From the UHGV virus genome UHGV-1366603: a stretch of DNA of 64,000 nucleotides; one strand, written 5' to 3'. This document shows, piece by piece, positions 1-64,000 of the stretch (position 1 is the stretch's first letter; each line of letters opens with the position of its first letter). The DNA comes from a virus. The notes beneath the pieces were generated by a model. The model was not told the origin of the DNA. It worked only from the letters and a program-made list of their open reading frames with translations, and searched no databases. A program made the translations under genes and the position numbers.

Positions 1-960
1 CGCCAGTTAATGTAACGTCCCGCACCTGTGCCTTCCAGATGCCCTACCGCTAATACCACAGAACCGTTGGATTTTAACGTAAAGCCATCATTCGCAAAAA
101 TGATTTCTGACTCGCCGTTTTTCGAACGGAACTGTGCGCGGTTTCCTGACACCGTACAGTTAAACACACCCCGTACTTCCGAAGAAATCCAGTGAGAGAT
201 ATACGTGTCGATAACCGACTGCGGTAAACGAAACGCTTTGAGTTCTTCCGTTAACGCTTTCAACTTTAACCCATACGCCATAAAGGTGTCGGGTGTTTTC
301 AGGTTAACGGGATGGGCATTAATTTGTGCGCTCGTGGTTTCGTGCGGGTTCGTCGCGGCGATATGTGCTGGGTAGTTGAACGCTTCAATTTCTTTACCCA
401 GCGCAGTCACTAACGCTTTAACTTCGGCTAATTTATCTTTAATTAGCTGGTTAGCATCATCGGTTTTCAGCTCAATATCGTGAATCGCTGACGCTAAATA
501 TTTTTTGTTCAGCAAATCCGCCCAAGACGTTGCCGCAGGCGTAGCTGGATATAACGACGGCCTTCCGTCTAACAACAGCCAGTCTGCACTGACCGGGTTA
601 TTCAAATATTTCACCAGCTCGTCGAGCATGTCAACGAACGGGTCGTAGAACGTACCGCCGAGCATTTGTCCTTCAAAGGTTACGATGCCTTTGATGGATG
701 GGTTGATAAGGTGTACCCCACAATACACGTTGGCTGCTACCGAGTCATCCAGTTCCGTCAGCTGATATTGCAGTTCGTAGTCCACCCCACGGCTCAGTGG
801 GGTGGTTGAACCTGGTTGTCTGACGACTAAATCTTCAAAGAACGGGCGATGGTCTAAAATCACCACCCGATCGTTGTTGTTTTCTGACCCGATGATACGC
901 TCCTCTAAGAAGTGATTCTCGGTTTTCGTCCCCCGAGGATCGTAAGGATACGCTTTCATC
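1..960 (-). CDS. tail-fibre-like protein, N-terminal ~320 codons (gene continues past window start)
   Basis: Minus-strand ATG at ~958-960 preceded by AAGGAGA. N-terminus (MKAYPYDPRG...HRPFFEDLVV...GVDY) parallels the N-terminus of the adjacent 1440-aa protein. Frame in the printed text needs a 1-nt correction near 900, so the call is tentative. Confidence 0.4.
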
Positions 961-972
961 AAAAAATTCTCC

Positions 973-3900
973 TTAATCGCGAATGATTACCGCCTGCACT
1001 TTATTGTTGGTGTCGATAAACGACATTACGCGCTCCTTGTTAAGATAAGGAGGTATCGGTAACGCAGCGTAATCCGCCAGGTTGTTATTAAACTCGGTTG
1101 CCACTAGCGCATTAAGCGTTTCGGGGTCTGAGCTTGTCCCGGCCAATTCCATGACACGTACACGATTTAACGAGGAGTAGTTGCTAATATAATCCAGCAG
1201 CGTACCGTAGAGTTTGTTCCCGGTTATGCTGTCTGCCGTAGAACGGATATTAGCACGCACTTCGTCCTCATAAAGTCCCCCTAAACCGTAGTAAATAGGG
1301 GTGTACGGATCGTTAACGATAGGTGCAATATTGAACCCGGTTAAACGGTCGCTTAGTGGGATTTTCTGCGTAGTGCCGCCTGCTGCTGTACAGCTTACGT
1401 ATTTATCTACCGCAGACAAGTACACCACGATAGTGTAAACGGTACCTGCTAAGGTCAGCGATGCGTTAAACGTTAAGTCGTTATTCGCACCACGCGTGTG
1501 TGTAAAAGTCACATCGGGTTGTAACGTACTCCACGGTGCAGGTGTAACACGTTTGGTGGGCGTGAAGCCTAACACCACAGATTTCCCGTTACCGAAGTTT
1601 AAACCAAACCCGGCGTAACAATACTCGCCGTTGCTATCAGTTAACCGATAACCACGGGTGACAAGTAACGACAACCGCATAAACTCGCCATCGGTGTTTT
1701 TCCAGCAACCCAGGACGGTTTCTAGCACCGTTCCGGTTTTTGCGTTGCTTTCGGTTTCCCAACTGACTCGCATCCCCGCATTGTTAAATACTGGGAACAA
1801 GTTGTGGATAAACCCGTGAACGTTATCACTTACCCCTTTCGCATCAAACACCCACTTCGACGCAAGCTGGTCGTATTTCACACCATCGAGTGCTTTATAT
1901 CCACCGCCAACCACATAACGCCAATCTGCCTCGCCACGCACAACCGCTTGAAGTCCAGAAGCCCAGCAGGGCGCACCTACTGTTAAATTGCTTAACCCCA
2001 GCACTGCACGCGGAGCAGAACGCTGAATATGTGCGTTGTCATTAGCGACGTGGTCTTTCAATTCACGGAAATCGCCTAACCGTGTCACGTTACGTAGTTC
2101 AGTAACGAACACTTCAGAAAGGTCGTTAATACCGATCAGCCCCACGCGCGTCATGGTATCCGTTTCAGCCTGACTGTAGCTGTCGTGAATAATATACTTC
2201 GCTTTGTTATCGACAATGTCAACAAAAATCCCTGCGTAAATTTCCTTATTCAGATTCGGGAAACGTTCAGTGACGTTAACCGACATCAACGGCACGTCGT
2301 ACGTTTCGCCGCCAATGAAATACGTGGAAGCAGGAAGTGTCACCAGGATTTTGTCTTTAACCGTAACGTCAATTAGGTCGTTACCGGACTTACCAAAGCG
2401 AATAATGTCAACGCGAGCACCCGAGTCAACCCCACCGACGGTATTCTCCAAATCTTCAATCTGGGAAGTCTGCGCCATCACCACACTACCATCGAGTGCT
2501 AAGGTGACATCATCCACATCCAGACCGAACTTAATCAGACCCCGTTTCGTGGTGTCTGCGTTTTCAACACCGAACACAGAAGACGGGTGTTGGTGAACCT
2601 TCGGTGAGTATTTGTCTAACTCAGTCTGTTGTGCAACAGAAATCGGTAAGTCAACGTCCGGGGTATTCGCAACGTTACCTAAACCAAAGGTAATTTTGTC
2701 GATAGTAACCGAACTGGTAAGCTGCATGTCGTTGATGTACGACTTGGCAGCAACCAACTTACCAGTAAACTCTGCGTCCAGTTTTTCAATTAGCGCAGGA
2801 GTCGCCGCGAGGTTTTCAGCCGTACCAAACTCGTCAGTCAACTGCCAACACGCTAACGTAGTAACGTCTTCGGCAACCGGAAGGATAAACGTTGCGACAA
2901 ACGGCGATGCTTTAATCCCGCTACCGGTAAGTTCCACCGTAGACGTCGACGCACCGTAGAACAGACCTGTACCGCCTGCGGTATTACCCGGCAAATACGG
3001 ACCGACCGTAGTGGGGTCTAAGAGCTTCTTACCACGCCACAACAATCCACGGTCATCGGGGTATAGCACAAGCTGGTTACCGCCTGCTTGTAACGTAACA
3101 GGGTTATTACCCACGTTAACATCGGTAGAACCTTGACCGATGAACTTAATGGATTTCGGATCAACGACGAACTGGGCACCTAAACGTTTTTCGTCAACTA
3201 CACCAGGTGCTTTCTTAATGGTAACCGTGTTACCTTTGTTTTGCGAACTAATAGAGACGCCGTCAGCAACATTATTGATCAGCGATTTAAAGTGATGCTG
3301 ATTCTCTAATGCTTCTAACGCAGCGTCCATGTTATCGAAGTTAATCCGGGAGCTATACGTTTTACCGTTTAAGCTAATAACGGCGTCAAACACGTTCCCT
3401 GTACGCTTCAGTTGAAAACGCAGCGTAAAATCCCCATCCGGTATTGCTGGATCAGGAGCTTGAGAAATGTACCGAACTGACGGTACCGGATTCCCGTAAC
3501 CGTGCAACGACAGTTCGATAGTAAGAGTACCACTCCGGACTTCACCGAAAATCTCTACGTACTTACCGGAGTTACTACCGGGATTTTCGTAGAAACGTAA
3601 ACCGGCCCTACCGACTGCCTCATTACCAGACGCTGTTTTACGTCCAGTAACAATAAAGTCAATATCTTGCAGGCTGGCGGGTACCGCGTTAAAAGAAGCA
3701 CTAAATCCATTCTTCGTTCCTGTGTAACGAAGTGCGCCGTGATACGTGCGACCTTGACTAACATAGCTTTCGCTAAAATAAGGATTCACGTATTTAGACA
3801 TCGAAACCGGATCAACTTCTGTCGTGAACGAAGTAAAACCGGATAGCGTTCCAATGGTTCCGTCGGCCGTTTTCGTAGTTGACGTGCGCAGTAGTTTCTT

Positions 3901-5295
3901 TTGCGCAGTCAATGTTGCTTGCGTTGGATACTTAGCATTAACATAATCTGTTAACTGCGGCTTCGTTTTTCCGTAAGCTAACGCTGCATCCGTCGCAATA
4001 CCATTCAACTCTAACGCACGAATCGGGCCCCAAGTGTCAGCGTGTGGGTTATCCTTACGAGTGACGTGTTCGTGTGCAGGGGCGTTGCGATAGAGTTGTT
4101 CTACTAACTGATGGTACTTAACGATTAGCTGATAAACGTCATTACTTACGTCGGCTTCTGGCGCACCAGGTAACGCAAGGAATTGAGCGTAATCGTTTTC
4201 AGCCGCCCACCAGTTTAAGTTAACGTTGGTTTTGTATTTCAGCCACTTCGCAACGTCGGTTTTGCTGTAACCTGCTGAGAATTCGTCTGGCGGTGTGTCA
4301 ACGTTAAACGTATAGTCCATGGACTGTTTGTTAGTCGTTACCTCGATAACGTATACACCATTACCCGGCTGACGAACGACACTAAACGTTAACTCGCCTT
4401 TTAATTCATCGTCGGTCAAACCGTTGATTAACGTATAATCGTAATCGGTCGAACCACTGCCTAACGCAACCGTTAGACGTAGGCCGATTTTACGTTGTTT
4501 TAATTGGAGACGAAGGATACTTGCGCCACCGTTCGCGTAACACAACATCCAATCGATTTGTTCGTTCGGATTAATACTCCCCATATTCGGAAAAATAGCC
4601 GGAATGCGGTATTTCATCGACAGGGAATATTCATTTAACGTGGTGGTTTTGTACGTAACAGAGAAACGACGTTTAGCGGTATTGTAAGTATACCCACCTT
4701 TGTTGTCGTACGTTGCGTACTGTTCAGACGTGATAACCGTGCCATTAGCGCGATGCTCGATATCTAACGTGTTACGTGCAATCGGGTCTACCCGATTCAC
4801 CACGTTACCTAACGAATCACCTAAGCCTGCAATGGCCTGCATTAATTCCAGTTCACCTTTCCAGTTTTCCCAGTCAAACTGAATATCAACCGGTGGAAAG
4901 TAAACGTCTCCGATAACGGTATCCCATTGACACGCAGACGGGTATTTATCTTTATTGAGTTCGCGTTCTGCGGTAATCTGTTCTTGGGTCGCTTCACCAC
5001 AACCTACGGCGTGGTAATCTACCGTGAAATTCGATTTGTATTTGTCGTTAACAATCCAAATCATCCCGTGCACGAGATAGGCTGTGCGCAACATACCGGT
5101 CTCGTACGGGTGTGTAATAACGTAATCGTCGCCTAAGGTCAGTATTTTGCCGCCGCTCTTGACCACCAGGGATGTGGTGAAAAAAGGGGCGTGGGCAGGT
5201 ACCAACATTCGGTACTTCGTACCAATGACGGCGACCGCTTCACCGGTTATTTTATTCCCCGGTTCTTTGAAGTGTGGGTCTAGGACGACAGCCAT
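973..5295 (-). CDS. large tail fibre / tailspike-like virion protein (1440 aa)
   Basis: ORF track. N-terminal domain (..AHAPFFTTSLVV..GDDYV..) is shared with the upstream partial gene. Size and Gly/Thr/Asn-rich repetitive body are typical of fibre proteins. No enzymatic motif recognised. Confidence 0.6.
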   Translation of the reverse strand: MAVVLDPHFKEPGNKITGEAVAVIGTKYRMLVPAHAPFFTTSLVVKSGGKILTLGDDYVITHPYETGMLRTAYLVHGMIWIVNDKYKSNFTVDYHAVGCGEATQEQITAERELNKDKYPSACQWDTVIGDVYFPPVDIQFDWENWKGELELMQAIAGLGDSLGNVVNRVDPIARNTLDIEHRANGTVITSEQYATYDNKGGYTYNTAKRRFSVTYKTTTLNEYSLSMKYRIPAIFPNMGSINPNEQIDWMLCYANGGASILRLQLKQRKIGLRLTVALGSGSTDYDYTLINGLTDDELKGELTFSVVRQPGNGVYVIEVTTNKQSMDYTFNVDTPPDEFSAGYSKTDVAKWLKYKTNVNLNWWAAENDYAQFLALPGAPEADVSNDVYQLIVKYHQLVEQLYRNAPAHEHVTRKDNPHADTWGPIRALELNGIATDAALAYGKTKPQLTDYVNAKYPTQATLTAQKKLLRTSTTKTADGTIGTLSGFTSFTTEVDPVSMSKYVNPYFSESYVSQGRTYHGALRYTGTKNGFSASFNAVPASLQDIDFIVTGRKTASGNEAVGRAGLRFYENPGSNSGKYVEIFGEVRSGTLTIELSLHGYGNPVPSVRYISQAPDPAIPDGDFTLRFQLKRTGNVFDAVISLNGKTYSSRINFDNMDAALEALENQHHFKSLINNVADGVSISSQNKGNTVTIKKAPGVVDEKRLGAQFVVDPKSIKFIGQGSTDVNVGNNPVTLQAGGNQLVLYPDDRGLLWRGKKLLDPTTVGPYLPGNTAGGTGLFYGASTSTVELTGSGIKASPFVATFILPVAEDVTTLACWQLTDEFGTAENLAATPALIEKLDAEFTGKLVAAKSYINDMQLTSSVTIDKITFGLGNVANTPDVDLPISVAQQTELDKYSPKVHQHPSSVFGVENADTTKRGLIKFGLDVDDVTLALDGSVVMAQTSQIEDLENTVGGVDSGARVDIIRFGKSGNDLIDVTVKDKILVTLPASTYFIGGETYDVPLMSVNVTERFPNLNKEIYAGIFVDIVDNKAKYIIHDSYSQAETDTMTRVGLIGINDLSEVFVTELRNVTRLGDFRELKDHVANDNAHIQRSAPRAVLGLSNLTVGAPCWASGLQAVVRGEADWRYVVGGGYKALDGVKYDQLASKWVFDAKGVSDNVHGFIHNLFPVFNNAGMRVSWETESNAKTGTVLETVLGCWKNTDGEFMRLSLLVTRGYRLTDSNGEYCYAGFGLNFGNGKSVVLGFTPTKRVTPAPWSTLQPDVTFTHTRGANNDLTFNASLTLAGTVYTIVVYLSAVDKYVSCTAAGGTTQKIPLSDRLTGFNIAPIVNDPYTPIYYGLGGLYEDEVRANIRSTADSITGNKLYGTLLDYISNYSSLNRVRVMELAGTSSDPETLNALVATEFNNNLADYAALPIPPYLNKERVMSFIDTNNKVQAVIIRD

Positions 5296-5362
5296 TATCT
5301 ACTCCTATAGTCCGTGGGCGTCGAGTTCATACTATGACTTGAATCTATTGAGGAAAAGAGCT

Positions 5363-6625
5363 GTGACTACTGCTTATCAAGTGCGGCCTGACAGCGCTTT
5401 TGGCTTCTCTCGTGAGACCCGTACCTGGGGAGCCATCGACGTCACGCAACCCTTAGAAACCTTGTGTTCTGATTACCATATTTTCGAAGTCGGTCTGAGT
5501 GCGCTTGGTAAAGACTATACGTTAATTAGCCAATATCACCTCGCTGACTTACAAAACCGTACCGATACATTACAAGACTGGCTGAATGAAAAAGCCGGTG
5601 TGGTTATCTCTGCGTTGAAAGACGGTTTACCGACGTTAGAGTTTGATTGGGCACACTATCAATCGATTAATGCTGATGTTCCAGTAGAAACCTATCTGTG
5701 TCCTCCTGGTTATCACTACAGTCAAGAATTCAGTATAGACGATGCTGACGACGTTGTGATTGTTTGCGAAGATAAATGGAAAGACAAATACCGTAACGGG
5801 GTGCTGTATAACATCAACGGTCAATGGGTACCACATCAGTCGGATACTGTTGGTGTACGTTTACCGGGTGCAGGTAAGATAGTACGTCGTGCAGGGACAC
5901 CGGATATCGGGTGCATGGTCTTTAGTAAATTGGGGAATGTTAAAACGTACCCCATTGCTAACTTGACCTTAAACAAACTCGACACCACCCGTGACTATTA
6001 TTCCACGTTAATGATTTCTTTACCGGAATCTATTACAGGTAAAACCGTGGGGTTTGTTATCGGGGGACTGATACACTGGTTACCGGTTACTGGGTACTTC
6101 TCCGACAAAGCCATTATGGTGTCGCTACCGAACTTTGACGTTGCGCGTACTGTGTTAGAAACACGTCGCTATTACGATTGGGACAGTATTGGTGTTGGCG
6201 ATTTATCATCGCCGACCAGCGTACAGCGTATCCGCAACCCAGAAACGTTAAAGGCGCTTTTAACCCACGAGTCGTCGTTTATCTTTACGGTGGATAATCC
6301 GTATCTGGAAGAAGAAGTTGTGGGGGTTTCTCACAACGCTATCTGGGGACGTTTATACCTTAAAGATCCTACTGACCCTGACGGGGAAAAGCAGCTGGGG
6401 TATCTGTTAAACCGCTTCGGTAAAACCGTTGCCTATTGGCCGACGTGGGAAGAAGGGGAATGGGTATTTAACACCACGGAGTTCGACAGTCAAAACTACG
6501 TGTTCCGTGAAGCCCGCTGGTATAACCAGAAGAAAATTAACGATGCACAGGCAATCGTAGGGCCTTTCGGTCCCTGGGAAAAAGTCTATTTGGAAATGCA
6601 TCGTTTCCGTGCAAGAAAAAAATAA
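5363..6625 (+). CDS. hypothetical protein (~420 aa)
   Basis: In-frame GTG at 5363 with AGGAAAAG 5 nt upstream. The longer TTG-initiated ORF from 5147 would overlap the upstream gene by ~150 nt. No recognisable domain. Confidence 0.5.
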   Translation: MTTAYQVRPDSAFGFSRETRTWGAIDVTQPLETLCSDYHIFEVGLSALGKDYTLISQYHLADLQNRTDTLQDWLNEKAGVVISALKDGLPTLEFDWAHYQSINADVPVETYLCPPGYHYSQEFSIDDADDVVIVCEDKWKDKYRNGVLYNINGQWVPHQSDTVGVRLPGAGKIVRRAGTPDIGCMVFSKLGNVKTYPIANLTLNKLDTTRDYYSTLMISLPESITGKTVGFVIGGLIHWLPVTGYFSDKAIMVSLPNFDVARTVLETRRYYDWDSIGVGDLSSPTSVQRIRNPETLKALLTHESSFIFTVDNPYLEEEVVGVSHNAIWGRLYLKDPTDPDGEKQLGYLLNRFGKTVAYWPTWEEGEWVFNTTEFDSQNYVFREARWYNQKKINDAQAIVGPFGPWEKVYLEMHRFRARKK

Positions 6626-6630
6626 GTAAC

Positions 6631-6672
6631 CTCCTACCCTCTTAGAGGGTAGGAGTAGCACGTTTTTTTTTT
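6631..6672 (+). terminator. terminator-like hairpin (CTCCTACCCT-CTTAG-AGGGTAGGAG) followed by T10
   Basis: 10-bp stem between convergent genes 5363..6625 and 6676..6885; the T-run starts ~8 nt after the stem. Confidence 0.45.
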
Positions 6673-6675
6673 CAC

Positions 6676-6885
6676 TTAGTCTTTTTTGTAGACGATCGCG
6701 TTACCGTGCAGTTTGTTGTTACCGGAAATACCGATAACTTTAAACGCTTCACCGCCGATCTTTTCAGCTTCGACAGCCAGCTTAGCAGTAACGTCGTCTA
6801 CGGTGTCACCGAAAGCGCTTACGTTACCAATTTTCTTGAACTCTTCAGGAATGTGTTCAGCAGAAGAGAATTCTTTAATAGCCAT
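6676..6885 (-). CDS. small YdgH/BhsA/McbA (DUF1471)-like domain protein, no signal peptide
   Basis: 69 aa. C-terminal pattern ..KLAVEAEKIGGEAFKVIGISGNNKLHGNAIVYKK matches the DUF1471 signature (..SG.N..HG.A..YK). Confidence 0.5.
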   Translation of the reverse strand: MAIKEFSSAEHIPEEFKKIGNVSAFGDTVDDVTAKLAVEAEKIGGEAFKVIGISGNNKLHGNAIVYKKD

Positions 6886-7084
6886 AGCTACTCTCCAGTT
6901 AAAGAAAGGAAGGACTGTATCGTGTTACAACCAAAGCATAAGATAGCTCCTCCCCGAAGGGAGGAGTGAGTGCGCGAAAAAAGTGGCCTGCTTAACTAAA
7001 CGATGAGGTTTAAGAAAAGTGTTGATAAGAAGCTTACCAACGTCAGGTCACAATATATAATACCAACGTAAGAAAAAGGGGAAA

Positions 7085-8050
7085 TTAGCGTGGGCCTGAA
7101 GTTGGGCCATGTACACCGTCGTGGATGTGTACGCTGAAGGTAATACCGGAAATCACCGCATCCTTAACTGTAAAGACACCCACACCTTCACCCGTACCAC
7201 CGTATTTGAAGTTCTTAGCAACTTCCAAATTACCGGTGAACATCGCTTCATTACCCTCTTGCTTAAAGTTCGGCGTTTTATACGTTGTGGAACCGGAGGC
7301 TTCGGTTAGCCACGTTTCTGTTTTAAAGGTAACCGATTTCGACGCTTCGGTATTCCGAACTTCGCATTTCTCATTAATCGTTTTCGTTTCCAGGTTAATC
7401 GAACGTTTTGCGTAAATGAACGCATCTTCTTTGTTGATGTTCACTTTCGAGAGCATCGCGTTCTCAAAACCTAAATCGTCTTCCACCGAGTTAATGTAAT
7501 ACTTATTCCCTTTATGGTCAACGCACTGCCACGACCCGTTAGCGTTATCGAATTGGAATAACCACGCCGCTTTCTCCCCGTTCACCATACTTGTTCTTAG
7601 GGTAACGTGTTTGTCAATCGTTGAGACGTTTAACACATACGCGTTCGACAAGTCATCCGCCATCTGGTTTTCAGGGTCAGCAGACCACGCGTAAACCGCA
7701 TCCTCTAATCGCTTAACGTTAGCGAAATTCAAATCAATCCAAAAATAAATATCGGTTTGCCCTAGACGTAGCAAGATAACATAATCTTCACGCTTAACGT
7801 CTGGGGAATTAATTCGATTGGAATTAAACTTCCACCACTTTGCGGTAATCGTGTTACCGGTTTTAATCGTTAGGTTGTCGGTAGCACCCCCGGCTTCGTG
7901 TACCTTTTCAGCGGTTGAGGAAACTGACTGTACAACGGTAGGGTTCGCAAAGTTGGTTTCAATGGGAATAACACTCACCCGATCCGTACCACGAGGTTTA
8001 TCTTCCGCGACGATACCAATCGAGAAAAAGTCAACGCTGGATTTCTCCAT
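7085..8050 (-). CDS. hypothetical protein (321 aa), possibly virion-associated
   Basis: ORF track; Thr/Asn-rich beta-type composition; lies in the minus-strand structural block. No motif recognised. Confidence 0.55.
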   Translation of the reverse strand: MEKSSVDFFSIGIVAEDKPRGTDRVSVIPIETNFANPTVVQSVSSTAEKVHEAGGATDNLTIKTGNTITAKWWKFNSNRINSPDVKREDYVILLRLGQTDIYFWIDLNFANVKRLEDAVYAWSADPENQMADDLSNAYVLNVSTIDKHVTLRTSMVNGEKAAWLFQFDNANGSWQCVDHKGNKYYINSVEDDLGFENAMLSKVNINKEDAFIYAKRSINLETKTINEKCEVRNTEASKSVTFKTETWLTEASGSTTYKTPNFKQEGNEAMFTGNLEVAKNFKYGGTGEGVGVFTVKDAVISGITFSVHIHDGVHGPTSGPR

Positions 8051-8080
8051 TAGGTCGTTCCTTAGATCGGAAATGTAATC

Positions 8081-8102
8081 AGATATATTTTACTTAGGTG
8101 AG
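8081..8102 (+). promoter_or_regulatory. candidate phage promoter motif AGATATATTTTACTTAGGTGAG, followed by a hairpin at 8104..8130
   Basis: Member of a recurring AT-rich motif family (see findings); sits at the head of the plus-strand block. Confidence 0.3.
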
Positions 8103-8438
8103 TAGGGGCTGAAGTGCGAATTCAGCCCCTATGGGCACGTTTCTTTCGAAACGGAGTTACCATGTGATTAGGAGACAGACCAATGTCTACTGAGAAGAAA
8201 AGCGGATTGGACGAAGTCATCGAATTGTTCAAACGCTACAACCCGGCTATTCCTCGGTAATCATAGTATTACTTAAAATTTACAGATTGTCCCTTTATTC
8301 TGCTACTCGGGATACCGGTAGGGGGTAGGGGGCAATATGTATACGGATATAAATAGCGGAGGTATACGTAGTATACCGACATACTCTTCCCAGAGGAACG
8401 TAGTGACTTCCTTATTCCTTTTTAGGAGAATAAACCTC

Positions 8439-9173
8439 ATGAGAGAATTATTAGACGATATCTTTACCAACACCAGTTTAGAACTTTCTTCTACAGTGGT
8501 TAACGAACTAATAAAACAATCGCAACCTGCTAAGTTAGTCACTGTCAGGGTAGTTAACCCTAAAGATTATCTAGGCTGCGATATCATAAACGGTACGATC
8601 GATGAGTACGCAATTGGTATTTACGCCGACTGGGTCTTCTTTGTTCTTAATACCGAAACCGGTGTCATGTTAACCTACACGATGAGTAGTGATGTCGAAC
8701 ACGAAGTTGTAGCGAAACATATTCGCCACATTGCCAGCACGCCTACCTTTTCCGACGTTACGTTTATTGGGGGAAGCACTATGCTGACGTTATTCTCTTA
8801 CTTCCCACTGTTTAGACATGGGGTAGGGTTAATCAAGCATGTAGAAAACCTTCCCGCTGATGTAGAATTAACGTTGCTCGGTCGGGACATTAGTCTTTAT
8901 CCCTTAAAAGATAACGGTAAGTTATACGGTTTACGTATCTATGTTTCTTGGTTAGAGGGATACCGCGTTATTGAACTGATTGCATCGGATTTAACAAAAC
9001 AAATCCCAGAGGTGGAAACGATTTCTAAAGCCACCCACCTGGTTGAGATTAACCCAGACGATCCGTTTTTACAGTATCACAATGAAATTGCCCTTCGTGG
9101 TATCGCTGCCGTAAAAGGGTGGGGGTGTGCTGAGATTACGAAGGGGTATCTGCTGTTAATTAAAACCGCGTAA
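8439..9173 (+). CDS. hypothetical protein, divergent member of tandem paralog family 1
   Basis: ATG at 8439 preceded by TAGGAGA. C-terminus ..AAVKGWGCAEITKGYLLLIKTA resembles the GW..V...G.QLLF.A tail of the next three genes. Confidence 0.55.
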   Translation: MRELLDDIFTNTSLELSSTVVNELIKQSQPAKLVTVRVVNPKDYLGCDIINGTIDEYAIGIYADWVFFVLNTETGVMLTYTMSSDVEHEVVAKHIRHIASTPTFSDVTFIGGSTMLTLFSYFPLFRHGVGLIKHVENLPADVELTLLGRDISLYPLKDNGKLYGLRIYVSWLEGYRVIELIASDLTKQIPEVETISKATHLVEINPDDPFLQYHNEIALRGIAAVKGWGCAEITKGYLLLIKTA

Positions 9174-9198
9174 GTAAAAACCTAAAGGAGAAAATATC

Positions 9199-9753
9199 AT
9201 GTTTCAAACTGAACTGAAAATTGAAATTATCCAAACCCTTGAAAAAGGCGTAGGCGAACATTTCTTTAGCTGTCCTTATACCGTACTGACCAATACCATT
9301 ATTCAGCCAGGCGCGATGATAGTAGGGGTGAGGGTACAAGCTGTGGAGGAAACCCCGCTGCGTCGCAACATCACTCGTAAAAACCATATCCCATTTAGAA
9401 CGGGTTTTACAGATTACTTTCAGAGCTTACTGAAAGATAGCGTTTGGAAAACGGGCAGCTTCTTCCACGAAGGGAAGACGTCCACGCTGGTTTATAAAGA
9501 AAATACCAAGTATCTGGTTGATTTTCTCTTAGCGCGGCAATACGATTTCTTTCCATCCCCTTCTGGCACCACCCCTGATAATCCAGGTAAGTTATTAAAC
9601 CAAGACGAAGCCGAAGCACTCTTTACAAAACTTCGGAATGAGCAGTGCGATGTTGACGACTGGGAAACATTGATCGCGGTCGCTAAAGCCCACGGTTGGT
9701 ATACTGTACGTAAACTCGGCCAGCAGTTGTTGTTCTTAGCTTATAATGTTTAA
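9199..9753 (+). CDS. hypothetical protein, paralog family 1 (C-terminal GW..V...GxQLLF motif)
   Basis: ORF track; SD AAAGGAG; C-terminus AKAHGWYTVRKLGQQLLFLAYNV. Confidence 0.7.
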   Translation: MFQTELKIEIIQTLEKGVGEHFFSCPYTVLTNTIIQPGAMIVGVRVQAVEETPLRRNITRKNHIPFRTGFTDYFQSLLKDSVWKTGSFFHEGKTSTLVYKENTKYLVDFLLARQYDFFPSPSGTTPDNPGKLLNQDEAEALFTKLRNEQCDVDDWETLIAVAKAHGWYTVRKLGQQLLFLAYNV

Positions 9754-9781
9754 GTAACGAAAACCCTAAAGGAGAGTAAAA

Positions 9782-10933
9782 ATGCGAAATATTATTTCTA
9801 AACCAGGACATGTCAAAATCCTAAAAGAACTGATGGACAGATGCTATAATCAGACTTGGCCTCTGCCAAGCTTAACCATCGAGTCTTCATTACAACGTGA
9901 GTTGTTTGGTTATAACTTGGGCTGCTGTGTACTTACTGAATACAATGAGATTATCGCGCCTGTCGATATCTGTACTTACGATGAAGAAATTGAAGGTTAC
10001 AAGTTCGCGGTTTACACAAATTCTGGACTAAATTACCGTAAACTCGTTGTTAGAGAAAAGAGTAGCAACCGGAAGATTATGTTTAAAGTCTTCCCAAGTG
10101 GTAAAGTCAGTAATTTATGTTTTCAGCTTGAGCAAGTGCCCTTTCACGGTGCGGACATTTTAACTAAACCAGAACTCGCGTTATTAAGCGGGTTAATCGG
10201 CTTTGAAGCAAAAACCATCAAAGTTGAGCAGGAACTTACACAAAACGATTTCGGCTCAAGTTGGTACGAAAGTTTCTTCCGCTACGAAATGTTAAGTGAT
10301 AAAGCTATCAAACTCACTTACCGTTCTACCGACGATCTCGTTTACCACATTTTAATTAGCGGCGAACCCCACCTGATTATTGAAGACAAAGGAGAAAATC
10401 AAATGTCTGCCTTAAAAGACGAATTAGCCCAATTCATTCGTGACGTTGAAGAGAAAAGCAAGAGCGATCATATTTTCTCACAACGCTATCCTGAACTTAT
10501 TGACGAAACCACCGATAGTGTTGTCGATGGTATACGCATTTTCCCAAGTGGTCTTGCAATTTACCGACTGCCTAGCGTTAACCAGCTTAAAGTCATGGAA
10601 ATGCTAAAAGACGTTTTAGCAGAAGCGGGTTGGGAATATCGCTTCGATTGCAATTTCGAAGGGATGGCGTTATTCGTTACAAAGAAAAACTATACCTTGT
10701 CAATCGATCTGCCTAAAAGTCAATACTACAGTTTCTTCCCAAAAGCGTATGACCGCACTGAAAAAGAACCTGCGATGTTACTTGATGCGGCAGAATCCAA
10801 TACGTTAATGATGCATTTGCGGTCAATTGACAAAAAGTTAAATACTAGTCATTTAACGACGATCGGTAAAGATTACGGTTGGAAATCTGTCGAACCGTAC
10901 GGCAGTCAGCTGCTGTTTGTTGCTGACCTTTAA
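9782..10933 (+). CDS. hypothetical protein, paralog family 1
   Basis: ORF track; SD AAAGGAG; C-terminus GKDYGWKSVEPYGSQLLFVADL. Confidence 0.7.
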   Translation: MRNIISKPGHVKILKELMDRCYNQTWPLPSLTIESSLQRELFGYNLGCCVLTEYNEIIAPVDICTYDEEIEGYKFAVYTNSGLNYRKLVVREKSSNRKIMFKVFPSGKVSNLCFQLEQVPFHGADILTKPELALLSGLIGFEAKTIKVEQELTQNDFGSSWYESFFRYEMLSDKAIKLTYRSTDDLVYHILISGEPHLIIEDKGENQMSALKDELAQFIRDVEEKSKSDHIFSQRYPELIDETTDSVVDGIRIFPSGLAIYRLPSVNQLKVMEMLKDVLAEAGWEYRFDCNFEGMALFVTKKNYTLSIDLPKSQYYSFFPKAYDRTEKEPAMLLDAAESNTLMMHLRSIDKKLNTSHLTTIGKDYGWKSVEPYGSQLLFVADL

Positions 10934-11000
10934 TAAGTGAAAATACACTTTCTCTAACTGCCGCGCTTTAGTCGCGGCTTTTGTTAAGAAGGAAATAGAA

Positions 11001-11774
11001 ATGAAAGTCCATTTAGACGATATCTTTAAAACCGAACCGTATATGATCGAAGGTCCGCTAACGTCCCTACTATTCGCCGATAGACTAGATCGTACGTTGC
11101 AATTACAATCGGTCGAATCTGCACCGATTAACGATGTAGAGCGCTACGAGCGTATCAACCATACGCGGGGTGAGTATCGTCGCTATAAGCCAAACTCACT
11201 AACCATCAAACTTTGGAAAGTAAGCACAGGTAAAGTATTAACTTATCGCGCCGTTGGTAGTTATTACATTCAACAGGCCAAAGAGTGGTTAGAAAAAGTT
11301 AAAGAACTGAACTTCGATCTACTGAGCAAAAAACTGCGCGATCATAACGCCAGTTTGCCGATACGTAATTATTTCGCCACGATTGAAAATAGTCGTTGCT
11401 TCGTTTCCAGCAAGTCTATGATCTTACCCGGGGCTGATGTTCAAACAACACTGAAAGATGTGGTTGTGAAGAAAATCTTTCATGAATCTGAACACGTTGG
11501 ATTTCGTATCTATTTAACGCACAAGAGGCCATTTACCGTGATTCATGTTGTTACCGCACCCGAAGGCTCAGCAGTCGTACGTGAACTTCCTGACGCACGT
11601 GACCGCAGCCCTAATGAGCCGCTTTACTTAATGTCAGGAACAAAATCAGAATCTTTGATGTCCCGTTACAGCATGGTTGATGTTGTTGATACTGCTATGA
11701 AGTTAGGTTGGAAAGAAGTACAGCAGCACGGCAAACAATTGCTGTTTATCGCAGATGTAAATCTCAATAACTAA
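11001..11774 (+). CDS. hypothetical protein, paralog family 1
   Basis: ORF track; SD AAGGAAA; C-terminus AMKLGWKEVQQHGKQLLFIADVNLNN. Confidence 0.7.
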   Translation: MKVHLDDIFKTEPYMIEGPLTSLLFADRLDRTLQLQSVESAPINDVERYERINHTRGEYRRYKPNSLTIKLWKVSTGKVLTYRAVGSYYIQQAKEWLEKVKELNFDLLSKKLRDHNASLPIRNYFATIENSRCFVSSKSMILPGADVQTTLKDVVVKKIFHESEHVGFRIYLTHKRPFTVIHVVTAPEGSAVVRELPDARDRSPNEPLYLMSGTKSESLMSRYSMVDVVDTAMKLGWKEVQQHGKQLLFIADVNLNN

Positions 11775-11786
11775 AGAGGTGGTACC

Positions 11787-12365
11787 GTGTACCGATTAAT
11801 AGAAATGAGAAAAGACGTTTGGTTGGAAAACCTCGTCGATGGGGAGCTTGAGGGAATAGAGCTTTCCTTACCAGAGAGAGCGGACACGGTATTGGCCTTT
11901 CTGGTAAAACAGGCAGACCGTGAACCGGTAGGAATCTTCACTGTGGACTATAAAGATCCACGAGGAATTCATTTACGGAACATTTGCAGTGGTTTGGAAA
12001 ACTTACCGGCTAATCCGTTCTTAAACTACGCAAAACGTAAACTCCAAACGGGACAACACCTCTGGGTAACGTTATCGCCTGACGTTAGGATCATACGTGA
12101 CGATTACTCGGCGTTTGTACAGGCAACGAAAGTCAGTCTGTATAACCCGAACGCAGAGCGTACCGATATGCCGTTTATAATTACCTTAGAAGACGATGGA
12201 ACGCAAGAAGGTATTGAGGCAATTACGGAATTAGTAAATTCTTATCCGGTTGCCACTATTGAGTTAGAAAACCCAAACCGATTACCGTTGGGTGACCTGC
12301 TCGAATGGATCGAACTGAATACAGAATTCTTAATCAATTCTCGTCAGTATCGATTCGACGTTTAA
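11787..12365 (+). CDS. hypothetical protein (192 aa)
   Basis: GTG start with AAAGAGGTGG just upstream; no motif recognised. Confidence 0.55.
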   Translation: MYRLIEMRKDVWLENLVDGELEGIELSLPERADTVLAFLVKQADREPVGIFTVDYKDPRGIHLRNICSGLENLPANPFLNYAKRKLQTGQHLWVTLSPDVRIIRDDYSAFVQATKVSLYNPNAERTDMPFIITLEDDGTQEGIEAITELVNSYPVATIELENPNRLPLGDLLEWIELNTEFLINSRQYRFDV

Positions 12366-12369
12366 CAAC

Positions 12370-12400
12370 GGTGGGGTGTAAGCCCCACCTTTTATTTTTT
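12370..12400 (+). terminator. rho-independent terminator (GGTGGGG-loop-CCCCACC + T-run)
   Basis: 7-bp GC stem followed by TTTTATTTTTT directly after the stop of 11787..12365. Confidence 0.6.
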
Positions 12401-12425
12401 GTTCGCTAACATTAAAAATAATCTC

Positions 12426-12447
12426 AGATATATATTACTCAGGTGAG
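12426..12447 (+). promoter_or_regulatory. candidate phage promoter motif AGATATATATTACTCAGGTGAG, followed by a hairpin
   Basis: Contains TATATTAC; lies between the terminator and the first secreted-protein gene; followed by hairpin AGAGTTAA-GAT-TTAACTCT. Confidence 0.35.
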
Positions 12448-12494
12448 AGTTAAGATTAACTCTTTTACTTGTTAACCCCACGAGGAGCAAAACA

Positions 12495-12956
12495 ATGAAA
12501 ATCTTCACTTCCTTTTTAATCGCCCTTTTCGCAATCGGATTCAATACTGCACACGCCGCAATCAATAGCTGGGAACAACTACCGAACCCAGGTCAGACTG
12601 TTTACGAAATTGAAGACACCGCCGGAAACGGACTGTCTATCAACTGTGACACTGAAACTGCGAATCGCAAATTTTACGGTCGTATGGTTTGGTATTACGG
12701 GGAACCTGTAGGTGCAACTAACGCTGAAGACAACACGATGGATATCGTCGTAAATGGCAAAACCTACAACATCCCTACGGTGGATGGCAGTGACAAAGCA
12801 GAGCTCGCTTGGGTGGCTTTCGTTAACGCTATCGGTAACGCCAAAACTTTCAGTGTGAACATCAATGGTAACGAAGCTGCTAACTTTACCGTAGAAGGCG
12901 AACGTCTGTCTGAAACTTTCTTCCAGAACTGTGGACACACCCGTCCTAACAAATAA
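12495..12956 (+). CDS. small secreted protein (signal peptide)
   Basis: N-terminus MKIFTSFLIALFAIGFNTAHA (hydrophobic core, AxA site); SD GAGGAG; two Cys. Confidence 0.65.
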   Translation: MKIFTSFLIALFAIGFNTAHAAINSWEQLPNPGQTVYEIEDTAGNGLSINCDTETANRKFYGRMVWYYGEPVGATNAEDNTMDIVVNGKTYNIPTVDGSDKAELAWVAFVNAIGNAKTFSVNINGNEAANFTVEGERLSETFFQNCGHTRPNK

Positions 12957-12978
12957 GTAATAATCTTTTTTAGAGTGC

Positions 12979-13371
12979 GTGAAAATGAATATCAGAACTA
13001 TACTTTATTCAATCATTATTTTCTGTGCAATCGGTATTACTGGCACTTATGCTTTCGGCGATTCGGACGTCCGCCATTACGAACCGGCTCCTGACTCGCC
13101 CATTATCAACCCGGATGAGTCCCCTACGTTAATGCGCAGTTTCGGTAAACTGCAAGTTTATCGCTTAGTACGTGGTGAAACGTGTACCGGATTACTCATT
13201 GCTGACACCCGTGCACAGGTCTACCAACGTCTGACGGATATCGCCTGCGAACAACCAAAAGTCATGTCGGTCAGTATTCATCCGTTAGAGGTCGGTAACT
13301 ATACTGCTGTGGACTTCTTCCATAATGCAGAACTGATTGGTCGTATCACTTTAAATCGTAGCGCTGAATAA
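12979..13371 (+). CDS. small secreted or membrane-anchored protein
   Basis: N-terminal hydrophobic segment ILYSIIIFCAIGITGTYAFG; start may be GTG 12979 or ATG 12985. Confidence 0.55.
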   Translation: MKMNIRTILYSIIIFCAIGITGTYAFGDSDVRHYEPAPDSPIINPDESPTLMRSFGKLQVYRLVRGETCTGLLIADTRAQVYQRLTDIACEQPKVMSVSIHPLEVGNYTAVDFFHNAELIGRITLNRSAE

Positions 13372-13389
13372 TTTAATGGAGAATTTACA

Positions 13390-13872
13390 ATGAAACGTTT
13401 ACACACCCTGATGCTTTTCGTGGCTATTCTGTTCACAGGCTTTACCTTTAACACAGAAGCGGCTACCGTAAAACAAGCACTTAGCTGTAACCCGGAAGCC
13501 TGGGCTGAACAACCTGGTGCGTGTCCTGACATCAATACGCTCTATACCGACGACGCGACTTATAAAGCCGCAATCGATAAAGCGTTGAAACCTGTCGGAC
13601 TAGACGGGTTATTCGGTAAAGATGGTGTAATGAATGGTCCTGGCGGCGATGTTATTCCCGTGCAAATCAACGGTAAAGTCTGGCTTGAGTCTACCGCTTG
13701 CAAAAGCAATGCTTGTGGTTGGGAATACATCACGACGCTTTATAACCCGCAGACCCATGTCGTGGTAGGTTACTATTACAACGTCGACCCAGGTTACCTG
13801 GTCTGGTTCGGCGATATCGGCGTTAACGAATTCGCCTATCTGGTTAAGAAATACGTAGCTACGGTTAATTAA
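13390..13872 (+). CDS. secreted protein, Ivy-like (candidate periplasmic lysozyme / lytic-transglycosylase inhibitor)
   Basis: Signal peptide MKRLHTLMLFVAILFTGFTFNTEA. Loop ..ESTACKSNACGW.. matches the Ivy-family ..SACKPHDCG.. arrangement (C-x4-C with Lys at position 2), but the loop His is replaced by Asn. Confidence 0.45.
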   Translation: MKRLHTLMLFVAILFTGFTFNTEAATVKQALSCNPEAWAEQPGACPDINTLYTDDATYKAAIDKALKPVGLDGLFGKDGVMNGPGGDVIPVQINGKVWLESTACKSNACGWEYITTLYNPQTHVVVGYYYNVDPGYLVWFGDIGVNEFAYLVKKYVATVN

Positions 13873-13887
13873 TTTAAGGAGTCTGTC

Positions 13888-14298
13888 ATGAAAACGTTTA
13901 TCAAAACTTTACTCGTTGCTGTAACTGTTCTGTTCTCTCTTAACGTAGCAGCAAAAACAATAAAGCTACCGGCGGGTATCAAATACGTCAACAGTACCGA
14001 TGAATTCTACTGCACTGAAATTGACGGCCTGTATTGCCAGACAAAGAATTTGTTTGAATACAAAGGTAACAGATATGTTTTCGTTGTTGAGCAAGGTGGT
14101 GCCTGGTGCTACGACAGCCCTATGTCGGTACTCAACCTGGAAACTTGGAAAGCACAGAAAATTGAATACAAAGACAACCAACTGTGTTCAGGCGAAAACA
14201 AACCGTTCTTCAAAATCAAAAATGGTGTGCCGACTGTAGGTATTATCGACACCTCTGGAGCACCCATCGTTGTAGCTCAGGACAAACTTAAAATCTAA
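13888..14298 (+). CDS. small secreted protein (signal peptide, multiple Cys)
   Basis: N-terminus MKTFIKTLLVAVTVLFSLNVAA; SD AAGGAG. Confidence 0.65.
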   Translation: MKTFIKTLLVAVTVLFSLNVAAKTIKLPAGIKYVNSTDEFYCTEIDGLYCQTKNLFEYKGNRYVFVVEQGGAWCYDSPMSVLNLETWKAQKIEYKDNQLCSGENKPFFKIKNGVPTVGIIDTSGAPIVVAQDKLKI

Positions 14299-14308
14299 GG
14301 AGTAAACC

Positions 14309-14698
14309 ATGCGTCTTATCTGCGCTTTGTTGGCGTTTTTCTCAATCGGAGTTATGGCTTCTACACACATCGACGATTTATTACTTACCCCGGCAACGAA
14401 CACAGACTATCACTACAACCCACCGGGTTTTGAAGTCTGCGAAGGCGATGCAGGCGAATGCCAAGAAGTTGGCGCAGATGGACGCTATATACTCGTAAAA
14501 GCAGACGGCGGGACAACCTGCCCTGCGGGTTATTATTTCGTACTTGACGCTGTAGCAAAAGAGGTACTTCCTGTAACGACCAAAACGTGTGACCCCACAG
14601 TTGTACTAACGCTTGCGAAAAGCAAATCACGTGACCGCCATCTTATCGTCATCGAAGAACGCGGTGAGATGCTAGGCGCTATCGAATTAGATTACTGA
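14309..14698 (+). CDS. small secreted protein (signal peptide, Cys-rich)
   Basis: N-terminus MRLICALLAFFSIGVMAS; SD TAAGGAG. Confidence 0.65.
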   Translation: MRLICALLAFFSIGVMASTHIDDLLLTPATNTDYHYNPPGFEVCEGDAGECQEVGADGRYILVKADGGTTCPAGYYFVLDAVAKEVLPVTTKTCDPTVVLTLAKSKSRDRHLIVIEERGEMLGAIELDY

Positions 14699-14709
14699 TG
14701 TGTAGTCTT

Positions 14710-14746
14710 GACCCCGGTTCGTGCCGATTCGTCCGGGGTCCTTTTT
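14710..14746 (+). terminator. rho-independent terminator (GACCCCGG ... CCGGGGTC + CTTTTT)
   Basis: 8-bp GC stem with a large loop and a short T-run after the secreted-protein cluster. Confidence 0.45.
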
Positions 14747-14777
14747 ACGACCTGTTTTACCTAAAGGAGAATTAAAA

Positions 14778-15254
14778 ATGCGTTTATCTAATGTTTATCA
14801 AGCGGCCCAATTCCATCACGAACTGACGGCTAAGCCTGAATATATTCGCCACAACTTAACGGTGGCTTGGAAACTGCTATTGATTGCTGACGCAGCACGG
14901 CACAACGACCAGGAAACTATTATCAAAACCGTGCGTACTTTACGCCCTATTGACCTGGAAACAATTTGGTCGTTTGACTTAATTCGAATTTATCATCGTC
15001 GTTTTAATGCGGCGGTGGATGCGATACGTCCTTATTTCCACTATTTGCAAGCAACATCAGACTGTGGTCCATCCTTAGAGTGGGTCTTGGTACAAAGCGT
15101 ATGGAGCGATTACATTTATCTCCTATCTTTAGAGACGGGTGAATGCATTATCGCTAACGAGGTATTCTCAACCAACGCTGAAATGTATCGTTCCCACGCT
15201 ACTATCCAGGGTGTCTCACAGCCTATCTTATCACTCACGCACTTAGGGCTGTGA
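14778..15254 (+). CDS. hypothetical protein (~158 aa)
   Basis: ATG at 14778 with AAAGGAG upstream; the ORF-track start at 14721 lies inside the terminator. Confidence 0.55.
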   Translation: MRLSNVYQAAQFHHELTAKPEYIRHNLTVAWKLLLIADAARHNDQETIIKTVRTLRPIDLETIWSFDLIRIYHRRFNAAVDAIRPYFHYLQATSDCGPSLEWVLVQSVWSDYIYLLSLETGECIIANEVFSTNAEMYRSHATIQGVSQPILSLTHLGL

Positions 15255-15262
15255 TTAGCCCG

Positions 15263-15290
15263 GCCCCGCTGTGTACGGGGCTTCTTTTTT
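15263..15290 (+). terminator. rho-independent terminator (GCCCCG-loop-CGGGGC + TTCTTTTTT)
   Basis: Seen directly in the sequence after the stop at 15254. Confidence 0.55.
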
Positions 15291-15308
15291 GCCCAAGGAA
15301 ACTGAAAC

Positions 15309-15917
15309 ATGAACGAAATTACTTTGGTTCGTTTTATTGAAGCGATGCATCTAAACGAAGCTAATCCGCACTCTCCGTTATTCATCGATTTAATGGAGGA
15401 AGAAGTCGAAGGGTTCTTAGCGTACCCGCGTTTGAAAGACTACTTCGAACGTAAAACACCAACCGCTTACGAAAAGCTGATGTACGCGTTAGATAACCGT
15501 ACTACGCTAAACAATACGCCGTTTAAAGCGCTGGAAGCAATAGACCCTACCGGGGGTGCAGGTATCCCACAACGTGTTGTGTTCTACTACATCGACAACG
15601 GACGTATTAAAGCCGACGTTGTAAACTGGATCTCCGAAGGGGAAATCCCAGAAACGCGTACTTTTAACCTCTGTCCGGTAGAAGAAGGTTGGGTTGCAGG
15701 AACGCATTATTCCTATCCGTATCAAAGCATCAAATCACCTTATCTGTATCCGGTGTATTTAGATGACGTTACGCCAGGGAAATGTATTCCCGTTACCAAT
15801 CTGATTTGTTTACTGACGATGGAAGTTGTTGCGTCGGACGCAGGCCAGGCTTGGGTTGAGCAATCGAAGAATATCCAAAACTGGCAGGAGATGGGTTACA
15901 AACTCTATCAGCCGTAA
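15309..15917 (+). CDS. hypothetical protein (202 aa)
   Basis: ORF track; SD AAGGAAA; no motif recognised. Confidence 0.6.
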   Translation: MNEITLVRFIEAMHLNEANPHSPLFIDLMEEEVEGFLAYPRLKDYFERKTPTAYEKLMYALDNRTTLNNTPFKALEAIDPTGGAGIPQRVVFYYIDNGRIKADVVNWISEGEIPETRTFNLCPVEEGWVAGTHYSYPYQSIKSPYLYPVYLDDVTPGKCIPVTNLICLLTMEVVASDAGQAWVEQSKNIQNWQEMGYKLYQP

Positions 15918-15923
15918 TACCAC

Positions 15924-15970
15924 GAGAGAACCTTCGGGTTCTCTCCCTTCTCTTTTATTTTTTTTTCTTT
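15924..15970 (+). terminator. rho-independent terminator (GAGAGAACC-TTCG-GGTTCTCTC + long T-run)
   Basis: 9-bp stem, tetraloop, then TCTTTTATTTTTTTTTCTTTTT. Confidence 0.6.
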
Positions 15971-16002
15971 TTACACCACGCTCCGTGAATATGGAGGTGG
16001 AC

Positions 16003-18507
16003 ATGTTAAAAGTTGAACGTATTGTACTTAAAGGATTTACCGGAATGGGATTACACGAAATCGAAACCTTCGATTTTACTATCCATTCCCCGACCACCAT
16101 TATCCTCGGTGGTAACGGGTGCGGTAAGACCAGCTTACTGTCCGTGTTTCTACCTATCGCACCTTCGAAATCCGAATTCCGTGACGGGGGTTCTTACACC
16201 AACATCTGTTTGGTTAACGACCATCGTTACAAATTTAAGGTTGCACGTAAAGGCAACTCACTGGTTTGCGATATCGAGAACCTGACGACGGGTACCAAAA
16301 TCGTCGAACAAGGTAATGCGAAAGTGTATAACTCTCGTGTAGAAGAAATCACGGGCATTACAAAAGAGATTAAAGAGTTACTGAACGGAGAAGTGCTTTT
16401 AACGGATGCAGGAACGGAGCTGCGTCGTAAGTGGTTCTACCGTTTAAGTACGTCAGACTTAACTTACGCGTTAGGTTTTTATCAACGTTTACGAAAAAAC
16501 CTGACGATGCTAAACGGTGGTATTGAAATCACCAGCCGTAAAATTGCAGAGTTGCGTACCCGCGTAATTGATAACGAGGAAGAACGTCAGCAGTTAGCAA
16601 CACGGTTAAAAGCATTAGAAGTAGATTTACGTGAACTCAACAAACAGATTGAACAACTGCCTGGTCTGAATCGTGACGTTACGGTGGCAACTATTCAATC
16701 GCTATTGCTTAAAATCGAAGCACCGATTAATGCTATCTTGGAACACCGTGGCGGATTACCTACGGAAGAACAGGTAGAGGAAGCACGACGGATTGAAGCC
16801 ACTGCCCGTGAAGCGGTGGTCTCTGCTGAAACAGAACTATCCATGCTAAACAAAGATTTGTCTTTGTTGATGGACGAGTCCACTCGCCAAGATTACCTGA
16901 TGCGGAATCACGAGGGGTTAAAAAACACGGTTGCGAAACTGCGCGAGTTATTAAAGCAGTGGGACACTGAGCATCTTTTCCCTGAACTGTTTGCGGAGAC
17001 CGTTAACATCGACCAGCTTAAAGCAGCGACGGATGCGCGTGTCTGGGGACAACGTTTAGGAACAACGCTGGATGCTATTAAATCAACGGAACGGTTGAAC
17101 GTACTGGAAGAGAAACTGTTGACCTTAGACCAAAACTCATCTGGGTTGCGTGACCGGTTACAACGCGTTGAAAACGTATTGCAGAACCTCAACCACGAAC
17201 GGAATCACTATTTGGAAACTGCCGAGGTTGATTGTCCGCAGTGTCAATTTAAATTCCGTCCGGGTGTCCGTCGATCGCTGCCTGAATTGGAAGAAGCCAT
17301 TCGTGGTCAGATGGAGCAACGTAATACGTTACAGACTCAACTTGATTCCGTATTGCGAGACCGTACGGAATTAGAGTCAGACGTTAATTACATGCGTCAA
17401 GTACGGGAAATTGTTTTAACATACTCGAAAGACCCGGTATTGAGCTTGTTCTTTAAACGACTCCAGGAGCGGAATGTCTTTACGGATAACCGTAGTCAGT
17501 TTGGTAGTTTGTGCGCAGAGTTTGATCGTGAACTTTATTCTGCAATTGAGTACCACGAAACGAAACACCGTTTCGCTAAAGCGGAAAAAGAGTGGGAAAA
17601 TGCAGTTGCAGCGGTAGGTAACGTTGACGGTGCACTACAGCAGAAAATTGCCTTCCAGCAGGAACGTTTGGGTAAGGCAACAGAAACGCTCTCAGAGCGC
17701 CGTAGAGAGCACGCAGTTGCTAATGATACCTTTTGTTATCTAAACGAACTTAAAGCCACTGTAGACAATTTTAATGCGGTTTTTGAGCGTTTAGAGAACG
17801 ATGTTAAGGTAACATTAACCAACACGGTGGTCGAAACGTTATTAAACGCCCGAGAAAACAAGTTGGATGCGTTCACCACAGCACGGGAACGGTACCGTCA
17901 GATGGAAAACGAACTCAACCAACTTACTGCGTTAGAAAAGGAGTTATCAGATTTACAAGCGCAGCAATTCAATAACAAGCTGATGATTCAAGCGTTCTCA
18001 CCTGAGAAAGGGGTATTACGCAAATACTTCTACAACGCTATCGTGAGAATCACGGAATTGATGACGCGGTATATCGAACAAGTCTGGACCTACCCTATGC
18101 GGGTCATGCCGTGCGACTTAACCGACGGTGACTTAGACTACACGTTCCCAGTGCAGTTGAAAACCCATCCTGAGCCGGTACCTGACGTGCGGAAAGGGTC
18201 GAAAGCGCAGCGAGCCATCTTTAATTTGATGTTTCGTTTAACCGCTTACAAAGCCCTGAAACTTCATCAGTATCCGCTACTGTTGGATGAACCGTCAGAA
18301 GGGATGGATGAGGAACACCGAAATAACCTCGTCGGGTTTATTAAAACCCTGGCGAATTCCGGTGAGTTCTCTCAGTTACTGGTGGTATCTCACGAAGCAG
18401 AAATTCATTCAAAACTTAACGAAGCCGCATACTGTGTTATTGAACCTGAAGGCGTAACACTGCCTGCGGTATACAACGAGGGAGTAAAAATTGTCTACGC
18501 AAACTGA
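16003..18507 (+). CDS. Rad50/SbcC/gp46-like ABC ATPase with coiled coil and CPQC zinc hook
   Basis: N-terminal Walker A ILGGNGCGKTSLL; long coiled-coil middle containing ..VDCPQCQF..; C-terminal signature-like GSKAQRAIFNL, Walker B LLLDEPSEGMD and H-loop VVSHE. ATG at 16003 preceded by GGAGGTGG. Confidence 0.7.
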   Translation: MLKVERIVLKGFTGMGLHEIETFDFTIHSPTTIILGGNGCGKTSLLSVFLPIAPSKSEFRDGGSYTNICLVNDHRYKFKVARKGNSLVCDIENLTTGTKIVEQGNAKVYNSRVEEITGITKEIKELLNGEVLLTDAGTELRRKWFYRLSTSDLTYALGFYQRLRKNLTMLNGGIEITSRKIAELRTRVIDNEEERQQLATRLKALEVDLRELNKQIEQLPGLNRDVTVATIQSLLLKIEAPINAILEHRGGLPTEEQVEEARRIEATAREAVVSAETELSMLNKDLSLLMDESTRQDYLMRNHEGLKNTVAKLRELLKQWDTEHLFPELFAETVNIDQLKAATDARVWGQRLGTTLDAIKSTERLNVLEEKLLTLDQNSSGLRDRLQRVENVLQNLNHERNHYLETAEVDCPQCQFKFRPGVRRSLPELEEAIRGQMEQRNTLQTQLDSVLRDRTELESDVNYMRQVREIVLTYSKDPVLSLFFKRLQERNVFTDNRSQFGSLCAEFDRELYSAIEYHETKHRFAKAEKEWENAVAAVGNVDGALQQKIAFQQERLGKATETLSERRREHAVANDTFCYLNELKATVDNFNAVFERLENDVKVTLTNTVVETLLNARENKLDAFTTARERYRQMENELNQLTALEKELSDLQAQQFNNKLMIQAFSPEKGVLRKYFYNAIVRITELMTRYIEQVWTYPMRVMPCDLTDGDLDYTFPVQLKTHPEPVPDVRKGSKAQRAIFNLMFRLTAYKALKLHQYPLLLDEPSEGMDEEHRNNLVGFIKTLANSGEFSQLLVVSHEAEIHSKLNEAAYCVIEPEGVTLPAVYNEGVKIVYAN

Positions 18508-18691
18508 TTGGTGGCGTCAGTTACTAAGCGTTTTAGGGTTTAGCGTCATGGTGCTGGTTGCCATTCTGTACGTGCTATTTTGTATAACGGCGATTTTATG
18601 GGTGGTCTTAGCGTACGCGATTAGACTCGCCTGGGGTTCAATTTGGCACCAACGCGAATGTGAGTGGCGGTGTGTTGGAGGGAAGTCATGA
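18491..18691 (+). CDS. small membrane protein (66 aa)
   Basis: TTG start with GAGGGAG upstream, overlapping the end of the ATPase gene; one long hydrophobic segment. Confidence 0.4.
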   Translation: MSTQTDWWRQLLSVLGFSVMVLVAILYVLFCITAILWVVLAYAIRLAWGSIWHQRECEWRCVGGKS

Positions 18692-18798
18692 TTGAGGGTA
18701 TTCTGTTAACACTTGGGTCGTTGTGGATTATTGGGAAATCCCTCAACTGGCTGATTAATAAGTACGGATGGGCTTTCAAAGGCTCTACGCACAGTTAA
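18688..18798 (+). CDS. small membrane peptide (36 aa)
   Basis: ATG overlaps the upstream stop (ATGA); SD GGAGGGAAG; sequence MIEGILLTLGSLWIIGKSLNWLINKYGWAFKGSTHS. Below the ORF-track size cutoff. Confidence 0.35.
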   Translation: MIEGILLTLGSLWIIGKSLNWLINKYGWAFKGSTHS

Positions 18799-18848
18799 GT
18801 TAGAACCCCCTCCTGGGTAACTGGGAGGGCGTTTTACGAGGGAAAACC

Positions 18849-18977
18849 ATGACTGTTGTCAATACTACCAATGCTGCAATTGGCGCTTTATACAACGCGG
18901 AACTAACATGGGGTGCGGGTTTTATCACCGTACTGCTTCTCGCCGCAGCCGCTTTTATCATTGGACGTTGGTTTTAA
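18849..18977 (+). CDS. small membrane peptide (42 aa)
   Basis: ATG with GAGGGAAAACC upstream; sequence MTVVNTTNAAIGALYNAELTWGAGFITVLLLAAAAFIIGRWF. Below the ORF-track size cutoff. Confidence 0.35.
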   Translation: MTVVNTTNAAIGALYNAELTWGAGFITVLLLAAAAFIIGRWF

Positions 18978-19010
18978 TTTCATCTTTTTTGCGTCTGTAA
19001 GGTCTGATAA

Positions 19011-19454
19011 ATGGAAATTTATTTGTTGAACGCACTTTCTAAAATCGGTGAAGAACAAGCGAAAGATTTACTCGCACTTCATTACCGTTACTTAGATCAT
19101 CAAGCAACGATGCTGAAAATCAAAACCGCTGTACCGAAATTAAACGTGCGTCAACTGATCGAAGGCAACTGTGTTGTTCTGATTTATATCGACGATGTTG
19201 CGGTGGGTTATTGCAGTTACCGCAATCGCAACGGGGTACTCAAAATTCGTTCGTTATACGTGCTGCCTGATTACCGTCAACGCGGGGTAATGAAAGAAAT
19301 CTTCAAAGCGATAGCCGCTGATGAAGCATTCGGTGAAATTGCCATTGGGATGTACACGAAGTGCAAAGAAGCGAAAGAGTATTTCATTCGTCGTGGCTAC
19401 AAAGCAACCTATTCTCACGATAAAGAATGGGTGGATTTCAGCAAAACTTTCTAA
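19011..19454 (+). CDS. GNAT-family N-acetyltransferase (putative)
   Basis: 147 aa; ..GYCSYRNRNGVLKIRSLYVLPDYRQRGVMKEIF.. resembles GNAT motif A (acetyl-CoA binding). Confidence 0.5.
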   Translation: MEIYLLNALSKIGEEQAKDLLALHYRYLDHQATMLKIKTAVPKLNVRQLIEGNCVVLIYIDDVAVGYCSYRNRNGVLKIRSLYVLPDYRQRGVMKEIFKAIAADEAFGEIAIGMYTKCKEAKEYFIRRGYKATYSHDKEWVDFSKTF

Positions 19455-19520
19455 AACAATAAAGGCTCTCTTGACGTTCCTCACTATGAGTGTGAGATTT
19501 TTACGTCAGGAGAGCTACTT

Positions 19521-19757
19521 ATGTTAAACAGTTTCGGTGTAGGTGGAATGGATACAAGCATTTGCTGGAAAGAATACGAACGCGCAAAAGCATTTCTCCA
19601 GCATCCCAACGTGGGTAAGATCGGTCAGGTGTGTTTTGGTAAACCTGAACTGACGGCCTGTATTCAAGGTGCGTTAGGAACGCTGCCACCTGAATCACCT
19701 TTCGAGCCTAAGGAGAATCCAGATGTTACCAGGAACCCAAACCCCGTATCTATTTAG
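19521..19757 (+). CDS. hypothetical protein (78 aa)
   Basis: ORF track; no motif recognised. Confidence 0.45.
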   Translation: MLNSFGVGGMDTSICWKEYERAKAFLQHPNVGKIGQVCFGKPELTACIQGALGTLPPESPFEPKENPDVTRNPNPVSI

Positions 19758-20097
19758 TGAACCACTGGATAACAGCGACATCTTACAAATCTGTTATCAG
19801 TGTCACGAAATCGGTGGTAGCGAACTTACGCGGATTAATAAACTACTGTGGCTGATTCCAGAAATCGAATTACCGTTCGTTAAACCGAGTTTGTGGCGTC
19901 GTGGTGCGTGTCGTGAAGCGTATATGCTGTCAAAATTTAACATTAATCTGGAGAAAGTCTGGGAGAAAATGAATGATGCTCAAACCCGAGAACAGATTAC
20001 GCACACGCTGGAATTGCATCTTGCCATGAAACGCCTCGGTCTTGAGCATGAAGGGCTAGAGTCCGTTATCAGTCAATGGGTGAAAAGGAATCGTTAA
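19723..20097 (+). CDS. hypothetical protein (124 aa)
   Basis: ATG with AAGGAGA upstream. Confidence 0.55.
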   Translation: MLPGTQTPYLFSEPLDNSDILQICYQCHEIGGSELTRINKLLWLIPEIELPFVKPSLWRRGACREAYMLSKFNINLEKVWEKMNDAQTREQITHTLELHLAMKRLGLEHEGLESVISQWVKRNR

Positions 20098-20170
20098 TGT
20101 CTAAAACGTATATAGCGATTTTGGTTGAGTTAGCGATTGGCGGAACGCGGTTTATCCCTGTGCATCAATT

Positions 20171-20695
20171 ATGCTTACCTCACTCGGTAAGACCGTTATG
20201 CTAACGATACTTCCAGAATCGGTTATTGACAACGACCTGTTTAACGCCCCTGAGCGCTTCAAGGTCGTTACGATAAATTGCGTAGGGGCAATGGGTCGGG
20301 GTATCGCTTTAGCGTGCAGAGAACGCTATCCTGGGCTTTATCAGGACTACCGGGAACGTTGCTTCGCTAACGAAATACGAATAGGGAATGTGTACGTTTA
20401 TCCCGAGGAAAACTGCATTCTCTTACCAACCAAAACACATTGGAAACTAAAATCCCAGGTTTCTTATGTTATCGCGGGTATCACCGCGTTGGCAGATGCC
20501 GCAGAAAACTTAGAGGGTGGGGTGGCTTTACCGCCGTTAGGGATGGCTAACGGTTGGTTGACAAAAGCTGAACGTCAACAAATCTTTTTGTTTATCGAAA
20601 AGAAACTCGTACCGAGGAGACAACATTACCGTTTCTATTTACCCGATACGCTTTATCAAGAAGCAAAACCTTTAATTCCAAACCTTTTTAAATAG
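20171..20695 (+). CDS. macrodomain protein, TARG1/DarG-like (putative ADP-ribose hydrolase)
   Basis: ..VVTINCVGAMGRGIALACRERYPGLY.. resembles TARG1 ..[24 protein letters not shown]..; downstream ..ILLPTKTHWK.. and ..VALPPLGMANGWL.. parallel TARG1 ..LITKKRASHK.. and ..LSMPRIGCGLDRL.. Start may be ATG 20171 or 20201. Confidence 0.5.
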   Translation: MLTSLGKTVMLTILPESVIDNDLFNAPERFKVVTINCVGAMGRGIALACRERYPGLYQDYRERCFANEIRIGNVYVYPEENCILLPTKTHWKLKSQVSYVIAGITALADAAENLEGGVALPPLGMANGWLTKAERQQIFLFIEKKLVPRRQHYRFYLPDTLYQEAKPLIPNLFK

Positions 20696-20795
20696 ATATT
20701 ATCATTAGGGCACACAACAAAGGAGTTCCAGCTGTCCGCGCCGTGATTTCGTTCTACGGAACACGGAAATGTATAAATCCAACTGGAGAACTAGT

Positions 20796-21482
20796 ATGTT
20801 TCGTATTTTCTTTCTTTTACTGGTAACACTTTTCGCGTTTAACGCATACGCATCCAAATCCGCACCCAGTGCCAAACACCATCGTGAATTCGAAATGATT
20901 CAAGACCGTTTCGAACGTGTAAAACCGTTGATTGTGGAAATCTCCCGAAAGCAGGGCGTCGATCCTAAGTTGATGACCACGCTAATCTATCGGGAATCGC
21001 GGTTTAATCCGAAGGCGTATAATCGAACGTCTAAAGCGCACAGTCTGGTTCAGATGCTACCGAGCACAAAGCGTAATTTGCTAAAACTCTACGGTGCCGA
21101 AATCGGACTTAGTCGTAACGCGGATTTGTATAATCCTCGTAATGCGGTGCTATTGGCTTCCGTCTACGTTAAACATTTAGAAAAGGGGTTGACTAAACGA
21201 CTCAAACGCAAGCCCACTATTGCAGAAATTGCATTGGCTTATCACTGGGGTGAAAGTGGTGCACACGCCAGGATTAAAAGCAAGTCTCGGGCAGCACAAC
21301 GAGAAATGGCGAGCTTTATGAAAGATGCAACGTTCTACAGTGCGAAAATCGACAAGCCTGTAGCATCTCGTCAGCTTGCGTTTGCGAAGAAACCAGAACG
21401 CCAGATTCAGTTAGCGGAAGTTAACCGAATTTGGGATACGATAAACACCAGTTTTCCATTTAAACAAGGAGTCACCCTTTGA
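20796..21482 (+). CDS. secreted soluble lytic transglycosylase (SLT domain), endolysin candidate
   Basis: Signal-peptide-like N-terminus MFRIFFLLLVTLFAFNAYA; SLT motifs ..LIYRESRFNPKA.. (catalytic Glu-Ser) and ..AHSLVQMLPST..; ATG at 20796 has GGAGAA upstream (ORF-track start at 20769). Confidence 0.65.
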   Translation: MFRIFFLLLVTLFAFNAYASKSAPSAKHHREFEMIQDRFERVKPLIVEISRKQGVDPKLMTTLIYRESRFNPKAYNRTSKAHSLVQMLPSTKRNLLKLYGAEIGLSRNADLYNPRNAVLLASVYVKHLEKGLTKRLKRKPTIAEIALAYHWGESGAHARIKSKSRAAQREMASFMKDATFYSAKIDKPVASRQLAFAKKPERQIQLAEVNRIWDTINTSFPFKQGVTL

Positions 21483-21988
21483 GCATCGTTGTAACCGATT
21501 GGTATAAAGGTATCACTAAGGCTACCCAAATTACTGCCCAGGACGTGTACAGTATCGTTCGTAGCAGTAACGAAGACCAGATAAAGTCCGACGAAGACTT
21601 TGCAACGCGTCATGAGTTTTACGATGCCCTTAAAACGGCTTTCGGTGATGACGAAGAAGAAGGTTTAGAGTTTGACTGGAACGTCAACCTTGCCTTGTTG
21701 TGGATTTGCGGATTACGTCCGAGTGTGAAAGACACGGAGCAAGGGAAAGTTCTGTTGTGGCGCTACACCGGTAAATACAATCCGAACCAGGTCTTTAAAG
21801 AAGCGTATATGGAAGCCACTGTAGAGTTACAGAATCTGCTGTTGGGTGAGAACACCTACTGTCAACGCAGCTTCCTGACGATTCTGGAGAAACTGGCGAC
21901 TACACACAAAATCTGGCGTCAAGCAGATGCCCCTGAACACATCTTCGTTCTGGAATATGCTGTGATTCCAAACCAACCGTTCTTTTAA
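21479..21988 (+). CDS. hypothetical protein (169 aa)
   Basis: TTG start overlapping the upstream stop, with AAGGAG upstream. Confidence 0.5.
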   Translation: MSIVVTDWYKGITKATQITAQDVYSIVRSSNEDQIKSDEDFATRHEFYDALKTAFGDDEEEGLEFDWNVNLALLWICGLRPSVKDTEQGKVLLWRYTGKYNPNQVFKEAYMEATVELQNLLLGENTYCQRSFLTILEKLATTHKIWRQADAPEHIFVLEYAVIPNQPFF

Positions 21989-21994
21989 TACTTG

Positions 21995-22030
21995 CCCCTA
22001 ATCCGATTGGATTAGGGGTACTTTTATTTA
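21995..22030 (+). terminator. rho-independent terminator (CCCCTAATCC-GATT-GGATTAGGGG + T-run)
   Basis: 10-bp perfect stem followed by TACTTTTATTTATT. Confidence 0.6.
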
Positions 22031-22051
22031 TTCCCCTAAAGGAGCAAAGGT

Positions 22052-22531
22052 ATGTTGAAGTTTATCTGGCGTTACCCAACCCGCTTTTGGTTCGTGGTAT
22101 TAGAGGTAATCACCGTTTTACTGTTAGTGACGTTCGTAAACGCCTCTACGAAACAAATGGTGATTTTCTGTGTATTCGTGGCTATACCGCTGTGGGTGTT
22201 TGCAAAGATTATTAAGTTTTACATGATAAGCTGGGCGAACTACACCTGTCCATTTAAACCCAGAGAAATCATGAACTGGTTGATGTATATCGAAGACCGT
22301 TTACCCGCTCAGTCTAAAACGTTAGGTTGGCAATCGATGTTGGATATTGCGCTAGAAACAAACGCAAAATTCCCTGGGTCAAAGAATCCTTATTTGCTGC
22401 TGGCTGTTATTGTTGCCCAGCAGAAACGTGCAGGCGAACGTTGGTTACCGAAAGAAGCGAAAGAGTATATTCGTAAACATCCGAAGGCTTTCTATTCCGT
22501 AGGTCAATGGCGTAACCTCCCACTCTTTTAA
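22052..22531 (+). CDS. membrane protein (two N-terminal TM segments), function unknown
   Basis: SD AAAGGAG; hydrophobic stretches FWFVVLEVITVLLLVTFV and MVIFCVFVAIPLWVFAKII. Confidence 0.6.
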   Translation: MLKFIWRYPTRFWFVVLEVITVLLLVTFVNASTKQMVIFCVFVAIPLWVFAKIIKFYMISWANYTCPFKPREIMNWLMYIEDRLPAQSKTLGWQSMLDIALETNAKFPGSKNPYLLLAVIVAQQKRAGERWLPKEAKEYIRKHPKAFYSVGQWRNLPLF

Positions 22532-22583
22532 CTTTTTACAAAACCCTTAGTTGATTTGAACAAACCTAAAGAGGACTATTAAA

Positions 22584-23516
22584 ATGACTTTTCCATCTGA
22601 AGTAATTTACGAACTGGCTAACACACTGCGCCGTCGTTATAACTACCATATGCTGCAAACCAGCGTAGGTGCAACCGCTACCTTTCTGCGCAACCATTTC
22701 CTAGGCAGTAATCAATCTTCAATTACGCAGGAAATGGTTTTCTCTATCGATCGAACCACCAAAATTCTTCCGATTGACAGTGCAATTGCGGTTCAAAATG
22801 GTGATATGTTCAACTTCTCCATGGGAATGCGCCATACAACCGTTACTGTTGACCCAAACGTAGGGATCGAACATTCTTTCATGCGCAACCCGTATCCTCT
22901 CCCGGATAGCTGGTTCGTTGTTGTAGAACAAGGGGTGAATCAGTACGAAGTTGTTGCGGCACGCGACGAGTCTTTCTTTGACTTGGGGCAGATTTCGCGC
23001 CGCCTGGAAATTGCTCTCGAACTTCGCCAAGGCAATATCGGATTAAATGGGGGCGTCGTCTACTTCATCCTGAGCAACTGGGCGCATGTGAGCTACGTCC
23101 TGAGAAAAGCTGACGCAACGTTCCACGCAACAGAAGTAAATTACCTCTCCGCTGAGAATGAAGATCAAGACGAAGAAGAAACCGTCCCTGGTACAGAAGT
23201 CGCCGTTTGCGAAGACTACGATGATCTGAAATCTGTGCTTGTTAAGCGCGATGTTTTCGAATCGTTAAACCTGGATTTCCCTGGTGACGAAAATGAAATA
23301 TCCGTAGCTGACCTGGTAGAAGCATTGTGTCAGAAAGACCAAGCTAATGAAATCAGTGACGAAGAAGCGGAACTCTTCCAAGTTCAACAACTCGTCAGCA
23401 AGGTTATCGGCGGCCAGGAAATCGTTGACACCCTTATGGCTTTACCAGCGAAGAAACGCACTCAAAAGTACATTCGTGAACTGGTTCTTAAAAATCTGGG
23501 TCAAACCAAAAAGTAA
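22584..23516 (+). CDS. hypothetical protein, paralog pair 2 member, acidic C-terminal region
   Basis: N-terminus MTFPSEVIYELANTLRRR and ..LNGGVVYFILSNW...EV shared with 23577..24125. Confidence 0.6.
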   Translation: MTFPSEVIYELANTLRRRYNYHMLQTSVGATATFLRNHFLGSNQSSITQEMVFSIDRTTKILPIDSAIAVQNGDMFNFSMGMRHTTVTVDPNVGIEHSFMRNPYPLPDSWFVVVEQGVNQYEVVAARDESFFDLGQISRRLEIALELRQGNIGLNGGVVYFILSNWAHVSYVLRKADATFHATEVNYLSAENEDQDEEETVPGTEVAVCEDYDDLKSVLVKRDVFESLNLDFPGDENEISVADLVEALCQKDQANEISDEEAELFQVQQLVSKVIGGQEIVDTLMALPAKKRTQKYIRELVLKNLGQTKK

Positions 23517-23523
23517 TATAAGT

Positions 23524-23557
23524 CCCCTACTCCTCCGGGAGTAGGGTTATTCTTTTT
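23524..23557 (+). terminator. rho-independent terminator (CCCTACTCC-TCCG-GGAGTAGGG + T-run)
   Basis: Member of the CCCTAC-type hairpin family. Confidence 0.6.
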
Positions 23558-23576
23558 TCCATCTTAGGAGTATTAA

Positions 23577-24125
23577 ATGTTTCCATCGTCTGAATATTTA
23601 ACCCACCTGGCTTACGGTATTCGTCGTGGTTCTGTTTTCCGTACACGTTTAAAGGATATAAATTTCCTGGCTAATTTCTTATTTGATCGTTTGGGAGATG
23701 GCAATAGCGTTTACAAAAAGATCACCACAACACAACTTTATTCCCTTATAGCAGCATCGGAAATTGTACCTACAGATATTTGGCGATTCAAACGGTATTG
23801 CGAGGGAATTACGATCAGTTTTCTTGATCATTCTCCGATTACCGTTGAAATCGTCGATCGCGTTGATATTAATAGTGAAGTATCAGGTTGGAAGATTCTG
23901 TTCGATTGTGGCAATCGTTATGCGGTACTTGGTTCCTCTGATGAGCGTGACTTCCCATTCGACAAACCCTACTACTACCTCAACGAGGATGAATTCCCGG
24001 ATAAAGAATCCAATATCTTTTTAAACGGGAATACCGTTTACTTCATTTTTCGTACCTGGAACGATGTTGCTGCTATGATTGCTCAAGGCGTCATCGATTA
24101 CCGTAAACTAGAAGTCGACATTTAA
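23577..24125 (+). CDS. hypothetical protein, paralog pair 2 member
   Basis: N-terminus MFPSSEYLTHLAYGIRR and ..LNGNTVYFIFRTW...EV. Confidence 0.6.
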   Translation: MFPSSEYLTHLAYGIRRGSVFRTRLKDINFLANFLFDRLGDGNSVYKKITTTQLYSLIAASEIVPTDIWRFKRYCEGITISFLDHSPITVEIVDRVDINSEVSGWKILFDCGNRYAVLGSSDERDFPFDKPYYYLNEDEFPDKESNIFLNGNTVYFIFRTWNDVAAMIAQGVIDYRKLEVDI

Positions 24126-24136
24126 AATAAAAGCTA

Positions 24137-24172
24137 CCCTACTCCCGAAAAGGAGTAGGGTAATTTCTTTTA
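24137..24172. terminator. bidirectional terminator between convergent genes (CCCTACTCC-CGAAAA-GGAGTAGGG, T/A runs on both sides)
   Basis: Same stem sequence as the hairpin at 23524; flanked by A-rich 5' and T-rich 3' sequence. Confidence 0.6.
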
Positions 24173-24793
24173 GTTAACTAACCCGTTAGCTTTAAGAATC
24201 TCTAACATCTGGTTGTTTAACTCTTTTAATTTTTTGTTTTCGTTTGTCAACGAAGTAACCTGTTCTGACAACGGAATAGCCTCCCGAATTTTCCTTTTCC
24301 GAGCTGCTTCCATTTGCAGGTGTTGCTCCTCCGTCACTTTCCCTTCATACTCCATGGTCGTGATTTCGACTTTCGGGTCGATACCCAACGTTCGGGTAAG
24401 AATATCCGAAACGTCTTTAGTCATCACCGACACATCTACGTAATCCGGTACAAACGATAAGTCCACTACCATCACATTACGCTGATACGCAATCCCCGAT
24501 AAACCAGGACACGATTCTACGTAAGTATCGGGGATATAAACGACTTGGCCATCGCGTGATTTAAACGTAAGTATTGACGCGTTAACGGTGGCATCAGCAA
24601 GATATTCTTCTCGCTCCAACCCGACAGGCTTGTAATACTCGTTGTAAACATCAATATTCTGACGTACTAAATCTGGGAAGGTACGTGATGCCTCCACCGT
24701 GAAGATAACCGTTTCGGCTAACGTAAACGGTGTTTTTACCTTAAATAAACCCGTTGTGTTAACGGGAACCAAAAGAGGTAAACGCGTAGCCAT
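24170..24793 (-). CDS. hypothetical protein (207 aa)
   Basis: ORF track; no motif recognised. Confidence 0.55.
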   Translation of the reverse strand: MATRLPLLVPVNTTGLFKVKTPFTLAETVIFTVEASRTFPDLVRQNIDVYNEYYKPVGLEREEYLADATVNASILTFKSRDGQVVYIPDTYVESCPGLSGIAYQRNVMVVDLSFVPDYVDVSVMTKDVSDILTRTLGIDPKVEITTMEYEGKVTEEQHLQMEAARKRKIREAIPLSEQVTSLTNENKKLKELNNQMLEILKANGLVN

Positions 24794-24796
24794 TCA

Positions 24797-26170
24797 TTAC
24801 TCCTCGTCGATTTCAGTGTACCATTTCGCTTTACGAGACAGTATGCGATATTCGACGTTATCGTATTCGAACACCCAGAAGTAGTTATCGGGATCAGCTT
24901 CATCAACGAGTTTCACGACATCCAGACTGGTCTGGTACGGATGGTATTCTTCCGCTGCGATTAACGCCTGGAAGAACAACGCTAACCACTCGGTGGTGGA
25001 TTTCGACATTCGTGCAATGTCTGGGTTTGTTGTTGCAATCAGTGCATAGTCTGGTAACGTTTCGTGTAAGGTATTCTTACGGGTGTCATTCTCAGGACCA
25101 CTGATAACCACCATGTTCAGTGATTTATACACAGTAGGTAAATCGGTAACATCCGTCGTCGGTTTGCTTACCGTTTTACTATTTCTTTCTGCAACAGACT
25201 GATCAGACCATTCCCCAAACTTTGTAATGGCTTTGACCCAGAAATCATATGGAAGGATGGGGGAATAGAGAGCCGCCACGTCTTCCTCATTCGGTATACC
25301 ACGGATTTTCCACCCCGGAACCATTGTGAATTTCGTGGTGGTAAAGATCTCAGGGAATACCTTCACTCCAATCGGAACCGTAAAGCTGGAGTTTGCAAGA
25401 ATATGTTCACGCAACGCTTGCTTTATTTTCGTTGGGTTTTTTCCTGCGCGTCCGTAAATGATAACCGACATTGGAACAACCAGTGTTGACTCGTAGTTTT
25501 CTTGGTCATGCCAGGTGTAGTAGTTAGTCTGGATGGCAGTATACGGGAACCCTGCCATTAACTCGTTGATTTTCTTATGGTGTTCGGTAAGGTTAAACCC
25601 TTCCATCGCTTTTTCAACGACTGACTTCGTGGCCAAAAACGTGTCGATTGGCTCAATCGGCATTTGCACTTCGATTTCATAACCCGTGTAGTCCTGGTCG
25701 AAGTCTTCATCCGAGAACCAAACTATGATTTGGTTATCTACATCAGTGTCATCTTGTACTTGATCTGCTGTTGCTTCATATTTCCAGCTCACCCAACGTG
25801 GGAACCAGTTACTGTTCGTCTGGATCATCGCACCGGATTGAACACCGGAAATGGTTGATTGGAATTGGCCTAATAATAGGCGCTGGAATTCAAGTTCGTC
25901 ATTTCTCAGATTCCCCAAGATGGCTTGCTGGTAAATCCATTGAGAAACGGTTAGAATATGATCAGAAAACTCGGCTGGAACAACAACCGTCTGTTTTTCT
26001 CGTTTAGACGTAAATGTCACCAACTGCACTTGCAGATTGGATTTAGTAAACGTCTGTTTACTCTTCGCGTACGAGAGGGTCAGATCAGACAGCTCACCTA
26101 CCGGAGCGGTGACGCCGTCCTGATTGTCAAACAGAGCCGGTATCTGAATAAAACCTTGTAAGTCTAACAT
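24797..26170 (-). CDS. hypothetical protein (~457 aa; start uncertain, 26170 or 26230)
   Basis: ORF track gives 24797..26230; an internal ATG at 26170 avoids overlap with the divergent gene at 26196. Confidence 0.5.
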   Translation of the reverse strand: MLDLQGFIQIPALFDNQDGVTAPVGELSDLTLSYAKSKQTFTKSNLQVQLVTFTSKREKQTVVVPAEFSDHILTVSQWIYQQAILGNLRNDELEFQRLLLGQFQSTISGVQSGAMIQTNSNWFPRWVSWKYEATADQVQDDTDVDNQIIVWFSDEDFDQDYTGYEIEVQMPIEPIDTFLATKSVVEKAMEGFNLTEHHKKINELMAGFPYTAIQTNYYTWHDQENYESTLVVPMSVIIYGRAGKNPTKIKQALREHILANSSFTVPIGVKVFPEIFTTTKFTMVPGWKIRGIPNEEDVAALYSPILPYDFWVKAITKFGEWSDQSVAERNSKTVSKPTTDVTDLPTVYKSLNMVVISGPENDTRKNTLHETLPDYALIATTNPDIARMSKSTTEWLALFFQALIAAEEYHPYQTSLDVVKLVDEADPDNYFWVFEYDNVEYRILSRKAKWYTEIDEE

Positions 26171-26195
26171 AATTAAAAATACTCCGAGGTGAGCA

Positions 26196-26699
26196 ATGGG
26201 TTCATTTCTTAAAGTGCTTCCGTTCTTCATTCAGATGTTGATGGAAGCATTTAAACCAGGAGAAGGAGAAAACGTATCAAGAGCAAACAAGATAATGACT
26301 TTAATCATCACGGTCTTGTTATCCTATTCGACTTTCGTCTCCTATGCGTACGTAGTGCAGTTTCACAAGCTCGTTACAGTACAATCTCATGATCAATACA
26401 TGTCGCAATCTTACCAAGAGATGAAGCAAGATCGTGACAAACTGAAAGATGATAATGGTAGATTATACGACAAGCTCTTTATTTGCCTCGGCCAGAAACC
26501 GCCATATGAAAGCGGGTACAGCACGGTAAAAGAAGACAACTCTACCAAAGATTTAACACCTAAGAAACCAGAAACTCCTGTTAGCCCAGCTTCAACACCA
26601 GAACAACGCAAAGAAGCTTCGGCGCGACCTGTTGGTAGTCAAAACGCTAACAGTTTCCGTCAGGAGATCATAAAGACGTTATCCTCACCTAAGGAGTAA
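26196..26699 (+). CDS. hypothetical membrane-anchored protein with disordered Ser/Pro/Lys-rich C-terminus
   Basis: SD GAGGTGA; N-terminal hydrophobic segments. Confidence 0.55.
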   Translation: MGSFLKVLPFFIQMLMEAFKPGEGENVSRANKIMTLIITVLLSYSTFVSYAYVVQFHKLVTVQSHDQYMSQSYQEMKQDRDKLKDDNGRLYDKLFICLGQKPPYESGYSTVKEDNSTKDLTPKKPETPVSPASTPEQRKEASARPVGSQNANSFRQEIIKTLSSPKE

Positions 26700-26702
26700 C
26701 TG

Positions 26703-27158
26703 ATGAAATTGCTGTTATTCATCATGATTTTGTGCGTGGGTTTGGTGAGTAATAGCTATGGAGAACCCGGTAAACGGCCATCCTATACTGCGTTACAACC
26801 TCCGCCAGCGCCGCCTATCATGCTAAATTGGAAGATTGATAAAGACGCGATGCGGGAATATGTTGCGGATGTGAATACATACGCTTATTACGTTTATCTC
26901 TACACACGAAACTTAAATCAACAAGCAGTCAAGCGCGGGTGGAATCCACCGATGTTAGCGCCTATCTGCGAACGGTTTGAAATTCCTAAATTACATTCCG
27001 TTCCAGAGAAGATGTTATTAGACGACAAAGCGTTAACGCCACAAGAAATCAGTCGCGATTTATCACGTAAACTGAATTCGTTGTTGTGGAATTATCGCTC
27101 TGACCGGCAAGCTTTATTAGACGCCTACGATCAGTATCTGACAACGTGTTTGAACTGA
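26703..27158 (+). CDS. small secreted protein (signal peptide)
   Basis: N-terminus MKLLLFIMILCVGLVSNSYG; SD TAAGGAG. Confidence 0.6.
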   Translation: MKLLLFIMILCVGLVSNSYGEPGKRPSYTALQPPPAPPIMLNWKIDKDAMREYVADVNTYAYYVYLYTRNLNQQAVKRGWNPPMLAPICERFEIPKLHSVPEKMLLDDKALTPQEISRDLSRKLNSLLWNYRSDRQALLDAYDQYLTTCLN

Positions 27159-27163
27159 CAACG

Positions 27164-27205
27164 CCTCCTGTATCCTTCGGGGTACAGGAGGTATTTTCTT
27201 TTTAA
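27164..27205 (+). terminator. rho-independent terminator (CCTCCTGTA...TACAGGAGG + TATTTTCTTTTT)
   Basis: Seen directly in the sequence after the stop at 27158. Confidence 0.55.
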
Positions 27206-27245
27206 CGTTTAACCCCCTTCTAATGTATAGAGAAAGGAGCTTAAC

Positions 27246-27980
27246 ATGACATACCCGAAAACGATTCAACCTACCTTACCGACGCTGGTAATCGGTGCTG
27301 ACGCAGAAACCAAATCACTGCGTCCTGATGCGTATCTGTTAACCACAGGCTTAGTTGCCTTTGACGTACCGACTTTAAAAATGGTAGGGTCGTCGTATAT
27401 GCGTATTGATCCTAACGACCCTAAAGCAAAAGCTGTGTTCCACGAAGACCCGCAAACCGTGGGGTGGTGGGAAGGTAAAGGAGAACCTGAATACGCACCG
27501 TCTCGCGAAGCCTATACGGAAGCATGGGGCGGTACTACACCTATGCCGGAAGCGCTGTGGGCGATGCGTAAGTGGTTAGACGAAATCACCGGTAAACACA
27601 ATTTTGTTATCACCATGCGTGGCCCGGATTTCGATTCTCCGATTTTCATGAACGCGTTCGCACAATGTGACGTCCCTCCAGGTAAGTTCCGTAAATTCAG
27701 CGCGTTAGACAGCGACCGCACCGCAGAACGTTTAGCGTTGGCGTTTGGTTTTGAACCTGACTTGACCGTTGAGCAAGTTTACTGGACGCGTGGCAAACCT
27801 GCATTTGAACACCATGCTTTGTGGGACGCTGCGAAAGAAGCGTACACCACCGCACGTATTTATCACCTTGCACTGATTACCCGCGAGTATGGGTACGAAC
27901 GTGCTAAAGCCTGTCACGAAGAACTGAAAACCGGTGAATATATTCCACCACAGATTCGTGATCAGTTAACCAGGGATTAA
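27246..27980 (+). CDS. DEDDh (DnaQ-like) 3'-5' exonuclease (putative)
   Basis: Exo I-like IGADAETKS, Exo II-like GPDFDSPIFM, Exo III-like HHALWDAAKEAYTTARIYH. Confidence 0.55.
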   Translation: MTYPKTIQPTLPTLVIGADAETKSLRPDAYLLTTGLVAFDVPTLKMVGSSYMRIDPNDPKAKAVFHEDPQTVGWWEGKGEPEYAPSREAYTEAWGGTTPMPEALWAMRKWLDEITGKHNFVITMRGPDFDSPIFMNAFAQCDVPPGKFRKFSALDSDRTAERLALAFGFEPDLTVEQVYWTRGKPAFEHHALWDAAKEAYTTARIYHLALITREYGYERAKACHEELKTGEYIPPQIRDQLTRD

Positions 27981-27982
27981 GA

Positions 27983-29494
27983 ATGAAGAACGTTGATGTT
28001 GCTGTACTTTATACCGACGGTAGCCATTTAACCTCACCGATGGGAACAGGCGGTGGGATTCACGGTTACCTGTTTAATAAGGAAGAAATTGTTGACGGTG
28101 GCGTTTATCGCCACCCTACCATTCCCGAAGGGATTACAACCTCCGGCTATCGCCAGATTAACAAAGAGGAAAAACTTCCTGCGTTACCAGACTCTGTTGA
28201 GTTCGTGGACTGTGTTATTCCGGTACCGAAACACCACCACTCTGACGTTGCAGAGATTGTTGCTTTTTTAACCGTTTTCGAAAAAGCACCGTTCGTTGCA
28301 AAGAACTACATTATCTATATCGATGCGTCTTACGTTGTGAATACGTTTAACGATTGGATTGACGGTTGGGCTAAGCGGGACTGGCGACGGGCTGATGGAA
28401 CCCCTATCGCGAACCTTGAGCTGGTTCAACGGATGTGGGAAATTAAGAAACGTCTGAAGCGTGAAGGAAAAGGGATTCGTGTTCTTAAAATCAAAGGACA
28501 CTCTGGTCACTACGGTAACGAACGGGCTGACGGGCTGGCACGAAAAGGATCGTCCATCTCTGCACACGGAGAAGGCTTAGATTATCAGGCGTACTGGTCA
28601 GCAGACGAAATCCCGGAAGAACAGCAGGAAGAAATCGTCAGTGAAGGCGTTAACGTTGCCGCGTTTCCTGATATTTGCGTAACTAAGTTCTGTTACCCGA
28701 TGGTAAATGAGCAGCACCCTACAGTTAAAGTAAACGGTGAAAATCTCTATTACATGTTCGGGGGTAACCACGCAAAACAGAAGGACGATATTGTCTTCGT
28801 CGGAAAATACATTCCTGATGCGCAGTTTTGTGTGATGTTTACACGTGAGCCGTGGACAAACGTTTACGATTTGGTTAACACCCACGCTGCTAAAGCCTGG
28901 GAAGGTGTGCCGCGTTTGCGTCAGTTTGACCCTATCGCAGTTGTTTTTAACCTGTTCGTAAAACGTAAGAAGTTTGCGGAAGCAGCGGCTAACGGTATTC
29001 CGGTTGACAAAATGCACTTTAGCGAAGACAAAAACCTGTGGATGTACGAAGACTTGTCCATCAGTCGTATTCTGCGTCCTGCGTTATTGTCTTACCGTTG
29101 CATTTCCATTCGTGATGAACTGGCAGTGTGGCTGCGTGACTGTTTGGAAGGCAAATCAAACGTTGTCTTAAATGACATTACCGATTTGCTTTATGACGAA
29201 AAAGGTAAACCCACCAAAGACTTTTACCGAAACGTGGATAAAGGGTTTGACGTCTCCATTAAAATCCCTAACGGGAAGGTTGCCGTTAAAACTATTTTGA
29301 CGCGTGCTATCGACTTACCGACGCGTACGGAAATCAACCGTATCAAAGAACCGAATGGACGATTCTACGTCGCTGTACGTCGTCCAGAACGTCAGTACGT
29401 TGAATACGCGTTAGTGTATATCGGTGAGAAGTATCACGGTCTGTGGTGTGGTTATTATTCAAACAAACGAATATTGACCGATAAGGAACTTTGA
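27983..29494 (+). CDS. RNase HI-like domain protein with ~300-aa C-terminal extension
   Basis: VAVLYTDGS (Asp), ..VAEIVAFL.. (Glu), ..IYIDASYVVNTFNDWIDGWAKRDW.. (Asp), ..KIKGHSGHYGNERADGLARKG.. (His/Asp) parallel E. coli RNase HI catalytic motifs. Confidence 0.75.
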   Translation: MKNVDVAVLYTDGSHLTSPMGTGGGIHGYLFNKEEIVDGGVYRHPTIPEGITTSGYRQINKEEKLPALPDSVEFVDCVIPVPKHHHSDVAEIVAFLTVFEKAPFVAKNYIIYIDASYVVNTFNDWIDGWAKRDWRRADGTPIANLELVQRMWEIKKRLKREGKGIRVLKIKGHSGHYGNERADGLARKGSSISAHGEGLDYQAYWSADEIPEEQQEEIVSEGVNVAAFPDICVTKFCYPMVNEQHPTVKVNGENLYYMFGGNHAKQKDDIVFVGKYIPDAQFCVMFTREPWTNVYDLVNTHAAKAWEGVPRLRQFDPIAVVFNLFVKRKKFAEAAANGIPVDKMHFSEDKNLWMYEDLSISRILRPALLSYRCISIRDELAVWLRDCLEGKSNVVLNDITDLLYDEKGKPTKDFYRNVDKGFDVSIKIPNGKVAVKTILTRAIDLPTRTEINRIKEPNGRFYVAVRRPERQYVEYALVYIGEKYHGLWCGYYSNKRILTDKEL

Positions 29495-30162
29495 TGCTGA
29501 TTGTTTTTAGTCATGCGTTATCGATGGCACCGAGTTATATTCAGATACGCTTTTCAGCAATTGCGCGTCAGCAGTGGGGCTTTAAAGCCCCCTATTCTGA
29601 CGACCACTATACTCTTGGTGAAGTAGCACTTGAACTTGCCTTACGCTCATTGTGGGAAATCATCGCATTGTATAATGCAGGTTGTGATATACCGAAAGAT
29701 TGTTTCCCGCAACGGTTGATTGCGCAAGGTACTACGAACACTTACGGTAATCCGGCATTGGTAGAAGAGTGCTTAGGCTACGCTAACCAGTCTGGGGAAC
29801 TGCAACACAACTTTAATCTGGTGATTAACAAAGTCTGGAGTGAGCTGGAAAGCTATCCTGAAAAGATTATCTGGTTTGATCGTAACCAATTCGTTAAGGA
29901 GGTGGCCAGTAAACGACCTGTTCGTTTAGTTACCTTAAAACCCGCCGACCTTGATTTGAAACAAACGTATCCCTTCCCGGAAGAAATTCGGCTTTCTCCA
30001 GAAACTGTAGGTCACACTATTTTCAAACAAGGTGACGCCTGGATATTGCCTCACGATCTAGACCGTTTCCTGCTCAACTCCGATCAGATTCACTCCGGCT
30101 ATGATTCTCTCGTGAAAGCGTTTCACATCGATCCCTATTTCGCTAAAAACTTTCTTAGATAG
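29494..30162 (+). CDS. hypothetical protein
   Basis: ATG overlapping the upstream stop (TGATG); ORF track 29491..30162. Confidence 0.55.
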   Translation: MLIVFSHALSMAPSYIQIRFSAIARQQWGFKAPYSDDHYTLGEVALELALRSLWEIIALYNAGCDIPKDCFPQRLIAQGTTNTYGNPALVEECLGYANQSGELQHNFNLVINKVWSELESYPEKIIWFDRNQFVKEVASKRPVRLVTLKPADLDLKQTYPFPEEIRLSPETVGHTIFKQGDAWILPHDLDRFLLNSDQIHSGYDSLVKAFHIDPYFAKNFLR

Positions 30163-30176
30163 ATATTATTCAGGTG
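30158..30176 (+). promoter_or_regulatory. candidate phage promoter motif AGATAGATATTATTCAGGTG
   Basis: Matches the recurring AGATAT-ATT-AC/TC-AGGTG motif, upstream of gene 30200. Confidence 0.3.
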
Positions 30177-30199
30177 TAGAACCCTCGGAGTTAATCACC

Positions 30200-30937
30200 A
30201 TGTTGAAAGTTTATGTCCCTCAATTACAACGTATTAATCCCTCGTTGTTCGAGGGACTCTTTTATAAAATTTGGCCACAATACTTCAATGAACGCCTGAA
30301 AGACCCAAAATGGTCAACTGTCCAAGGAGAATTCTTTTACACCGCACAAACAGCCTGTACAAATGTCTTTACTCACCTCATCTCTGAGGTTATTGACGCT
30401 ATCAACACCAACCGAAACTTTGACCTTCGTGACATCATAATAGATCTCTCAGCAATCTTCGATAACTACGATTGTGATGACGCCGTATTCGAACATTTCT
30501 CCTCTGAAGATGTCTGGGAGGCCGTTTATCAATGGCTAGAATACTACGTAAATTTTCTACTTTCCCCGAACATGTTAGAAAATTACAATAAAGCACTCTT
30601 TCCCATTTATAACGACTTAATGAACGTCAAACGAACAAAGAATCTCGTTGGTTTCTGGTATTCGACTTATGACGCTGAATGTAAGTTGTGGGAAAAAGAA
30701 ATGATTGCTTACGGTATCGAGCGCGATGATTTTGATGAATTACATCGTGGTTATTGGCCGTTCAATCATTACGAAAATGGGTGTCATGGCGATCCGTATT
30801 TGTGGTCTTTTTATTTCTGTAATCAGACTGGTGTTATCTATCTTGAAGACACCGGTGTGCGAATCCCTAACGGTGCGGATGTGACATACTGCCAGTTACG
30901 TAAAGACCGGGCTGACGTCATTTATCAGGATTATTAA
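30200..30937 (+). CDS. hypothetical protein (245 aa)
   Basis: ORF track; no motif recognised. Confidence 0.6.
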   Translation: MLKVYVPQLQRINPSLFEGLFYKIWPQYFNERLKDPKWSTVQGEFFYTAQTACTNVFTHLISEVIDAINTNRNFDLRDIIIDLSAIFDNYDCDDAVFEHFSSEDVWEAVYQWLEYYVNFLLSPNMLENYNKALFPIYNDLMNVKRTKNLVGFWYSTYDAECKLWEKEMIAYGIERDDFDELHRGYWPFNHYENGCHGDPYLWSFYFCNQTGVIYLEDTGVRIPNGADVTYCQLRKDRADVIYQDY

Positions 30938-30938
30938 C

Positions 30939-31487
30939 ATGAAATTACTTATTGATTTCTCTCTGAGCTCGTCACGAGACAGGCTAAATAAAATACTTAC
31001 TGAAATGCGAAATAAAGTGACGTTAGAACTGCACGACGCGATAGCGGTGTACGAGAGAAAGCTAACAAAAGAGAACAACGGGGAAACCGTGGTGATCTTA
31101 GACGCTAAGGCGATGGTGGATTTTCTGGTAGACGTATTAGAAAGGCGGATTCACGCAGTGATAGAACGACCTTATCTGGTTCGTGTAACTGACCCAGACA
31201 CTACGGTAGAATCAATACTGGAAAAGGCGTTCGTCGACGCAGCACACTATTTACAAAACCATTCCCCAGACGATTTCGAAACGATTTACGTTGGCGTTAT
31301 ACAGCAACAGAATGCTGAAACCAACATCGTGGATACCGTCTGCTGGAGCGATATCCTTACTAATGAAACCATGTCTCGTATTCGAGATATCTTTATTGAA
31401 AATCTGGCATTAGTGAAAAGGGTGTGTAGTTCCGAGATTATTTATTTATCATCAAAACTTCAACCCGCTAAGACAAGCACCGTTTAA
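30939..31487 (+). CDS. hypothetical protein (182 aa)
   Basis: ORF track; start 2 nt after the upstream stop. Confidence 0.6.
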   Translation: MKLLIDFSLSSSRDRLNKILTEMRNKVTLELHDAIAVYERKLTKENNGETVVILDAKAMVDFLVDVLERRIHAVIERPYLVRVTDPDTTVESILEKAFVDAAHYLQNHSPDDFETIYVGVIQQQNAETNIVDTVCWSDILTNETMSRIRDIFIENLALVKRVCSSEIIYLSSKLQPAKTSTV

Positions 31488-31504
31488 CTTAAGGAGATTA
31501 AAAC

Positions 31505-31993
31505 ATGAATTTAAATCAAATTATCGCTTTGAAAAACTCAGACATCATTCATGAATTCCTCAACCATACCGACCGTGTACATGCCACGATCAGAAATAAA
31601 CTCGCACCAATGGTCGTCGATACTCCCTGGATGGCTGGCGTTGCCAGCGACTACATCGAAAATAGTTACAGAGCCCGACTTATAACGAATCTGGATGATT
31701 TCTTTGTTGGTTTCTTTGGCGGAATCACAAAATCATTTATCGATAGACGGTTATACGGAATCCGTATTGAAACATTACAATCGCTAATTAACGAATACCA
31801 TAACGGTTTTATCCCAGCAATTGTACCGCCTTATGCAGAAGGTGAGTGGCGTCGTTTCTATAGTCAAATTTGGGGCAATGAAGCACACTCACACGGTATT
31901 GTGGAAATCATTAGCTACGATCAAGGTATGCTCGCACTACACCTGTGGGAATGGCTAAAAGCTAACTATCCAAATTACGTCAAGATCGACTAA
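31505..31993 (+). CDS. hypothetical protein (162 aa)
   Basis: ORF track; SD TAAGGAG. Confidence 0.6.
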   Translation: MNLNQIIALKNSDIIHEFLNHTDRVHATIRNKLAPMVVDTPWMAGVASDYIENSYRARLITNLDDFFVGFFGGITKSFIDRRLYGIRIETLQSLINEYHNGFIPAIVPPYAEGEWRRFYSQIWGNEAHSHGIVEIISYDQGMLALHLWEWLKANYPNYVKID

Positions 31994-31998
31994 TATAC

Positions 31999-32030
31999 AC
32001 CCTAGCCTCGGCTAGGGTTACTTTATTTTA
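31999..32030 (+). terminator. rho-independent terminator (CCCTAGCC-loop-GGCTAGGG + T-run)
   Basis: Hairpin followed by TTACTTTATTTT. Confidence 0.5.
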
Positions 32031-32051
32031 ACCATTTTAGGAGTATATACC

Positions 32052-32984
32052 ATGTATTTGTACAAAAGTAAAAAAGTAAAAGGTATTAAAGACTGTCTTA
32101 GACAAATGGGGAGTCAGCATCTAGAAAATGTCATGGAAGAAAACCAAACAAAAGAAAATCCTGTCTCGAAATGGATAAAAAAGAATCGTAACCATTTAAC
32201 CAATTCCTTTATACCCTACGACACTGAGTTAGGTCTCAAAGATCCACGTTCCCTTCACGCACAAACGTTGGCAATCGGGTGGCTATATGGCGGGGTTTCC
32301 TTAATATCCAACCAAGCACTTAGAGAACTTGTTTTCGAGACTGAGATGCCCAGTAAATTCCCTGAAGAATGGTTGGACTTTATACCCGCATGGACTGTGG
32401 CAATCGACGTAGGTAAAGAGGATGAGACTTTCTTTCTCGGCTATCGAAAAAATGGGAAGAAAAGGTTTATTATAATCGCTACAAATACTGATTACGGGTT
32501 AACAGAAGGAGTTACCACAATTGCCACTTGTTCGTTAGAGCTTCGTAGTGTAGGAAACGGGCTTGTTGAAATTGATTATACAACTGGCGTACAGACCGAA
32601 GAAGAGAAGATGTTATGGTTATCTCTGGCCAAAGCCGCCACTTCGATGATATTTCTGTGCACGCTAATCCCGCCTAATTACAGGGAGTCTTTTAATGATA
32701 TTAAGTTCAGGGAAATCAAAAAGAACGGTAGTATTAGTTACGACGTTAAACCGCGAGAACGTGATGTTAAGGTTGATATCACACCAGGACAAGTAAAATA
32801 TCTAAAAGGATTTAACACCGACTTGAAAGCCATGCAGGGTATCAAACACGCCAAAGCTGCACATATTCGTCGTGCACACTGGCGTAGATATTGGGTCGGT
32901 CCAAGAGATGGGGAAAGGAAGAGAAAACTTTGCTGGATTCCACCGACGTTTGTCCGAGGCTACGTACCCCACACGCAAGACTAG
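32052..32984 (+). CDS. hypothetical protein, paralog pair 3 (Arg-rich C-terminal HIRRAHWRR..W.WI.PTF motif)
   Basis: C-terminus KAAHIRRAHWRRYWVGPRDGERKRKLCWIPPTFVRGY; SD TTAGGAG. Confidence 0.6.
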   Translation: MYLYKSKKVKGIKDCLRQMGSQHLENVMEENQTKENPVSKWIKKNRNHLTNSFIPYDTELGLKDPRSLHAQTLAIGWLYGGVSLISNQALRELVFETEMPSKFPEEWLDFIPAWTVAIDVGKEDETFFLGYRKNGKKRFIIIATNTDYGLTEGVTTIATCSLELRSVGNGLVEIDYTTGVQTEEEKMLWLSLAKAATSMIFLCTLIPPNYRESFNDIKFREIKKNGSISYDVKPRERDVKVDITPGQVKYLKGFNTDLKAMQGIKHAKAAHIRRAHWRRYWVGPRDGERKRKLCWIPPTFVRGYVPHTQD

Positions 32985-32995
32985 GAGAATTATAA

Positions 32996-33879
32996 TGTTA
33001 AGACGCAGAATTTATGGAGACACGCTTCGTCGTATTAGTGAAGCTATAGAGACTGCACACAAAGACTTGTTTGGTCTGAAAGAAGATCGGTTTCTAACGT
33101 TTGTCAGGGAACACAAGAGACAACTCCCCGTAACCTTTCTGCCCGTTAACGACCCAACGTACCGTGAGTTCGGCACCACCAAACAGGTGCCGTATTCTAT
33201 TCGCCAGTCGTTAGGTTTGGGTTGGCAATACGCAGGTATTGAAATTATCTCTGATAAAGAGCTGATGGGATTACTTGCAGACACAGAACGTTTAACGGAT
33301 ATTCCGTACGCGTGGATTGAAGCCATCCCTTCATTCACCTTTTCCGTGACTGTCAAGATTAACGAACTTCCTGCTACGCTCTTTATCGGTCGTCGTAAAT
33401 TCGAAGGTGAAGAAGTATTGTTCGTTTTACGATGGGTGGAGATAAATCAGCGGCACTGTTGGTCAACCAAGATTTATCGGTTCAACAGAAAGGCAGACGA
33501 CTTTGTTAGTTTAGAACCTTACTTTGCTAACGAGTCAAAGGACGAGGAACTTCTGGATGAGGTACATATCGGTTTATATCTTTCCTCGCGGGTGAAGAAA
33601 TCGGAACGCGAGCGACGGGAATACCGTGGTAGAACGACACGTTACGTACCTGATACAGAAATCCTCCCACGCAGAGAACCTGTCGTTGTTGACGTAAGTC
33701 CAGTACAACGCGAAGACTTAGAGAAGCAACGCAGAGAAGGCAGGAGAATCTGTTTAACGCCGCATCGCGCAGCGCACATACGCAGAGCACATTGGAAACG
33801 GGTCTGGTGTGGACCAATGACAGGGACACGCTGGCAGGAATGGCGTTGGATTGCACCCACCTTTATATCCGGTTTTTAG
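32996..33879 (+). CDS. hypothetical protein, paralog pair 3
   Basis: ATG at 32996 preceded by AGGAGA; C-terminus RAAHIRRAHWKRVWCGPMTGTRWQEWRWIAPTFISGF. Confidence 0.6.
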
Positions 33880-33896
33880 CGTGAAAATAAAGATTA

Positions 33897-33942
33897 CCCC
33901 TAGACCTTGTGGTCTAGGGGTAGCTTTTACTTATTATTTTTT
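33897..33942. terminator. bidirectional terminator (CCCCTAGACC-TTGT-GGTCTAGGGG, T-runs both sides)
   Basis: 10-bp stem between convergent genes 32996..33879 and 33934..34689. Confidence 0.6.
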
Positions 33943-34689
33943 GTTTGCCTTCAGCGCTTTCAGGCGTTCAGCCGTCACGTTCAGGCATTCAATCAATTCG
34001 TTCACTTGTTTCATGAACAAACCAAACAGTTCAACCCAATCGGATGCAAAGTCTAACATCGCTGTCAGTTCTTTTGCCACATTAGGATGGATGTTTTGTT
34101 CAGACAGAATCGTTGCAGAAGCTTTAATGGACTCGATGGATTTATCGATGTTCGTACGAAGTTTCTTCGTGATTTCAACGTTCAGTGCTTTTGCACGGTT
34201 AAACGCAATATCGATTTCCGTAGCACTGTGGTACGTTTTCTCAATCGGACGCTGGTCAATAACGTTGTTGGTGTAAGACTTAGCCAACTGGTTAACCAGG
34301 TCTTTCGGATTCACGTTACGTAACGGAATGTTAACGTTTTTATAACGGAAACCGATAGGTAATGACAGTACGCCCACATCATGTGTAAGGGCGGAAAGTT
34401 GCAACTCAACAGGTAAAAGGACACCGTCGTAGATCTTCTGTAATGAACTCCACACCGATTCTAAGCGGTTAATGTGATCCATTACGTAGGTATTGAAGCC
34501 TGGCGGTACAATAACCAACATGCCTGCAAAGTGTAAGAATTTTTCCTGTTGCATCCACTTGGAAACGTCTGACATGTCGTCGTAAGTGGTTAATGCAATC
34601 TCTTGTTGAGGGCCACTGAACCCTTTGGGTAAGATTGCAGACGCTTTAGCGGCAAAGCTAGTTAACGCTGCAAGTGGATTTACGTTCAT
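33934..34689 (-). CDS. hypothetical protein (251 aa)
   Basis: ORF track; no motif recognised. Confidence 0.6.
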   Translation of the reverse strand: MNVNPLAALTSFAAKASAILPKGFSGPQQEIALTTYDDMSDVSKWMQQEKFLHFAGMLVIVPPGFNTYVMDHINRLESVWSSLQKIYDGVLLPVELQLSALTHDVGVLSLPIGFRYKNVNIPLRNVNPKDLVNQLAKSYTNNVIDQRPIEKTYHSATEIDIAFNRAKALNVEITKKLRTNIDKSIESIKASATILSEQNIHPNVAKELTAMLDFASDWVELFGLFMKQVNELIECLNVTAERLKALKANKK

Positions 34690-34786
34690 TTAAAACCTCG
34701 GATTATAAGTCAGGGTTACATAGTAAAGTCTTTTTACAGTTCATCCTGAACTTATGACCGAGATTATCTCACAAAGGTAAAGCTCG

Positions 34787-35086
34787 ATGAAAATCAAATT
34801 ACTGACTCGAAACACCACGCCTCGTCTGGAACCGGAAATCTATCTTACCCCGGTGAAAAAAGACAAAGAAGGTAAGCCTATTCAAGTAGGTAAGATTCTT
34901 AGCGTGACTTCTTTACCTAACGGTAAGCGCGTGATGGAATTAGAAATCGACGAGCGCAACAAACGTCGTTTCGAGTCTATTGAGAACCCCTATCCTGAAA
35001 AATCGGAAGAAGTCACCGAGTGGGCAGAGACCTACTTTGAATTCTGGCACAAACGCCGTCTTCTTCTTCCGACCAAGAATCGTTAA
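34787..35086 (+). CDS. hypothetical protein (99 aa)
   Basis: ORF track. Confidence 0.5.
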   Translation: MKIKLLTRNTTPRLEPEIYLTPVKKDKEGKPIQVGKILSVTSLPNGKRVMELEIDERNKRRFESIENPYPEKSEEVTEWAETYFEFWHKRRLLLPTKNR

Positions 35087-35101
35087 TTATTGGAGCGCTA
35101 A

Positions 35102-36598
35102 ATGGCAGGCCCAACTAAGCAAGTTATCGGTGAAGTAATTCGTCCTCGTTTTAACGTTTATACCATCATGGACCACGCCTTAGGCAACTACGAAAGAGGC
35201 GAAGATGGTTTATACTACCTTAACGGTGGTTTTGCCCACATCATGGGTTTCGCGGGTCGTGGTAACACCTTCAAATCTACACTGTTGGATTTCTGTATCT
35301 TCCAAATCCTGCAACGCTATAAAGCAGAGTGGGGTTCGAAATACGATACCGAAGTGTCTGCTGCCCTCGATCGCTTAGAGACTGGTTATATTTCTGCCAT
35401 GCACGCCAACGGTATTGACGATGGAACTTCGGTACTGGAACTTATTCACGAAGGTCGTTATAACCTCGTTGGTTCTGACGTGATGCCAGGGGAACAGTAT
35501 TACAGTGACTATATTCGTGACGAAGTGGAAAAACGCTTCAAGCAGTATATGTCTGGTAAAACCCGTGTAACCCCGTTCCTTGACCCAGTTCGTCGTAAGC
35601 AAAAAGAAATCCTTGACCCGTGGCTGTATTCTATCGACTCCCTGTCTGAGTGGCACTCGTCTTCTCTGGAAGACAAGCACGCTAAAACGGATATCGGTGA
35701 TTCCGATCAGAACATTCTCAACGCCCACGACGCCTTACAGAAATCGAACATGATGAGCCGTTGGCCGTCTGCGTTTGCCCGTGGTGGTTTCTACATGGGC
35801 TTTGTTGCACAGATGGCGGACGACTCCGGTAAGGCGATGGCTGGCGGTCGTCAAGGGCAGAAAGCAAACGCGAAACTGCTGGACGATGCGAACGACGATC
35901 TCAAATTCGCAGGGATTCCTCGTCGTCAGTTAAGCTTCCTGACTAACTCGTTTATTGTTGCGACAAAATCAGGCGAGCTGAAAAAAGACCAGAGTTATAA
36001 TGCCCAGACCGGTGTTAACGAAGAACTTTACCCAACTGCACGTTCAAAAGCCATGAACGCGTCGGTTAACGACCTGAAAGTTATCACCTTTACGCAATAC
36101 CGTGCTAAAGGCGGTCACACGGGTGTGAAGTTCCAGATGATCTTCTCACAAGAGATGGGTCTACTGTACCACCTGAGCCTGTGGCATTACCTGAGTGACA
36201 CCCTGAAAAAATCCGAATTTGGGTTTACGTCCAGCGGTAGCGGTGGTTCCATTAAAGAACTCCAGATTCTTCCTGGTGTTAAATTCCAGCGTACGACGAT
36301 TCGTGACATGATTGACGATAACCCGAAACTGCGTCGGGCATTAGAAATCACGGCTGCGATTGCGTACATGCAAAACAACTACCATCGTTTAGAGGTTAAA
36401 TACCACCTCACGATGGAAGAAATCTACAAACTCATTGATGAAAAATGGGATTGGAATGAGATTCTGGAAAACACCGTAGAATACTGGATGTTTAAAGACC
36501 AGGAAACGAAAGGTGGTAAACGCACGTTAACTGCCCGTACGATTCTGGGTATGGCCGTGGACGGCCTGGAACCGAAGTTCCTCACCAAAAAGAAATAA
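35102..36598 (+). CDS. RecA/UvsX-like P-loop ATPase (putative recombinase)
   Basis: ..GGFAHIMGFAGRGNTFKSTLLD.. resembles the T4 UvsX P-loop ..GLTIFAGPSKHFKSNMSL..; candidate Walker B ..PWLYSIDSLSEW.. Confidence 0.45.
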   Translation: MAGPTKQVIGEVIRPRFNVYTIMDHALGNYERGEDGLYYLNGGFAHIMGFAGRGNTFKSTLLDFCIFQILQRYKAEWGSKYDTEVSAALDRLETGYISAMHANGIDDGTSVLELIHEGRYNLVGSDVMPGEQYYSDYIRDEVEKRFKQYMSGKTRVTPFLDPVRRKQKEILDPWLYSIDSLSEWHSSSLEDKHAKTDIGDSDQNILNAHDALQKSNMMSRWPSAFARGGFYMGFVAQMADDSGKAMAGGRQGQKANAKLLDDANDDLKFAGIPRRQLSFLTNSFIVATKSGELKKDQSYNAQTGVNEELYPTARSKAMNASVNDLKVITFTQYRAKGGHTGVKFQMIFSQEMGLLYHLSLWHYLSDTLKKSEFGFTSSGSGGSIKELQILPGVKFQRTTIRDMIDDNPKLRRALEITAAIAYMQNNYHRLEVKYHLTMEEIYKLIDEKWDWNEILENTVEYWMFKDQETKGGKRTLTARTILGMAVDGLEPKFLTKKK

Positions 36599-36643
36599 AA
36601 GCGTTAGGGTAGGGGATTACCCTACCCTAGCTAAGGAGTCGTT

Positions 36644-36943
36644 ATGCGTTATCAAACGGAGATTGTGGAACGCTTAAGCGAAGGTTTAGCCAGCGTCAGT
36701 CTGGAAACAGCAGCGGCATTTCGTGAGACTTTCGCTACTTTCTTTCCCGATCGTGAATCTTTTTGTTTAAAGGTCGGTGAATATTATTCCAAGTTACTCG
36801 AACACTACGGTTATCCGCCGGTGAAATTCGACGTACCTGAAAACACCGACGACATCAGTTATTGGATTGAAACCCTCGAAGCAGGGACACTTTCCAACTT
36901 GCGTAAGGCGGTAGAAAATGAAACTCGATCCAGCGCGGCGTAA
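36644..36943 (+). CDS. hypothetical protein (99 aa)
   Basis: SD TAAGGAG; preceded by hairpin GGGTAGGG-GATTA-CCCTACCC with no T-run. Confidence 0.5.
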   Translation: MRYQTEIVERLSEGLASVSLETAAAFRETFATFFPDRESFCLKVGEYYSKLLEHYGYPPVKFDVPENTDDISYWIETLEAGTLSNLRKAVENETRSSAA

Positions 36944-37586
36944 AAAAGCGGAAGCTTACGCCTTACAAATCTTAAGCCTGGTTGACCCCTCTGGGATTAA
37001 CGCGGAAGCAGCAAAGAAAGCCTTTGCTCGAATGACGGACGAACAGTTTAATCGTCTTCGTGAAGGGCTACCGATTTACAACCCGGTCGGTAGTAAAGTT
37101 AAAATCGACCACATGCGAAACGTTAAGCTTTGTCGTGTTTTAGGTTTGAACCTGGAACAACGGTTGTGGTTAACTGAGCCGAAAACGGGTGTTTTCCATC
37201 GTACTCGCTATCCCCATCTGGTGCTACGTTTACCTGCGCGTCGTCAAACACAGATGCAAGAAAAGAAAATGGCGGTAGCGAAGAACGACAAAGTTCGTGA
37301 TAAACTCTCCGGTCAGGTTGTGGGTCCTTCTAAGGCATCTGGCGTCTCTTTCCCAGAAGCGTACATCATGTACTCGGATGGTCACGACTGGACACTGAAA
37401 GAGTTTCTGTGGGCGCGTGGGGGTAACGAAGCGTTACAACGTGCGTTCTATCAATCGTTACGTCAAACCGGTAAGGGACGTATTGACCTACCGGGGGCAG
37501 AACGTACCAGTTCGAAAGCAACACGTACCTGGTCTGCGTATCTGAAAGCGATGCACATTGGTAACAACATAGGCCATCCGTCATGA
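36918..37586 (+). CDS. hypothetical protein (222 aa)
   Basis: ORF track; overlaps the upstream gene by 26 nt. Confidence 0.5.
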   Translation: MKLDPARRKKAEAYALQILSLVDPSGINAEAAKKAFARMTDEQFNRLREGLPIYNPVGSKVKIDHMRNVKLCRVLGLNLEQRLWLTEPKTGVFHRTRYPHLVLRLPARRQTQMQEKKMAVAKNDKVRDKLSGQVVGPSKASGVSFPEAYIMYSDGHDWTLKEFLWARGGNEALQRAFYQSLRQTGKGRIDLPGAERTSSKATRTWSAYLKAMHIGNNIGHPS

Positions 37587-38305
37587 GATTTTCTCGACGT
37601 TTTTTGATTGATATCGATGCGTTGTTTGACACCCGAATCGGTTGGGTCAAAGCCATCAAACCTGAAAGATTGGAAATTATGGATTACGACGTTTATCGTC
37701 GTCGTTTTACGGAGGAATGGGCGACTGTCTTGGGGTTTGAGAATTGGGAAGAGGAGTATCAGAAACGCGATAAACGCGCGTTGATGAATGCGGAACCCAC
37801 CGAACTGTTGTTGACGATGAAGAACGAGTTCGAATGTATGTTACTCGAAATCGAGATGCATTCGCCTATCGAAAAACCGACGCTGACGATCAACACCTGG
37901 CCGTATACTGATCTTACTGACCAAGAAATGCAAACGTTCTTGCAGATGTTCCGTATCTATTACGATATGGTGCAGGTTGAGTTAGTGTCGTGGCCGCATT
38001 CGGAGCTCACACCAGGTCGTTTAGCGACGGCTTGGGATTGTTGGATAATGTACGATTGGTTCGCTTGGATTGAACTCAATGCGAAACATCTGAAAAAACC
38101 TATCCCTAGCTTTACCATTACGCACCCTGCCCTGCTAACACCGGAGCTTACAAAAGAGACGGTAGAGCAGCTTAAACGCGATGGTGTAAATCCGTTCAAG
38201 GAACACATCCGGTTTATGGCAGAGTGGGTCGGTGTCGACCCACGTGATTCTGCGTTATTTAGTCTTGCTCGTCCGAAGAAGGACGCGCAAACGCCGCAGT
38301 CATAA
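37583..38305 (+). CDS. hypothetical protein (240 aa)
   Basis: ORF track; start overlaps the upstream stop. Confidence 0.55.
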   Translation: MRFSRRFLIDIDALFDTRIGWVKAIKPERLEIMDYDVYRRRFTEEWATVLGFENWEEEYQKRDKRALMNAEPTELLLTMKNEFECMLLEIEMHSPIEKPTLTINTWPYTDLTDQEMQTFLQMFRIYYDMVQVELVSWPHSELTPGRLATAWDCWIMYDWFAWIELNAKHLKKPIPSFTITHPALLTPELTKETVEQLKRDGVNPFKEHIRFMAEWVGVDPRDSALFSLARPKKDAQTPQS

Positions 38306-38723
38306 TGGACTTCACGTCAATTTGTTCGCCAACCGGAGCCAACTCCCCTTCCGAGATTTCTACGTTAGGAATGTCTGGAAGGGTGGGTTGGTAACTATTA
38401 TTTTCATCAGGTTCTTCGTCGTGACGTTTTATTTTCACGTTACCGCGTTGCATCAGAATTGTATTCAGTGCGTTAGCCAAGTCTTGGTTCGCTTCACTGT
38501 TTTTCTGAGCAGCAGCAACACGACGTTTAGAAATGATTTGCTTATCTAGGTCGTTTAATAACGTCCCGATACGATCCACGGTCTTTAAATCTTTGTGGGC
38601 ATTAGGATCGTCTAAGATTAGATTGACAATTCTGACACGGGCTTGTTGCGTTTGGCGGAGAAGCGATTCTTCGTCGTCTACTTCACCATCTAACGCCTGG
38701 TATTTCACTTCTTCTTCAGCCAT
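38259..38723 (-). CDS. hypothetical acidic protein (154 aa)
   Basis: ORF track; 3' end overlaps convergent gene 37583..38305. Confidence 0.45.
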   Translation of the reverse strand: MAEEEVKYQALDGEVDDEESLLRQTQQARVRIVNLILDDPNAHKDLKTVDRIGTLLNDLDKQIISKRRVAAAQKNSEANQDLANALNTILMQRGNVKIKRHDEEPDENNSYQPTLPDIPNVEISEGELAPVGEQIDVKSIMTAAFARPSSDEQD

Positions 38724-38757
38724 TTAAAACCACCTCATTTTCAAAAAGAAGTCAGAC

Positions 38758-38775
38758 AGATATTATTTACGTGAG
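38758..38775 (+). promoter_or_regulatory. candidate phage promoter motif AGATATTATTTACGTGAG
   Basis: Member of the recurring motif family, ~20 nt upstream of gene 38796. Confidence 0.3.
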
Positions 38776-38795
38776 ACATTCTTTCGGAGTGAATT

Positions 38796-39344
38796 ATGTT
38801 TACAGGATTAATAGCACGTTTTAAGAAACGTCTACAGCAAAAGCGTTTACAGGCTCTCAGAGAGTCTCTAAGGCAGGAGTTTCATAAGAACATCCATAAC
38901 CCCTACGTAAGAACGTTTAGCGGCTTACGGTTGCTTACGTTGCCTATAAACGTAGATACCGAACCCTACCACCCCAGCTTACGTGGTAATCTCGAGTTAC
39001 GTATCGCTAATCTCGATATTCTTTACCAACGTCTTGCTTTTTATATCAACGAATACCAACGCACGATTAACGGCACCTCTATCGAGTGGTTATCATTGCC
39101 AGAGTCGTTAAGTAAACAAAAAGACTCGTCAGAAAACCGCTGGTTAGACACTTATTTTGGGACGTCCAATCCGGCGGTTGCCTATTATAAGCTAACGCAG
39201 TTACTCGAGCTTATCGATCCTTACGAAGATATTTTCTTAAAGCCCAAGACCGATGAAGATCGGGCATTGGTGAATCACTGTGCACATTTGTTTCGTGAAA
39301 TGGAGGTACTCATCGAACACTACCTTTTAAACCGACCTGTTTAA
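38796..39344 (+). CDS. hypothetical protein (182 aa)
   Basis: ORF track. Confidence 0.6.
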   Translation: MFTGLIARFKKRLQQKRLQALRESLRQEFHKNIHNPYVRTFSGLRLLTLPINVDTEPYHPSLRGNLELRIANLDILYQRLAFYINEYQRTINGTSIEWLSLPESLSKQKDSSENRWLDTYFGTSNPAVAYYKLTQLLELIDPYEDIFLKPKTDEDRALVNHCAHLFREMEVLIEHYLLNRPV

Positions 39345-39377
39345 TAACCAGTTAACCCCTTGTAACAAGGTGAAGTG

Positions 39378-40190
39378 ATGGATAACGAAGCAAAAGCAAA
39401 ACTGCAACGAGACGAAGACGAACGTGCGGGTAAACCGTTGCAAAAACTTTACTGGGAATATAAAACTCAGATTGGGTGGGAACCTAAAGATTATAAGCTT
39501 GCGGTTGCAAGACACATCCTATCCCCTGATTTCCGCACACGTTCGAAGGCCGTTCTCGAAGATCGAGTACAACGCATCTCAACGAAACTTACCTCGGGTA
39601 ACAACCGTGACTTACCGGTTGACCTTACGTGGCGAGGGTTCACGGAAGGGTTAGTGATTACCGGGGTAGAATCGTTGAGAATCTGTATAACGACTTACCG
39701 TGGACGTTTCCAGACAAAAACCATTTCTGAAGTCACCACACGAGTGCGTGACGATCTTATCCGCTACGATTTCGAGGACTGTAACGAGAAACCGACGGCC
39801 AGTGCCAGTACGGAACTGAATCGTTTCTTCCGAGATTGTGCGGGAACCGCAAAGACGATGGAGCACCCCCTTTCGAGACTCCTGTGGACAATTTTTGCGA
39901 ATATCAAAATGACTTCGGATTGGTGGCATCGACTTTCAACGAACTATGTTAATAATCCAGAGAACTGTCTTCCTATCTCTTCTAAACGCAATGACATGCG
40001 GCACAATATGCAGCACAACATGCGACTGAAAAAGAAGCTGTCTTGGAAATGGTTTATGAGGATACTCAAGGCGATTGATGTGAAGAAATTCGACATTCTG
40101 TTGACGTTAAAACGCAAAAACGACAACAAGATTTACGAAGTCGTTCACACGGTTGACCTCGAGGCTTATCAATTTCGGAGTACAGAATGA
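39378..40190 (+). CDS. hypothetical protein (~270 aa)
   Basis: ATG at 39378 with AAGGTGAAG upstream. Confidence 0.6.
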   Translation: MDNEAKAKLQRDEDERAGKPLQKLYWEYKTQIGWEPKDYKLAVARHILSPDFRTRSKAVLEDRVQRISTKLTSGNNRDLPVDLTWRGFTEGLVITGVESLRICITTYRGRFQTKTISEVTTRVRDDLIRYDFEDCNEKPTASASTELNRFFRDCAGTAKTMEHPLSRLLWTIFANIKMTSDWWHRLSTNYVNNPENCLPISSKRNDMRHNMQHNMRLKKKLSWKWFMRILKAIDVKKFDILLTLKRKNDNKIYEVVHTVDLEAYQFRSTE

Positions 40191-41461
40191 AACTCGATCA
40201 GATAACCAGCCAGATTAACAAAGGTCAATCGGCTATCGACAACTCGGTTAATACCGCGAAGAATGCGGTTAACCGAGTACAGTCTACGGTGGAGAACGCC
40301 GAACGTGGCATTCAGAATACCGTCGATAAAGTCAGTCAGCTTTCCGATCGTGCTGGTGAAACCTTTAACAAACTCATCAGCGGTGGGAGCGAACTGACCT
40401 CAAAAATCGGTAACCTTTTCGGTGGTAGCGACATTGCAAGCGTAGGGGGTACCAAAACAGCGGGTAGCTCCACTTCCGGTGTTTCCCCAGGACAAAAAGT
40501 TCCTGGGTTTGCTTCTAACACTAAAGAGACACTGCCTGTTCTCGATCCGCAGAAGCGTGATGTTTCAGAACCTTTCAAAAAGGTTAATGAGGAAGGACTT
40601 AAAGCACTAGGGTATCTGTCACCGGGTGACTCAGGAAGTTTACTGGGTAAAGGTTGGAACAGTCTTTCGTCGCTTAGTGATTCTCTTCTGTCAGGAATCG
40701 GTACTGACTTCTCCTCCGTGAAGAAACGTCTCGAAGGAACGCTGAATATCGCAGGTCAACTGGCTAAGCTTCCTTCGGAAATCAGTCATGAAGTCAACAA
40801 CTTTATGTCTGAAGTCAACAGTATGCGTTACCAGATAACCTCGGTTATTGATGACGTACAACACACGTTTGACAGCTATAAAGACCTTGACGATTTCTTA
40901 GCCATCGACAACTTGATTAACAGTTTCAAAGGCAGCGACAGTTTTTCAGCGTTAGACATTAACACATCGTCTGCATTGATCTACGGTCTGTCTACGAAAC
41001 TTAACAGTTACGGACTGCCTGCAAAAATCGACCCGATGATTCAGGCTATTACTGACGATCAAGCAAAAGAGGCGCTTTACGGGGAGTTGATGATTCAAGC
41101 TGCTGCGACCGGTAACTTGGACTCAACGGAATATTACCTGGACAAACTTCAGGAAGGTCAGGGCAAACAGATTGCGGAAACCGTGATTCAAAACATCATG
41201 GCTAACTTGCGTGTAGAACCCGGTACGAGTTTTAGTACGTACGGGACACGAATGTTGGCGTTGTTTAAAGCACTGGATGCCAAATGGGATAAAACGAAAA
41301 ACGTTACTCCCGAAACTACCGAATTGAAACTCTATACTTACGCAGGCGCTAACGCGATACAAGCGCTGATGACCACCGAAAAACGTAACTACGTTTTAGC
41401 GGCAGGTAGTGTAAGTTATCAGTCTACCGATGAAATCGTGGAAGACTACTTTGCAATCTAA
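40187..41461 (+). CDS. hypothetical protein with N-terminal coiled-coil and Gly/Ser-rich segment (424 aa)
   Basis: ORF track; start overlaps the upstream stop. Confidence 0.6.
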   Translation: MKLDQITSQINKGQSAIDNSVNTAKNAVNRVQSTVENAERGIQNTVDKVSQLSDRAGETFNKLISGGSELTSKIGNLFGGSDIASVGGTKTAGSSTSGVSPGQKVPGFASNTKETLPVLDPQKRDVSEPFKKVNEEGLKALGYLSPGDSGSLLGKGWNSLSSLSDSLLSGIGTDFSSVKKRLEGTLNIAGQLAKLPSEISHEVNNFMSEVNSMRYQITSVIDDVQHTFDSYKDLDDFLAIDNLINSFKGSDSFSALDINTSSALIYGLSTKLNSYGLPAKIDPMIQAITDDQAKEALYGELMIQAAATGNLDSTEYYLDKLQEGQGKQIAETVIQNIMANLRVEPGTSFSTYGTRMLALFKALDAKWDKTKNVTPETTELKLYTYAGANAIQALMTTEKRNYVLAAGSVSYQSTDEIVEDYFAI

Positions 41462-41471
41462 GAGGCCGGAT

Positions 41472-42293
41472 ATGTCCGAACCACAATTACTGCGCTCCGT
41501 ATTAATGAAAATCAAAAGTCAACGTGAAGACATTCAATCATTGGCTTTAACGCTCGGTTATGCGCCGGGTGACTTACGTTCTAAATCCTACGTGAACGCG
41601 TCAAGCATTGTACTCACGCCTGATGAGCGCCTTGCTTATGTCCTATACCTGAGACGGTTAGGCTATGTTTGTGCTTTACCTGAACAACTCCCGTTTACCG
41701 ATGGGGTGAACCACATCAACTTTTACTCCAACGGTCGTACTACCGTGGGTAAGATGATCAGTAACTTCTACGCGAAACCTGACGGGTCAAAATTCGACAC
41801 GATTCACGGTCAGTTCCTGACGTTGGAAGGTTACTATCACTACTTGCGTATCGTTGACTACATGTTACACATGGGTTATTCGATTAAAACGATGGGGCGT
41901 CTGGAAACTGAATTTCCTGATATTCTTCGTTTACGTACGTTAACGGGTACGGAATGTATTCAGTTAGGTCGTCGATTAAAAGCGGCAATTTACGGGAAAA
42001 CGGATTACCGTCCGGGCGAGTTTAGTAGCTACGCGACTGGCGCATTTAAGAATGCACTGCTGCGTAAGTTACACCTGTTACAATACGACGGGTCTTGTTT
42101 AGGTAATACCCTGTCTTACTGCCATTCAATGAATCTTCCGTTCTTGCATTATTACGTTATGAACGGTCGGGTGATTACACCACCGCATTCTGAATGGCTT
42201 CCTAATCTGGTGATTTCTATTGTAGAAAACATCGACTATAACGACTCGACGTTCGATATTACGGACGTCAGTGAACGTATGGGATTAATCTAA
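41472..42293 (+). CDS. hypothetical protein (~273 aa)
   Basis: ATG at 41472 with AGAGG upstream; ORF-track start at 41430. Confidence 0.55.
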   Translation: MSEPQLLRSVLMKIKSQREDIQSLALTLGYAPGDLRSKSYVNASSIVLTPDERLAYVLYLRRLGYVCALPEQLPFTDGVNHINFYSNGRTTVGKMISNFYAKPDGSKFDTIHGQFLTLEGYYHYLRIVDYMLHMGYSIKTMGRLETEFPDILRLRTLTGTECIQLGRRLKAAIYGKTDYRPGEFSSYATGAFKNALLRKLHLLQYDGSCLGNTLSYCHSMNLPFLHYYVMNGRVITPPHSEWLPNLVISIVENIDYNDSTFDITDVSERMGLI

Positions 42294-42952
42294 TGGGATT
42301 GTTCGATACCCTAGCGCGGCTGGATAAAGCGCAGGAAGAAGAAATCATTCGTGTTGCAGGTGAATCCATTAAACACGAAGTCGAAAAGGAATACTGCGTT
42401 TGGGTAAAACCGACGCAAGCGGGATGGGATTGGCTCCACGCACAAGAAGCCAAGATGTTCATGGACATTCTCATGCCGATAGAAGGTGGGCGTCGTCGTA
42501 TCCGTATTAAAGAAGACGGTACGGCACAGCTAACGCTTAAGCGTAAATTCCAGGACGGAAAGGTTGAAGAGAATTCGGATATCGGGATTAGTTCCGCACT
42601 CTCTTTTTACAAAGATGGCTATTTGGCACACCTGGTGAAGCGTGTTCACTTAGAGCCAGGTGAATTAGCCGATAAAGGTGCTAAGCATTGGGATATTGAT
42701 ATTTTCAGTATCACCACCGGACACCCTGCTATTGAAGTTTCGGCTGACTTTAACGATCTCCTCACCGAGATGCGTAGTAGTACCAGCGTCGGAGACTGGG
42801 TGAAAGTTGAACTGGAAGTCGAGCGTTACGAGATTGCGGATGTGTTGTCCGTGATTCCGTTTGAGTTTGACGGCCATATTCCGGCTACGCCAAAAGATCC
42901 TGAAGACCAAGAATACCTTCGCGATTACTGGGATTCAGTTACCCGTATGTAA
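42293..42952 (+). CDS. hypothetical protein (219 aa)
   Basis: ATG overlapping the upstream stop. Confidence 0.6.
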   Translation: MGLFDTLARLDKAQEEEIIRVAGESIKHEVEKEYCVWVKPTQAGWDWLHAQEAKMFMDILMPIEGGRRRIRIKEDGTAQLTLKRKFQDGKVEENSDIGISSALSFYKDGYLAHLVKRVHLEPGELADKGAKHWDIDIFSITTGHPAIEVSADFNDLLTEMRSSTSVGDWVKVELEVERYEIADVLSVIPFEFDGHIPATPKDPEDQEYLRDYWDSVTRM

Positions 42953-42958
42953 CACCTA

Positions 42959-42997
42959 CCCTACTCCTGTCTGGGAGTAGGGTATTTTCATTTTTTA
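42959..42997 (+). terminator. rho-independent terminator (CCCTACTCC-loop-GGAGTAGGG + T-run)
   Basis: Third copy of the identical CCCTACTCC/GGAGTAGGG stem, followed by TATTTTCATTTTTT. Confidence 0.6.
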
Positions 42998-43016
42998 CCC
43001 TAAAGGAGAATTTACC

Positions 43017-43385
43017 ATGCAAGCTCAGTTTTTTAATACTCCCAACGGATTCGGTTTTAGATTCCCTGAATTTGTTTTACCAAAACAAGTTATTGAAGTA
43101 CCACTCACACGTGGTGTGCTATTAAAGCTACGCACCGTACTGGCCAACTTCTCAGGAAAGACTGTGGATATTCGTGTATGGTCAGGTTCGGGAAGTCCTG
43201 GTGGTGTTTTGTTTGTCGATTACAATTGGATTAAAAGGACAGGTTTTCCGCTTGTACGAAAAGTTGAAGCTGTACACGGATTATCCTTCCACACTCTGCT
43301 GGGTGATTTAACGTTCCCTGAAAGTGGCGAATATTCTACTCCTGCTGAAGACGAATACCAAATTCATCTCGTTTTGTTGAAGTAA
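43017..43385 (+). CDS. hypothetical protein (122 aa)
   Basis: SD AAAGGAG. Confidence 0.55.
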   Translation: MQAQFFNTPNGFGFRFPEFVLPKQVIEVPLTRGVLLKLRTVLANFSGKTVDIRVWSGSGSPGGVLFVDYNWIKRTGFPLVRKVEAVHGLSFHTLLGDLTFPESGEYSTPAEDEYQIHLVLLK

Positions 43386-43448
43386 TTTTTACAATTAGGT
43401 GTAGATTTATGTCTCCCCTAGAACAAAATCTAAATCGGAGAAACAATT

Positions 43449-43859
43449 ATGCGTGAACATATCCTCGATCTTAGTGTTTCTGTAGAAGAACTTGTCAATC
43501 AACTTGGCGGCACGGGTCATGGTCTTCATTCAAAGACGAACAGTATAAGCCATCTCCTCGACCCAGAGTACGAACGAAAACTCCACATGATCGCAACCGT
43601 TCGTAACAAAGCCATGCACGAGAATATTCTCCCTACCAACATTCAAGCCTTTGAACAAGCCGTAGCAGATACAAAAGTTTATTTGCTTGACCTCTGTTTG
43701 CGCCAAGAAAACCCTAGCCAGTCGGAACCCAAAGAGCCGGGTAAAAGAAAGCTTGGGTGGTCTGAAATGAATAAGAAGCAAAGAATCTATTACGGTATCG
43801 GTATTGCTATCGGCTGTGTCGCTATTGGTATTTTCGGTATAACAGGACCTAAAAGATGA
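43449..43859 (+). CDS. hypothetical protein with C-terminal TM anchor (136 aa)
   Basis: C-terminal hydrophobic segment IYYGIGIAIGCVAIGIFGI. Confidence 0.55.
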   Translation: MREHILDLSVSVEELVNQLGGTGHGLHSKTNSISHLLDPEYERKLHMIATVRNKAMHENILPTNIQAFEQAVADTKVYLLDLCLRQENPSQSEPKEPGKRKLGWSEMNKKQRIYYGIGIAIGCVAIGIFGITGPKR

Positions 43860-44401
43860 AACTCGTAAACATGACGGACGAGGTTTCTAAGTTTATTGTT
43901 TTCTTAGAAAACCAAAATGTAAAGCCGGGTGAGAACATTGACGAATGGATGCTTAGACTACACAGCACGATAGGTAAAGTGTGTGGGTCAATCACCTCAA
44001 TCGACAGTTTAGGTCTGGCCAGAAACATTGGGGTAGCCTTTTGGGATATTGCTGCTTTTGTCTACGTTACTAATAAAGGAAACTTACACCCGTTCTTAAG
44101 CTCTCTGGTAAGGATGAATGGGGTTCGTAAATGGAGCAACGACCCTATCGTGATACAGGGAAGTAAATTAGTTAACGCGGCAGTACGAACTATTGCTCTT
44201 GGGCAATGCCGTACGGGAAAATACACGGACAAATGTGAGATAGAACTCACGACGTTAACTTATCGCCTGGCGTCTGTTGCCAGAACCAACGGCTTAGTCG
44301 TAGACCGCGTTATCAAAAACGGTCGCGAGACGTGGGTTAAGGAACAAAACAAAGGCGATTTTCTCTCTTATCTTGAATTACACAAAATGATTAAAGGATA
44401 A
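43856..44401 (+). CDS. hypothetical protein (181 aa)
   Basis: ORF track; start overlaps the upstream stop. Confidence 0.55.
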   Translation: MKLVNMTDEVSKFIVFLENQNVKPGENIDEWMLRLHSTIGKVCGSITSIDSLGLARNIGVAFWDIAAFVYVTNKGNLHPFLSSLVRMNGVRKWSNDPIVIQGSKLVNAAVRTIALGQCRTGKYTDKCEIELTTLTYRLASVARTNGLVVDRVIKNGRETWVKEQNKGDFLSYLELHKMIKG

Positions 44402-44409
44402 TCAGTACG

Positions 44410-44718
44410 ATGGAAAACTATTCGGGTTGGGCAATTTCGCAGTGCATTGGCTATTCTTTACGTTCTTTAGTGCGTACACTTTATAACAAAAACTCAGGTG
44501 AAGCTATTACACCACAGTTACTGGGCAAATTGGAAGTCGAAGTTAACCACAAATTAAAGCAGTTACTCGACAACCACGTAAGAACAATGCGTTGGGAGTT
44601 TTTGTTGCGTGGTAAGAAGCCGTCAATTACTGTTGTGGCAGAAGGCAGTGAAATTGTTCTCCAATCCAACGCAGACCTGTTTGAAATTTTAACTGAACTC
44701 GAAAAGGACAAAATCTGA
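44410..44718 (+). CDS. hypothetical protein (102 aa)
   Basis: ORF track. Confidence 0.5.
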
Positions 44719-45752
44719 TGAAACAGTATTTAGCGTTAATGCAAGACATTCTGGATAACGGCGTTGTCAAGAAAGACCGTACAGGCGTAGGGACACTTTC
44801 TGTATTTGGCCGTCAACTACGTTTTGACCTGAAAGAAGGTTTCCCATTAGTTACTACGAAAAAGGTTCACCTGAAAAGTATCATTCATGAACTGCTGTGG
44901 TTCTTAAACGGTGACACTAACGTGAAGTACCTGCAAGAGAATGGGGTAAGAATTTGGAACGAATGGAGTGATGAAGAGGGGAACTTAGGGCCAGTATATG
45001 GTAAACAATGGCGCGAATGGCGCGACTGTAAAGTTGTGGAATGTCACGATGTAGGACGTACACAACAACTAATGCAGCTCGGTTACAAGTATATTGGGAA
45101 CATAAAGGAAGACGGTACGACGTATTTGGTCTATGAAAAAGCACATGACCAGATCAGTAAAGTTATCCAACAACTTCGTGAAGACCCAGATTCTCGCCGC
45201 ATTATTGTTAGTGCCTGGAACGTAGCCGACCTGGACGACATGGCACTTAACCCATGCCACAACTATTTCCAATTCTACACTACAGAAATGACACTGCTTG
45301 AACGACTGGATTGGTACGAAGTAAACGAGCCGGAAAAATTTGCGAGCGCACCGCTTATTAATCACGAAGATATTGATGATGAAGAGCGGCTTCAAGAAAC
45401 TTTAGATCGTGAGGGCATTCCACGCCGTAAGCTTTCATGTTTTTACATGATGCGGAGCAACGATTACCTACTCGGCGCGCCATTTAACATCGCTTCCTAC
45501 GCTCTGTTAACCTATATGGTTGCACAGCAGTTGAACATGGTTCCAGACGAACTCGTTTACAGCGGCGTAGATGTTCATCTGTACTCTAACCATCTGGAGC
45601 AAGCAAAACTTCAGCTTACACGCGAACCATACCCGTTACCTAAACTGGTTATCAAACGTAAACCTGATTCTATCTTCGATTACAAATACGAAGACTTCGA
45701 ATTAGTCGGCTATCAAGCACATCCACATATTGCGGCCCCCGTCGCAGTATAA
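44718..45752 (+). CDS. thyA: thymidylate synthase (ThyA-family) with two insertions
   Basis: N-terminal ~100 aa close to enterobacterial ThyA ([45 protein letters not shown]); catalytic NPCH and [10 protein letters not shown] present; C-terminus ..[28 protein letters not shown]..; extra segments at ~45020-45125 and ~45300-45440. Confidence 0.85.
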
Positions 45753-45782
45753 ATTACCACCTAATTAAAAAGGTATGATAAA

Positions 45783-46229
45783 ATGTCTAAAACTCATGTT
45801 AACTATAACATCGTAGTAGAAGAATTATCAAAAGGTTTAACCGATCTGGATTCTAAAGATAATCCGTTTACCGATCGCTATGGTCCCAATGCTTTGTCTG
45901 AATTTCGTACTATCCGCTACGGTACAGGTAGGCAGATGGGGCTTACAGACTTTGGTGTCGAGTTAGCTAAGAACCATAAAGGGAAAGTATTATTCGTTAA
46001 CCCAAAAGGGTTCTTAGAGGACGATGTGCTATTCCGTTTAGGTCTCGAAGACTTACCGGAGAATATCACACAAATCAGCGGTTACCAAATGGGTACAGAA
46101 AAAGAAAAATACAGCCTTGTCATTGTAGACGACGCTGGGGTTTTCTTTAGCATGTTCCGTTACATGAAGTTCTTCCGCTTACTTGCAAACTCAGTAACTA
46201 AAGACGTTGTAATCCATTTAATAGGTTAA
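45783..46229 (+). CDS. hypothetical protein (148 aa)
   Basis: ORF track. Confidence 0.55.
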   Translation: MSKTHVNYNIVVEELSKGLTDLDSKDNPFTDRYGPNALSEFRTIRYGTGRQMGLTDFGVELAKNHKGKVLFVNPKGFLEDDVLFRLGLEDLPENITQISGYQMGTEKEKYSLVIVDDAGVFFSMFRYMKFFRLLANSVTKDVVIHLIG

Positions 46230-46249
46230 TTAATGACGAGGGAATTCTT

Positions 46250-46400
46250 TATGTCGAATGATGTCATTAAAGTTACTATAAAGTATATCAATCTGAATAA
46301 GAGAATCCGTTGCAAAGTAAATCGTAAAGCTATCGCTAGTCGCTGGCGTAAAGGACCACACAAGGGTCGTAAACGCTTTCTGGCTTTTTGGGATGTCTGA
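46250..46400 (+). CDS. small basic protein (49 aa)
   Basis: MSNDVIKVTIKYINLNKRIRCKVNRKAIASRWRKGPHKGRKRFLAFWDV; below the ORF-track cutoff. Confidence 0.3.
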
Positions 46401-46624
46401 TGAAAAAACCACGTTTTCACAGCCTGAGATACTTTACAGGTACTCTATATTTTATTGGCTACAACCGTGTACGTAAGGGTCCTGGTAAATCGAAGATGCG
46501 CATCGTGCGATATAAAGAGACGCCGCCAGGTCTAGCACCGATGGCGAAACTTCTGTCGCCGTTCGCTAACCTTAATATCAAAACTGTTAACCCCTTTGTA
46601 AGAAATCTGGAAACTAAAAAATGA
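46400..46624 (+). CDS. small basic protein (~74 aa)
   Basis: ATG overlapping the upstream stop (TGATG); ..RVRKGPGKSKMRIVRYK.. resembles the RWRKGPHKGRKRF segment of the preceding ORF. Confidence 0.4.
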   Translation: MKKPRFHSLRYFTGTLYFIGYNRVRKGPGKSKMRIVRYKETPPGLAPMAKLLSPFANLNIKTVNPFVRNLETKK

Positions 46625-46764
46625 CTGAAGAAGTTAAAGTAGAAGCCGTTAAAGAAACTGACGAATTTGCAATCCCTGGCTTAGACCCGGAAGCGACCGT
46701 AGAGAAAGGTGCTGACCCAACTACGGAAGACGATAACTGCTCAGGCGGGGCTTGCAAAATTTAA
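46621..46764 (+). CDS. small acidic peptide with C-terminal CSGGACKI (47 aa)
   Basis: ATG overlapping the upstream stop; below the ORF-track cutoff. Confidence 0.3.
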   Translation: MTEEVKVEAVKETDEFAIPGLDPEATVEKGADPTTEDDNCSGGACKI

Positions 46765-46772
46765 CAGTTCAC

Positions 46773-46813
46773 GGGGTGCTTATGTAGCACCCCTAATCCT
46801 TATTCTTTTTTTG
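46773..46813 (+). terminator. rho-independent terminator (GGGGTGC-TATGTA-GCACCCC + long T-run)
   Basis: Seen directly in the sequence. Confidence 0.6.
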
Positions 46814-46834
46814 TTAATCTAATGGAGTTTTAGA

Positions 46835-47665
46835 ATGGGCGAACGTTTTAACATCAACGCTATTTACAACATCGTAGTTAATCCTGGTCAGCACCTGGAA
46901 GAAGTTAACGCGCAACTGCGTGCTCTGAATGAGAAGGCAATACAGTTCGACGCCATTTACACAATCGGTGTAAACCCTGGTACCAATCGTATTCGCGTGG
47001 AAGGTAAACGACACACCGGCACTCAAGAACTGGACATCGAAACGATTGAAGCACCGATTAAACTTACTGATGCTGTTTATAACGGTACAGTAATGCACAC
47101 CGTATCGGTTCCGGTCTATTCTATTGCGAACTGTGCAGAACATGTTAAAGGTTGGTCTAAAGAACGCGGCATCCTCGATAACGGTAAACTGGAAACTCAA
47201 ATCACGAAATTCTTTGAAGAGTTTGGTGAAATTGCAACGGGTATCAGTAAAAACAAACCTGATTTGATCATGGACGGGATCGGCGATGCGTTAGTGGTTT
47301 TAGTGAACATCCTGGAGCTGGGTAAAGACAAACTGTCTGGAGAAATGACAACCGCTGAAATCATCGAGCACGGTTTACAGTTGCAGGTAGATGATGTCGC
47401 TGACGTTGAAGAACATTTTGATGACAACGGGTATCCACATCATTTGTATCTCCACGCTACCGAAATCTTCGCTACCGCATTTATTCGCTCCGATGCTGGG
47501 TTCGATCAGCTTAACTGGGCTTTGTACCGCCTTGCAAAACTGGCTCTCTACTATCGTCTTGACATTCGTCATTGTTTCTCTTTAGCCTGGCACGAAATCA
47601 AAGACCGTAAAGGTTACCTGAACGCCGACGGCATCTTTGTAAAAGAAGCAGACTTGGCGAAATAA
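46835..47665 (+). CDS. MazG-like nucleoside triphosphate pyrophosphohydrolase domain protein with N-terminal extension
   Basis: ..KFFEEFGEIATG..(x10)..LIMDGIGDALVVLVNILELG.. matches the MazG EExxE ... E/DxxGD helix pair. Confidence 0.6.
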   Translation: MGERFNINAIYNIVVNPGQHLEEVNAQLRALNEKAIQFDAIYTIGVNPGTNRIRVEGKRHTGTQELDIETIEAPIKLTDAVYNGTVMHTVSVPVYSIANCAEHVKGWSKERGILDNGKLETQITKFFEEFGEIATGISKNKPDLIMDGIGDALVVLVNILELGKDKLSGEMTTAEIIEHGLQLQVDDVADVEEHFDDNGYPHHLYLHATEIFATAFIRSDAGFDQLNWALYRLAKLALYYRLDIRHCFSLAWHEIKDRKGYLNADGIFVKEADLAK

Positions 47666-47673
47666 ATAAAAGT

Positions 47674-47720
47674 ACCTACCTCCGAAAGGAGGTAGGTTAA
47701 CTTTCTTTTTTTCTTTTTTT
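47674..47720. terminator. bidirectional terminator (CCTACCTCC-GAAA-GGAGGTAGG, T-runs both sides)
   Basis: Between convergent genes 46835..47665 and 47719..48282. Confidence 0.6.
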
Positions 47721-48282
47721 AAGCGCCAGGAACAATCCCAGAAGAGATATACGTCAAACCGTCAAGTTCGGTAACTTTAATCAGTTTCGAAATATCCTTA
47801 CCGTCAGACGGCAGTTCAGTTAAGTACACTTCCAACTGACCTGTCCAAGCTAAAGATCTCCCGTTCATGATAATGATGGTTTTATCTTTGCTGTCTGGCG
47901 CAGCTGTTGGGTTCTCAACTTCGTCGTCCGTAATCTGTAAGTTATATTTCGTACGGAATAGTTCCAATACTTCAGAAACAGTAGCAGCGTTCACACCTGC
48001 GACAGAGACAACGAAATCACCTAACAGATGTTCCAAATCCAACCGACGATAAATAACGTCAATTTTACCAAACGTTTTCTGTTCAATAATTCCCTGGACG
48101 CTGAGTTGAGTATTTAATCGCGTAAATTGAGTTTCTGGTGTTTCTACTGCGGGGATATGTGCCGGTGTGCCGAAATTCAATTTATCGATTGTAATACCTT
48201 TCTCTACCAAACCTGGATTCTTTTTTACTAATAACTCATAAACCAGTTGTTTTCCTGATTTACCTAATAGCGTATTAGCCAT
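47719..48282 (-). CDS. hypothetical protein (187 aa), possibly virion-associated
   Basis: ORF track; first gene of the minus-strand block. Confidence 0.55.
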   Translation of the reverse strand: MANTLLGKSGKQLVYELLVKKNPGLVEKGITIDKLNFGTPAHIPAVETPETQFTRLNTQLSVQGIIEQKTFGKIDVIYRRLDLEHLLGDFVVSVAGVNAATVSEVLELFRTKYNLQITDDEVENPTAAPDSKDKTIIIMNGRSLAWTGQLEVYLTELPSDGKDISKLIKVTELDGLTYISSGIVPGA

Positions 48283-48298
48283 TATTTCCTCTCAAACA

Positions 48299-50500
48299 TT
48301 AACGTGCTTGCGGCAGGAAGATGTTCGCGATCTGGCGTGCTGGGATAACATCCAGTGCCGAGTTAATAAAACTACCCTGCGACCATGCAGATGCCCAGTT
48401 TTGTGCCCAGATGCTCGCATTAATCTTGGCACGCGCAATACCGTTAGTACGTTCGTACAACGTAGCACCACCTAAACACGCCATAAATTCACTGAATTTG
48501 TTATCATCATCCCACACACCTGTGTCAGTAACAATGGGCATGTACATAACGCGAGTCAAATCACGAATAGTAACAGAGATGTCGCAAGACAGTGGGACGG
48601 AATCACCTGGCCGCCAACCTAAACCACCCACACCGAACTGTAACGACATCGACGTTACCATTGCATTACGGAACGAGAAACGTCCTTGAGAGTAACACTC
48701 TAAGTAGAACGGGTGGGTAAAGGATTGTTTACCGGTTGCGAGCGGACACACTGCTGCAATCCAAAACGAAAGCGGAACTAACAAATCCTGGAAAATATCC
48801 AGGTCGTTACCCGACCAACAACGTAAAGGAATGGTTAAAGTAATGTCGTCTCCTGATGCGTCAGAACTATCCCAGACTTCTGGGAAGTCTATCACCGAGG
48901 AGTTGTACAACGACATTATCCCTGTCAAATGTAGGGTGTCTGCAACGCCTCGCATCGCTGACTTAATACCGGAAACTAAAGCATCGACCGCACTAAAACC
49001 GGTTTGTCCACCCGACAGGTTAACCTCCAACGAACGCGCTTTTGCTGTTGCGGAGTTTACCATCCCGGAAATCTCAGGTTCTTTCGTGGAGTTAGAGAAC
49101 GAACGCGAAACGGTGTCTTTACCGTCAATACGCCAAGTAACCCATTGTGAACCGTTCTTAATCTCTGACAGGACGTTATCGCCAACATCCGCAACCATGT
49201 CGGTAAACTCTTTAAAGAACGTTCCTACTTTGGATTCATCTTTACCTTTGTTCATCCAATCTTGGACTTGAACGATGTCTCCTTCGGTAAGGTCTTCTGG
49301 GTTCTTTTCATCTAACGTAGAGTTCAACTGCTTAGCTGCTGCCGCACGTTTCTCCATGGTCTGACGGGTTTTTTCCTGCTCAGATTGGATTTCTGCGGCT
49401 TGCTGTTGTAGTTCATTAGCGGTACCACCCACCACCAGGCTATTACTCATCTGTCCGATGAGCTGGTCTTCCTGACTGTCAATATCCTGTATCGGAGAAG
49501 CGTAACCACCCTTTTCACTTCTGGCAACTTTTTCCAAGTCGTATAGCGAGACTTCGAACTGTTCTGCTTTTAGACGTACGTTATCGCTGTAAGTAGCATT
49601 ATAGTAAAACGCACGTAAGCGACTAGCAAACAATTCTTCATCGTCACCGGATTCTACACGAATCGCATCGATAGTTTTAGCCTGATAGTTCGCCAAGGTC
49701 TGGTAACGGTTAATCATTCGGTAAATGTCAAACTCACCGTTCGCTTTCCAGACTTCGGGTAAGGATTTATACCACTCTTCACGATCTTTATGGTAACTAT
49801 TTTCTTTGCTTTCGGTATCGTAGCCCAACGCAAAAGTCCCTAACACCCCTGTAGGTACCAAACGACGGTAAATTAGCTGGGTATTCAGGATGTTTTGCAC
49901 CGCGCGCAAATACAGATGCATTGTGGGCTTAACGTAATAGTATCTTGACGTTTCTTTATTCAGCGCTGCCGAAAGAATCCTCGGTGTAATCAGAATCACC
50001 GCAAACGCTACAGTACCCACCGTCGCCCAAATAGCAGCCGCACCGATGTACGATGCCGCTGTTCGAATAATTCCTGGATAGTCACCTGTACGCGCAAGAT
50101 ACGCCAGGTTAGAATCGTACATGTTCGCAAAGAACGAAGCCATGCCCAGATACTTCGGTTTACCGAAACGGCAATGAACGTAAAATGAGTTCTGGCTGAT
50201 ACTTTCGTAGTAATACGTCCCTAAGCGATAAGACCCTGCGGCTGAGGAGTTATAAAGGGACTCGGTACCGCTCTTAGTCGCGTCGGGTTGTGCAAACGCG
50301 CCTGTTGAGGAAGGGTCTGCAAAAAGTGTAAACTGGGGCGGTGTGTTAATCGCTTTACTGCCACCAACTGTGGTGTCTTCAAACGACATCATACCACCGG
50401 AATAGCGGCGCAAGGCCAGGAAACGTTCATCTCGGCCATCGACTGCGCCATTAAATAGGTTTTTGACCCAGCTTGAGTCGTTAACTGTTCTAGCGTCCAC
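48299..50500 (-). CDS. large hypothetical virion-type protein (733 aa) with internal hydrophobic segment
   Basis: ORF track; hydrophobic stretch ..IGAAAIWATVGTVAFAVILI..; coiled-coil-like central region. Confidence 0.6.
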   Translation of the reverse strand: MDARTVNDSSWVKNLFNGAVDGRDERFLALRRYSGGMMSFEDTTVGGSKAINTPPQFTLFADPSSTGAFAQPDATKSGTESLYNSSAAGSYRLGTYYYESISQNSFYVHCRFGKPKYLGMASFFANMYDSNLAYLARTGDYPGIIRTAASYIGAAAIWATVGTVAFAVILITPRILSAALNKETSRYYYVKPTMHLYLRAVQNILNTQLIYRRLVPTGVLGTFALGYDTESKENSYHKDREEWYKSLPEVWKANGEFDIYRMINRYQTLANYQAKTIDAIRVESGDDEELFASRLRAFYYNATYSDNVRLKAEQFEVSLYDLEKVARSEKGGYASPIQDIDSQEDQLIGQMSNSLVVGGTANELQQQAAEIQSEQEKTRQTMEKRAAAAKQLNSTLDEKNPEDLTEGDIVQVQDWMNKGKDESKVGTFFKEFTDMVADVGDNVLSEIKNGSQWVTWRIDGKDTVSRSFSNSTKEPEISGMVNSATAKARSLEVNLSGGQTGFSAVDALVSGIKSAMRGVADTLHLTGIMSLYNSSVIDFPEVWDSSDASGDDITLTIPLRCWSGNDLDIFQDLLVPLSFWIAAVCPLATGKQSFTHPFYLECYSQGRFSFRNAMVTSMSLQFGVGGLGWRPGDSVPLSCDISVTIRDLTRVMYMPIVTDTGVWDDDNKFSEFMACLGGATLYERTNGIARAKINASIWAQNWASAWSQGSFINSALDVIPARQIANIFLPQAR

Positions 50501-50545
50501 TTTCTACCTCTTTAAGATGGGGGTGGTTTCCCACCCCCGTTTGTA

Positions 50546-53500
50546 TTAACCTGCACGTCTAACGTTAAGCTGTCGTGCTGGCTGTTCAACGGACATTTGT
50601 CGTGATGCTGAACCTGCTGGTGCCATAGGTTGAGCCGATGCGGTGTTTTGTACCGGTTGTGGACGTTGCTTAAGGATCGTGACAATCTCTTTGAGATAAC
50701 CCGCCGATTCTTTCGCAACAGCCAACTGCTGAACACTAATCGGATCGCCACTGCTAAGTGTAGGTCCGTTTTGTGCATCAGAAGTAACCGCAGGTGCCGG
50801 TTTACTCGTCGCTGCTGCGCGCTGCACAGCACCTTCTTTCACCTTCTCGACATCTTCTTCAGGCAACCCTTCATTTCTGGCTCCAGTTGCAACAGTCTCC
50901 CCAATCATAGAGGCGTCACCGCCTGCACTACTACCGCCAGGTGACGGTACTGCTGGACCACCACTGGTTGCAGCTTTGACGTTGTCCGCACCCATTGCAC
51001 CTTTCTCTGCTAACGCTTCATCACGACGCGCAGCATTGGACGCAGGCAAGTTATCCGTCGCTCCAGAAATTGATGGATCGTTAGCTGCCCCTGCTGCTAC
51101 CGCCGGAGAGGAGGCAACCGCAGGCGTTAGCCCTTTCACCATGTCTTTCGTTGAAGCTGGGTTAGCCGCAATTTCGTTTGTCGCCACAGCACCCATACGG
51201 CGGTTCAGTTCATTAATAACTTCACCAACAGTACGAATACGAACAATCTGCTTGCCGCGCATTTCGTAGAAGACCCCCTTATTACCACTAAGGATTTGAG
51301 GAGTAATGCCTTCTGCTTTGTCGGCTGGCATGTTCGGATTCTGCCGCCATGCATTAAGGAACTTCTTACCACCGCCTGGGCCCAAGAAGTGATACAGATA
51401 CGCAACAGCCGGAGGCGGTTCTACACCACCTAAGTCTTTCTGCGCCTGCATGATATTGTCACGAATAAACTGTACCCCGAGGATGGTATTTGCCCACGGG
51501 TCGTACTGGTTTACTTGCGGTATACCGTACCGACGAGAGTACCCTTTCATCATTCCAGACCACGTTTTGTCAATGAACTGGAACAACCCTGCTGCTGACG
51601 CACCTGGGTTCTTGACACCATATTTGAAATCAGATTCGGCTTTCGCCATCGCAATCGCGACCGCAGGCGGAACACCTAAGGTATTTGCGACATCCGCAAT
51701 CATCGCTTTAACGCCTTCTACGTTAGGTGACTTACCATCACCCAGTTTGCTGATTGGATACTTCTCAGCCAAGGTTTTGTAATCACCTTCTTTGACGTCC
51801 CCGAGTTTAATCCCGGATTGGCCCGTAGAGAACTTCGCGTAATTGCTAATACCCATCTCACCCACAACTTGAGACAGATCACCCGGTGTACCGTAAGACG
51901 ACCCACCGTTTGGCAAGTACCCATCCTTAGACGCTGTACCCCAATCAACAACACCTTTGAAACGATCTTTGGTGTCTTCGTCGGTTTGGTACATTCTCGT
52001 CGCACGATCGGCTTTCTGCCACTTCGCACGTTTACCTGCTGCGGGTGTAGACCGCAGGGTATCACGAACAGCCAGGTCAGGTTCTTTGGACAGTTCTTTC
52101 AGGTTGGCAAGTTCAGTAGCAACAGAACCTGCGTCGGTGTTTGCTTCTTCACCCAGTGGGTTGAACGGAATCTCCCACACGGACTGACGAATACCACCCT
52201 TCATGTTGTAAGCGCCACGAATCATCAACGCCAATTCGTACATGAACCCACCGGATACTTTCAGTTCGGTAGGGTCTGCTTGCGGAATGTAACGTTTCAG
52301 ACCAACGACGTAGGTCATATACGCCGGTAAGAAACGGTTGTAGAACCAGTTCTTACAACGCTCCTCTTTAGGACCACCTATCAGGTCAGGCGAGATAACC
52401 GCAATGGCTTCTTTCCAGTTGCCTTTATAGGTACAGTTCTTCACATCAATGTCTTTCAACACGTTCTTCTCTAACAGTGTGAAAAGATTACGCGTTGTTT
52501 GGTTGATAGTAACCGCACCGTAGGTTTTCCACCTGACCGATTCCAGGTCTTCCAAATCACTTTTCTTCGGTAAGGAATGCCAGTCAACTTGGATTTGAAC
52601 CTGTTCAGTTCCGTCTTCCCAACCTTCGACCTTCGCAACTTTCTCGTTACGTTCAGCATCTGCATTCGCCAGTACCTGACTGGTTTCAGCAACGGACGCA
52701 ACTTTGTGGCCTTCGACAGCATCACGCATACCTGAACGTTGTTTCCGTTTGTCGTCAGTACGCATGTTGATTGACCGCCACACACGTTCCTGTGCTTCGA
52801 CAACCTCTTCCCCTGACAAGAACTCTGCCGGAGTAAAGGTAACGAAATCCCACGCTTTAGAGAACCAACCCTGGTTAACTTTACGCGGGTCAGTCAATGA
52901 ACGGAATTCCGCAGAATCTTTACCCATCTTCATTTTGTTGTAGAGGGTAATCATATCCGCTTTCGACACTTTCTTCGGATCACCAACATCTGCCAAAGCG
53001 ATGTCGTTATCCATCGACTTCAGTGCTGAAATCCAGCGGAGGTAAATCGGTGCGAAACGTTGTAGCATAAACGCAGTAAATGCTAACATCTCACCACGTT
53101 CTTCCAAGTTTACACCGAACCCTTCTGCGAGTTTCTTCACGTCTTCGGAAGACAAGCCACGTAATTGTGCTTCACCCCCTTCGGTATACGAGACGTAAGG
53201 TTTCAAAGCGTCTTCTAAATAACGGGCTTTCATACCGTCTTCAGAAGACCACTGGTCGTAGTCACGGAAACCGTATTGTGCCAGACGCATATAGTCGAGG
53301 TACTGTGCTTTCACACGGGTAGCGCATTTATACGCCCAATAACCCAGACCAGCGGCAGTCGCACCGATCGCAATTGCAGGCCAACCCACCGCAGCCACTA
53401 CCGTAGATGCAGCCGAGGCTACCGCAGTCACTGCCGGTACCGCTAAACGTTGTACAGCAAACTTACCAACGTTCCACGCTGCTTTACCGAGGAACCCGGT

Positions 53501-56500
53501 AGGTTTAAAAATACCCCACTTCGCAACTTTGCCCAGTATCGAACCCACCGTACCTAAGATACTCACGATTGGTCCTACTAACGGTAAGTCTTTGAGGAAG
53601 TCCATCACCCCGCCTTTACGTCCTTTCTGCTCAGCGGTTTTCTTGGCTTTCTCTTCTTCCTTAGAACGTCTACGACGACGGAAGAATTGGAAGTAGTCAC
53701 GTTTTTCATCGTTGGCTGCCGGTTTGTTACGTTGTCCGAACTTACTGAACATCGTACGAATCAGGCCATCAGGTGCACCAGCACGTTCCGCAGAGTCACG
53801 CATGGTGTTAAACCAGGACATTTCCTGGAGGTTAACCATCCGGTTTAAACGTTCCAATAATGCTGAACCAACACTCTTCGCTTTCTGCTTACCTTTGTTG
53901 ATAACGCGTCCTGCGGTATCCGTTGCGGTTTCGAAATCCTCCTTCGCTGCGTTAAACACGCGTGTTGGAGAAACCTTACCACGAGCGTACAAGTGTTGAC
54001 GGTAAAACTCCGCAACGTCATCATCACGACCCGCTAAACGCGACTCCGCCCGATAACGTGTGGCAATATCGTAGCGTGGGTCACGGAAGCTATCTACTGT
54101 TTCACCAAAGCGCCCACGGAAACGGTCAAACCACCCTTTACCCGCAGCGCCCCAACGAGACAGTCTATCGCCAACGCCATGACGGAAACGTGAGAATCGG
54201 TCACGTTGTCTGCCTCGCCAATCCCGGAAATTCTGGAAGTAATCTTTAAATCCGTCGCGGAAATCCTTAACACGGTTAAGCATCCCTTTGATAGATTTCG
54301 AGCCAACGTTTTTCTCCAGTTGCTCCGTCCAGGATTCATCTTCAGGCTCACCGTCTAAACGACGGTTAAGGAGTTTATAGATACGAATCAGGATATGGTT
54401 GGTCTTACGGCCATTCGACCAAGAGAACATGCTGAAGCCACCGCCAGAACCACCTTCCTTACGATTCTGCCACCACCGGGTAAGCGGGTTGTCGGTCGCT
54501 AACTCTTTGAATTTCTCAAAGCCACGTTTTGCATTGTTCCACAAACGAGCAGGCATTCCGGTTACGCGAGAAATCATGCTTTGTAAACGTGTTTTCTCAC
54601 TCCCCTCAGGAATCTCATTAAGCCACTCACGCGCTTTCTCGAAGATAGACGCTGCTCTTGGCGAGATTAGACCAATCAGTTTCTTCGGTAAGTTAACAGC
54701 TTTGTTTACTGCTGTACCTGCTTTACCGGAGATATACTGGAACAGGGCCTGGAGTTTACCGCCTTTATAGAAGCGCAGTTTACCCGCAGCCGCTAAGTCT
54801 GCCGCTGCGAGAATCAAGTTCCCGGCTTCGTCAACAATATCACGACCCAGCTTAATGTCGTCTAACGAGCGGAGTTGTACCAGCTTGTTGGTTTTAGGGT
54901 CAGCCTGATAATACTCACCTGCCTCTAAACGGCTTCCTTGTAAAACAACATTGCCTTTCTCGTCGTAGATGTCCCGAACACCAAGAACACCTTTCCCGAA
55001 GGCGACCGCCGAATTCCAGCCTGTGGACAACGTACCAGTAACTAAACCTTTCAGTCGTTCAAAAACACCTGGACCGTCAGATGGCCCACCGGAGAATTTC
55101 CCACGAATAAAACTGCCCAGTGACTGTAAACGCCCTTTCCCTCTCAGGAACATGTTCTTCGCAAAACGACCCGCGCCCGTACCGGTGTCCCAAAGTACGC
55201 CCGCCCAACGACGGAACAGCCCACTTTCACCAAGCACGATGCGTTTACGCTTGCGTTTGTTACCGGTGCTACCTGCATCTTCAGAAGCGTCACCCTCGTC
55301 ACCGTCACGACCACCACCTAAGCTGGCCAGCAGGATACCTTCCTCATCCATGTTCTTAACATGTTTCAGAATTTCCTGCACGGTGTTGGATTCGGACTTA
55401 TTACGAATAGCATCAACGATTCTATCAAACTGTTGCTCTAACCCTGCGGTGGTATCAGGACGTTCGCTTAGCAGTTCAACAAAGTTGGTAGATTTTTCAC
55501 CGTAGAGGACAGCAGCAAGTTGTCGTGCCGACAGTCCACGGCCACCGCGACCGCCTTTACCTTTAACGGTGTCAATTGTCGACTCGTCACCGGTTACGGA
55601 GGCGTCTACCCCTAAACGACGTAAATAGTCACCTAGCGCAGAACCGTTTTTCAGTTTGCGCTGGATTTCTTGTTCACGCGTTAACGAACGACCGGAACGG
55701 GTTTTCCCCATGGCCAGGTCGTTATACAGCGTATACGGATCGTTAATGTCTTTATCTACATCAAACCGATCGTTCTTCGCATCGTACTTAAAGATACCTG
55801 CATCACGTAACGCATTCTCACCGTAGATAATTGAAGCTTCGTCTACCGTGTTTTGACGTGCACGAATTGTTGACTGAATGGCCGAAATCTTACCAGCGAT
55901 TTCGTTGCTAAGTTCGTGATGACCGCCTGTCAGTTCTGAAGACCGTGCTTCTAAGACCGCCTGAATCGCTTCTACCGCGTTTGCATTCATGTAACGATAC
56001 ATGTGCATCGGGTCTTTCAGCAGACTGCCTACGTCGAACGCCTTACCTTCAGACGCACGTGATTCGATATAGTCCGCCAGCGCTTGGCGAGTTTTCGAAT
56101 CCAGAGTTTTGTCTTTGTCGATAAAGTCAACGGTTTCGTTAATGTACTGCTGTAAACGCTTCCGCTGTTCATCGTTCGCAACCGCTTTACGGACACGGTT
56201 GCCGACAACTTTACGGTCAATCATCCCACGCGTGGTTAAATCGTACACCTGGTCGTGGTGTTCGCCGTACCCGCGACGAATAGATTTGTTAATCTCCGTC
56301 AGCAAAGTCGGGATGACTTCCGTGATGCTAAGATACGCTTTACGGTCGAACTTCGCAGCGGCGGATAACGCTTCTGCTGAACGTTCTTCTAAAGCTAATC
56401 CCTCACGACGCAGCGGTGTCACTAACCCCATCTCGTGCATTAAACGGAAGACGGTGGCCAGTGGGCCGTCTATCTCACCAGCAATCGCCGAGTTAGAGAT

Positions 56501-57682
56501 AGAAGATAAGTTACCGAACCCGTAGCGTGCCAACTGAAGCCGTTTCATGACTTCTGGGTTCTTTTCTAACTCACTGCGTGTCCAGTTCTGTAAACGTTCT
56601 ACCTGAGGTTGTAAGAACCGTTTTGCTAACCAACTACCGGCAAACCCTGCGACTTTACCTCGGGAATTCGTACGACGACGTTCTGGCGACAGTGTAGAAC
56701 TGTCTTCCATGCCGAAGTCGTCTTCCTGACTCATTGACAGAACTTGTTCTAATATCCCGCGTCCGTCGCTGAAGATATTCGAAATCTTTTTCTTCGCGTT
56801 CTCACGAATCTGATCAATAAAGTTATCCGCGTAACGCAAGGGGTTCATCCATTCGGCAGCTTTACGTTTTACGTTAGCCCAACGAACTTCAGAGAATTCC
56901 TCTTTTGCGTAGTCCGGCAACGCGGTGTTTTTAACAATCGCTTCAAGTGCCGGGGTGTTACGGCTAAACTCATCCTGTTTAAGTTTAGCAATATCTTGCA
57001 ACGCGAATAACGTACGGTATTGCAGCTCTAGCTGTTTACGCTGAACGTTAAGCATTACCCCGCGACTTAAACTGGTCGTCAGGTTAACGTCTTTCGCAAT
57101 ACCGATAACCGTCTGGAACAGCGCATCGGACTTCATGTCCTTGATGGTGTCACGAAGACGGTCTTCTACCATTCCTTCCTGAACTTCACGTTGTTGTTCA
57201 GGTGTTTGTGGCGTACCTGCAAAAACAGAGTCTAACTCACGATCCATTAACGCTTGTTTAGGATCGTAATTCCCGTAATCGTACTGGTCGCTTTTCGCCC
57301 ACTTGTCGATCTTACGGGTTACACTGTCAGGCAAATACCGTTTTAGGGTTGGGCCTAACTGACGAGCTTGTGCCTTCACCACACGGGAGGTCTTTTCAAT
57401 CTCGTCTTTCGTATGGGCCAGAATGTCTTGACCTGCGGCTTTGACGTTCTTATAACCTTCATAAGCGTCAGTCGCCGGTTTTGGCATTCCTTTTAAAATG
57501 ACCTGATCACGTTTATTTTCGGGCCAGATAGTCGACAACGCCGACTTACGGGCAGCACGAAATGTGTCCATGACCGGGTTACGCGATTGGTCTTGTTGAC
57601 GAGGGGGCTCATCAAAATCGTCCCAGTCGTCCATGTTATCAAGATCGATTTCATCGAAATCGTCTTTACCTTTTTTAGCCAT
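50546..57682 (-). CDS. giant virion-type protein (2378 aa) with C-terminal lytic transglycosylase (SLT) domain
   Basis: SLT motifs ..AMAKAESDFKYGVKNPGASAAGLFQFIDKTW.. and ..AYLYHFLGPGG.. (coding ~51290..51720); acidic N-terminus; Gly/Arg repeats; Ala/Pro-rich C-terminal tail. Confidence 0.8.
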   Translation of the reverse strand: MAKKGKDDFDEIDLDNMDDWDDFDEPPRQQDQSRNPVMDTFRAARKSALSTIWPENKRDQVILKGMPKPATDAYEGYKNVKAAGQDILAHTKDEIEKTSRVVKAQARQLGPTLKRYLPDSVTRKIDKWAKSDQYDYGNYDPKQALMDRELDSVFAGTPQTPEQQREVQEGMVEDRLRDTIKDMKSDALFQTVIGIAKDVNLTTSLSRGVMLNVQRKQLELQYRTLFALQDIAKLKQDEFSRNTPALEAIVKNTALPDYAKEEFSEVRWANVKRKAAEWMNPLRYADNFIDQIRENAKKKISNIFSDGRGILEQVLSMSQEDDFGMEDSSTLSPERRRTNSRGKVAGFAGSWLAKRFLQPQVERLQNWTRSELEKNPEVMKRLQLARYGFGNLSSISNSAIAGEIDGPLATVFRLMHEMGLVTPLRREGLALEERSAEALSAAAKFDRKAYLSITEVIPTLLTEINKSIRRGYGEHHDQVYDLTTRGMIDRKVVGNRVRKAVANDEQRKRLQQYINETVDFIDKDKTLDSKTRQALADYIESRASEGKAFDVGSLLKDPMHMYRYMNANAVEAIQAVLEARSSELTGGHHELSNEIAGKISAIQSTIRARQNTVDEASIIYGENALRDAGIFKYDAKNDRFDVDKDINDPYTLYNDLAMGKTRSGRSLTREQEIQRKLKNGSALGDYLRRLGVDASVTGDESTIDTVKGKGGRGGRGLSARQLAAVLYGEKSTNFVELLSERPDTTAGLEQQFDRIVDAIRNKSESNTVQEILKHVKNMDEEGILLASLGGGRDGDEGDASEDAGSTGNKRKRKRIVLGESGLFRRWAGVLWDTGTGAGRFAKNMFLRGKGRLQSLGSFIRGKFSGGPSDGPGVFERLKGLVTGTLSTGWNSAVAFGKGVLGVRDIYDEKGNVVLQGSRLEAGEYYQADPKTNKLVQLRSLDDIKLGRDIVDEAGNLILAAADLAAAGKLRFYKGGKLQALFQYISGKAGTAVNKAVNLPKKLIGLISPRAASIFEKAREWLNEIPEGSEKTRLQSMISRVTGMPARLWNNAKRGFEKFKELATDNPLTRWWQNRKEGGSGGGFSMFSWSNGRKTNHILIRIYKLLNRRLDGEPEDESWTEQLEKNVGSKSIKGMLNRVKDFRDGFKDYFQNFRDWRGRQRDRFSRFRHGVGDRLSRWGAAGKGWFDRFRGRFGETVDSFRDPRYDIATRYRAESRLAGRDDDVAEFYRQHLYARGKVSPTRVFNAAKEDFETATDTAGRVINKGKQKAKSVGSALLERLNRMVNLQEMSWFNTMRDSAERAGAPDGLIRTMFSKFGQRNKPAANDEKRDYFQFFRRRRRSKEEEKAKKTAEQKGRKGGVMDFLKDLPLVGPIVSILGTVGSILGKVAKWGIFKPTGFLGKAAWNVGKFAVQRLAVPAVTAVASAASTVVAAVGWPAIAIGATAAGLGYWAYKCATRVKAQYLDYMRLAQYGFRDYDQWSSEDGMKARYLEDALKPYVSYTEGGEAQLRGLSSEDVKKLAEGFGVNLEERGEMLAFTAFMLQRFAPIYLRWISALKSMDNDIALADVGDPKKVSKADMITLYNKMKMGKDSAEFRSLTDPRKVNQGWFSKAWDFVTFTPAEFLSGEEVVEAQERVWRSINMRTDDKRKQRSGMRDAVEGHKVASVAETSQVLANADAERNEKVAKVEGWEDGTEQVQIQVDWHSLPKKSDLEDLESVRWKTYGAVTINQTTRNLFTLLEKNVLKDIDVKNCTYKGNWKEAIAVISPDLIGGPKEERCKNWFYNRFLPAYMTYVVGLKRYIPQADPTELKVSGGFMYELALMIRGAYNMKGGIRQSVWEIPFNPLGEEANTDAGSVATELANLKELSKEPDLAVRDTLRSTPAAGKRAKWQKADRATRMYQTDEDTKDRFKGVVDWGTASKDGYLPNGGSSYGTPGDLSQVVGEMGISNYAKFSTGQSGIKLGDVKEGDYKTLAEKYPISKLGDGKSPNVEGVKAMIADVANTLGVPPAVAIAMAKAESDFKYGVKNPGASAAGLFQFIDKTWSGMMKGYSRRYGIPQVNQYDPWANTILGVQFIRDNIMQAQKDLGGVEPPPAVAYLYHFLGPGGGKKFLNAWRQNPNMPADKAEGITPQILSGNKGVFYEMRGKQIVRIRTVGEVINELNRRMGAVATNEIAANPASTKDMVKGLTPAVASSPAVAAGAANDPSISGATDNLPASNAARRDEALAEKGAMGADNVKAATSGGPAVPSPGGSSAGGDASMIGETVATGARNEGLPEEDVEKVKEGAVQRAAATSKPAPAVTSDAQNGPTLSSGDPISVQQLAVAKESAGYLKEIVTILKQRPQPVQNTASAQPMAPAGSASRQMSVEQPARQLNVRRAG

Positions 57683-57711
57683 AACGTTTAATCCGTATCA
57701 GGAGATTTAGC

Positions 57712-59337
57712 GTGAATAAACTTAATTGGGTTGACTTTTATCTGCTCAATGTAAACAAGTCTCTTGTGTCGCGATTACGACCCGTCACGACCACAGATAC
57801 TTTTCAAGGGTTGACAAAAAACTTTCACCCTGAAGGGTTATACTCCACGGAGATATTCGGTCTTACGGGAAGTGAAGCCCGAGACTCAACGTTTTCTTAC
57901 ATTGATATTAAATTAGATATCATTTCGCCGACGGTGTGTTTGGCGTTATTCCAACTAAAACAACTCTACGAAGAAATTTGTTCTGGAAAACGCTACGCAA
58001 CCTGGAGCGAAAAAGAAAAAGATTTTGAACCGGCTTTGCCTGGCGACGCTGGCGCAGATACCGGTTTTAACTTTTTCCTTAGTCACTACAACGACTTAAA
58101 ACCCGGACGTAACGAATCGTTACAACGTGACGAAACGGTGGATTTCTTCGAGAAGTTCCGTCCCGTGAGTCTTAGCCGCTATGTTCTCGTATTACCCGCA
58201 GGTTTACGTGATTTGGTGGTTAGACAAGACGGTAGGGAACAGGAAGAGGAAATCGGCGGGTTATATCGTCGTTTGATTTCTTTGGCCAGGGCGATTCCTG
58301 ACCGTGCCACACGGGTTGAATTAACGAACCCTGTGCGATGGAAACTCCAACAAACCTTTAACGAAATCTGGATGTACTTCTTTAACATCCAGGACGGTAA
58401 AGGGGGTTTCCAACGTCGTAAAGTGACGTCGCGTAAACTGATGAACGGGACACGTAACGTATTGTCCTCATTCTCCACAGGCTCTAAATGCATGGGGCGT
58501 GAGGATGCGATTCGACCAACTGACACCAAAATTGGTTTGTATCAGGGTCTGAAGGCGTTACTGCCCGTTGCGCAATACCAGATACGTGAACGTTACCTCG
58601 GTAACATTCGTGCTGGCGATGGCAACCTTTACGGCGTAAACACCAAAACGCTTAAACGCGAGTTCTTGGAAGTTGGGGGTCGAGTTTACGACACCTTTAC
58701 CACGGACGACGGTATCGAAACATTAATTAACCGAATGGAAGCTCGCGAGCTTCGTCATCAGCCGTTAATGATTAACGATACCCATTACGTCGCGTTAGTC
58801 TACCAAGACAACAAACATTTTAAGGTGTTCTACGATATCGATGAACTGCCTAAAACGTTTGACCGTAAAAACGTCCACGGAATGACCCTGGTAGAACTAC
58901 TCTACTTATCGGGTTACGATCTGTGGAACAACTATTTCGGTTTCGTTACACGTTATCCCGTCACCGGTCGAGGCTCGACGTACTCATCGACCATAAGATT
59001 GGAGACCACCACGTCATCTTTATACTTAAAAGAACTGGAAGATGACTGGGAGACTGAAAAGCCTCGCGGGGCAATCAGTTATCCTGACCGGTCGGTTCCA
59101 ACCTTTGTTGAGTCGATGGCACCGCACCCGTCACGACTGGGTGGCTTAGGGGGTGACTACGACGGTGACACCGGTTCACTTAACGCGCCTATGTCGGAAG
59201 AAGCGCTCGAGGAAAACCGTAACTGGGTACACTCGAAGAACTACTGGTTCGACTCTGACGGGAATTTCAAAATCAACCCCGTCAACAACGTGATTAAACG
59301 TGCGACGCAAGCGTTATTAAAGAATCCAAAAGGCTAA
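57712..59337 (+). CDS. multisubunit RNA polymerase beta-prime-like subunit, N-terminal fragment (split RNAP)
   Basis: GTG start with AGGAG 7 nt upstream. Motifs ..GLYSTEIFG.., ..IDIKLDIISPTV.., ..VLVLPAGLRDLV..GGLYRRLISL.., ..GGDYDGDTGSLNAP.. align with bacterial RpoC landmarks (ARIFGP, HIELASP, VLPVLPPDLRPLV / LYRRVIN, NADFDGD). No Zn-finger cysteines. Confidence 0.65.
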   Translation: MNKLNWVDFYLLNVNKSLVSRLRPVTTTDTFQGLTKNFHPEGLYSTEIFGLTGSEARDSTFSYIDIKLDIISPTVCLALFQLKQLYEEICSGKRYATWSEKEKDFEPALPGDAGADTGFNFFLSHYNDLKPGRNESLQRDETVDFFEKFRPVSLSRYVLVLPAGLRDLVVRQDGREQEEEIGGLYRRLISLARAIPDRATRVELTNPVRWKLQQTFNEIWMYFFNIQDGKGGFQRRKVTSRKLMNGTRNVLSSFSTGSKCMGREDAIRPTDTKIGLYQGLKALLPVAQYQIRERYLGNIRAGDGNLYGVNTKTLKREFLEVGGRVYDTFTTDDGIETLINRMEARELRHQPLMINDTHYVALVYQDNKHFKVFYDIDELPKTFDRKNVHGMTLVELLYLSGYDLWNNYFGFVTRYPVTGRGSTYSSTIRLETTTSSLYLKELEDDWETEKPRGAISYPDRSVPTFVESMAPHPSRLGGLGGDYDGDTGSLNAPMSEEALEENRNWVHSKNYWFDSDGNFKINPVNNVIKRATQALLKNPKG

Positions 59338-59340
59338 TCA

Positions 59341-62300
59341 ATGCTGCTCATTAAACAGTTTAACCAACGCTTCTCTGTGCGTAAAACAGACGAGTTTGGT
59401 AATCCGAGGATTATCCCGCTCGAGAAGCTCCAGATACCACGAGGCTCCATACTGCACGTCGTGGATCTCGATCAGGTGGTCTTAGCGCCACCTGCTACGC
59501 TGGAAATCATCCAGCCGTTGGAAAAACCTGCACAAATTCGCCACCACTTTAAACTTCCCGAAGAAGGGATTAGTGGGCATCCACGTAACAAACCTGTGCA
59601 GGGGCAAGAACGTGCTATCTTTGCGTACCATCGCGCTAACCGTCCAATTCGTCGTCTGACTTCAGATGACCTGGTGCGTAAAGACTTAAAAGTTCTCCTT
59701 ATTGAGAACTACACACCGATGTTATCGCACTACTATTATCCAGACACTCAGTTAGCCTGGTACGATAGACTGCGTAATATCCAGCTGTTAATGACCAACC
59801 AGTTCAAATACGACACGCAAGAATACATGCGTCAGAACTATTTCGTGATTGAGCTGGGATCAACGTTACCGTCTTTCCAGAAGTTCCAAACGACGTATAA
59901 CGATCGCGTTAAAAGCAAGATTGAAAAGTTCCAGGACTTTAACCTGCTGTGGCTGTTGGAACTTTTCGCTTGGGCGTACGGTAAACAGTCCGATTCTCTG
60001 TTTGCGGGAATGGACTTAACGCAACTGTCTCGAATGAACTTCATCTTCACCCATAACGGCGGCTTTACGTCGATGAACATGGGTGTCGTGGAGAAGATGC
60101 GTAAATCGTCCGGTGGTCGTTTAAGTGACGACCAGATGGCCAGGATGTTCTATCGTACGTTAGTGCGTGTAATGACACAAGCACCGTCTAATGCGTACGA
60201 AGCTGAATTCCTGACACCGGAAGGTGATGAACGTATCTTTGTTAAAGACATCGAAGAAGAGACGGTTGACGTCGCTGACGATGGAGACGTTGTTAACGAC
60301 GCTGTGGTTGAATCGGATAACGCATTCGATGAAAAAGAAGACCTCGTTATTGAGGAACCGAAAGAAGACGTTAAGCCGACGACTATCGTTATCGAAAAAA
60401 CGATTGCTCACGATGACATTATCAAACAGGAAGCGCAGAAACTGGCTGAGGCGGGCCGCTTAAGCTCTAAAGCGTATCAGTTCCTGTCTGATTCGACTAA
60501 ACGTTTCGTTCAGTTACCGAACCCGTATAACCCGAAAGAGACTTACGGTGAAGCATTAACCATTCACGAAAAAGACATTGCCGTGAAAGCGGAACCGAAG
60601 AAAGTCCAGCGACTGGTTACGGATGAAGGTTGGGCAGAAAACGTCACCGACCAAATGGTGAAACAATACAACCAGACCATGATGAGTAAAGACGTACTGG
60701 CAGCTGTCGCCAGCTCGCAGCGTCTTGGTTTGGCTATTCACAACCACACGATCGAGAAAGAGATTTCCGTTACGGGAACTATCGAACACCACACCCTGCG
60801 TGTTCAACCGATTGGTGGTGAACCGACGACAGTGCGTTTCTCTATCCCTGGTCTAACCGAAGACGGTACCTGGGTAGCAAACGGTGTTGAATACACCATG
60901 CGTCGTCAGCGTGTAGACGTGCCGATTCGTAAGGTCGCCCCAGACACCGTAGCGTTAACGACCGCTTACGGTAAAAACTTCGTACGTCGCAGTGACAAAG
61001 TCGCAAACGACTACGGTCGCTGGTTAACGAACGCGATTATCACGCGTGCCGTAGACCCGACCAACACGGAGATCACTGACGCACGTCTCGCGAACGTTTT
61101 CGATCCTACTGAGAAACTTCCTCGTCAGTATACGGAGATTGCACGTCGTATCGCCAGCTTTAATGCAGGCGGGTATATGTGGAACTTCGATTATAAAGAA
61201 GCGGTTAACTTCTTTAATGACGAACAGCTTACTGACGCAAACAACGTTGAGATGTTGCCGGTTGCGAAACGTCCGCGTAGTGAAGTTATTGTGGTGATGG
61301 ATACCAAGTCCATGCTCTATACCGTTAAGGGTAAAGAGTGCACACCGCTGGGCACCATCTCTGAAGTGCTTGGTTTCAGTAACCAGAAAGCGCCAAGAGA
61401 GATGACCGAACTTTCACTGATGGGCAAATCGCTCTCACTGGGCTTCATCTTCTCGTTCTATTTAGGTCTGCAAGGGATGCTTAAGCATTTCGGCATTCAG
61501 TACGAAATCGTCCCTGTTGGCCAACGTGTAGATAAGAGCACGTACGATTCTATTATTCGTCTCCAGGACAGTAAGTTCCTGGTAACGTGTGATAACGATC
61601 AGCAACGAATGATTCTACACGGTCTGGATAAGTACCTGAAACACCTGGTAGCTTATACCGAGTCCGAAGTCGACCGCGAAGACATTTACCTGAACTTAAT
61701 ACGTGATGCAGATGGGCTAACTCCACGCTACATCAACGAGCTGAAACAAATGCGGGCCGCGTTTGTTGATGACATGCACGCACGTATCCTCAGGAAAATG
61801 GGTGAACCGGAAACCTTTATCGGGCTGTTGGAACGTTCTAACGAACTGTTACAAACCGACCACTCTTTGCCGGAGATTAACGGTGATGAGATGATGTTCT
61901 TAGGGAACCAACGTATTTCCTACCACATCTACACCGCGTTGGTCAGGGCGATGCGTAACTACAACAACGCACCGAACAGTAACCGTAAGTTCGAACTTAC
62001 TCAGGACATGATTTGGGGTGCCATTAACTCCGACCCGTCTGTTCTGTTAGCGCCGGGTGCTAACCCTATCCAGTCGATTAAAGAGAAAGACGTTATCACC
62101 ATGGGGGGCACGGGTGGCCGTAACCGTAAAACAATGGTTTATCACACGCGTGAGTTCCAACCGAGTGACCTGGGTATTGTATCCGGTAACACGGTGGATA
62201 ACGGTGACGTAGGTATTACTGCTTTCGCCACTAACAACCCACGTTTTGATACCGTTGACGGCACCACCTATAAACGGGATGAAAAGAAACTGAAGCCGAG

Positions 62301-63507
62301 TGACACTCTGTCATTTATTGACGGTCTCGTACCGGATACCCTGATGGATGACGCTAAACGTCAAAACTTCGTTGGGATTCAGTTAGGTTCTGCCACCAGT
62401 TGCAACGGCGCTACCACTACCCCTTATCGTACCGAACAGGAGAAATTTGTCGCTCACCGTACGTCGGTGAAACACGCACGCGTTATTGATAAAGCAGGTA
62501 AAATCACCGGTCTGTCTAAAGACCATATCGAAATTACGTACGAAGATGGAAGTAAAGAAGCCTTTCCTCTAGGGCGCTGGTTCGGCCCCCACGAAGGTAC
62601 CTTCTATCCGCACACCCTGGTGACTCGCTGGAAAGCCGGTGACAAACTCCCGGCCGGGGCAGTCATCACCTATAACGAGCAACACTTTGAACCCGATATC
62701 TACGACCCTACTCAGGTTTCCTGGAAAAACGGGGTGCTGGCTACCGTCGCTCTAATCGAAGCTGAAGAAGTAATCGAAGACTCCAATGCTATTTCTGAAC
62801 GGTTCGCGAAGAAAATGGTTGGGCAGGTTACTAAGCTGAAAGAAGTGGTGATTAACAGCAACCAGATGCTCCTGGAAATCGTTAACGAAGGGGAACACGT
62901 TGACGTCGACACAATCCTATGCACATTTACTGACGACCTTACGGGGGATATGAGTACCTTTAGTAAGGAAGCAGCACAAACGTTGCAAAGTTTAAGTTCG
63001 TACGCGCCTCGTGCTGGGGTTCGTGGTATCGTGGATAAAATCGAAGTCGTGTATCACGGTGAAACCGAAGACATGACGCCTTCACTGGCAGAACTGGTAC
63101 GTAAATACGATCGCATTCGTCGTAAAGCAGCATTGGCTGTTAATCGTGGCGATCCGGTATCAGGGAGTGTTAATGGGGATTACCGTGTAGAGGGTGTACC
63201 GTTAGCCTTTAACTCGCTTTGTGTTCGATTCTTTATTACGCACGAAGTTGAAATGGCCGCAGCGGATAAGATGGTTATTGCTAACCAGCTGAAAACCACT
63301 GTACAAGAAGTGATGTACGGGGAAAACAAAACAGAAGATGGCGACGACATTGACATTTTGTTCGGTCGTGATTCTGTCGACGCACGTATCGTAGGTTCTA
63401 TCCAACGAATCGGTACCGCAAATGCTGTGGGTGAACAAGCAGGGATTCTTATCGGTCGTATTCTCGACGGCGAGTCCGTGCCTGAGTTACCAGCGACACT
63501 TAAATAA
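59341..63507 (+). CDS. multisubunit RNA polymerase beta-like subunit, N-terminal fragment (putative)
   Basis: ..NPIQSIKEKDVITMGGTGGRNRK..FQPSDLGIVSGNTVDNGDVGIT..NNPRFDTVDGTTYKR.. parallels E. coli RpoB ..[60 protein letters not shown]..; the RpoB C-terminal catalytic region is absent. Confidence 0.55.
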   Translation: MLLIKQFNQRFSVRKTDEFGNPRIIPLEKLQIPRGSILHVVDLDQVVLAPPATLEIIQPLEKPAQIRHHFKLPEEGISGHPRNKPVQGQERAIFAYHRANRPIRRLTSDDLVRKDLKVLLIENYTPMLSHYYYPDTQLAWYDRLRNIQLLMTNQFKYDTQEYMRQNYFVIELGSTLPSFQKFQTTYNDRVKSKIEKFQDFNLLWLLELFAWAYGKQSDSLFAGMDLTQLSRMNFIFTHNGGFTSMNMGVVEKMRKSSGGRLSDDQMARMFYRTLVRVMTQAPSNAYEAEFLTPEGDERIFVKDIEEETVDVADDGDVVNDAVVESDNAFDEKEDLVIEEPKEDVKPTTIVIEKTIAHDDIIKQEAQKLAEAGRLSSKAYQFLSDSTKRFVQLPNPYNPKETYGEALTIHEKDIAVKAEPKKVQRLVTDEGWAENVTDQMVKQYNQTMMSKDVLAAVASSQRLGLAIHNHTIEKEISVTGTIEHHTLRVQPIGGEPTTVRFSIPGLTEDGTWVANGVEYTMRRQRVDVPIRKVAPDTVALTTAYGKNFVRRSDKVANDYGRWLTNAIITRAVDPTNTEITDARLANVFDPTEKLPRQYTEIARRIASFNAGGYMWNFDYKEAVNFFNDEQLTDANNVEMLPVAKRPRSEVIVVMDTKSMLYTVKGKECTPLGTISEVLGFSNQKAPREMTELSLMGKSLSLGFIFSFYLGLQGMLKHFGIQYEIVPVGQRVDKSTYDSIIRLQDSKFLVTCDNDQQRMILHGLDKYLKHLVAYTESEVDREDIYLNLIRDADGLTPRYINELKQMRAAFVDDMHARILRKMGEPETFIGLLERSNELLQTDHSLPEINGDEMMFLGNQRISYHIYTALVRAMRNYNNAPNSNRKFELTQDMIWGAINSDPSVLLAPGANPIQSIKEKDVITMGGTGGRNRKTMVYHTREFQPSDLGIVSGNTVDNGDVGITAFATNNPRFDTVDGTTYKRDEKKLKPSDTLSFIDGLVPDTLMDDAKRQNFVGIQLGSATSCNGATTTPYRTEQEKFVAHRTSVKHARVIDKAGKITGLSKDHIEITYEDGSKEAFPLGRWFGPHEGTFYPHTLVTRWKAGDKLPAGAVITYNEQHFEPDIYDPTQVSWKNGVLATVALIEAEEVIEDSNAISERFAKKMVGQVTKLKEVVINSNQMLLEIVNEGEHVDVDTILCTFTDDLTGDMSTFSKEAAQTLQSLSSYAPRAGVRGIVDKIEVVYHGETEDMTPSLAELVRKYDRIRRKAALAVNRGDPVSGSVNGDYRVEGVPLAFNSLCVRFFITHEVEMAAADKMVIANQLKTTVQEVMYGENKTEDGDDIDILFGRDSVDARIVGSIQRIGTANAVGEQAGILIGRILDGESVPELPATLK

Positions 63508-63554
63508 TCTCAAGGGGTGGGTCGCTCCCACCCTGATAAACTCCGGAGTAGAGA

Positions 63555-63848
63555 ATGTCTATTTTAGATAAAATCAAACAGCGACACGGTATTCCGACTG
63601 GGAAAAATATTACCCAGCAAAGCGTGGAGGGCTATAGCCCTATCCAACGTACTAACTACGTGTCTTTGGGCAACACGGTTGAACTGACAACGGAAATCGT
63701 GCACGGCTTGATTCGTGGCAATTCTGGAATGTCTGACCGTATCGGCGATCAGAAACTGCTGAAACGCGATATCGCTGACCTGGTGGGAGCTCGTTTGTAC
63801 ACGAAGCTTCAGGATGCCGTCACCACCAATAATGAGGTTAAACAATGA
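63555..63848 (+). CDS. hypothetical protein (97 aa)
   Basis: ORF track. Confidence 0.5.
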   Translation: MSILDKIKQRHGIPTGKNITQQSVEGYSPIQRTNYVSLGNTVELTTEIVHGLIRGNSGMSDRIGDQKLLKRDIADLVGARLYTKLQDAVTTNNEVKQ

Positions 63849-64000
63849 TCAGTTTATACTCGCTGAACGCAGTTACCAACGCCATGAAGCTGTGCAAACA
63901 GCACAACATTCAACTCGGCACCGACGTTGACTCTCCGGTTGACCTGTTAAACCGTGCGGTAGATCCATCTCGTGTTTTTGACACCACCATTACTGACGAA
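63845..64000 (+). CDS. hypothetical protein, 5' part (runs off window end)
   Basis: ATG overlapping the upstream stop (ATGA); open to the window end. Confidence 0.35.
   Translation, partial: MISLYSLNAVTNAMKLCKQHNIQLGTDVDSPVDLLNRAVDPSRVFDTTITDE

Follow-up and report, generated by a model that had tools for sequence, protein, structure and literature searches.

Our analysis indicates that the largest gene of the region studied here encodes a tape-measure/ejection protein that resides inside the tail of a new jumbo phage, phiKZ-like and resembling SPN3US and Asesino, and that this protein is the orthologue of SPN3US gp239 and phiKZ gp181; we put the probability of this reading at roughly 0.78. 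The gene lies in a 64,000-nucleotide stretch of viral DNA (UHGV virus genome UHGV-1366603), the whole of which is called the window below. The gene and its neighbours are:

50546..57682, minus strand: the whole open reading frame, 2378 aa with an ATG start, orthologue of SPN3US gp239/phiKZ gp181
57712..59337, plus strand: divergent gene for the virion RNA polymerase (vRNAP) beta'-N subunit, orthologue of phiKZ gp180, GTG start (PHROG 2986, E=1.6e-235)
48299..50500, minus strand: downstream co-oriented gene, 733 aa, orthologue of phiKZ gp182 (BLASTP E=9e-38 and 3e-20)
47719..48282, minus strand: third gene of the minus-strand cluster, encoding a 187-aa member of a virion structural protein family (PHROG 2935, E=1.2e-33)
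47674..47697, no strand: hairpin resembling a bidirectional terminator, with 6 GC pairs in its 10-bp stem, at the close of the minus-strand cluster

The giant frame has the extent that the initial annotation gave it, and PHROG 3201 matches it over its full length (E=0; profile positions 1–1024 and beyond). A tblastn search with the 2378-aa protein finds 100% coverage in 61 phage records, with 61% identity in SPN3US and Asesino, and BLASTP aligns both its N-terminus (E=2e-16) and its C-terminus (E=7e-37) with phiKZ gp181. In an alignment of the query with its 78 closest homologues (79 sequences) length stays within 2242–2572 aa despite identities down to about 25%. At the nucleotide level, a megablast search of 50,697 phage records with the gene returned only a 183-bp match of 74% identity, so the window phage is not an isolate in that collection; it is known solely from metagenome assemblies, and a Logan contig matches it with 99% protein and 97% nucleotide identity.

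The arrangement of the locus is also kept, the gene being divergent from that of vRNAP beta'-N and followed by that of the gp182-like baseplate spacer. The divergent neighbour, initially described as beta-prime-like, is the phiKZ gp180 orthologue (BLASTP E=1e-75) and contains the motif GGDYDGD. In phiKZ, gp182 forms a "spacer" ring between the tube initiator and the hub of the baseplate (PMC13250141). The counterpart of the third cluster gene in L004 has Pfam domain DUF7941. Judged by its sequence and its identical synteny, the giant protein belongs to a known kind, as the counterpart of SPN3US gp239 and phiKZ gp181.

Domain architecture of the protein

The following parts can be distinguished, from the N- to the C-terminus:

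57593..57682, minus strand: conserved acidic N-terminus, aa 1–30, MAKKGKDDFDEIDLDNMDDWDDFDEPP (from the sequence and the family consensus)
53603..57580, minus strand: mostly alpha-helical N-terminal region, aa ~35–1360, candidate ruler
53522..53590, minus strand: hydrophobic transmembrane-like segment 1, aa 1365–1387, DLPLVGPIVSILGTVGSILGKVA (Kyte-Doolittle maximum 1.8 in a 19-aa window)
53342..53446, minus strand: hydrophobic transmembrane-like segment 2, aa 1413–1447 (Kyte-Doolittle maximum 1.84)
52073..53335, minus strand: conserved all-alpha globular domain, aa ~1450–1870, common to phiKZ gp181 (AF2 pLDDT mostly 80–92)
51173..51715, minus strand: lytic transglycosylase domain (SLT/GH23, phiKZ gp144-like), aa ~1990–2170
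51635..51637, minus strand: predicted catalytic Glu2016 codon, aligned with gp144 Glu115
50549..51172, minus strand: C-terminal tail rich in Ala, Pro, Ser and Gly, aa 2171–2378 (from composition)

The initial annotation had recognized SLT motifs near residue 2000, and AESDF (aa 2015), GLFQF (aa 2032) and AYLYHF (aa 2094) do fall within or around a match to Pfam SLT (PF01464, aa 1998–2083) that exceeds the curated threshold (32.7 bits versus a cutoff of 21.3, E=6e-8) and is the only Pfam match in the 2378-aa protein at E<=0.1. It had called the domain C-terminal; the position is sub-terminal, at 84–91% of the length, and thus short of the very end. The domain has a lysozyme-like alpha fold, and Tyr2095 and His2098 align with gp144 Tyr197 and His200, which together with Glu115 have assigned roles in that enzyme (PMC5406664). 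All three motifs are present (Glu2016 and Ser2017 in AES), and their E, S, Q and Y residues are invariant or nearly so in the family. The catalytic Glu occurs in 75 of the 79 family members, and the other four carry a GH19 domain instead; in some members GH19 replaces the muralytic module, or VanY or M23 adds to it, at the same relative position, so that wall degradation, and not one particular enzyme, appears to be the conserved requirement. The lytic domain of phiKZ gp181 has a measured muralytic activity of 60,000 U/mg, as quoted in PMC5380687 from Briers 2008. With its catalytic residues conserved, the window-phage domain is predicted to be a muralytic enzyme too, and like that of gp181 it is a possible enzybiotic candidate.

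The acidic N-terminus and the Ala/Pro-rich tail noticed at the outset are both borne out; the last 208 aa contain 20% Ala and 9% Pro and end in a conserved helix-like motif, QLAVAKESAGYLKEIVTILK (family consensus QLxVxxxxxxxLxxI). The "Gly/Arg repeats" hold up as short Gly/Arg-rich, low-complexity patches (GKGGRGGRG at aa 708, ~708–716, and RGRQRDRF...RFRGRF at aa 1156–1194), but self-BLAST of the 2378-aa protein finds no true internal repeats. The AF2 model of aa 1–1200 is 63% helix and 4% strand, with a mean pLDDT of just 58; within this low-confidence part aa 350–660 resemble a folded helical domain, and a small beta-rich island lies at aa ~900–985. No beta-helix or fiber fold was found in the model of these first 1200 residues.

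Both hydrophobic segments keep their position across the sampled homologues, lying 55–62% along the chain in close and mid-distance ones and up to about 75% along it in the most distant; the second is rich in Ala, Gly and Val and has the length for a single or a double span, and the corresponding stretch of phiKZ gp181 is weaker (Kyte-Doolittle maximum 1.2). The all-alpha domain that follows falls within the block that BLASTP aligns with phiKZ gp181, and Foldseek finds it similar to Slt70-type enzymes over the full length, though only weakly (E=4e-4, TM<0.2).

Probable location and role in the virion

The initial annotation proposed a virion-borne, cell-wall-degrading injection or tail protein, and the orthologues speak in favour of this. 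SPN3US gp239 is a 259-kDa protein identified in virions by mass spectrometry and named the tail tape-measure protein by Thomas et al. (PMC5105663, PMC10052503, PMC5694885), a name given by assignment in papers that report no tail-length mutant. In tailless SPN3US particles gp239 is undetected in one mutant and more than 10-fold depleted in another, alongside the sheath and tube proteins (PMC5105663, PMC10052503). The proposal had been made to stand or fall with muralytic activity and presence in virions, and the homologues have these properties, gp181 being lytic according to the secondary account quoted above and gp239 being found in virions.

A head-packaged internal protein like T7 gp16, which likewise has an SLT domain and crosses the envelope once ejected, has to be considered. 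We find it very improbable here: gp239 is lost or depleted when the tail is missing, the gene is co-oriented with that of the baseplate spacer, and the similarity to T7 gp16 is confined to the generic lysozyme-like fold.

The name "tail fiber protein", which RefSeq and PHROG use, deserves almost no credence. It is found in annotation labels alone; the protein shows no fiber-like fold and no repeats but an enzymatic lytic domain as well as transmembrane-like segments, the fibers of phiKZ are made of the gp131–135 paralogues, and the experimental SPN3US papers themselves call gp239 a tape-measure protein. The gp181/gp239 family is mislabelled in both databases.

A cell-puncturing spike under the baseplate, with the lytic domain at its tip as in T4 gp5, has a longer history. 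The literature of 2008–2017 describes phiKZ gp181 in this way, reviews calling it a "needle-like cell-puncturing device, putative trimer" (PMC5380687), and PHROG 196 "baseplate hub" gives a marginal match (E=6e-4) to the lytic domain only. It is nevertheless distinctly improbable. In the 2026 phiKZ atlas the spike is gp164, its tip gp163.1 and the hub gp101 (PMC13250141), and these assignments supersede the old needle model; the atlas neither models nor mentions gp181, which is absent from its modelled baseplate, so the ~250-kDa protein is left unplaced, a point already recognised. Moreover, the AF2 models contain none of the OB-fold or beta-helix features of spikes (strand is 4% in aa 1–1200, and the C-terminal part is helical), and neither transmembrane-like segments nor a helical body within 2378 aa are spike features. 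The architecture fits neither a tail fiber nor a spike.

It does fit a protein of the tape-measure/ejection type, with T5 Pb2 as its analogue. The gene adjoins one for a central baseplate protein, the downstream gp182 "spacer" orthologue, and the two segments at aa 1365–1387 and 1413–1447 are of the hydrophobic, membrane-inserting type. At 1.5 Å per residue 1364 aa would span 205 nm, close to the ~200-nm tail of phiKZ, the tube of which has a lumen of ~68 Å (PMC13250141), and this match, like the narrow length range of the family, is consistent with a ruler; taken whole, the protein comes to ~0.09 nm of tail per residue, roughly double the length that a canonical ruler would require. The classical tape-measure families PhageMin_Tail, TMP_2 and Tape_meas_lam_C gave no match in the Pfam scan at E<=0.1. 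The place directly upstream, where a tape-measure gene may have a tail-assembly chaperone pair with a programmed frameshift, is taken by the divergent RNAP gene.

The tape-measure/ejection reading suggests the following mechanism, whose steps beyond homology we infer. The gene would be co-transcribed with that of the gp182-like central-baseplate spacer ring, and the helical N-terminal part of about 1360 aa would be stretched out along the inside of the tail tube, serving as length ruler and assembly scaffold. Upon contraction of the sheath and shedding of the spike (a separate protein, gp164 in phiKZ) the C-terminal end would be expelled into the periplasm, where the gp144-like lytic transglycosylase domain (Glu2016/Tyr2095) would cleave glycan strands locally. 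The hydrophobic segments (aa 1365–1447) may then insert into the inner membrane, a step modelled on T5 Pb2, and help to form a conduit for the DNA and the co-ejected virion RNA polymerase. On this reading the annotation of the gene would be settled as the tail tape-measure protein and virion lysin of a new SPN3US-like jumbo phage.

The divergent junction and its putative promoters

Between the giant gene and the vRNAP gene lies a single short feature:

57683..57711, no strand: divergent intergenic region of 29 nt with two back-to-back ribosome-binding sites

The 29-bp start-to-start gap first reported is exact, the GTG of the vRNAP gene being at 57712. Its Shine-Dalgarno sites are TCAGGAG for the plus-strand RNAP gene and GGA for the minus-strand gene. 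The length of 29 nt is identical in all seven of the relatives compared from the window, SPN3US and Asesino clades, where protein identity is as little as 61%, and CTCCTGA and GGA are invariant in nine junction sequences. The 14-bp junction annotated in ChrisDB and Caitlin stems from a TTG start called within the spacer and was rejected; the homologous ATG gives 23–29 bp.

The initial annotation also held that the gap leaves no room for conventional divergent promoters. This is correct as far as it goes, since the gap has 29 bp and our scan found neither a sigma70-like promoter nor a terminator at the junction (in the region, 7 sigma70-like sites were found versus 12 expected), but it is not an anomaly. 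The phiKZ-like phages transcribe independently of host RNA polymerase, and phiKZ late promoters consist of just T(-3)ATG(+1), a motif that overlaps the start site (PMC7598289, PMC4666361); the lack of space for a sigma70 promoter is therefore expected in phages that use their own RNA polymerases from minimal promoters. In the ~120 nt preceding each of the two start codons the phiKZ TATG motif does not occur, apart from a copy overlapping the giant gene's own ATG that is not kept in Asesino or ChrisDB. A sequence resembling the phiKZ middle motif, TTTACC at 57665–57670, was discarded as it is not kept in SPN3US or Asesino. Both genes would be transcribed by phage RNA polymerases from minimal promoters located within the opposite reading frame or right at its margin, in which case the two 5' ends would overlap; these putative promoters are probably inside the neighbouring frames. 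The tight back-to-back junction is conserved, and it is ordinary in phages without host-type promoters.

Could the junction be more than incidental tight packing, namely a special regulatory device (for instance an obligatory antisense overlap, or one bidirectional promoter serving both genes) through which the synthesis of vRNAP and tail protein is coupled? Besides its constant length, a synonymous-site analysis corrected for amino-acid degeneracy (by per-residue expectations and control genes) bears on this point. Among 240 codon windows of the 2378-codon gene, the five with the strongest synonymous constraint all start in codons 21–81 and cover codons 21–110. The peak has an observed/expected ratio of 1.45 and z=5.25 (standard deviation over windows 1.38), z values that are inflated because the sequence pairs are not phylogenetically independent. 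The raw excess at the 5' end is partly an effect of amino-acid composition; the signal survives the correction and is no more than suggestive. In three control genes the excess is limited to the first ~30 codons. About 270 nt into the frame there is an invariant CATAC (giving TATG on the RNAP-sense strand). On the other side, the two Shine-Dalgarno sites and their spacers account fully for the junction, other short divergent junctions occur in the window (e.g., 44 bp at 6661/6706), the phiKZ counterpart has 75 bp, and internal constraint peaks of equal size occur elsewhere, as in codons 781–850 of the 1388-aa RNAP gene. We place such a device on the unlikely side and conclude that the tight junction requires no special explanation.

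A broader reading would join these observations to the tail role, and as a whole we think it unlikely. The last ~1000 residues (a transmembrane hairpin, the all-alpha domain and the lytic domain) would be a C-terminal cargo module separate from the ruler, riding in the unusually wide (~68 Å) phiKZ-like tube lumen. Once ejected, this cargo would cut the wall, enter the inner membrane and build a trans-envelope conduit; it might even seed the early-phage-infection vesicle, which derives from the inner membrane and takes in the DNA and the virion RNA polymerase. The conserved 29-nt junction and the synonymous constraint over codons 21–110 would, in parallel, mark promoters embedded in the reading frames that link the expression of vRNAP and tail protein.

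Comparison with known systems

The closest parallel is SPN3US gp239 (YP_009153533; "tail fiber protein" in RefSeq), which is collinear over its full length (2372 versus 2378 aa). It and its orthologues in Asesino, phiEaH2 and Proteus phage 7 have the transmembrane-like segments and the SLT domain at matching positions, and this group has the gene neighbourhood and the 29-bp divergent junction in common with the window. The difference is one of distance: identity is only ~61%, and the window has no megablast-level DNA match to any isolate.

More remote is phiKZ gp181 (NP_803747, 2237 aa), which is said to have been described by Briers et al. in 2008 as a structural peptidoglycan hydrolase. It is homologous at N-terminal aa 12–550 and C-terminal aa 1451–2211, lytic domain included, and its synteny matches, with the vRNAP genes gp180 and gp178 divergent from it and gp182 downstream. 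Identity is only 22–24%, however, the middle ~900 aa cannot be aligned by BLASTP, and the phiKZ locus differs in its 75-bp spacer and in an extra endonuclease gene, gp179, between the RNAP genes.

The phiKZ endolysin gp144 (PDB 3BKH/3BKV), which is also present in the virion neck (9XPS), matches the window-phage domain in its catalytic fold and active-site residues. It differs in being 260 aa long and having a peptidoglycan-binding domain at its N-terminus, whereas the window domain is embedded in a protein of 2378 aa, and in its secondary-site Glu178, which is Asp in the window protein and varies across the family.

Finally, T5 Pb2, the phiIPLA35 tape-measure protein and the TM4 tape-measure protein are tape-measure proteins with muralytic domains. 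They have no detectable sequence relationship to the window protein, which is about twice their size and carries a lytic transglycosylase in place of an M23 peptidase or muramidase, and the window phage is contractile-tailed. By analogy, the two kinds of protein would nonetheless share the same general plan: a long helical body, hydrophobic segments that insert into the membrane, and a C-terminal module that degrades the wall from inside the tail.

The large gene and its neighbourhood

The 2378-aa reading frame reported in the initial annotation occupies positions 50546..57682 on the minus strand and begins with ATG. Its product matches PHROG 3201 over the full length in a profile search (E=0), and tblastn finds the equivalent gene with 100% coverage in 61 jumbo-phage records, the top matches being those of Erwinia phage Asesino (61.7%) and Salmonella phage SPN3US (60.9%). 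A phage-record search gave no DNA-level match of this gene to any isolate, and a metagenome-assembled contig encodes a 99%-identical protein and has 97% DNA identity to the window; judging by sequence, the window phage is thus an uncultured relative of the Seoulvirus/Erskinevirus group. The SPN3US and phiKZ counterparts are gp239 (YP_009153533) and gp181, respectively, and BLASTP aligns aa 12–550 with phiKZ gp181 26–576 (E=2e-16) and aa 1451–2211 with 1356–2105 (E=7e-37). Sequence, synteny and lytic domain each place the protein in the gp181/gp239 family, and it is almost certainly the orthologue of these two proteins. The window, SPN3US, phiKZ and other relatives share a gene order in which two virion-RNAP genes lie divergently on one side of the large gene, and a 660–730-aa gene followed by a small virion protein gene lies on the other. 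The features on this latter side in the window are:

48299-50500, minus strand: 733-aa gene downstream of the large gene, orthologue of phiKZ gp182 (E=9e-38)
47674-47697, both strands: bidirectional terminator-like hairpin with a perfect 10-bp stem and T-runs on both strands, between convergent genes

The hairpin ends a three-gene minus-strand cluster (tape-measure, spacer and virion-protein genes).

In L004, a metagenomic relative with 97% DNA identity to the window, a group I intron (Rfam RF00028, 62.5 bits, E=2.6e-13; L004 22586-22818, minus strand) lies inside the thymidylate synthase gene and divides it into 99-aa and 254-aa ORFs. Its insertion point falls between window positions 45454 and 45480, and the window gene (44718-45752, 344 aa) is unbroken; the intron is a presence/absence polymorphism between near-identical phages. 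Upstream of the thymidylate synthase gene the two also differ by an indel of small ORFs, which makes the window stretch at 43031-44398 ~640 bp longer than L004 24185-24910. Across window 1-64000, searches for tRNA genes and for Rfam families at the gathering threshold found none.

Anatomy of the 2378-aa protein

The segments of the protein are, from the N-terminus:

aa 1-30: acidic segment, family-conserved
aa 1365-1387 and 1413-1447: two hydrophobic segments, Kyte-Doolittle maxima 1.8
aa ~1450-1870: all-alpha domain, confident model (pLDDT 80-92)
aa ~1867-1936: disordered linker
aa ~1990-2170: lytic domain
aa 2171-2378: Ala/Pro-rich tail, terminating in a conserved helix-like motif

Much as first described, the N-terminus is strongly acidic, and Ala (20%) and Pro (9%) are abundant in the last 208 aa; the supposed Gly/Arg repeats, however, are short low-complexity patches rather than repeats. 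The SLT motifs noticed earlier lie at aa 2015 (AESDF), 2032 (GLFQF) and 2094 (AYLYHF), and the domain search proposed then finds Pfam SLT at aa 1998-2083 (score 32.7 bits, gathering cutoff 21.3), the quoted motifs being inside the domain. Glu2016, Tyr2095 and His2098 align with Glu115, Tyr197 and His200 of the phiKZ endolysin gp144, residues whose importance for gp144 activity has been demonstrated by mutagenesis (PMC5406664). Glu2016 is kept in 75 of the 79 aligned family members; the remaining four carry a GH19 domain there. In some homologues this chitinase/lysozyme-like domain thus stands in for the lytic module at the corresponding place in the chain, and in other members a VanY D,D-carboxypeptidase or M23 peptidase domain lies just upstream of the SLT domain. 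Given this swap and these additions, wall degradation by a swappable module appears to be the selected function. A Peptidase_S74 chaperone-like segment is present near aa 700 in some homologues.

All sampled homologues, even those at ~21% identity, have a hydrophobic segment; it mostly lies 55–62% of the way along the chain, and as far as ~75% along in the most distant ones. The equivalent Gly/Ala-rich stretch of phiKZ gp181 reaches a Kyte-Doolittle maximum of only 1.2, against 1.8 here. A structure search with the model of the all-alpha domain gave no convincing PDB match. Homology, domain identities, and conservation of the catalytic residues and of the architecture are established by these comparisons. 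Family lengths are narrowly spread (2242–2572 aa in 79 aligned sequences with identities down to ~25%), as expected of a ruler. Drawn out as one extended helix, the 1364 residues ahead of the hydrophobic segments would measure ~205 nm, and the phiKZ tail is about as long (~200 nm; lumen of the tube ~68 A wide; PMC13250141); this suggests, by inference, an N-terminal ruler and a C-terminal ejected effector module of ~1000 aa.

The 29-bp divergent junction

The gap of 29 bp noted at first is exact (57683-57711) and runs to the GTG that opens a divergent 541-aa gene (57712-59337, plus strand); this neighbour, then rightly called beta-prime-like, is the orthologue of phiKZ gp180, a virion RNAP subunit, and its own sequence contains the GGDYDGD motif. 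The window beta'-N subunit extends through this catalytic motif, whereas phiKZ gp180 (490 aa; 11787-13259 of the phiKZ record) stops at the aligned 'LGAD', with the gp179 endonuclease gene coming next, so the split or insertion in the subunit lies at different places in the two phage groups. Spacing of exactly 29 bp is found in the window, three metagenomic relatives, SPN3US, Asesino and Proteus phage 7. In ChrisDB and Caitlin it is annotated as 14 bp because a TTG within the spacer was called as the start, apparently mistakenly; the homologous ATG gives 23–29 bp. The equivalent phiKZ junction is 75 bp. An alignment of nine junctions has two invariant blocks, CTCCTGA, the complement of a TCAGGAG Shine-Dalgarno site 7 nt ahead of the RNAP GTG, and GGA, which probably serves the large gene as its Shine-Dalgarno site. 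Two ribosome-binding sites placed back to back thus take up the spacer. Further short divergent junctions occur in the window (e.g., 44 bp at 6661/6706).

The initial annotation saw no room here for conventional divergent promoters, and the 29-bp length and a scan that found no sigma70-like promoter at the junction (7 in 13 kb versus 12 expected) agree with this, but there is no paradox. Phages like phiKZ rely wholly on their own virion and non-virion RNAPs for transcription. In phiKZ, T(-3)ATG(+1) and an undefined sequence downstream of it make up the whole of a late promoter, and the middle promoters have only a weak AT-rich element at -24 (PMC7598289, PMC4666361). With such polymerases and minimal promoters, the promoters of both genes can sit at or within the opposite ORF, and on this analysis the two transcripts must overlap at their 5' ends. 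As a test for embedded elements, the identity of synonymous codons among six phages was set against an expectation calculated for each amino acid. When the 240 windows of the large gene are ranked by constraint, the top five all begin at codons 21–81 (peak obs/exp 1.45, z=5.25 from non-independent sequence pairs; window standard deviation 1.38), and in three control genes the excess is confined to the first ~30 codons. Conserved nucleotide blocks in the large gene include AAGTCGGCGTTGTCGACTATCTGGCC (codons ~45–55) and, ~270 nt from its start, an invariant CATAC, which is TATG when read in the RNAP sense. The strongest synonymous peak of the 1388-aa RNAP gene (59341-63507), at codons ~781–850 (window ~61680-61890; obs/exp ~1.39, z~5.3), is internal and equally strong, and suggests an overlapping functional element such as an internal promoter or RNA structure. 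Because of the non-independent pairs and this equal peak, the signal for elements embedded in the 5' part of the large gene is suggestive only.

Tape measure, spike or fiber

SPN3US gp239, the largest virion protein (259 kDa), was looked for in the tailless particles made by two mutants; in one it was undetected, and in the other it was reduced more than 10-fold. It is called the tail tape-measure protein by the Thomas laboratory (PMC5105663, PMC5694885, PMC10052503). According to PMC5380687, the 'structural peptidoglycan hydrolase' reported by Briers et al. 2008 is phiKZ gp181, and the activity of its lytic domain is 60,000 U/mg. These data support the early proposal of a virion-borne cell-wall-degrading tail protein, and the 2378-aa protein is very probably a tail-borne muralytic protein, its virion/tail location and enzymatic activity being known for homologues only. 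Reviews depict phiKZ gp181 as a needle-like cell-puncturing device (PMC5380687), a model superseded by the 2026 cryo-EM atlas, in which gp164 forms the spike, gp163.1 the tip, gp101 the hub and gp182 a ring between hub and tube initiator, and in which gp181 is not mentioned (PMC13250141). A spike identity is likewise rejected, the phiKZ spike being gp164. Large size, absence from the symmetrised maps and a gene beside that of the hub-proximal ring would be expected if the protein were a tape measure lying in the lumen of the tube. The family widely carries the RefSeq/PHROG label 'tail fiber protein'; we reject this identity, since neither the SPN3US experiments, which point to a tape measure, nor the architecture described above agrees with it. 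That the protein is a true ruler is a reasonable expectation, held less firmly than its muralytic role.

The best explanation as a whole (probability about 0.78) is a tail-internal tape-measure/ejection protein with a lysin. It would assemble within the tube on the hub/spacer complex and, upon contraction and spike loss, leave first; the lytic domain would then open the peptidoglycan locally, and the hydrophobic segments would insert into the inner membrane and aid a DNA/protein conduit, in the manner proposed for T5 Pb2. Lumen location, exit order and membrane insertion are what we infer for the 2378-aa protein.

The protein belongs to none of the classical tape-measure sequence families in Pfam, but would work like the tape-measure proteins with lysin domains. 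It is no departure from a known kind, and the window adds a diverged member with 61% identity to isolates.

Follow-up and report, generated by a model that had tools for sequence, protein, structure and literature searches.

Adjacent genes that very probably encode the beta'-N and beta-N subunits of a virion RNA polymerase in an SPN3US-like jumbo phage

Two adjacent genes close to the end of the window (the whole 64-kb stretch of DNA that was analysed, out of a ~223-kb genome) very probably encode the beta'-N and beta-N subunits of a phiKZ/SPN3US-like multisubunit virion RNA polymerase (vRNAP), with a beta-C gene upstream in the same window (Table 1). This assignment is based on homology and orthology, on the domains and conserved catalytic residues of the proteins, and on gene context. 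The window comes from a jumbo phage in the SPN3US/phiEaH2 group, and the pair would belong to the enzyme that frees phiKZ-like giant phages from host transcription. The system has already been characterized, down to its split sites, its place in the virion and the direct orthologues, and nothing new on RNAP biology follows; the value here lies in correcting the subunit map of this phage.

The first-pass annotation of this DNA had described the pair as split, diverged vRNAP subunits of a phiKZ-like giant phage lying beside virion genes, and profile matches, fold matches and 77-87% identity to SPN3US proteins bear this out. Its coordinates and lengths agree with the ORF listing, in which the 541-aa ORF starts with GTG and the 1388-aa ORF with ATG. 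As a check it had named profile or structure comparison, which returned a beta' profile match for the 541-aa ORF and a beta fold match for the 1388-aa ORF.

Table 1. Coordinates of the putative vRNAP genes, their domains and neighbouring elements in the window
Feature	Position	Strand	Remarks
vRNAP beta-C subunit gene, 222 aa	36918..37586	+	~20 kb upstream of the pair, same window
AGGAG, Shine-Dalgarno-like	57700..57704	+	7 nt 5' of the beta'-N GTG; visible in the sequence itself
vRNAP beta'-N subunit gene, 541 aa	57712..59337	+	double-psi beta-barrel with putative Mg-binding DYDGD at 482-486; no zinc finger
vRNAP beta-N subunit gene, 1388 aa	59341..63507	+	phrog_3148, E 0, full length
Lineage-specific N-terminal domain of beta-N, aa 1-285	59341..60195	+	well-folded alpha/beta by prediction; no known structural relative
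Acidic linker of beta-N, predicted disordered, aa 287-352	60199..60396	+	pLDDT below 50 over 287-327 and 341-352
beta-homologous body of beta-N, aa ~480-1388	60778..63504	+	equivalent to E. coli beta ~120-1146
GC-rich hairpin, GGGGTGGG-TCGCT-CCCACCCT	63514..63534	+	7 nt 3' of the beta-N stop codon; from the sequence

The beta' N-terminal subunit

The 541-aa ORF matched phrog_2986 with an E value of 1.6e-235. When it was searched as a single sequence against the PDB with phmmer, the beta' matches were only marginal, and a family profile was needed. With that profile, the best match was the beta' subunit of the AR9 nvRNAP (7s01_d, E 9.4e-13), followed by plastid and cyanobacterial RpoC1/gamma (E 6e-10 to 4e-7) and bacterial beta' (~1e-6). 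The first-pass annotation had noted successive beta' landmarks ending just after the Asp triad, and these were recovered in a colinear alignment with E. coli RpoC 52-507: IFG (48-50) aligned to beta' 62-64, residues 134-253, including VLPAGLRD, to 212-356, and GGDYDGD (480-486) to NADFDGD (458-464), in which DYDGD corresponds to E. coli 460-464. The ORF stops 55 residues after this motif, and a beta'-like N-terminal subunit with a DxDGD barrel that ends shortly after the motif is a mark of phiKZ-like, Chimalliviridae-type vRNAPs. All three aspartates are conserved in the 29 beta'-N homologues that reach the motif, one further homologue being truncated before it, and would hold the catalytic Mg. 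DYDGD in place of DFDGD had been read correctly, but it is no peculiarity of this phage, as the triad is conserved as D-[F/Y/H]-D-G-D in the family.

The protein had also been called zinc-finger-less. It contains three cysteines, none of which lies in a conserved column, and the absence of conserved cysteines in the beta'-N family indicates that there is no zinc finger. Likewise, IFG and SP are separated by ~22 residues in beta'-N versus ~44, about twice as many, in E. coli, where Cys70, Cys72, Cys85 and Cys88 sit. Canonical RpoC carries these four residues as a Cys4 zinc element in one ~1400-aa polypeptide, whereas beta'-N stops at 541 aa. As judged from its sequence, the 541-aa protein is thus the N-terminal part of beta' through the double-psi barrel, without the N-terminal zinc ribbon.

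The beta subunit and its N-terminal domain

The 1388-aa protein consists of a ~285-aa lineage-specific domain, an acidic linker and nearly all of beta. A single-sequence phmmer search of this ORF against the PDB yielded spurious laccase matches only, so that a family profile was again needed; the profile matched T. thermophilus beta (E 6.7e-4), and all of its matches were to beta. Foldseek comparison of an AF2 model of aa 481-1388 gave a best E value of 6.9e-14 (prob 1.00) and 196 matches with E <= 0.001; among the matches listed, all were RNAP beta-subunit chains, namely bacterial beta and the AR9 nvRNAP core (7s00_C). The model of this beta body is of moderate confidence only (pLDDT 62), and the structural alignments show ~12-16% identity to cellular beta. 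No vRNAP chain was matched in either this search or the profile search of the 541-aa family, which may be all that the matches to AR9 nvRNAP reflect.

The body contains the lobes, the Rif/fork-loop region, the flap and the double-psi barrel motifs. Residues 504-524 aligned to E. coli beta 126-146, and residues 905-1068 to E. coli beta 516-737 and T. thermophilus beta 530-655, in keeping with the earlier description of a beta-like segment ~920 aa into the ORF. The last ~270 residues (271 aa) are colinear with E. coli beta 792-1146, with IEDS corresponding to FEDS (812-815) and ADKMVIANQLKT to GDKMAGRHGNKG (1063-1074). The beta motifs occur in order, that is, IPLMTxxGTFxxNG, the fork-loop GGxGG...R, DDxxR, EDS and DKM...K, and E1146, D1147, S1148, K1310, K1318 and R1349 are invariant in the family. 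We read the invariant Arg of the C-terminal part as the putative equivalent of E. coli R1106. In the alignment with E. coli beta 792-1146, GRHGNKG is replaced by IANQLKT. In the PDB, no RNAP chain was matched by a profile built from the last 271 aa, and the C-terminal mapping was built on one-to-one hhalign and hmmsearch comparisons with E. coli RpoB, which are individually weak, together with motif colinearity, the fold match and orthology; in these one-to-one comparisons, E values were 0.003-0.02 across the C-terminal beta motifs and beta-C. The claim that this ORF lacks the beta C-terminal catalytic region therefore holds for the last ~200 residues, which are absent, but not for the double-psi barrel motifs, which are kept, the protein ending near E. 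coli 1146. The gene encodes a large beta-like subunit in which a second double-psi barrel follows a long N-terminal extension.

This extension (aa 1 to ~480) had no match in the PDB, and its first 285 residues had none among solved structures. The model of the aa 1-285 domain is of high confidence, 430 representative proteins begin with this domain, and the acidic linker behind it coincides with an indel-rich, variable stretch in comparison with SPN3US gp241. The domain is a conserved module with no known structural relative, in an enzyme kind for which our literature search found no solved structure (jumbo-phage vRNAP). Going by the model, it is conceivable, if on balance doubtful, that the domain is an undescribed fold doing the job of other subunits or factors in cellular RNAPs. 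It may serve as an assembly platform that replaces alpha and omega, as a head-targeting or ejection signal, or as a promoter-recognition module for sigma-less early transcription; a head-targeting and ejection signal has been proposed for SPN3US gp241.

Partner subunits and gene context

The beta C terminus is encoded separately. The 222-aa ORF matched phrog_3233, 'RNA polymerase beta subunit' (E 2.1e-93), and is 85% identical to a syntenic SPN3US protein of 222 aa that is annotated as an RNAP beta subunit and corresponds to gp218, listed as beta-C with 222 aa in PMC5105663 Table 5. In a single hhalign comparison, residues 34-182 corresponded to E. coli beta 1159-1309 (E 0.0033); the family profile matched no RNAP chain in the PDB. 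Homologues were found in 302 phage records, phiKZ-like phages included. This separate small subunit supplies the C-terminal stretch of beta, ~200 residues long, that the 1388-aa ORF does not encode. For the beta' side, a 242-aa beta'-C gene lies ~1.8 kb past the beta-N stop in 97%-identical contigs, that is, beyond the window end, and its product is 87% identical to a 240-aa SPN3US protein, while the 431-aa beta'-M protein of SPN3US had no match within the 64-kb window. The window thus holds three of the five vRNAP genes (beta'-N, beta-N and beta-C). The partner halves had been placed outside the window, which would apply to the beta' partners, of which the SPN3US-type lineage has two, beta'-M and beta'-C, rather than one; beta-C lies inside. 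No Pfam model exceeded the threshold for the 541-aa ORF, the 1388-aa ORF or beta-C; this is not evidence against homology, because the proteins are too diverged for models of cellular RNA polymerases.

The pair is surrounded by tail and head genes. The beta'-N gene is separated by only 29 nt from a divergent gene for a 2378-aa tail protein, and 3 nt separate its stop codon from the beta-N start. The local order is tail gene, beta'-N, beta-N, two small genes, beta'-C and prohead protease, the same as in SPN3US. A scan of 57000-64000 for sigma-70 promoters and intrinsic terminators gave chance-level results only, as expected because these genes would not be read by host RNAP. The hairpin behind beta-N has an RNA folding energy of -17 kcal/mol (z -1.7, not significant alone), lacks a U tract and is absent from the terminator scan output; it is possibly a transcript-end or stability element.

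Virion-borne enzyme and its relatives

The five vRNAP subunits of SPN3US are gp240 (beta'-N), gp241 (beta-N), gp218 (beta-C), gp42 (beta'-M) and gp244 (beta'-C) (Thomas et al. 2016, PMC5105663). Mass spectrometry of heads found all five, and heads of a gp241 amber mutant lose all of them, gp241 being essential (PMC5105663). Identity to SPN3US is 87% for beta'-N, 77% for beta-N and 85% for beta-C, and 87% for beta'-C in the near-identical contig; the lengths here and in SPN3US are 541/537, 1388/1401, 222/222 and 242/240 aa, respectively. Gene order around the pair is shared, as is a ~400-aa non-homologous N-terminal extension on beta-N. The genes are therefore orthologous, at 77-87% identity and with conserved synteny, to subunits experimentally found in virions. 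The phage itself is a different one, known here from sequence alone: its acidic linker is shorter by ~13 residues, and the matching contigs are ~223 kb versus 240 kb. At the DNA level, the pair shares ~76% identity with the closest isolates, phiEaH2, Stratton and Asesino, and at megablast sensitivity no record in the phage collection covered even 80% of the 24-kb stretch tested.

The phiKZ vRNAP (gp178, gp149, gp180 and gp80) is the same kind of enzyme, in which the beta and beta' homologues are divided among several polypeptides; it lacks alpha, omega and sigma, is packaged in the head and injected, and transcribes early genes (PMC8287921, PMC10612078), with ~10 copies per virion (PMC10612078, PMC13282480, PMC7598289). 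A beta-C homologue was found in phiKZ-like phages by tblastn at ~36% identity. In phiKZ, however, identity is far lower (29% between SPN3US gp241 and phiKZ; PMC5105663 Table 6) and the gene arrangement is another, and in some phiKZ-like relatives the genes contain introns or a homing nuclease (PMC5105663 Fig. 7 legend). By analogy to relatives at 77-87% identity, the enzyme encoded here would be packaged, ejected and used for early-gene transcription. As suggested by the SPN3US and phiKZ orthologues, the subunits would be made in mid to late infection and would assemble without alpha or omega; the assembled enzyme would enter the prohead, be ejected with the DNA and then transcribe early genes independently of host RNAP.

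The pair could instead belong to an nvRNAP, which is made after infection, works inside the phage nucleus and is not packaged. The solved AR9 (7S00/7S01) and phiKZ nvRNAP structures have beta' split after the catalytic barrel, as here; AR9 also has DYDGD, seems from the alignment likewise to lack the zinc ribbon after IFG, and matches beta-N in fold, and it is an AR9 nvRNAP chain that matches the 541-aa family best, with another among the fold matches of beta-N. We nevertheless consider this origin highly improbable and reject it on orthology to the virion set. nvRNAPs are paralogous and unpackaged, combine a four-piece core with a promoter-specificity subunit and split beta at another site (PMC7598289), and they resemble the ORFs here only remotely in sequence. 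A near-C-terminal beta split and a long N-terminal extension are features of vRNAPs (PMC5105663, PMC7598289); gp240, gp241 and gp218, to which the window's genes are syntenic, are virion-borne; the pair lies among tail and head genes, adjoining the prohead protease. Furthermore, two SPN3US proteins of 745 and 701 aa, annotated as RNAP beta subunits and taken by us to be the products of its nvRNAP genes, had no significant match in the window, and orthology to an nvRNAP was not found.

Equally improbable in our judgement is that the proteins are catalytically dead RNAP relics that persist in the head in a structural or ejection role. Their extreme divergence, with blank Pfam results and little identity to cellular beta, the missing zinc finger and the change of GRHGNKG to IANQLKT would suit such relics. 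Against this, the three aspartates, the beta ED pair, both barrel lysines and the Arg vary little or not at all even in homologues with as little as 38-48% identity, a sign that catalysis is under selection. In addition, SPN3US gp241 is essential (PMC5105663), and phiKZ needs no host RNAP for its early transcription, which is ascribed to the injected vRNAP (PMC13282480).

The vRNAP pair also shares its beta' split site with cyanobacteria and plastids, in which beta' is divided after the Asp-triad barrel into gamma/RpoC1 and beta'/RpoC2, and gamma/RpoC1 are the best cellular matches of the 541-aa profile. This coincidence of split sites has been remarked on and its origin left open (PMC7598289). 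These cellular enzymes differ in having alpha, omega, sigma, a zinc finger and an unsplit beta, and we saw no evidence of direct descent from them. The 1388-aa ORF abuts beta'-N with the 3-nt spacing expected of a freshly split gene and was for this reason considered as the beta' C-terminal continuation (bridge helix and trigger loop) of a beta' gene cut in two in the cyanobacterial manner, an idea that is scarcely credible and was rejected, as the listed top fold matches are all beta chains, the profile matches beta only, beta-specific motifs align in order, and SPN3US gp241 is assigned to beta-N, with gp42 and gp244 forming the beta' remainder (PMC5105663).

Gene order and homology of the 541-aa ORF

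The two ORFs (window 57712-63507, hereafter the pair) appeared in the ORF listing with exactly the coordinates and lengths that the first-pass annotation had given. An AGGAG lies 7 nt upstream of the GTG start of the 541-aa ORF, the gap between the pair's ORFs is only 3 nt, and the GC content of the region (47-49%) is ordinary for the window. The 2378-aa protein encoded divergently upstream carries an SLT transglycosylase domain and matches the PHROG 'tail fiber' family.

Features of the polymerase genes and their surroundings
Feature	Coordinates	Strand	Remarks
UvsX-like recombinase gene	35102-36598	+	just upstream of beta-C; phrog_97, E 1e-54
beta-C gene, 222 aa	36918-37586	+	corresponds to phiEaH2 small gene
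2378-aa protein gene	50546-57682	-	divergent; starts 29 nt from beta'-N
541-aa ORF (beta'-N)	57712-59337	+	GTG start
1388-aa ORF (beta-N)	59341-63507	+	ATG start
8-bp GC-rich hairpin	63514-63534	+	arms GGGGTGGG/CCCACCCT; 7 nt past beta-N stop codon
Candidate beta'-C gene, 242 aa	L006 17612-18340		matching contig, ~1.3 kb past window end; SPN3US gp244 similarity

The 541-aa ORF had no match in Pfam, and phrog_2986 ('RNA polymerase beta subunit') covers it end to end (E 1.6e-235). Searched as a single sequence, it gave only marginal PDB matches, all of them beta' chains aligned around the Asp motif. A family profile of 30 homologues (identity down to 38%) matched PDB chains in three groups, which besides the AR9 phage beta' chain comprised plastid and cyanobacterial RpoC1/gamma (E 6e-10 to 4e-7) and dozens of bacterial beta' chains (~1e-6). 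The succession of beta' landmarks noticed earlier was recovered as segments colinear with E. coli RpoC: residues 39-52 correspond to RpoC 52-65 (IFG motif), 134-253 to 212-356, and 469-528 to 447-507, NADFDGD included.

Among the homologues, 29 extend as far as the motif and keep all three Asp; one more is truncated before it. The catalytic residues are kept, and the reading of the pair as a catalytically dead relic is disfavoured. DYDGD in place of DFDGD had been singled out; the motif is indeed present, but the residue between the first two Asp is F, Y or H across the family, indicating that DYDGD is a subgroup variant rather than an oddity, and AR9 has DYDGD too. No Cys column is conserved in the family alignment (0-4 Cys per member), and in the 541-aa ORF the stretch equivalent to the E. 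coli Cys4 zinc ribbon is shortened to about half. Thus, the description 'zinc-finger-less' was correct, and the absence is common to the entire family.

Extent of beta in the 1388-aa ORF

The whole 1388-aa ORF is spanned by phrog_3148 (E 0), and a second RNAP family, phrog_14872, matches it only from residue 498 onward. Its family profile (21 sequences) matched bacterial beta chains, among them T. thermophilus beta (E 6.7e-4; residues 981-1104 with 530-655). Residues 481-1388 were modelled with AlphaFold at moderate confidence (pLDDT 62), the lobe and flap domains being confident and the core poor. Foldseek returned 196 PDB matches with E <= 0.001 (best E 6.9e-14, probability 1.00), and the top matches listed were all RNAP beta-subunit chains, bacterial ones together with the AR9 nvRNAP (non-virion RNA polymerase) core chain 7s00_C. 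Both comparisons proposed in the first-pass annotation, by profile HMM and by structure, therefore gave RNAP beta'/beta matches.

Anchors to E. coli RpoB occur in order along the sequence. Residues 504-524 correspond to RpoB 126-146 (IPLMTxxGTFxxNG), 905-1068 to 516-737 (fork-loop/Rif region and DDxxR segment), in agreement with the beta-like segment reported about 920 aa in, and the last 271 residues to 792-1146 (hhalign E 0.023; hmmsearch i-E 0.0097 for 1049-1132). In the C-terminal alignment, IEDS lies opposite RpoB FEDS 812-815 and ADKMVIANQLKT opposite RpoB GDKMAGRHGNKG 1063-1074. Every family member has E1146, D1147, S1148, K1310, K1318 and R1349 (ORF numbering), the arginine being read as the probable counterpart of E. 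coli R1106. The position of the ORF directly after beta'-N might suggest beta'-C, a reading disfavoured because the RpoB anchors and top listed Foldseek chains are all beta; the ordered anchors and beta-only matches indicate that the 1388-aa ORF is beta and not beta'. It includes the catalytic barrel, so that the claimed lack of the C-terminal catalytic region was overstated, although about the last 200 beta residues are absent.

The hairpin 3' of beta-N lacks a U tract, and its folding energy did not differ significantly from that of shuffled sequences (z -1.7); it could mark where transcripts made by the phage's own polymerase end.

Remaining subunit pieces

A small phiEaH2 gene, annotated 'RNA polymerase beta subunit', lies ~22 kb upstream of the pair in the syntenic region. 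The corresponding 222-aa ORF is hit by phrog_3233 'RNA polymerase beta subunit' (E 2.1e-93) and shares 85% identity with the SPN3US 222-aa protein (gp218) at the same position. Its homologues, frequently annotated as virion proteins, occur in 302 phage records from across the phiKZ-like phages. The ORF covers E. coli beta 1159-1309 in the alignment (hhalign E 0.0033), where coverage resumes after the end of the 1388-aa ORF. These results indicate that the beta-C partner is inside the window, and the 222-aa ORF supplies the part of beta absent from the 1388-aa ORF. In the phiEaH2 RefSeq record the counterpart is given as just 105 aa long, apparently the result of a late start call.

Window 47709-64000 is 97% identical to ~223-kb contigs (L006-L008) from several metagenome and isolate assemblies, in which genes of 97, 486 and 242 aa follow past the window end, and then a Peptidase_S80 prohead protease gene. 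The 242-aa protein shares 87% identity with gp244, a 240-aa SPN3US virion protein proposed to be beta'-C (PMC5105663), and this places a fourth vRNAP (virion RNA polymerase) gene just outside the window. Hence the statement that the partner halves lie outside held for the candidate beta'-C but not for beta-C. Within the window, neither the SPN3US 431-aa beta'-M protein nor the SPN3US 745-aa and 701-aa RNAP subunits had a significant match.

A probable virion polymerase and its distribution

The SPN3US orthologues of the pair share 87% (541-aa) and 77% (1388-aa) protein identity and the same flanking genes. They are gp240, assigned beta'-N (Thomas et al. 2016, PMC5105663), and gp241, assigned beta-N, with a ~400-residue N-terminal region without cellular beta homology; gp218 was assigned beta-C and gp42 beta'-M (PMC5105663). 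All five SPN3US vRNAP subunits were found in virion heads by mass spectrometry, gp241 is essential, and heads of a gp241 amber mutant lacked all five (PMC5105663). The vRNAP is a five-piece enzyme whose beta' split site is shared with cyanobacteria (PMC7598289). The phiKZ vRNAP, at roughly 10 copies per virion, enters with the injected DNA and transcribes early genes (PMC10612078, PMC13282480). A literature search found no report of a solved vRNAP structure.

The pair combines beta'/beta homology and kept catalytic residues with a split architecture, is orthologous to verified virion subunits and, as first proposed, lies among virion genes. The pair thus very probably encodes vRNAP subunits of a phiKZ/SPN3US-like jumbo phage; its assignment to the nvRNAP set is disfavoured by the SPN3US orthology. 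Profile, fold and SPN3US orthology bear out in substance the original proposal of a split, diverged RNAP, which is a textbook feature of such phages. By analogy with relatives, the subunits would assemble without alpha or omega, be packed into the prohead, leave the head together with the DNA and carry out early transcription independently of the host enzyme.

No close relative emerged from searches of the phage-isolate collection: at the DNA level the pair shares ~76% identity with Erwinia phages Stratton, phiEaH2 and Asesino and Salmonella phage SPAsTU, and a 24-kb stretch was not covered to 80% by any isolate record. An identical 541-aa protein appears in 289 indexed blocks of the sequence collection, and NCBI Salmonella assemblies call it simply 'hypothetical protein'. 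The phage is common in public assemblies, but none of the isolate genomes searched matches it closely.

In deposited proteins of Salmonella phages SPFM12, SPFM1 and SPFM6 (P0151-P0153), the beta-N matches are short forward blocks, mostly ~20-60 aa, in reverse order, a pattern that points to scrambling of the sequence records, such as 60-nt lines put in reverse order, rather than to biology. SPFM7 gave a similarly fragmentary match for beta-C.
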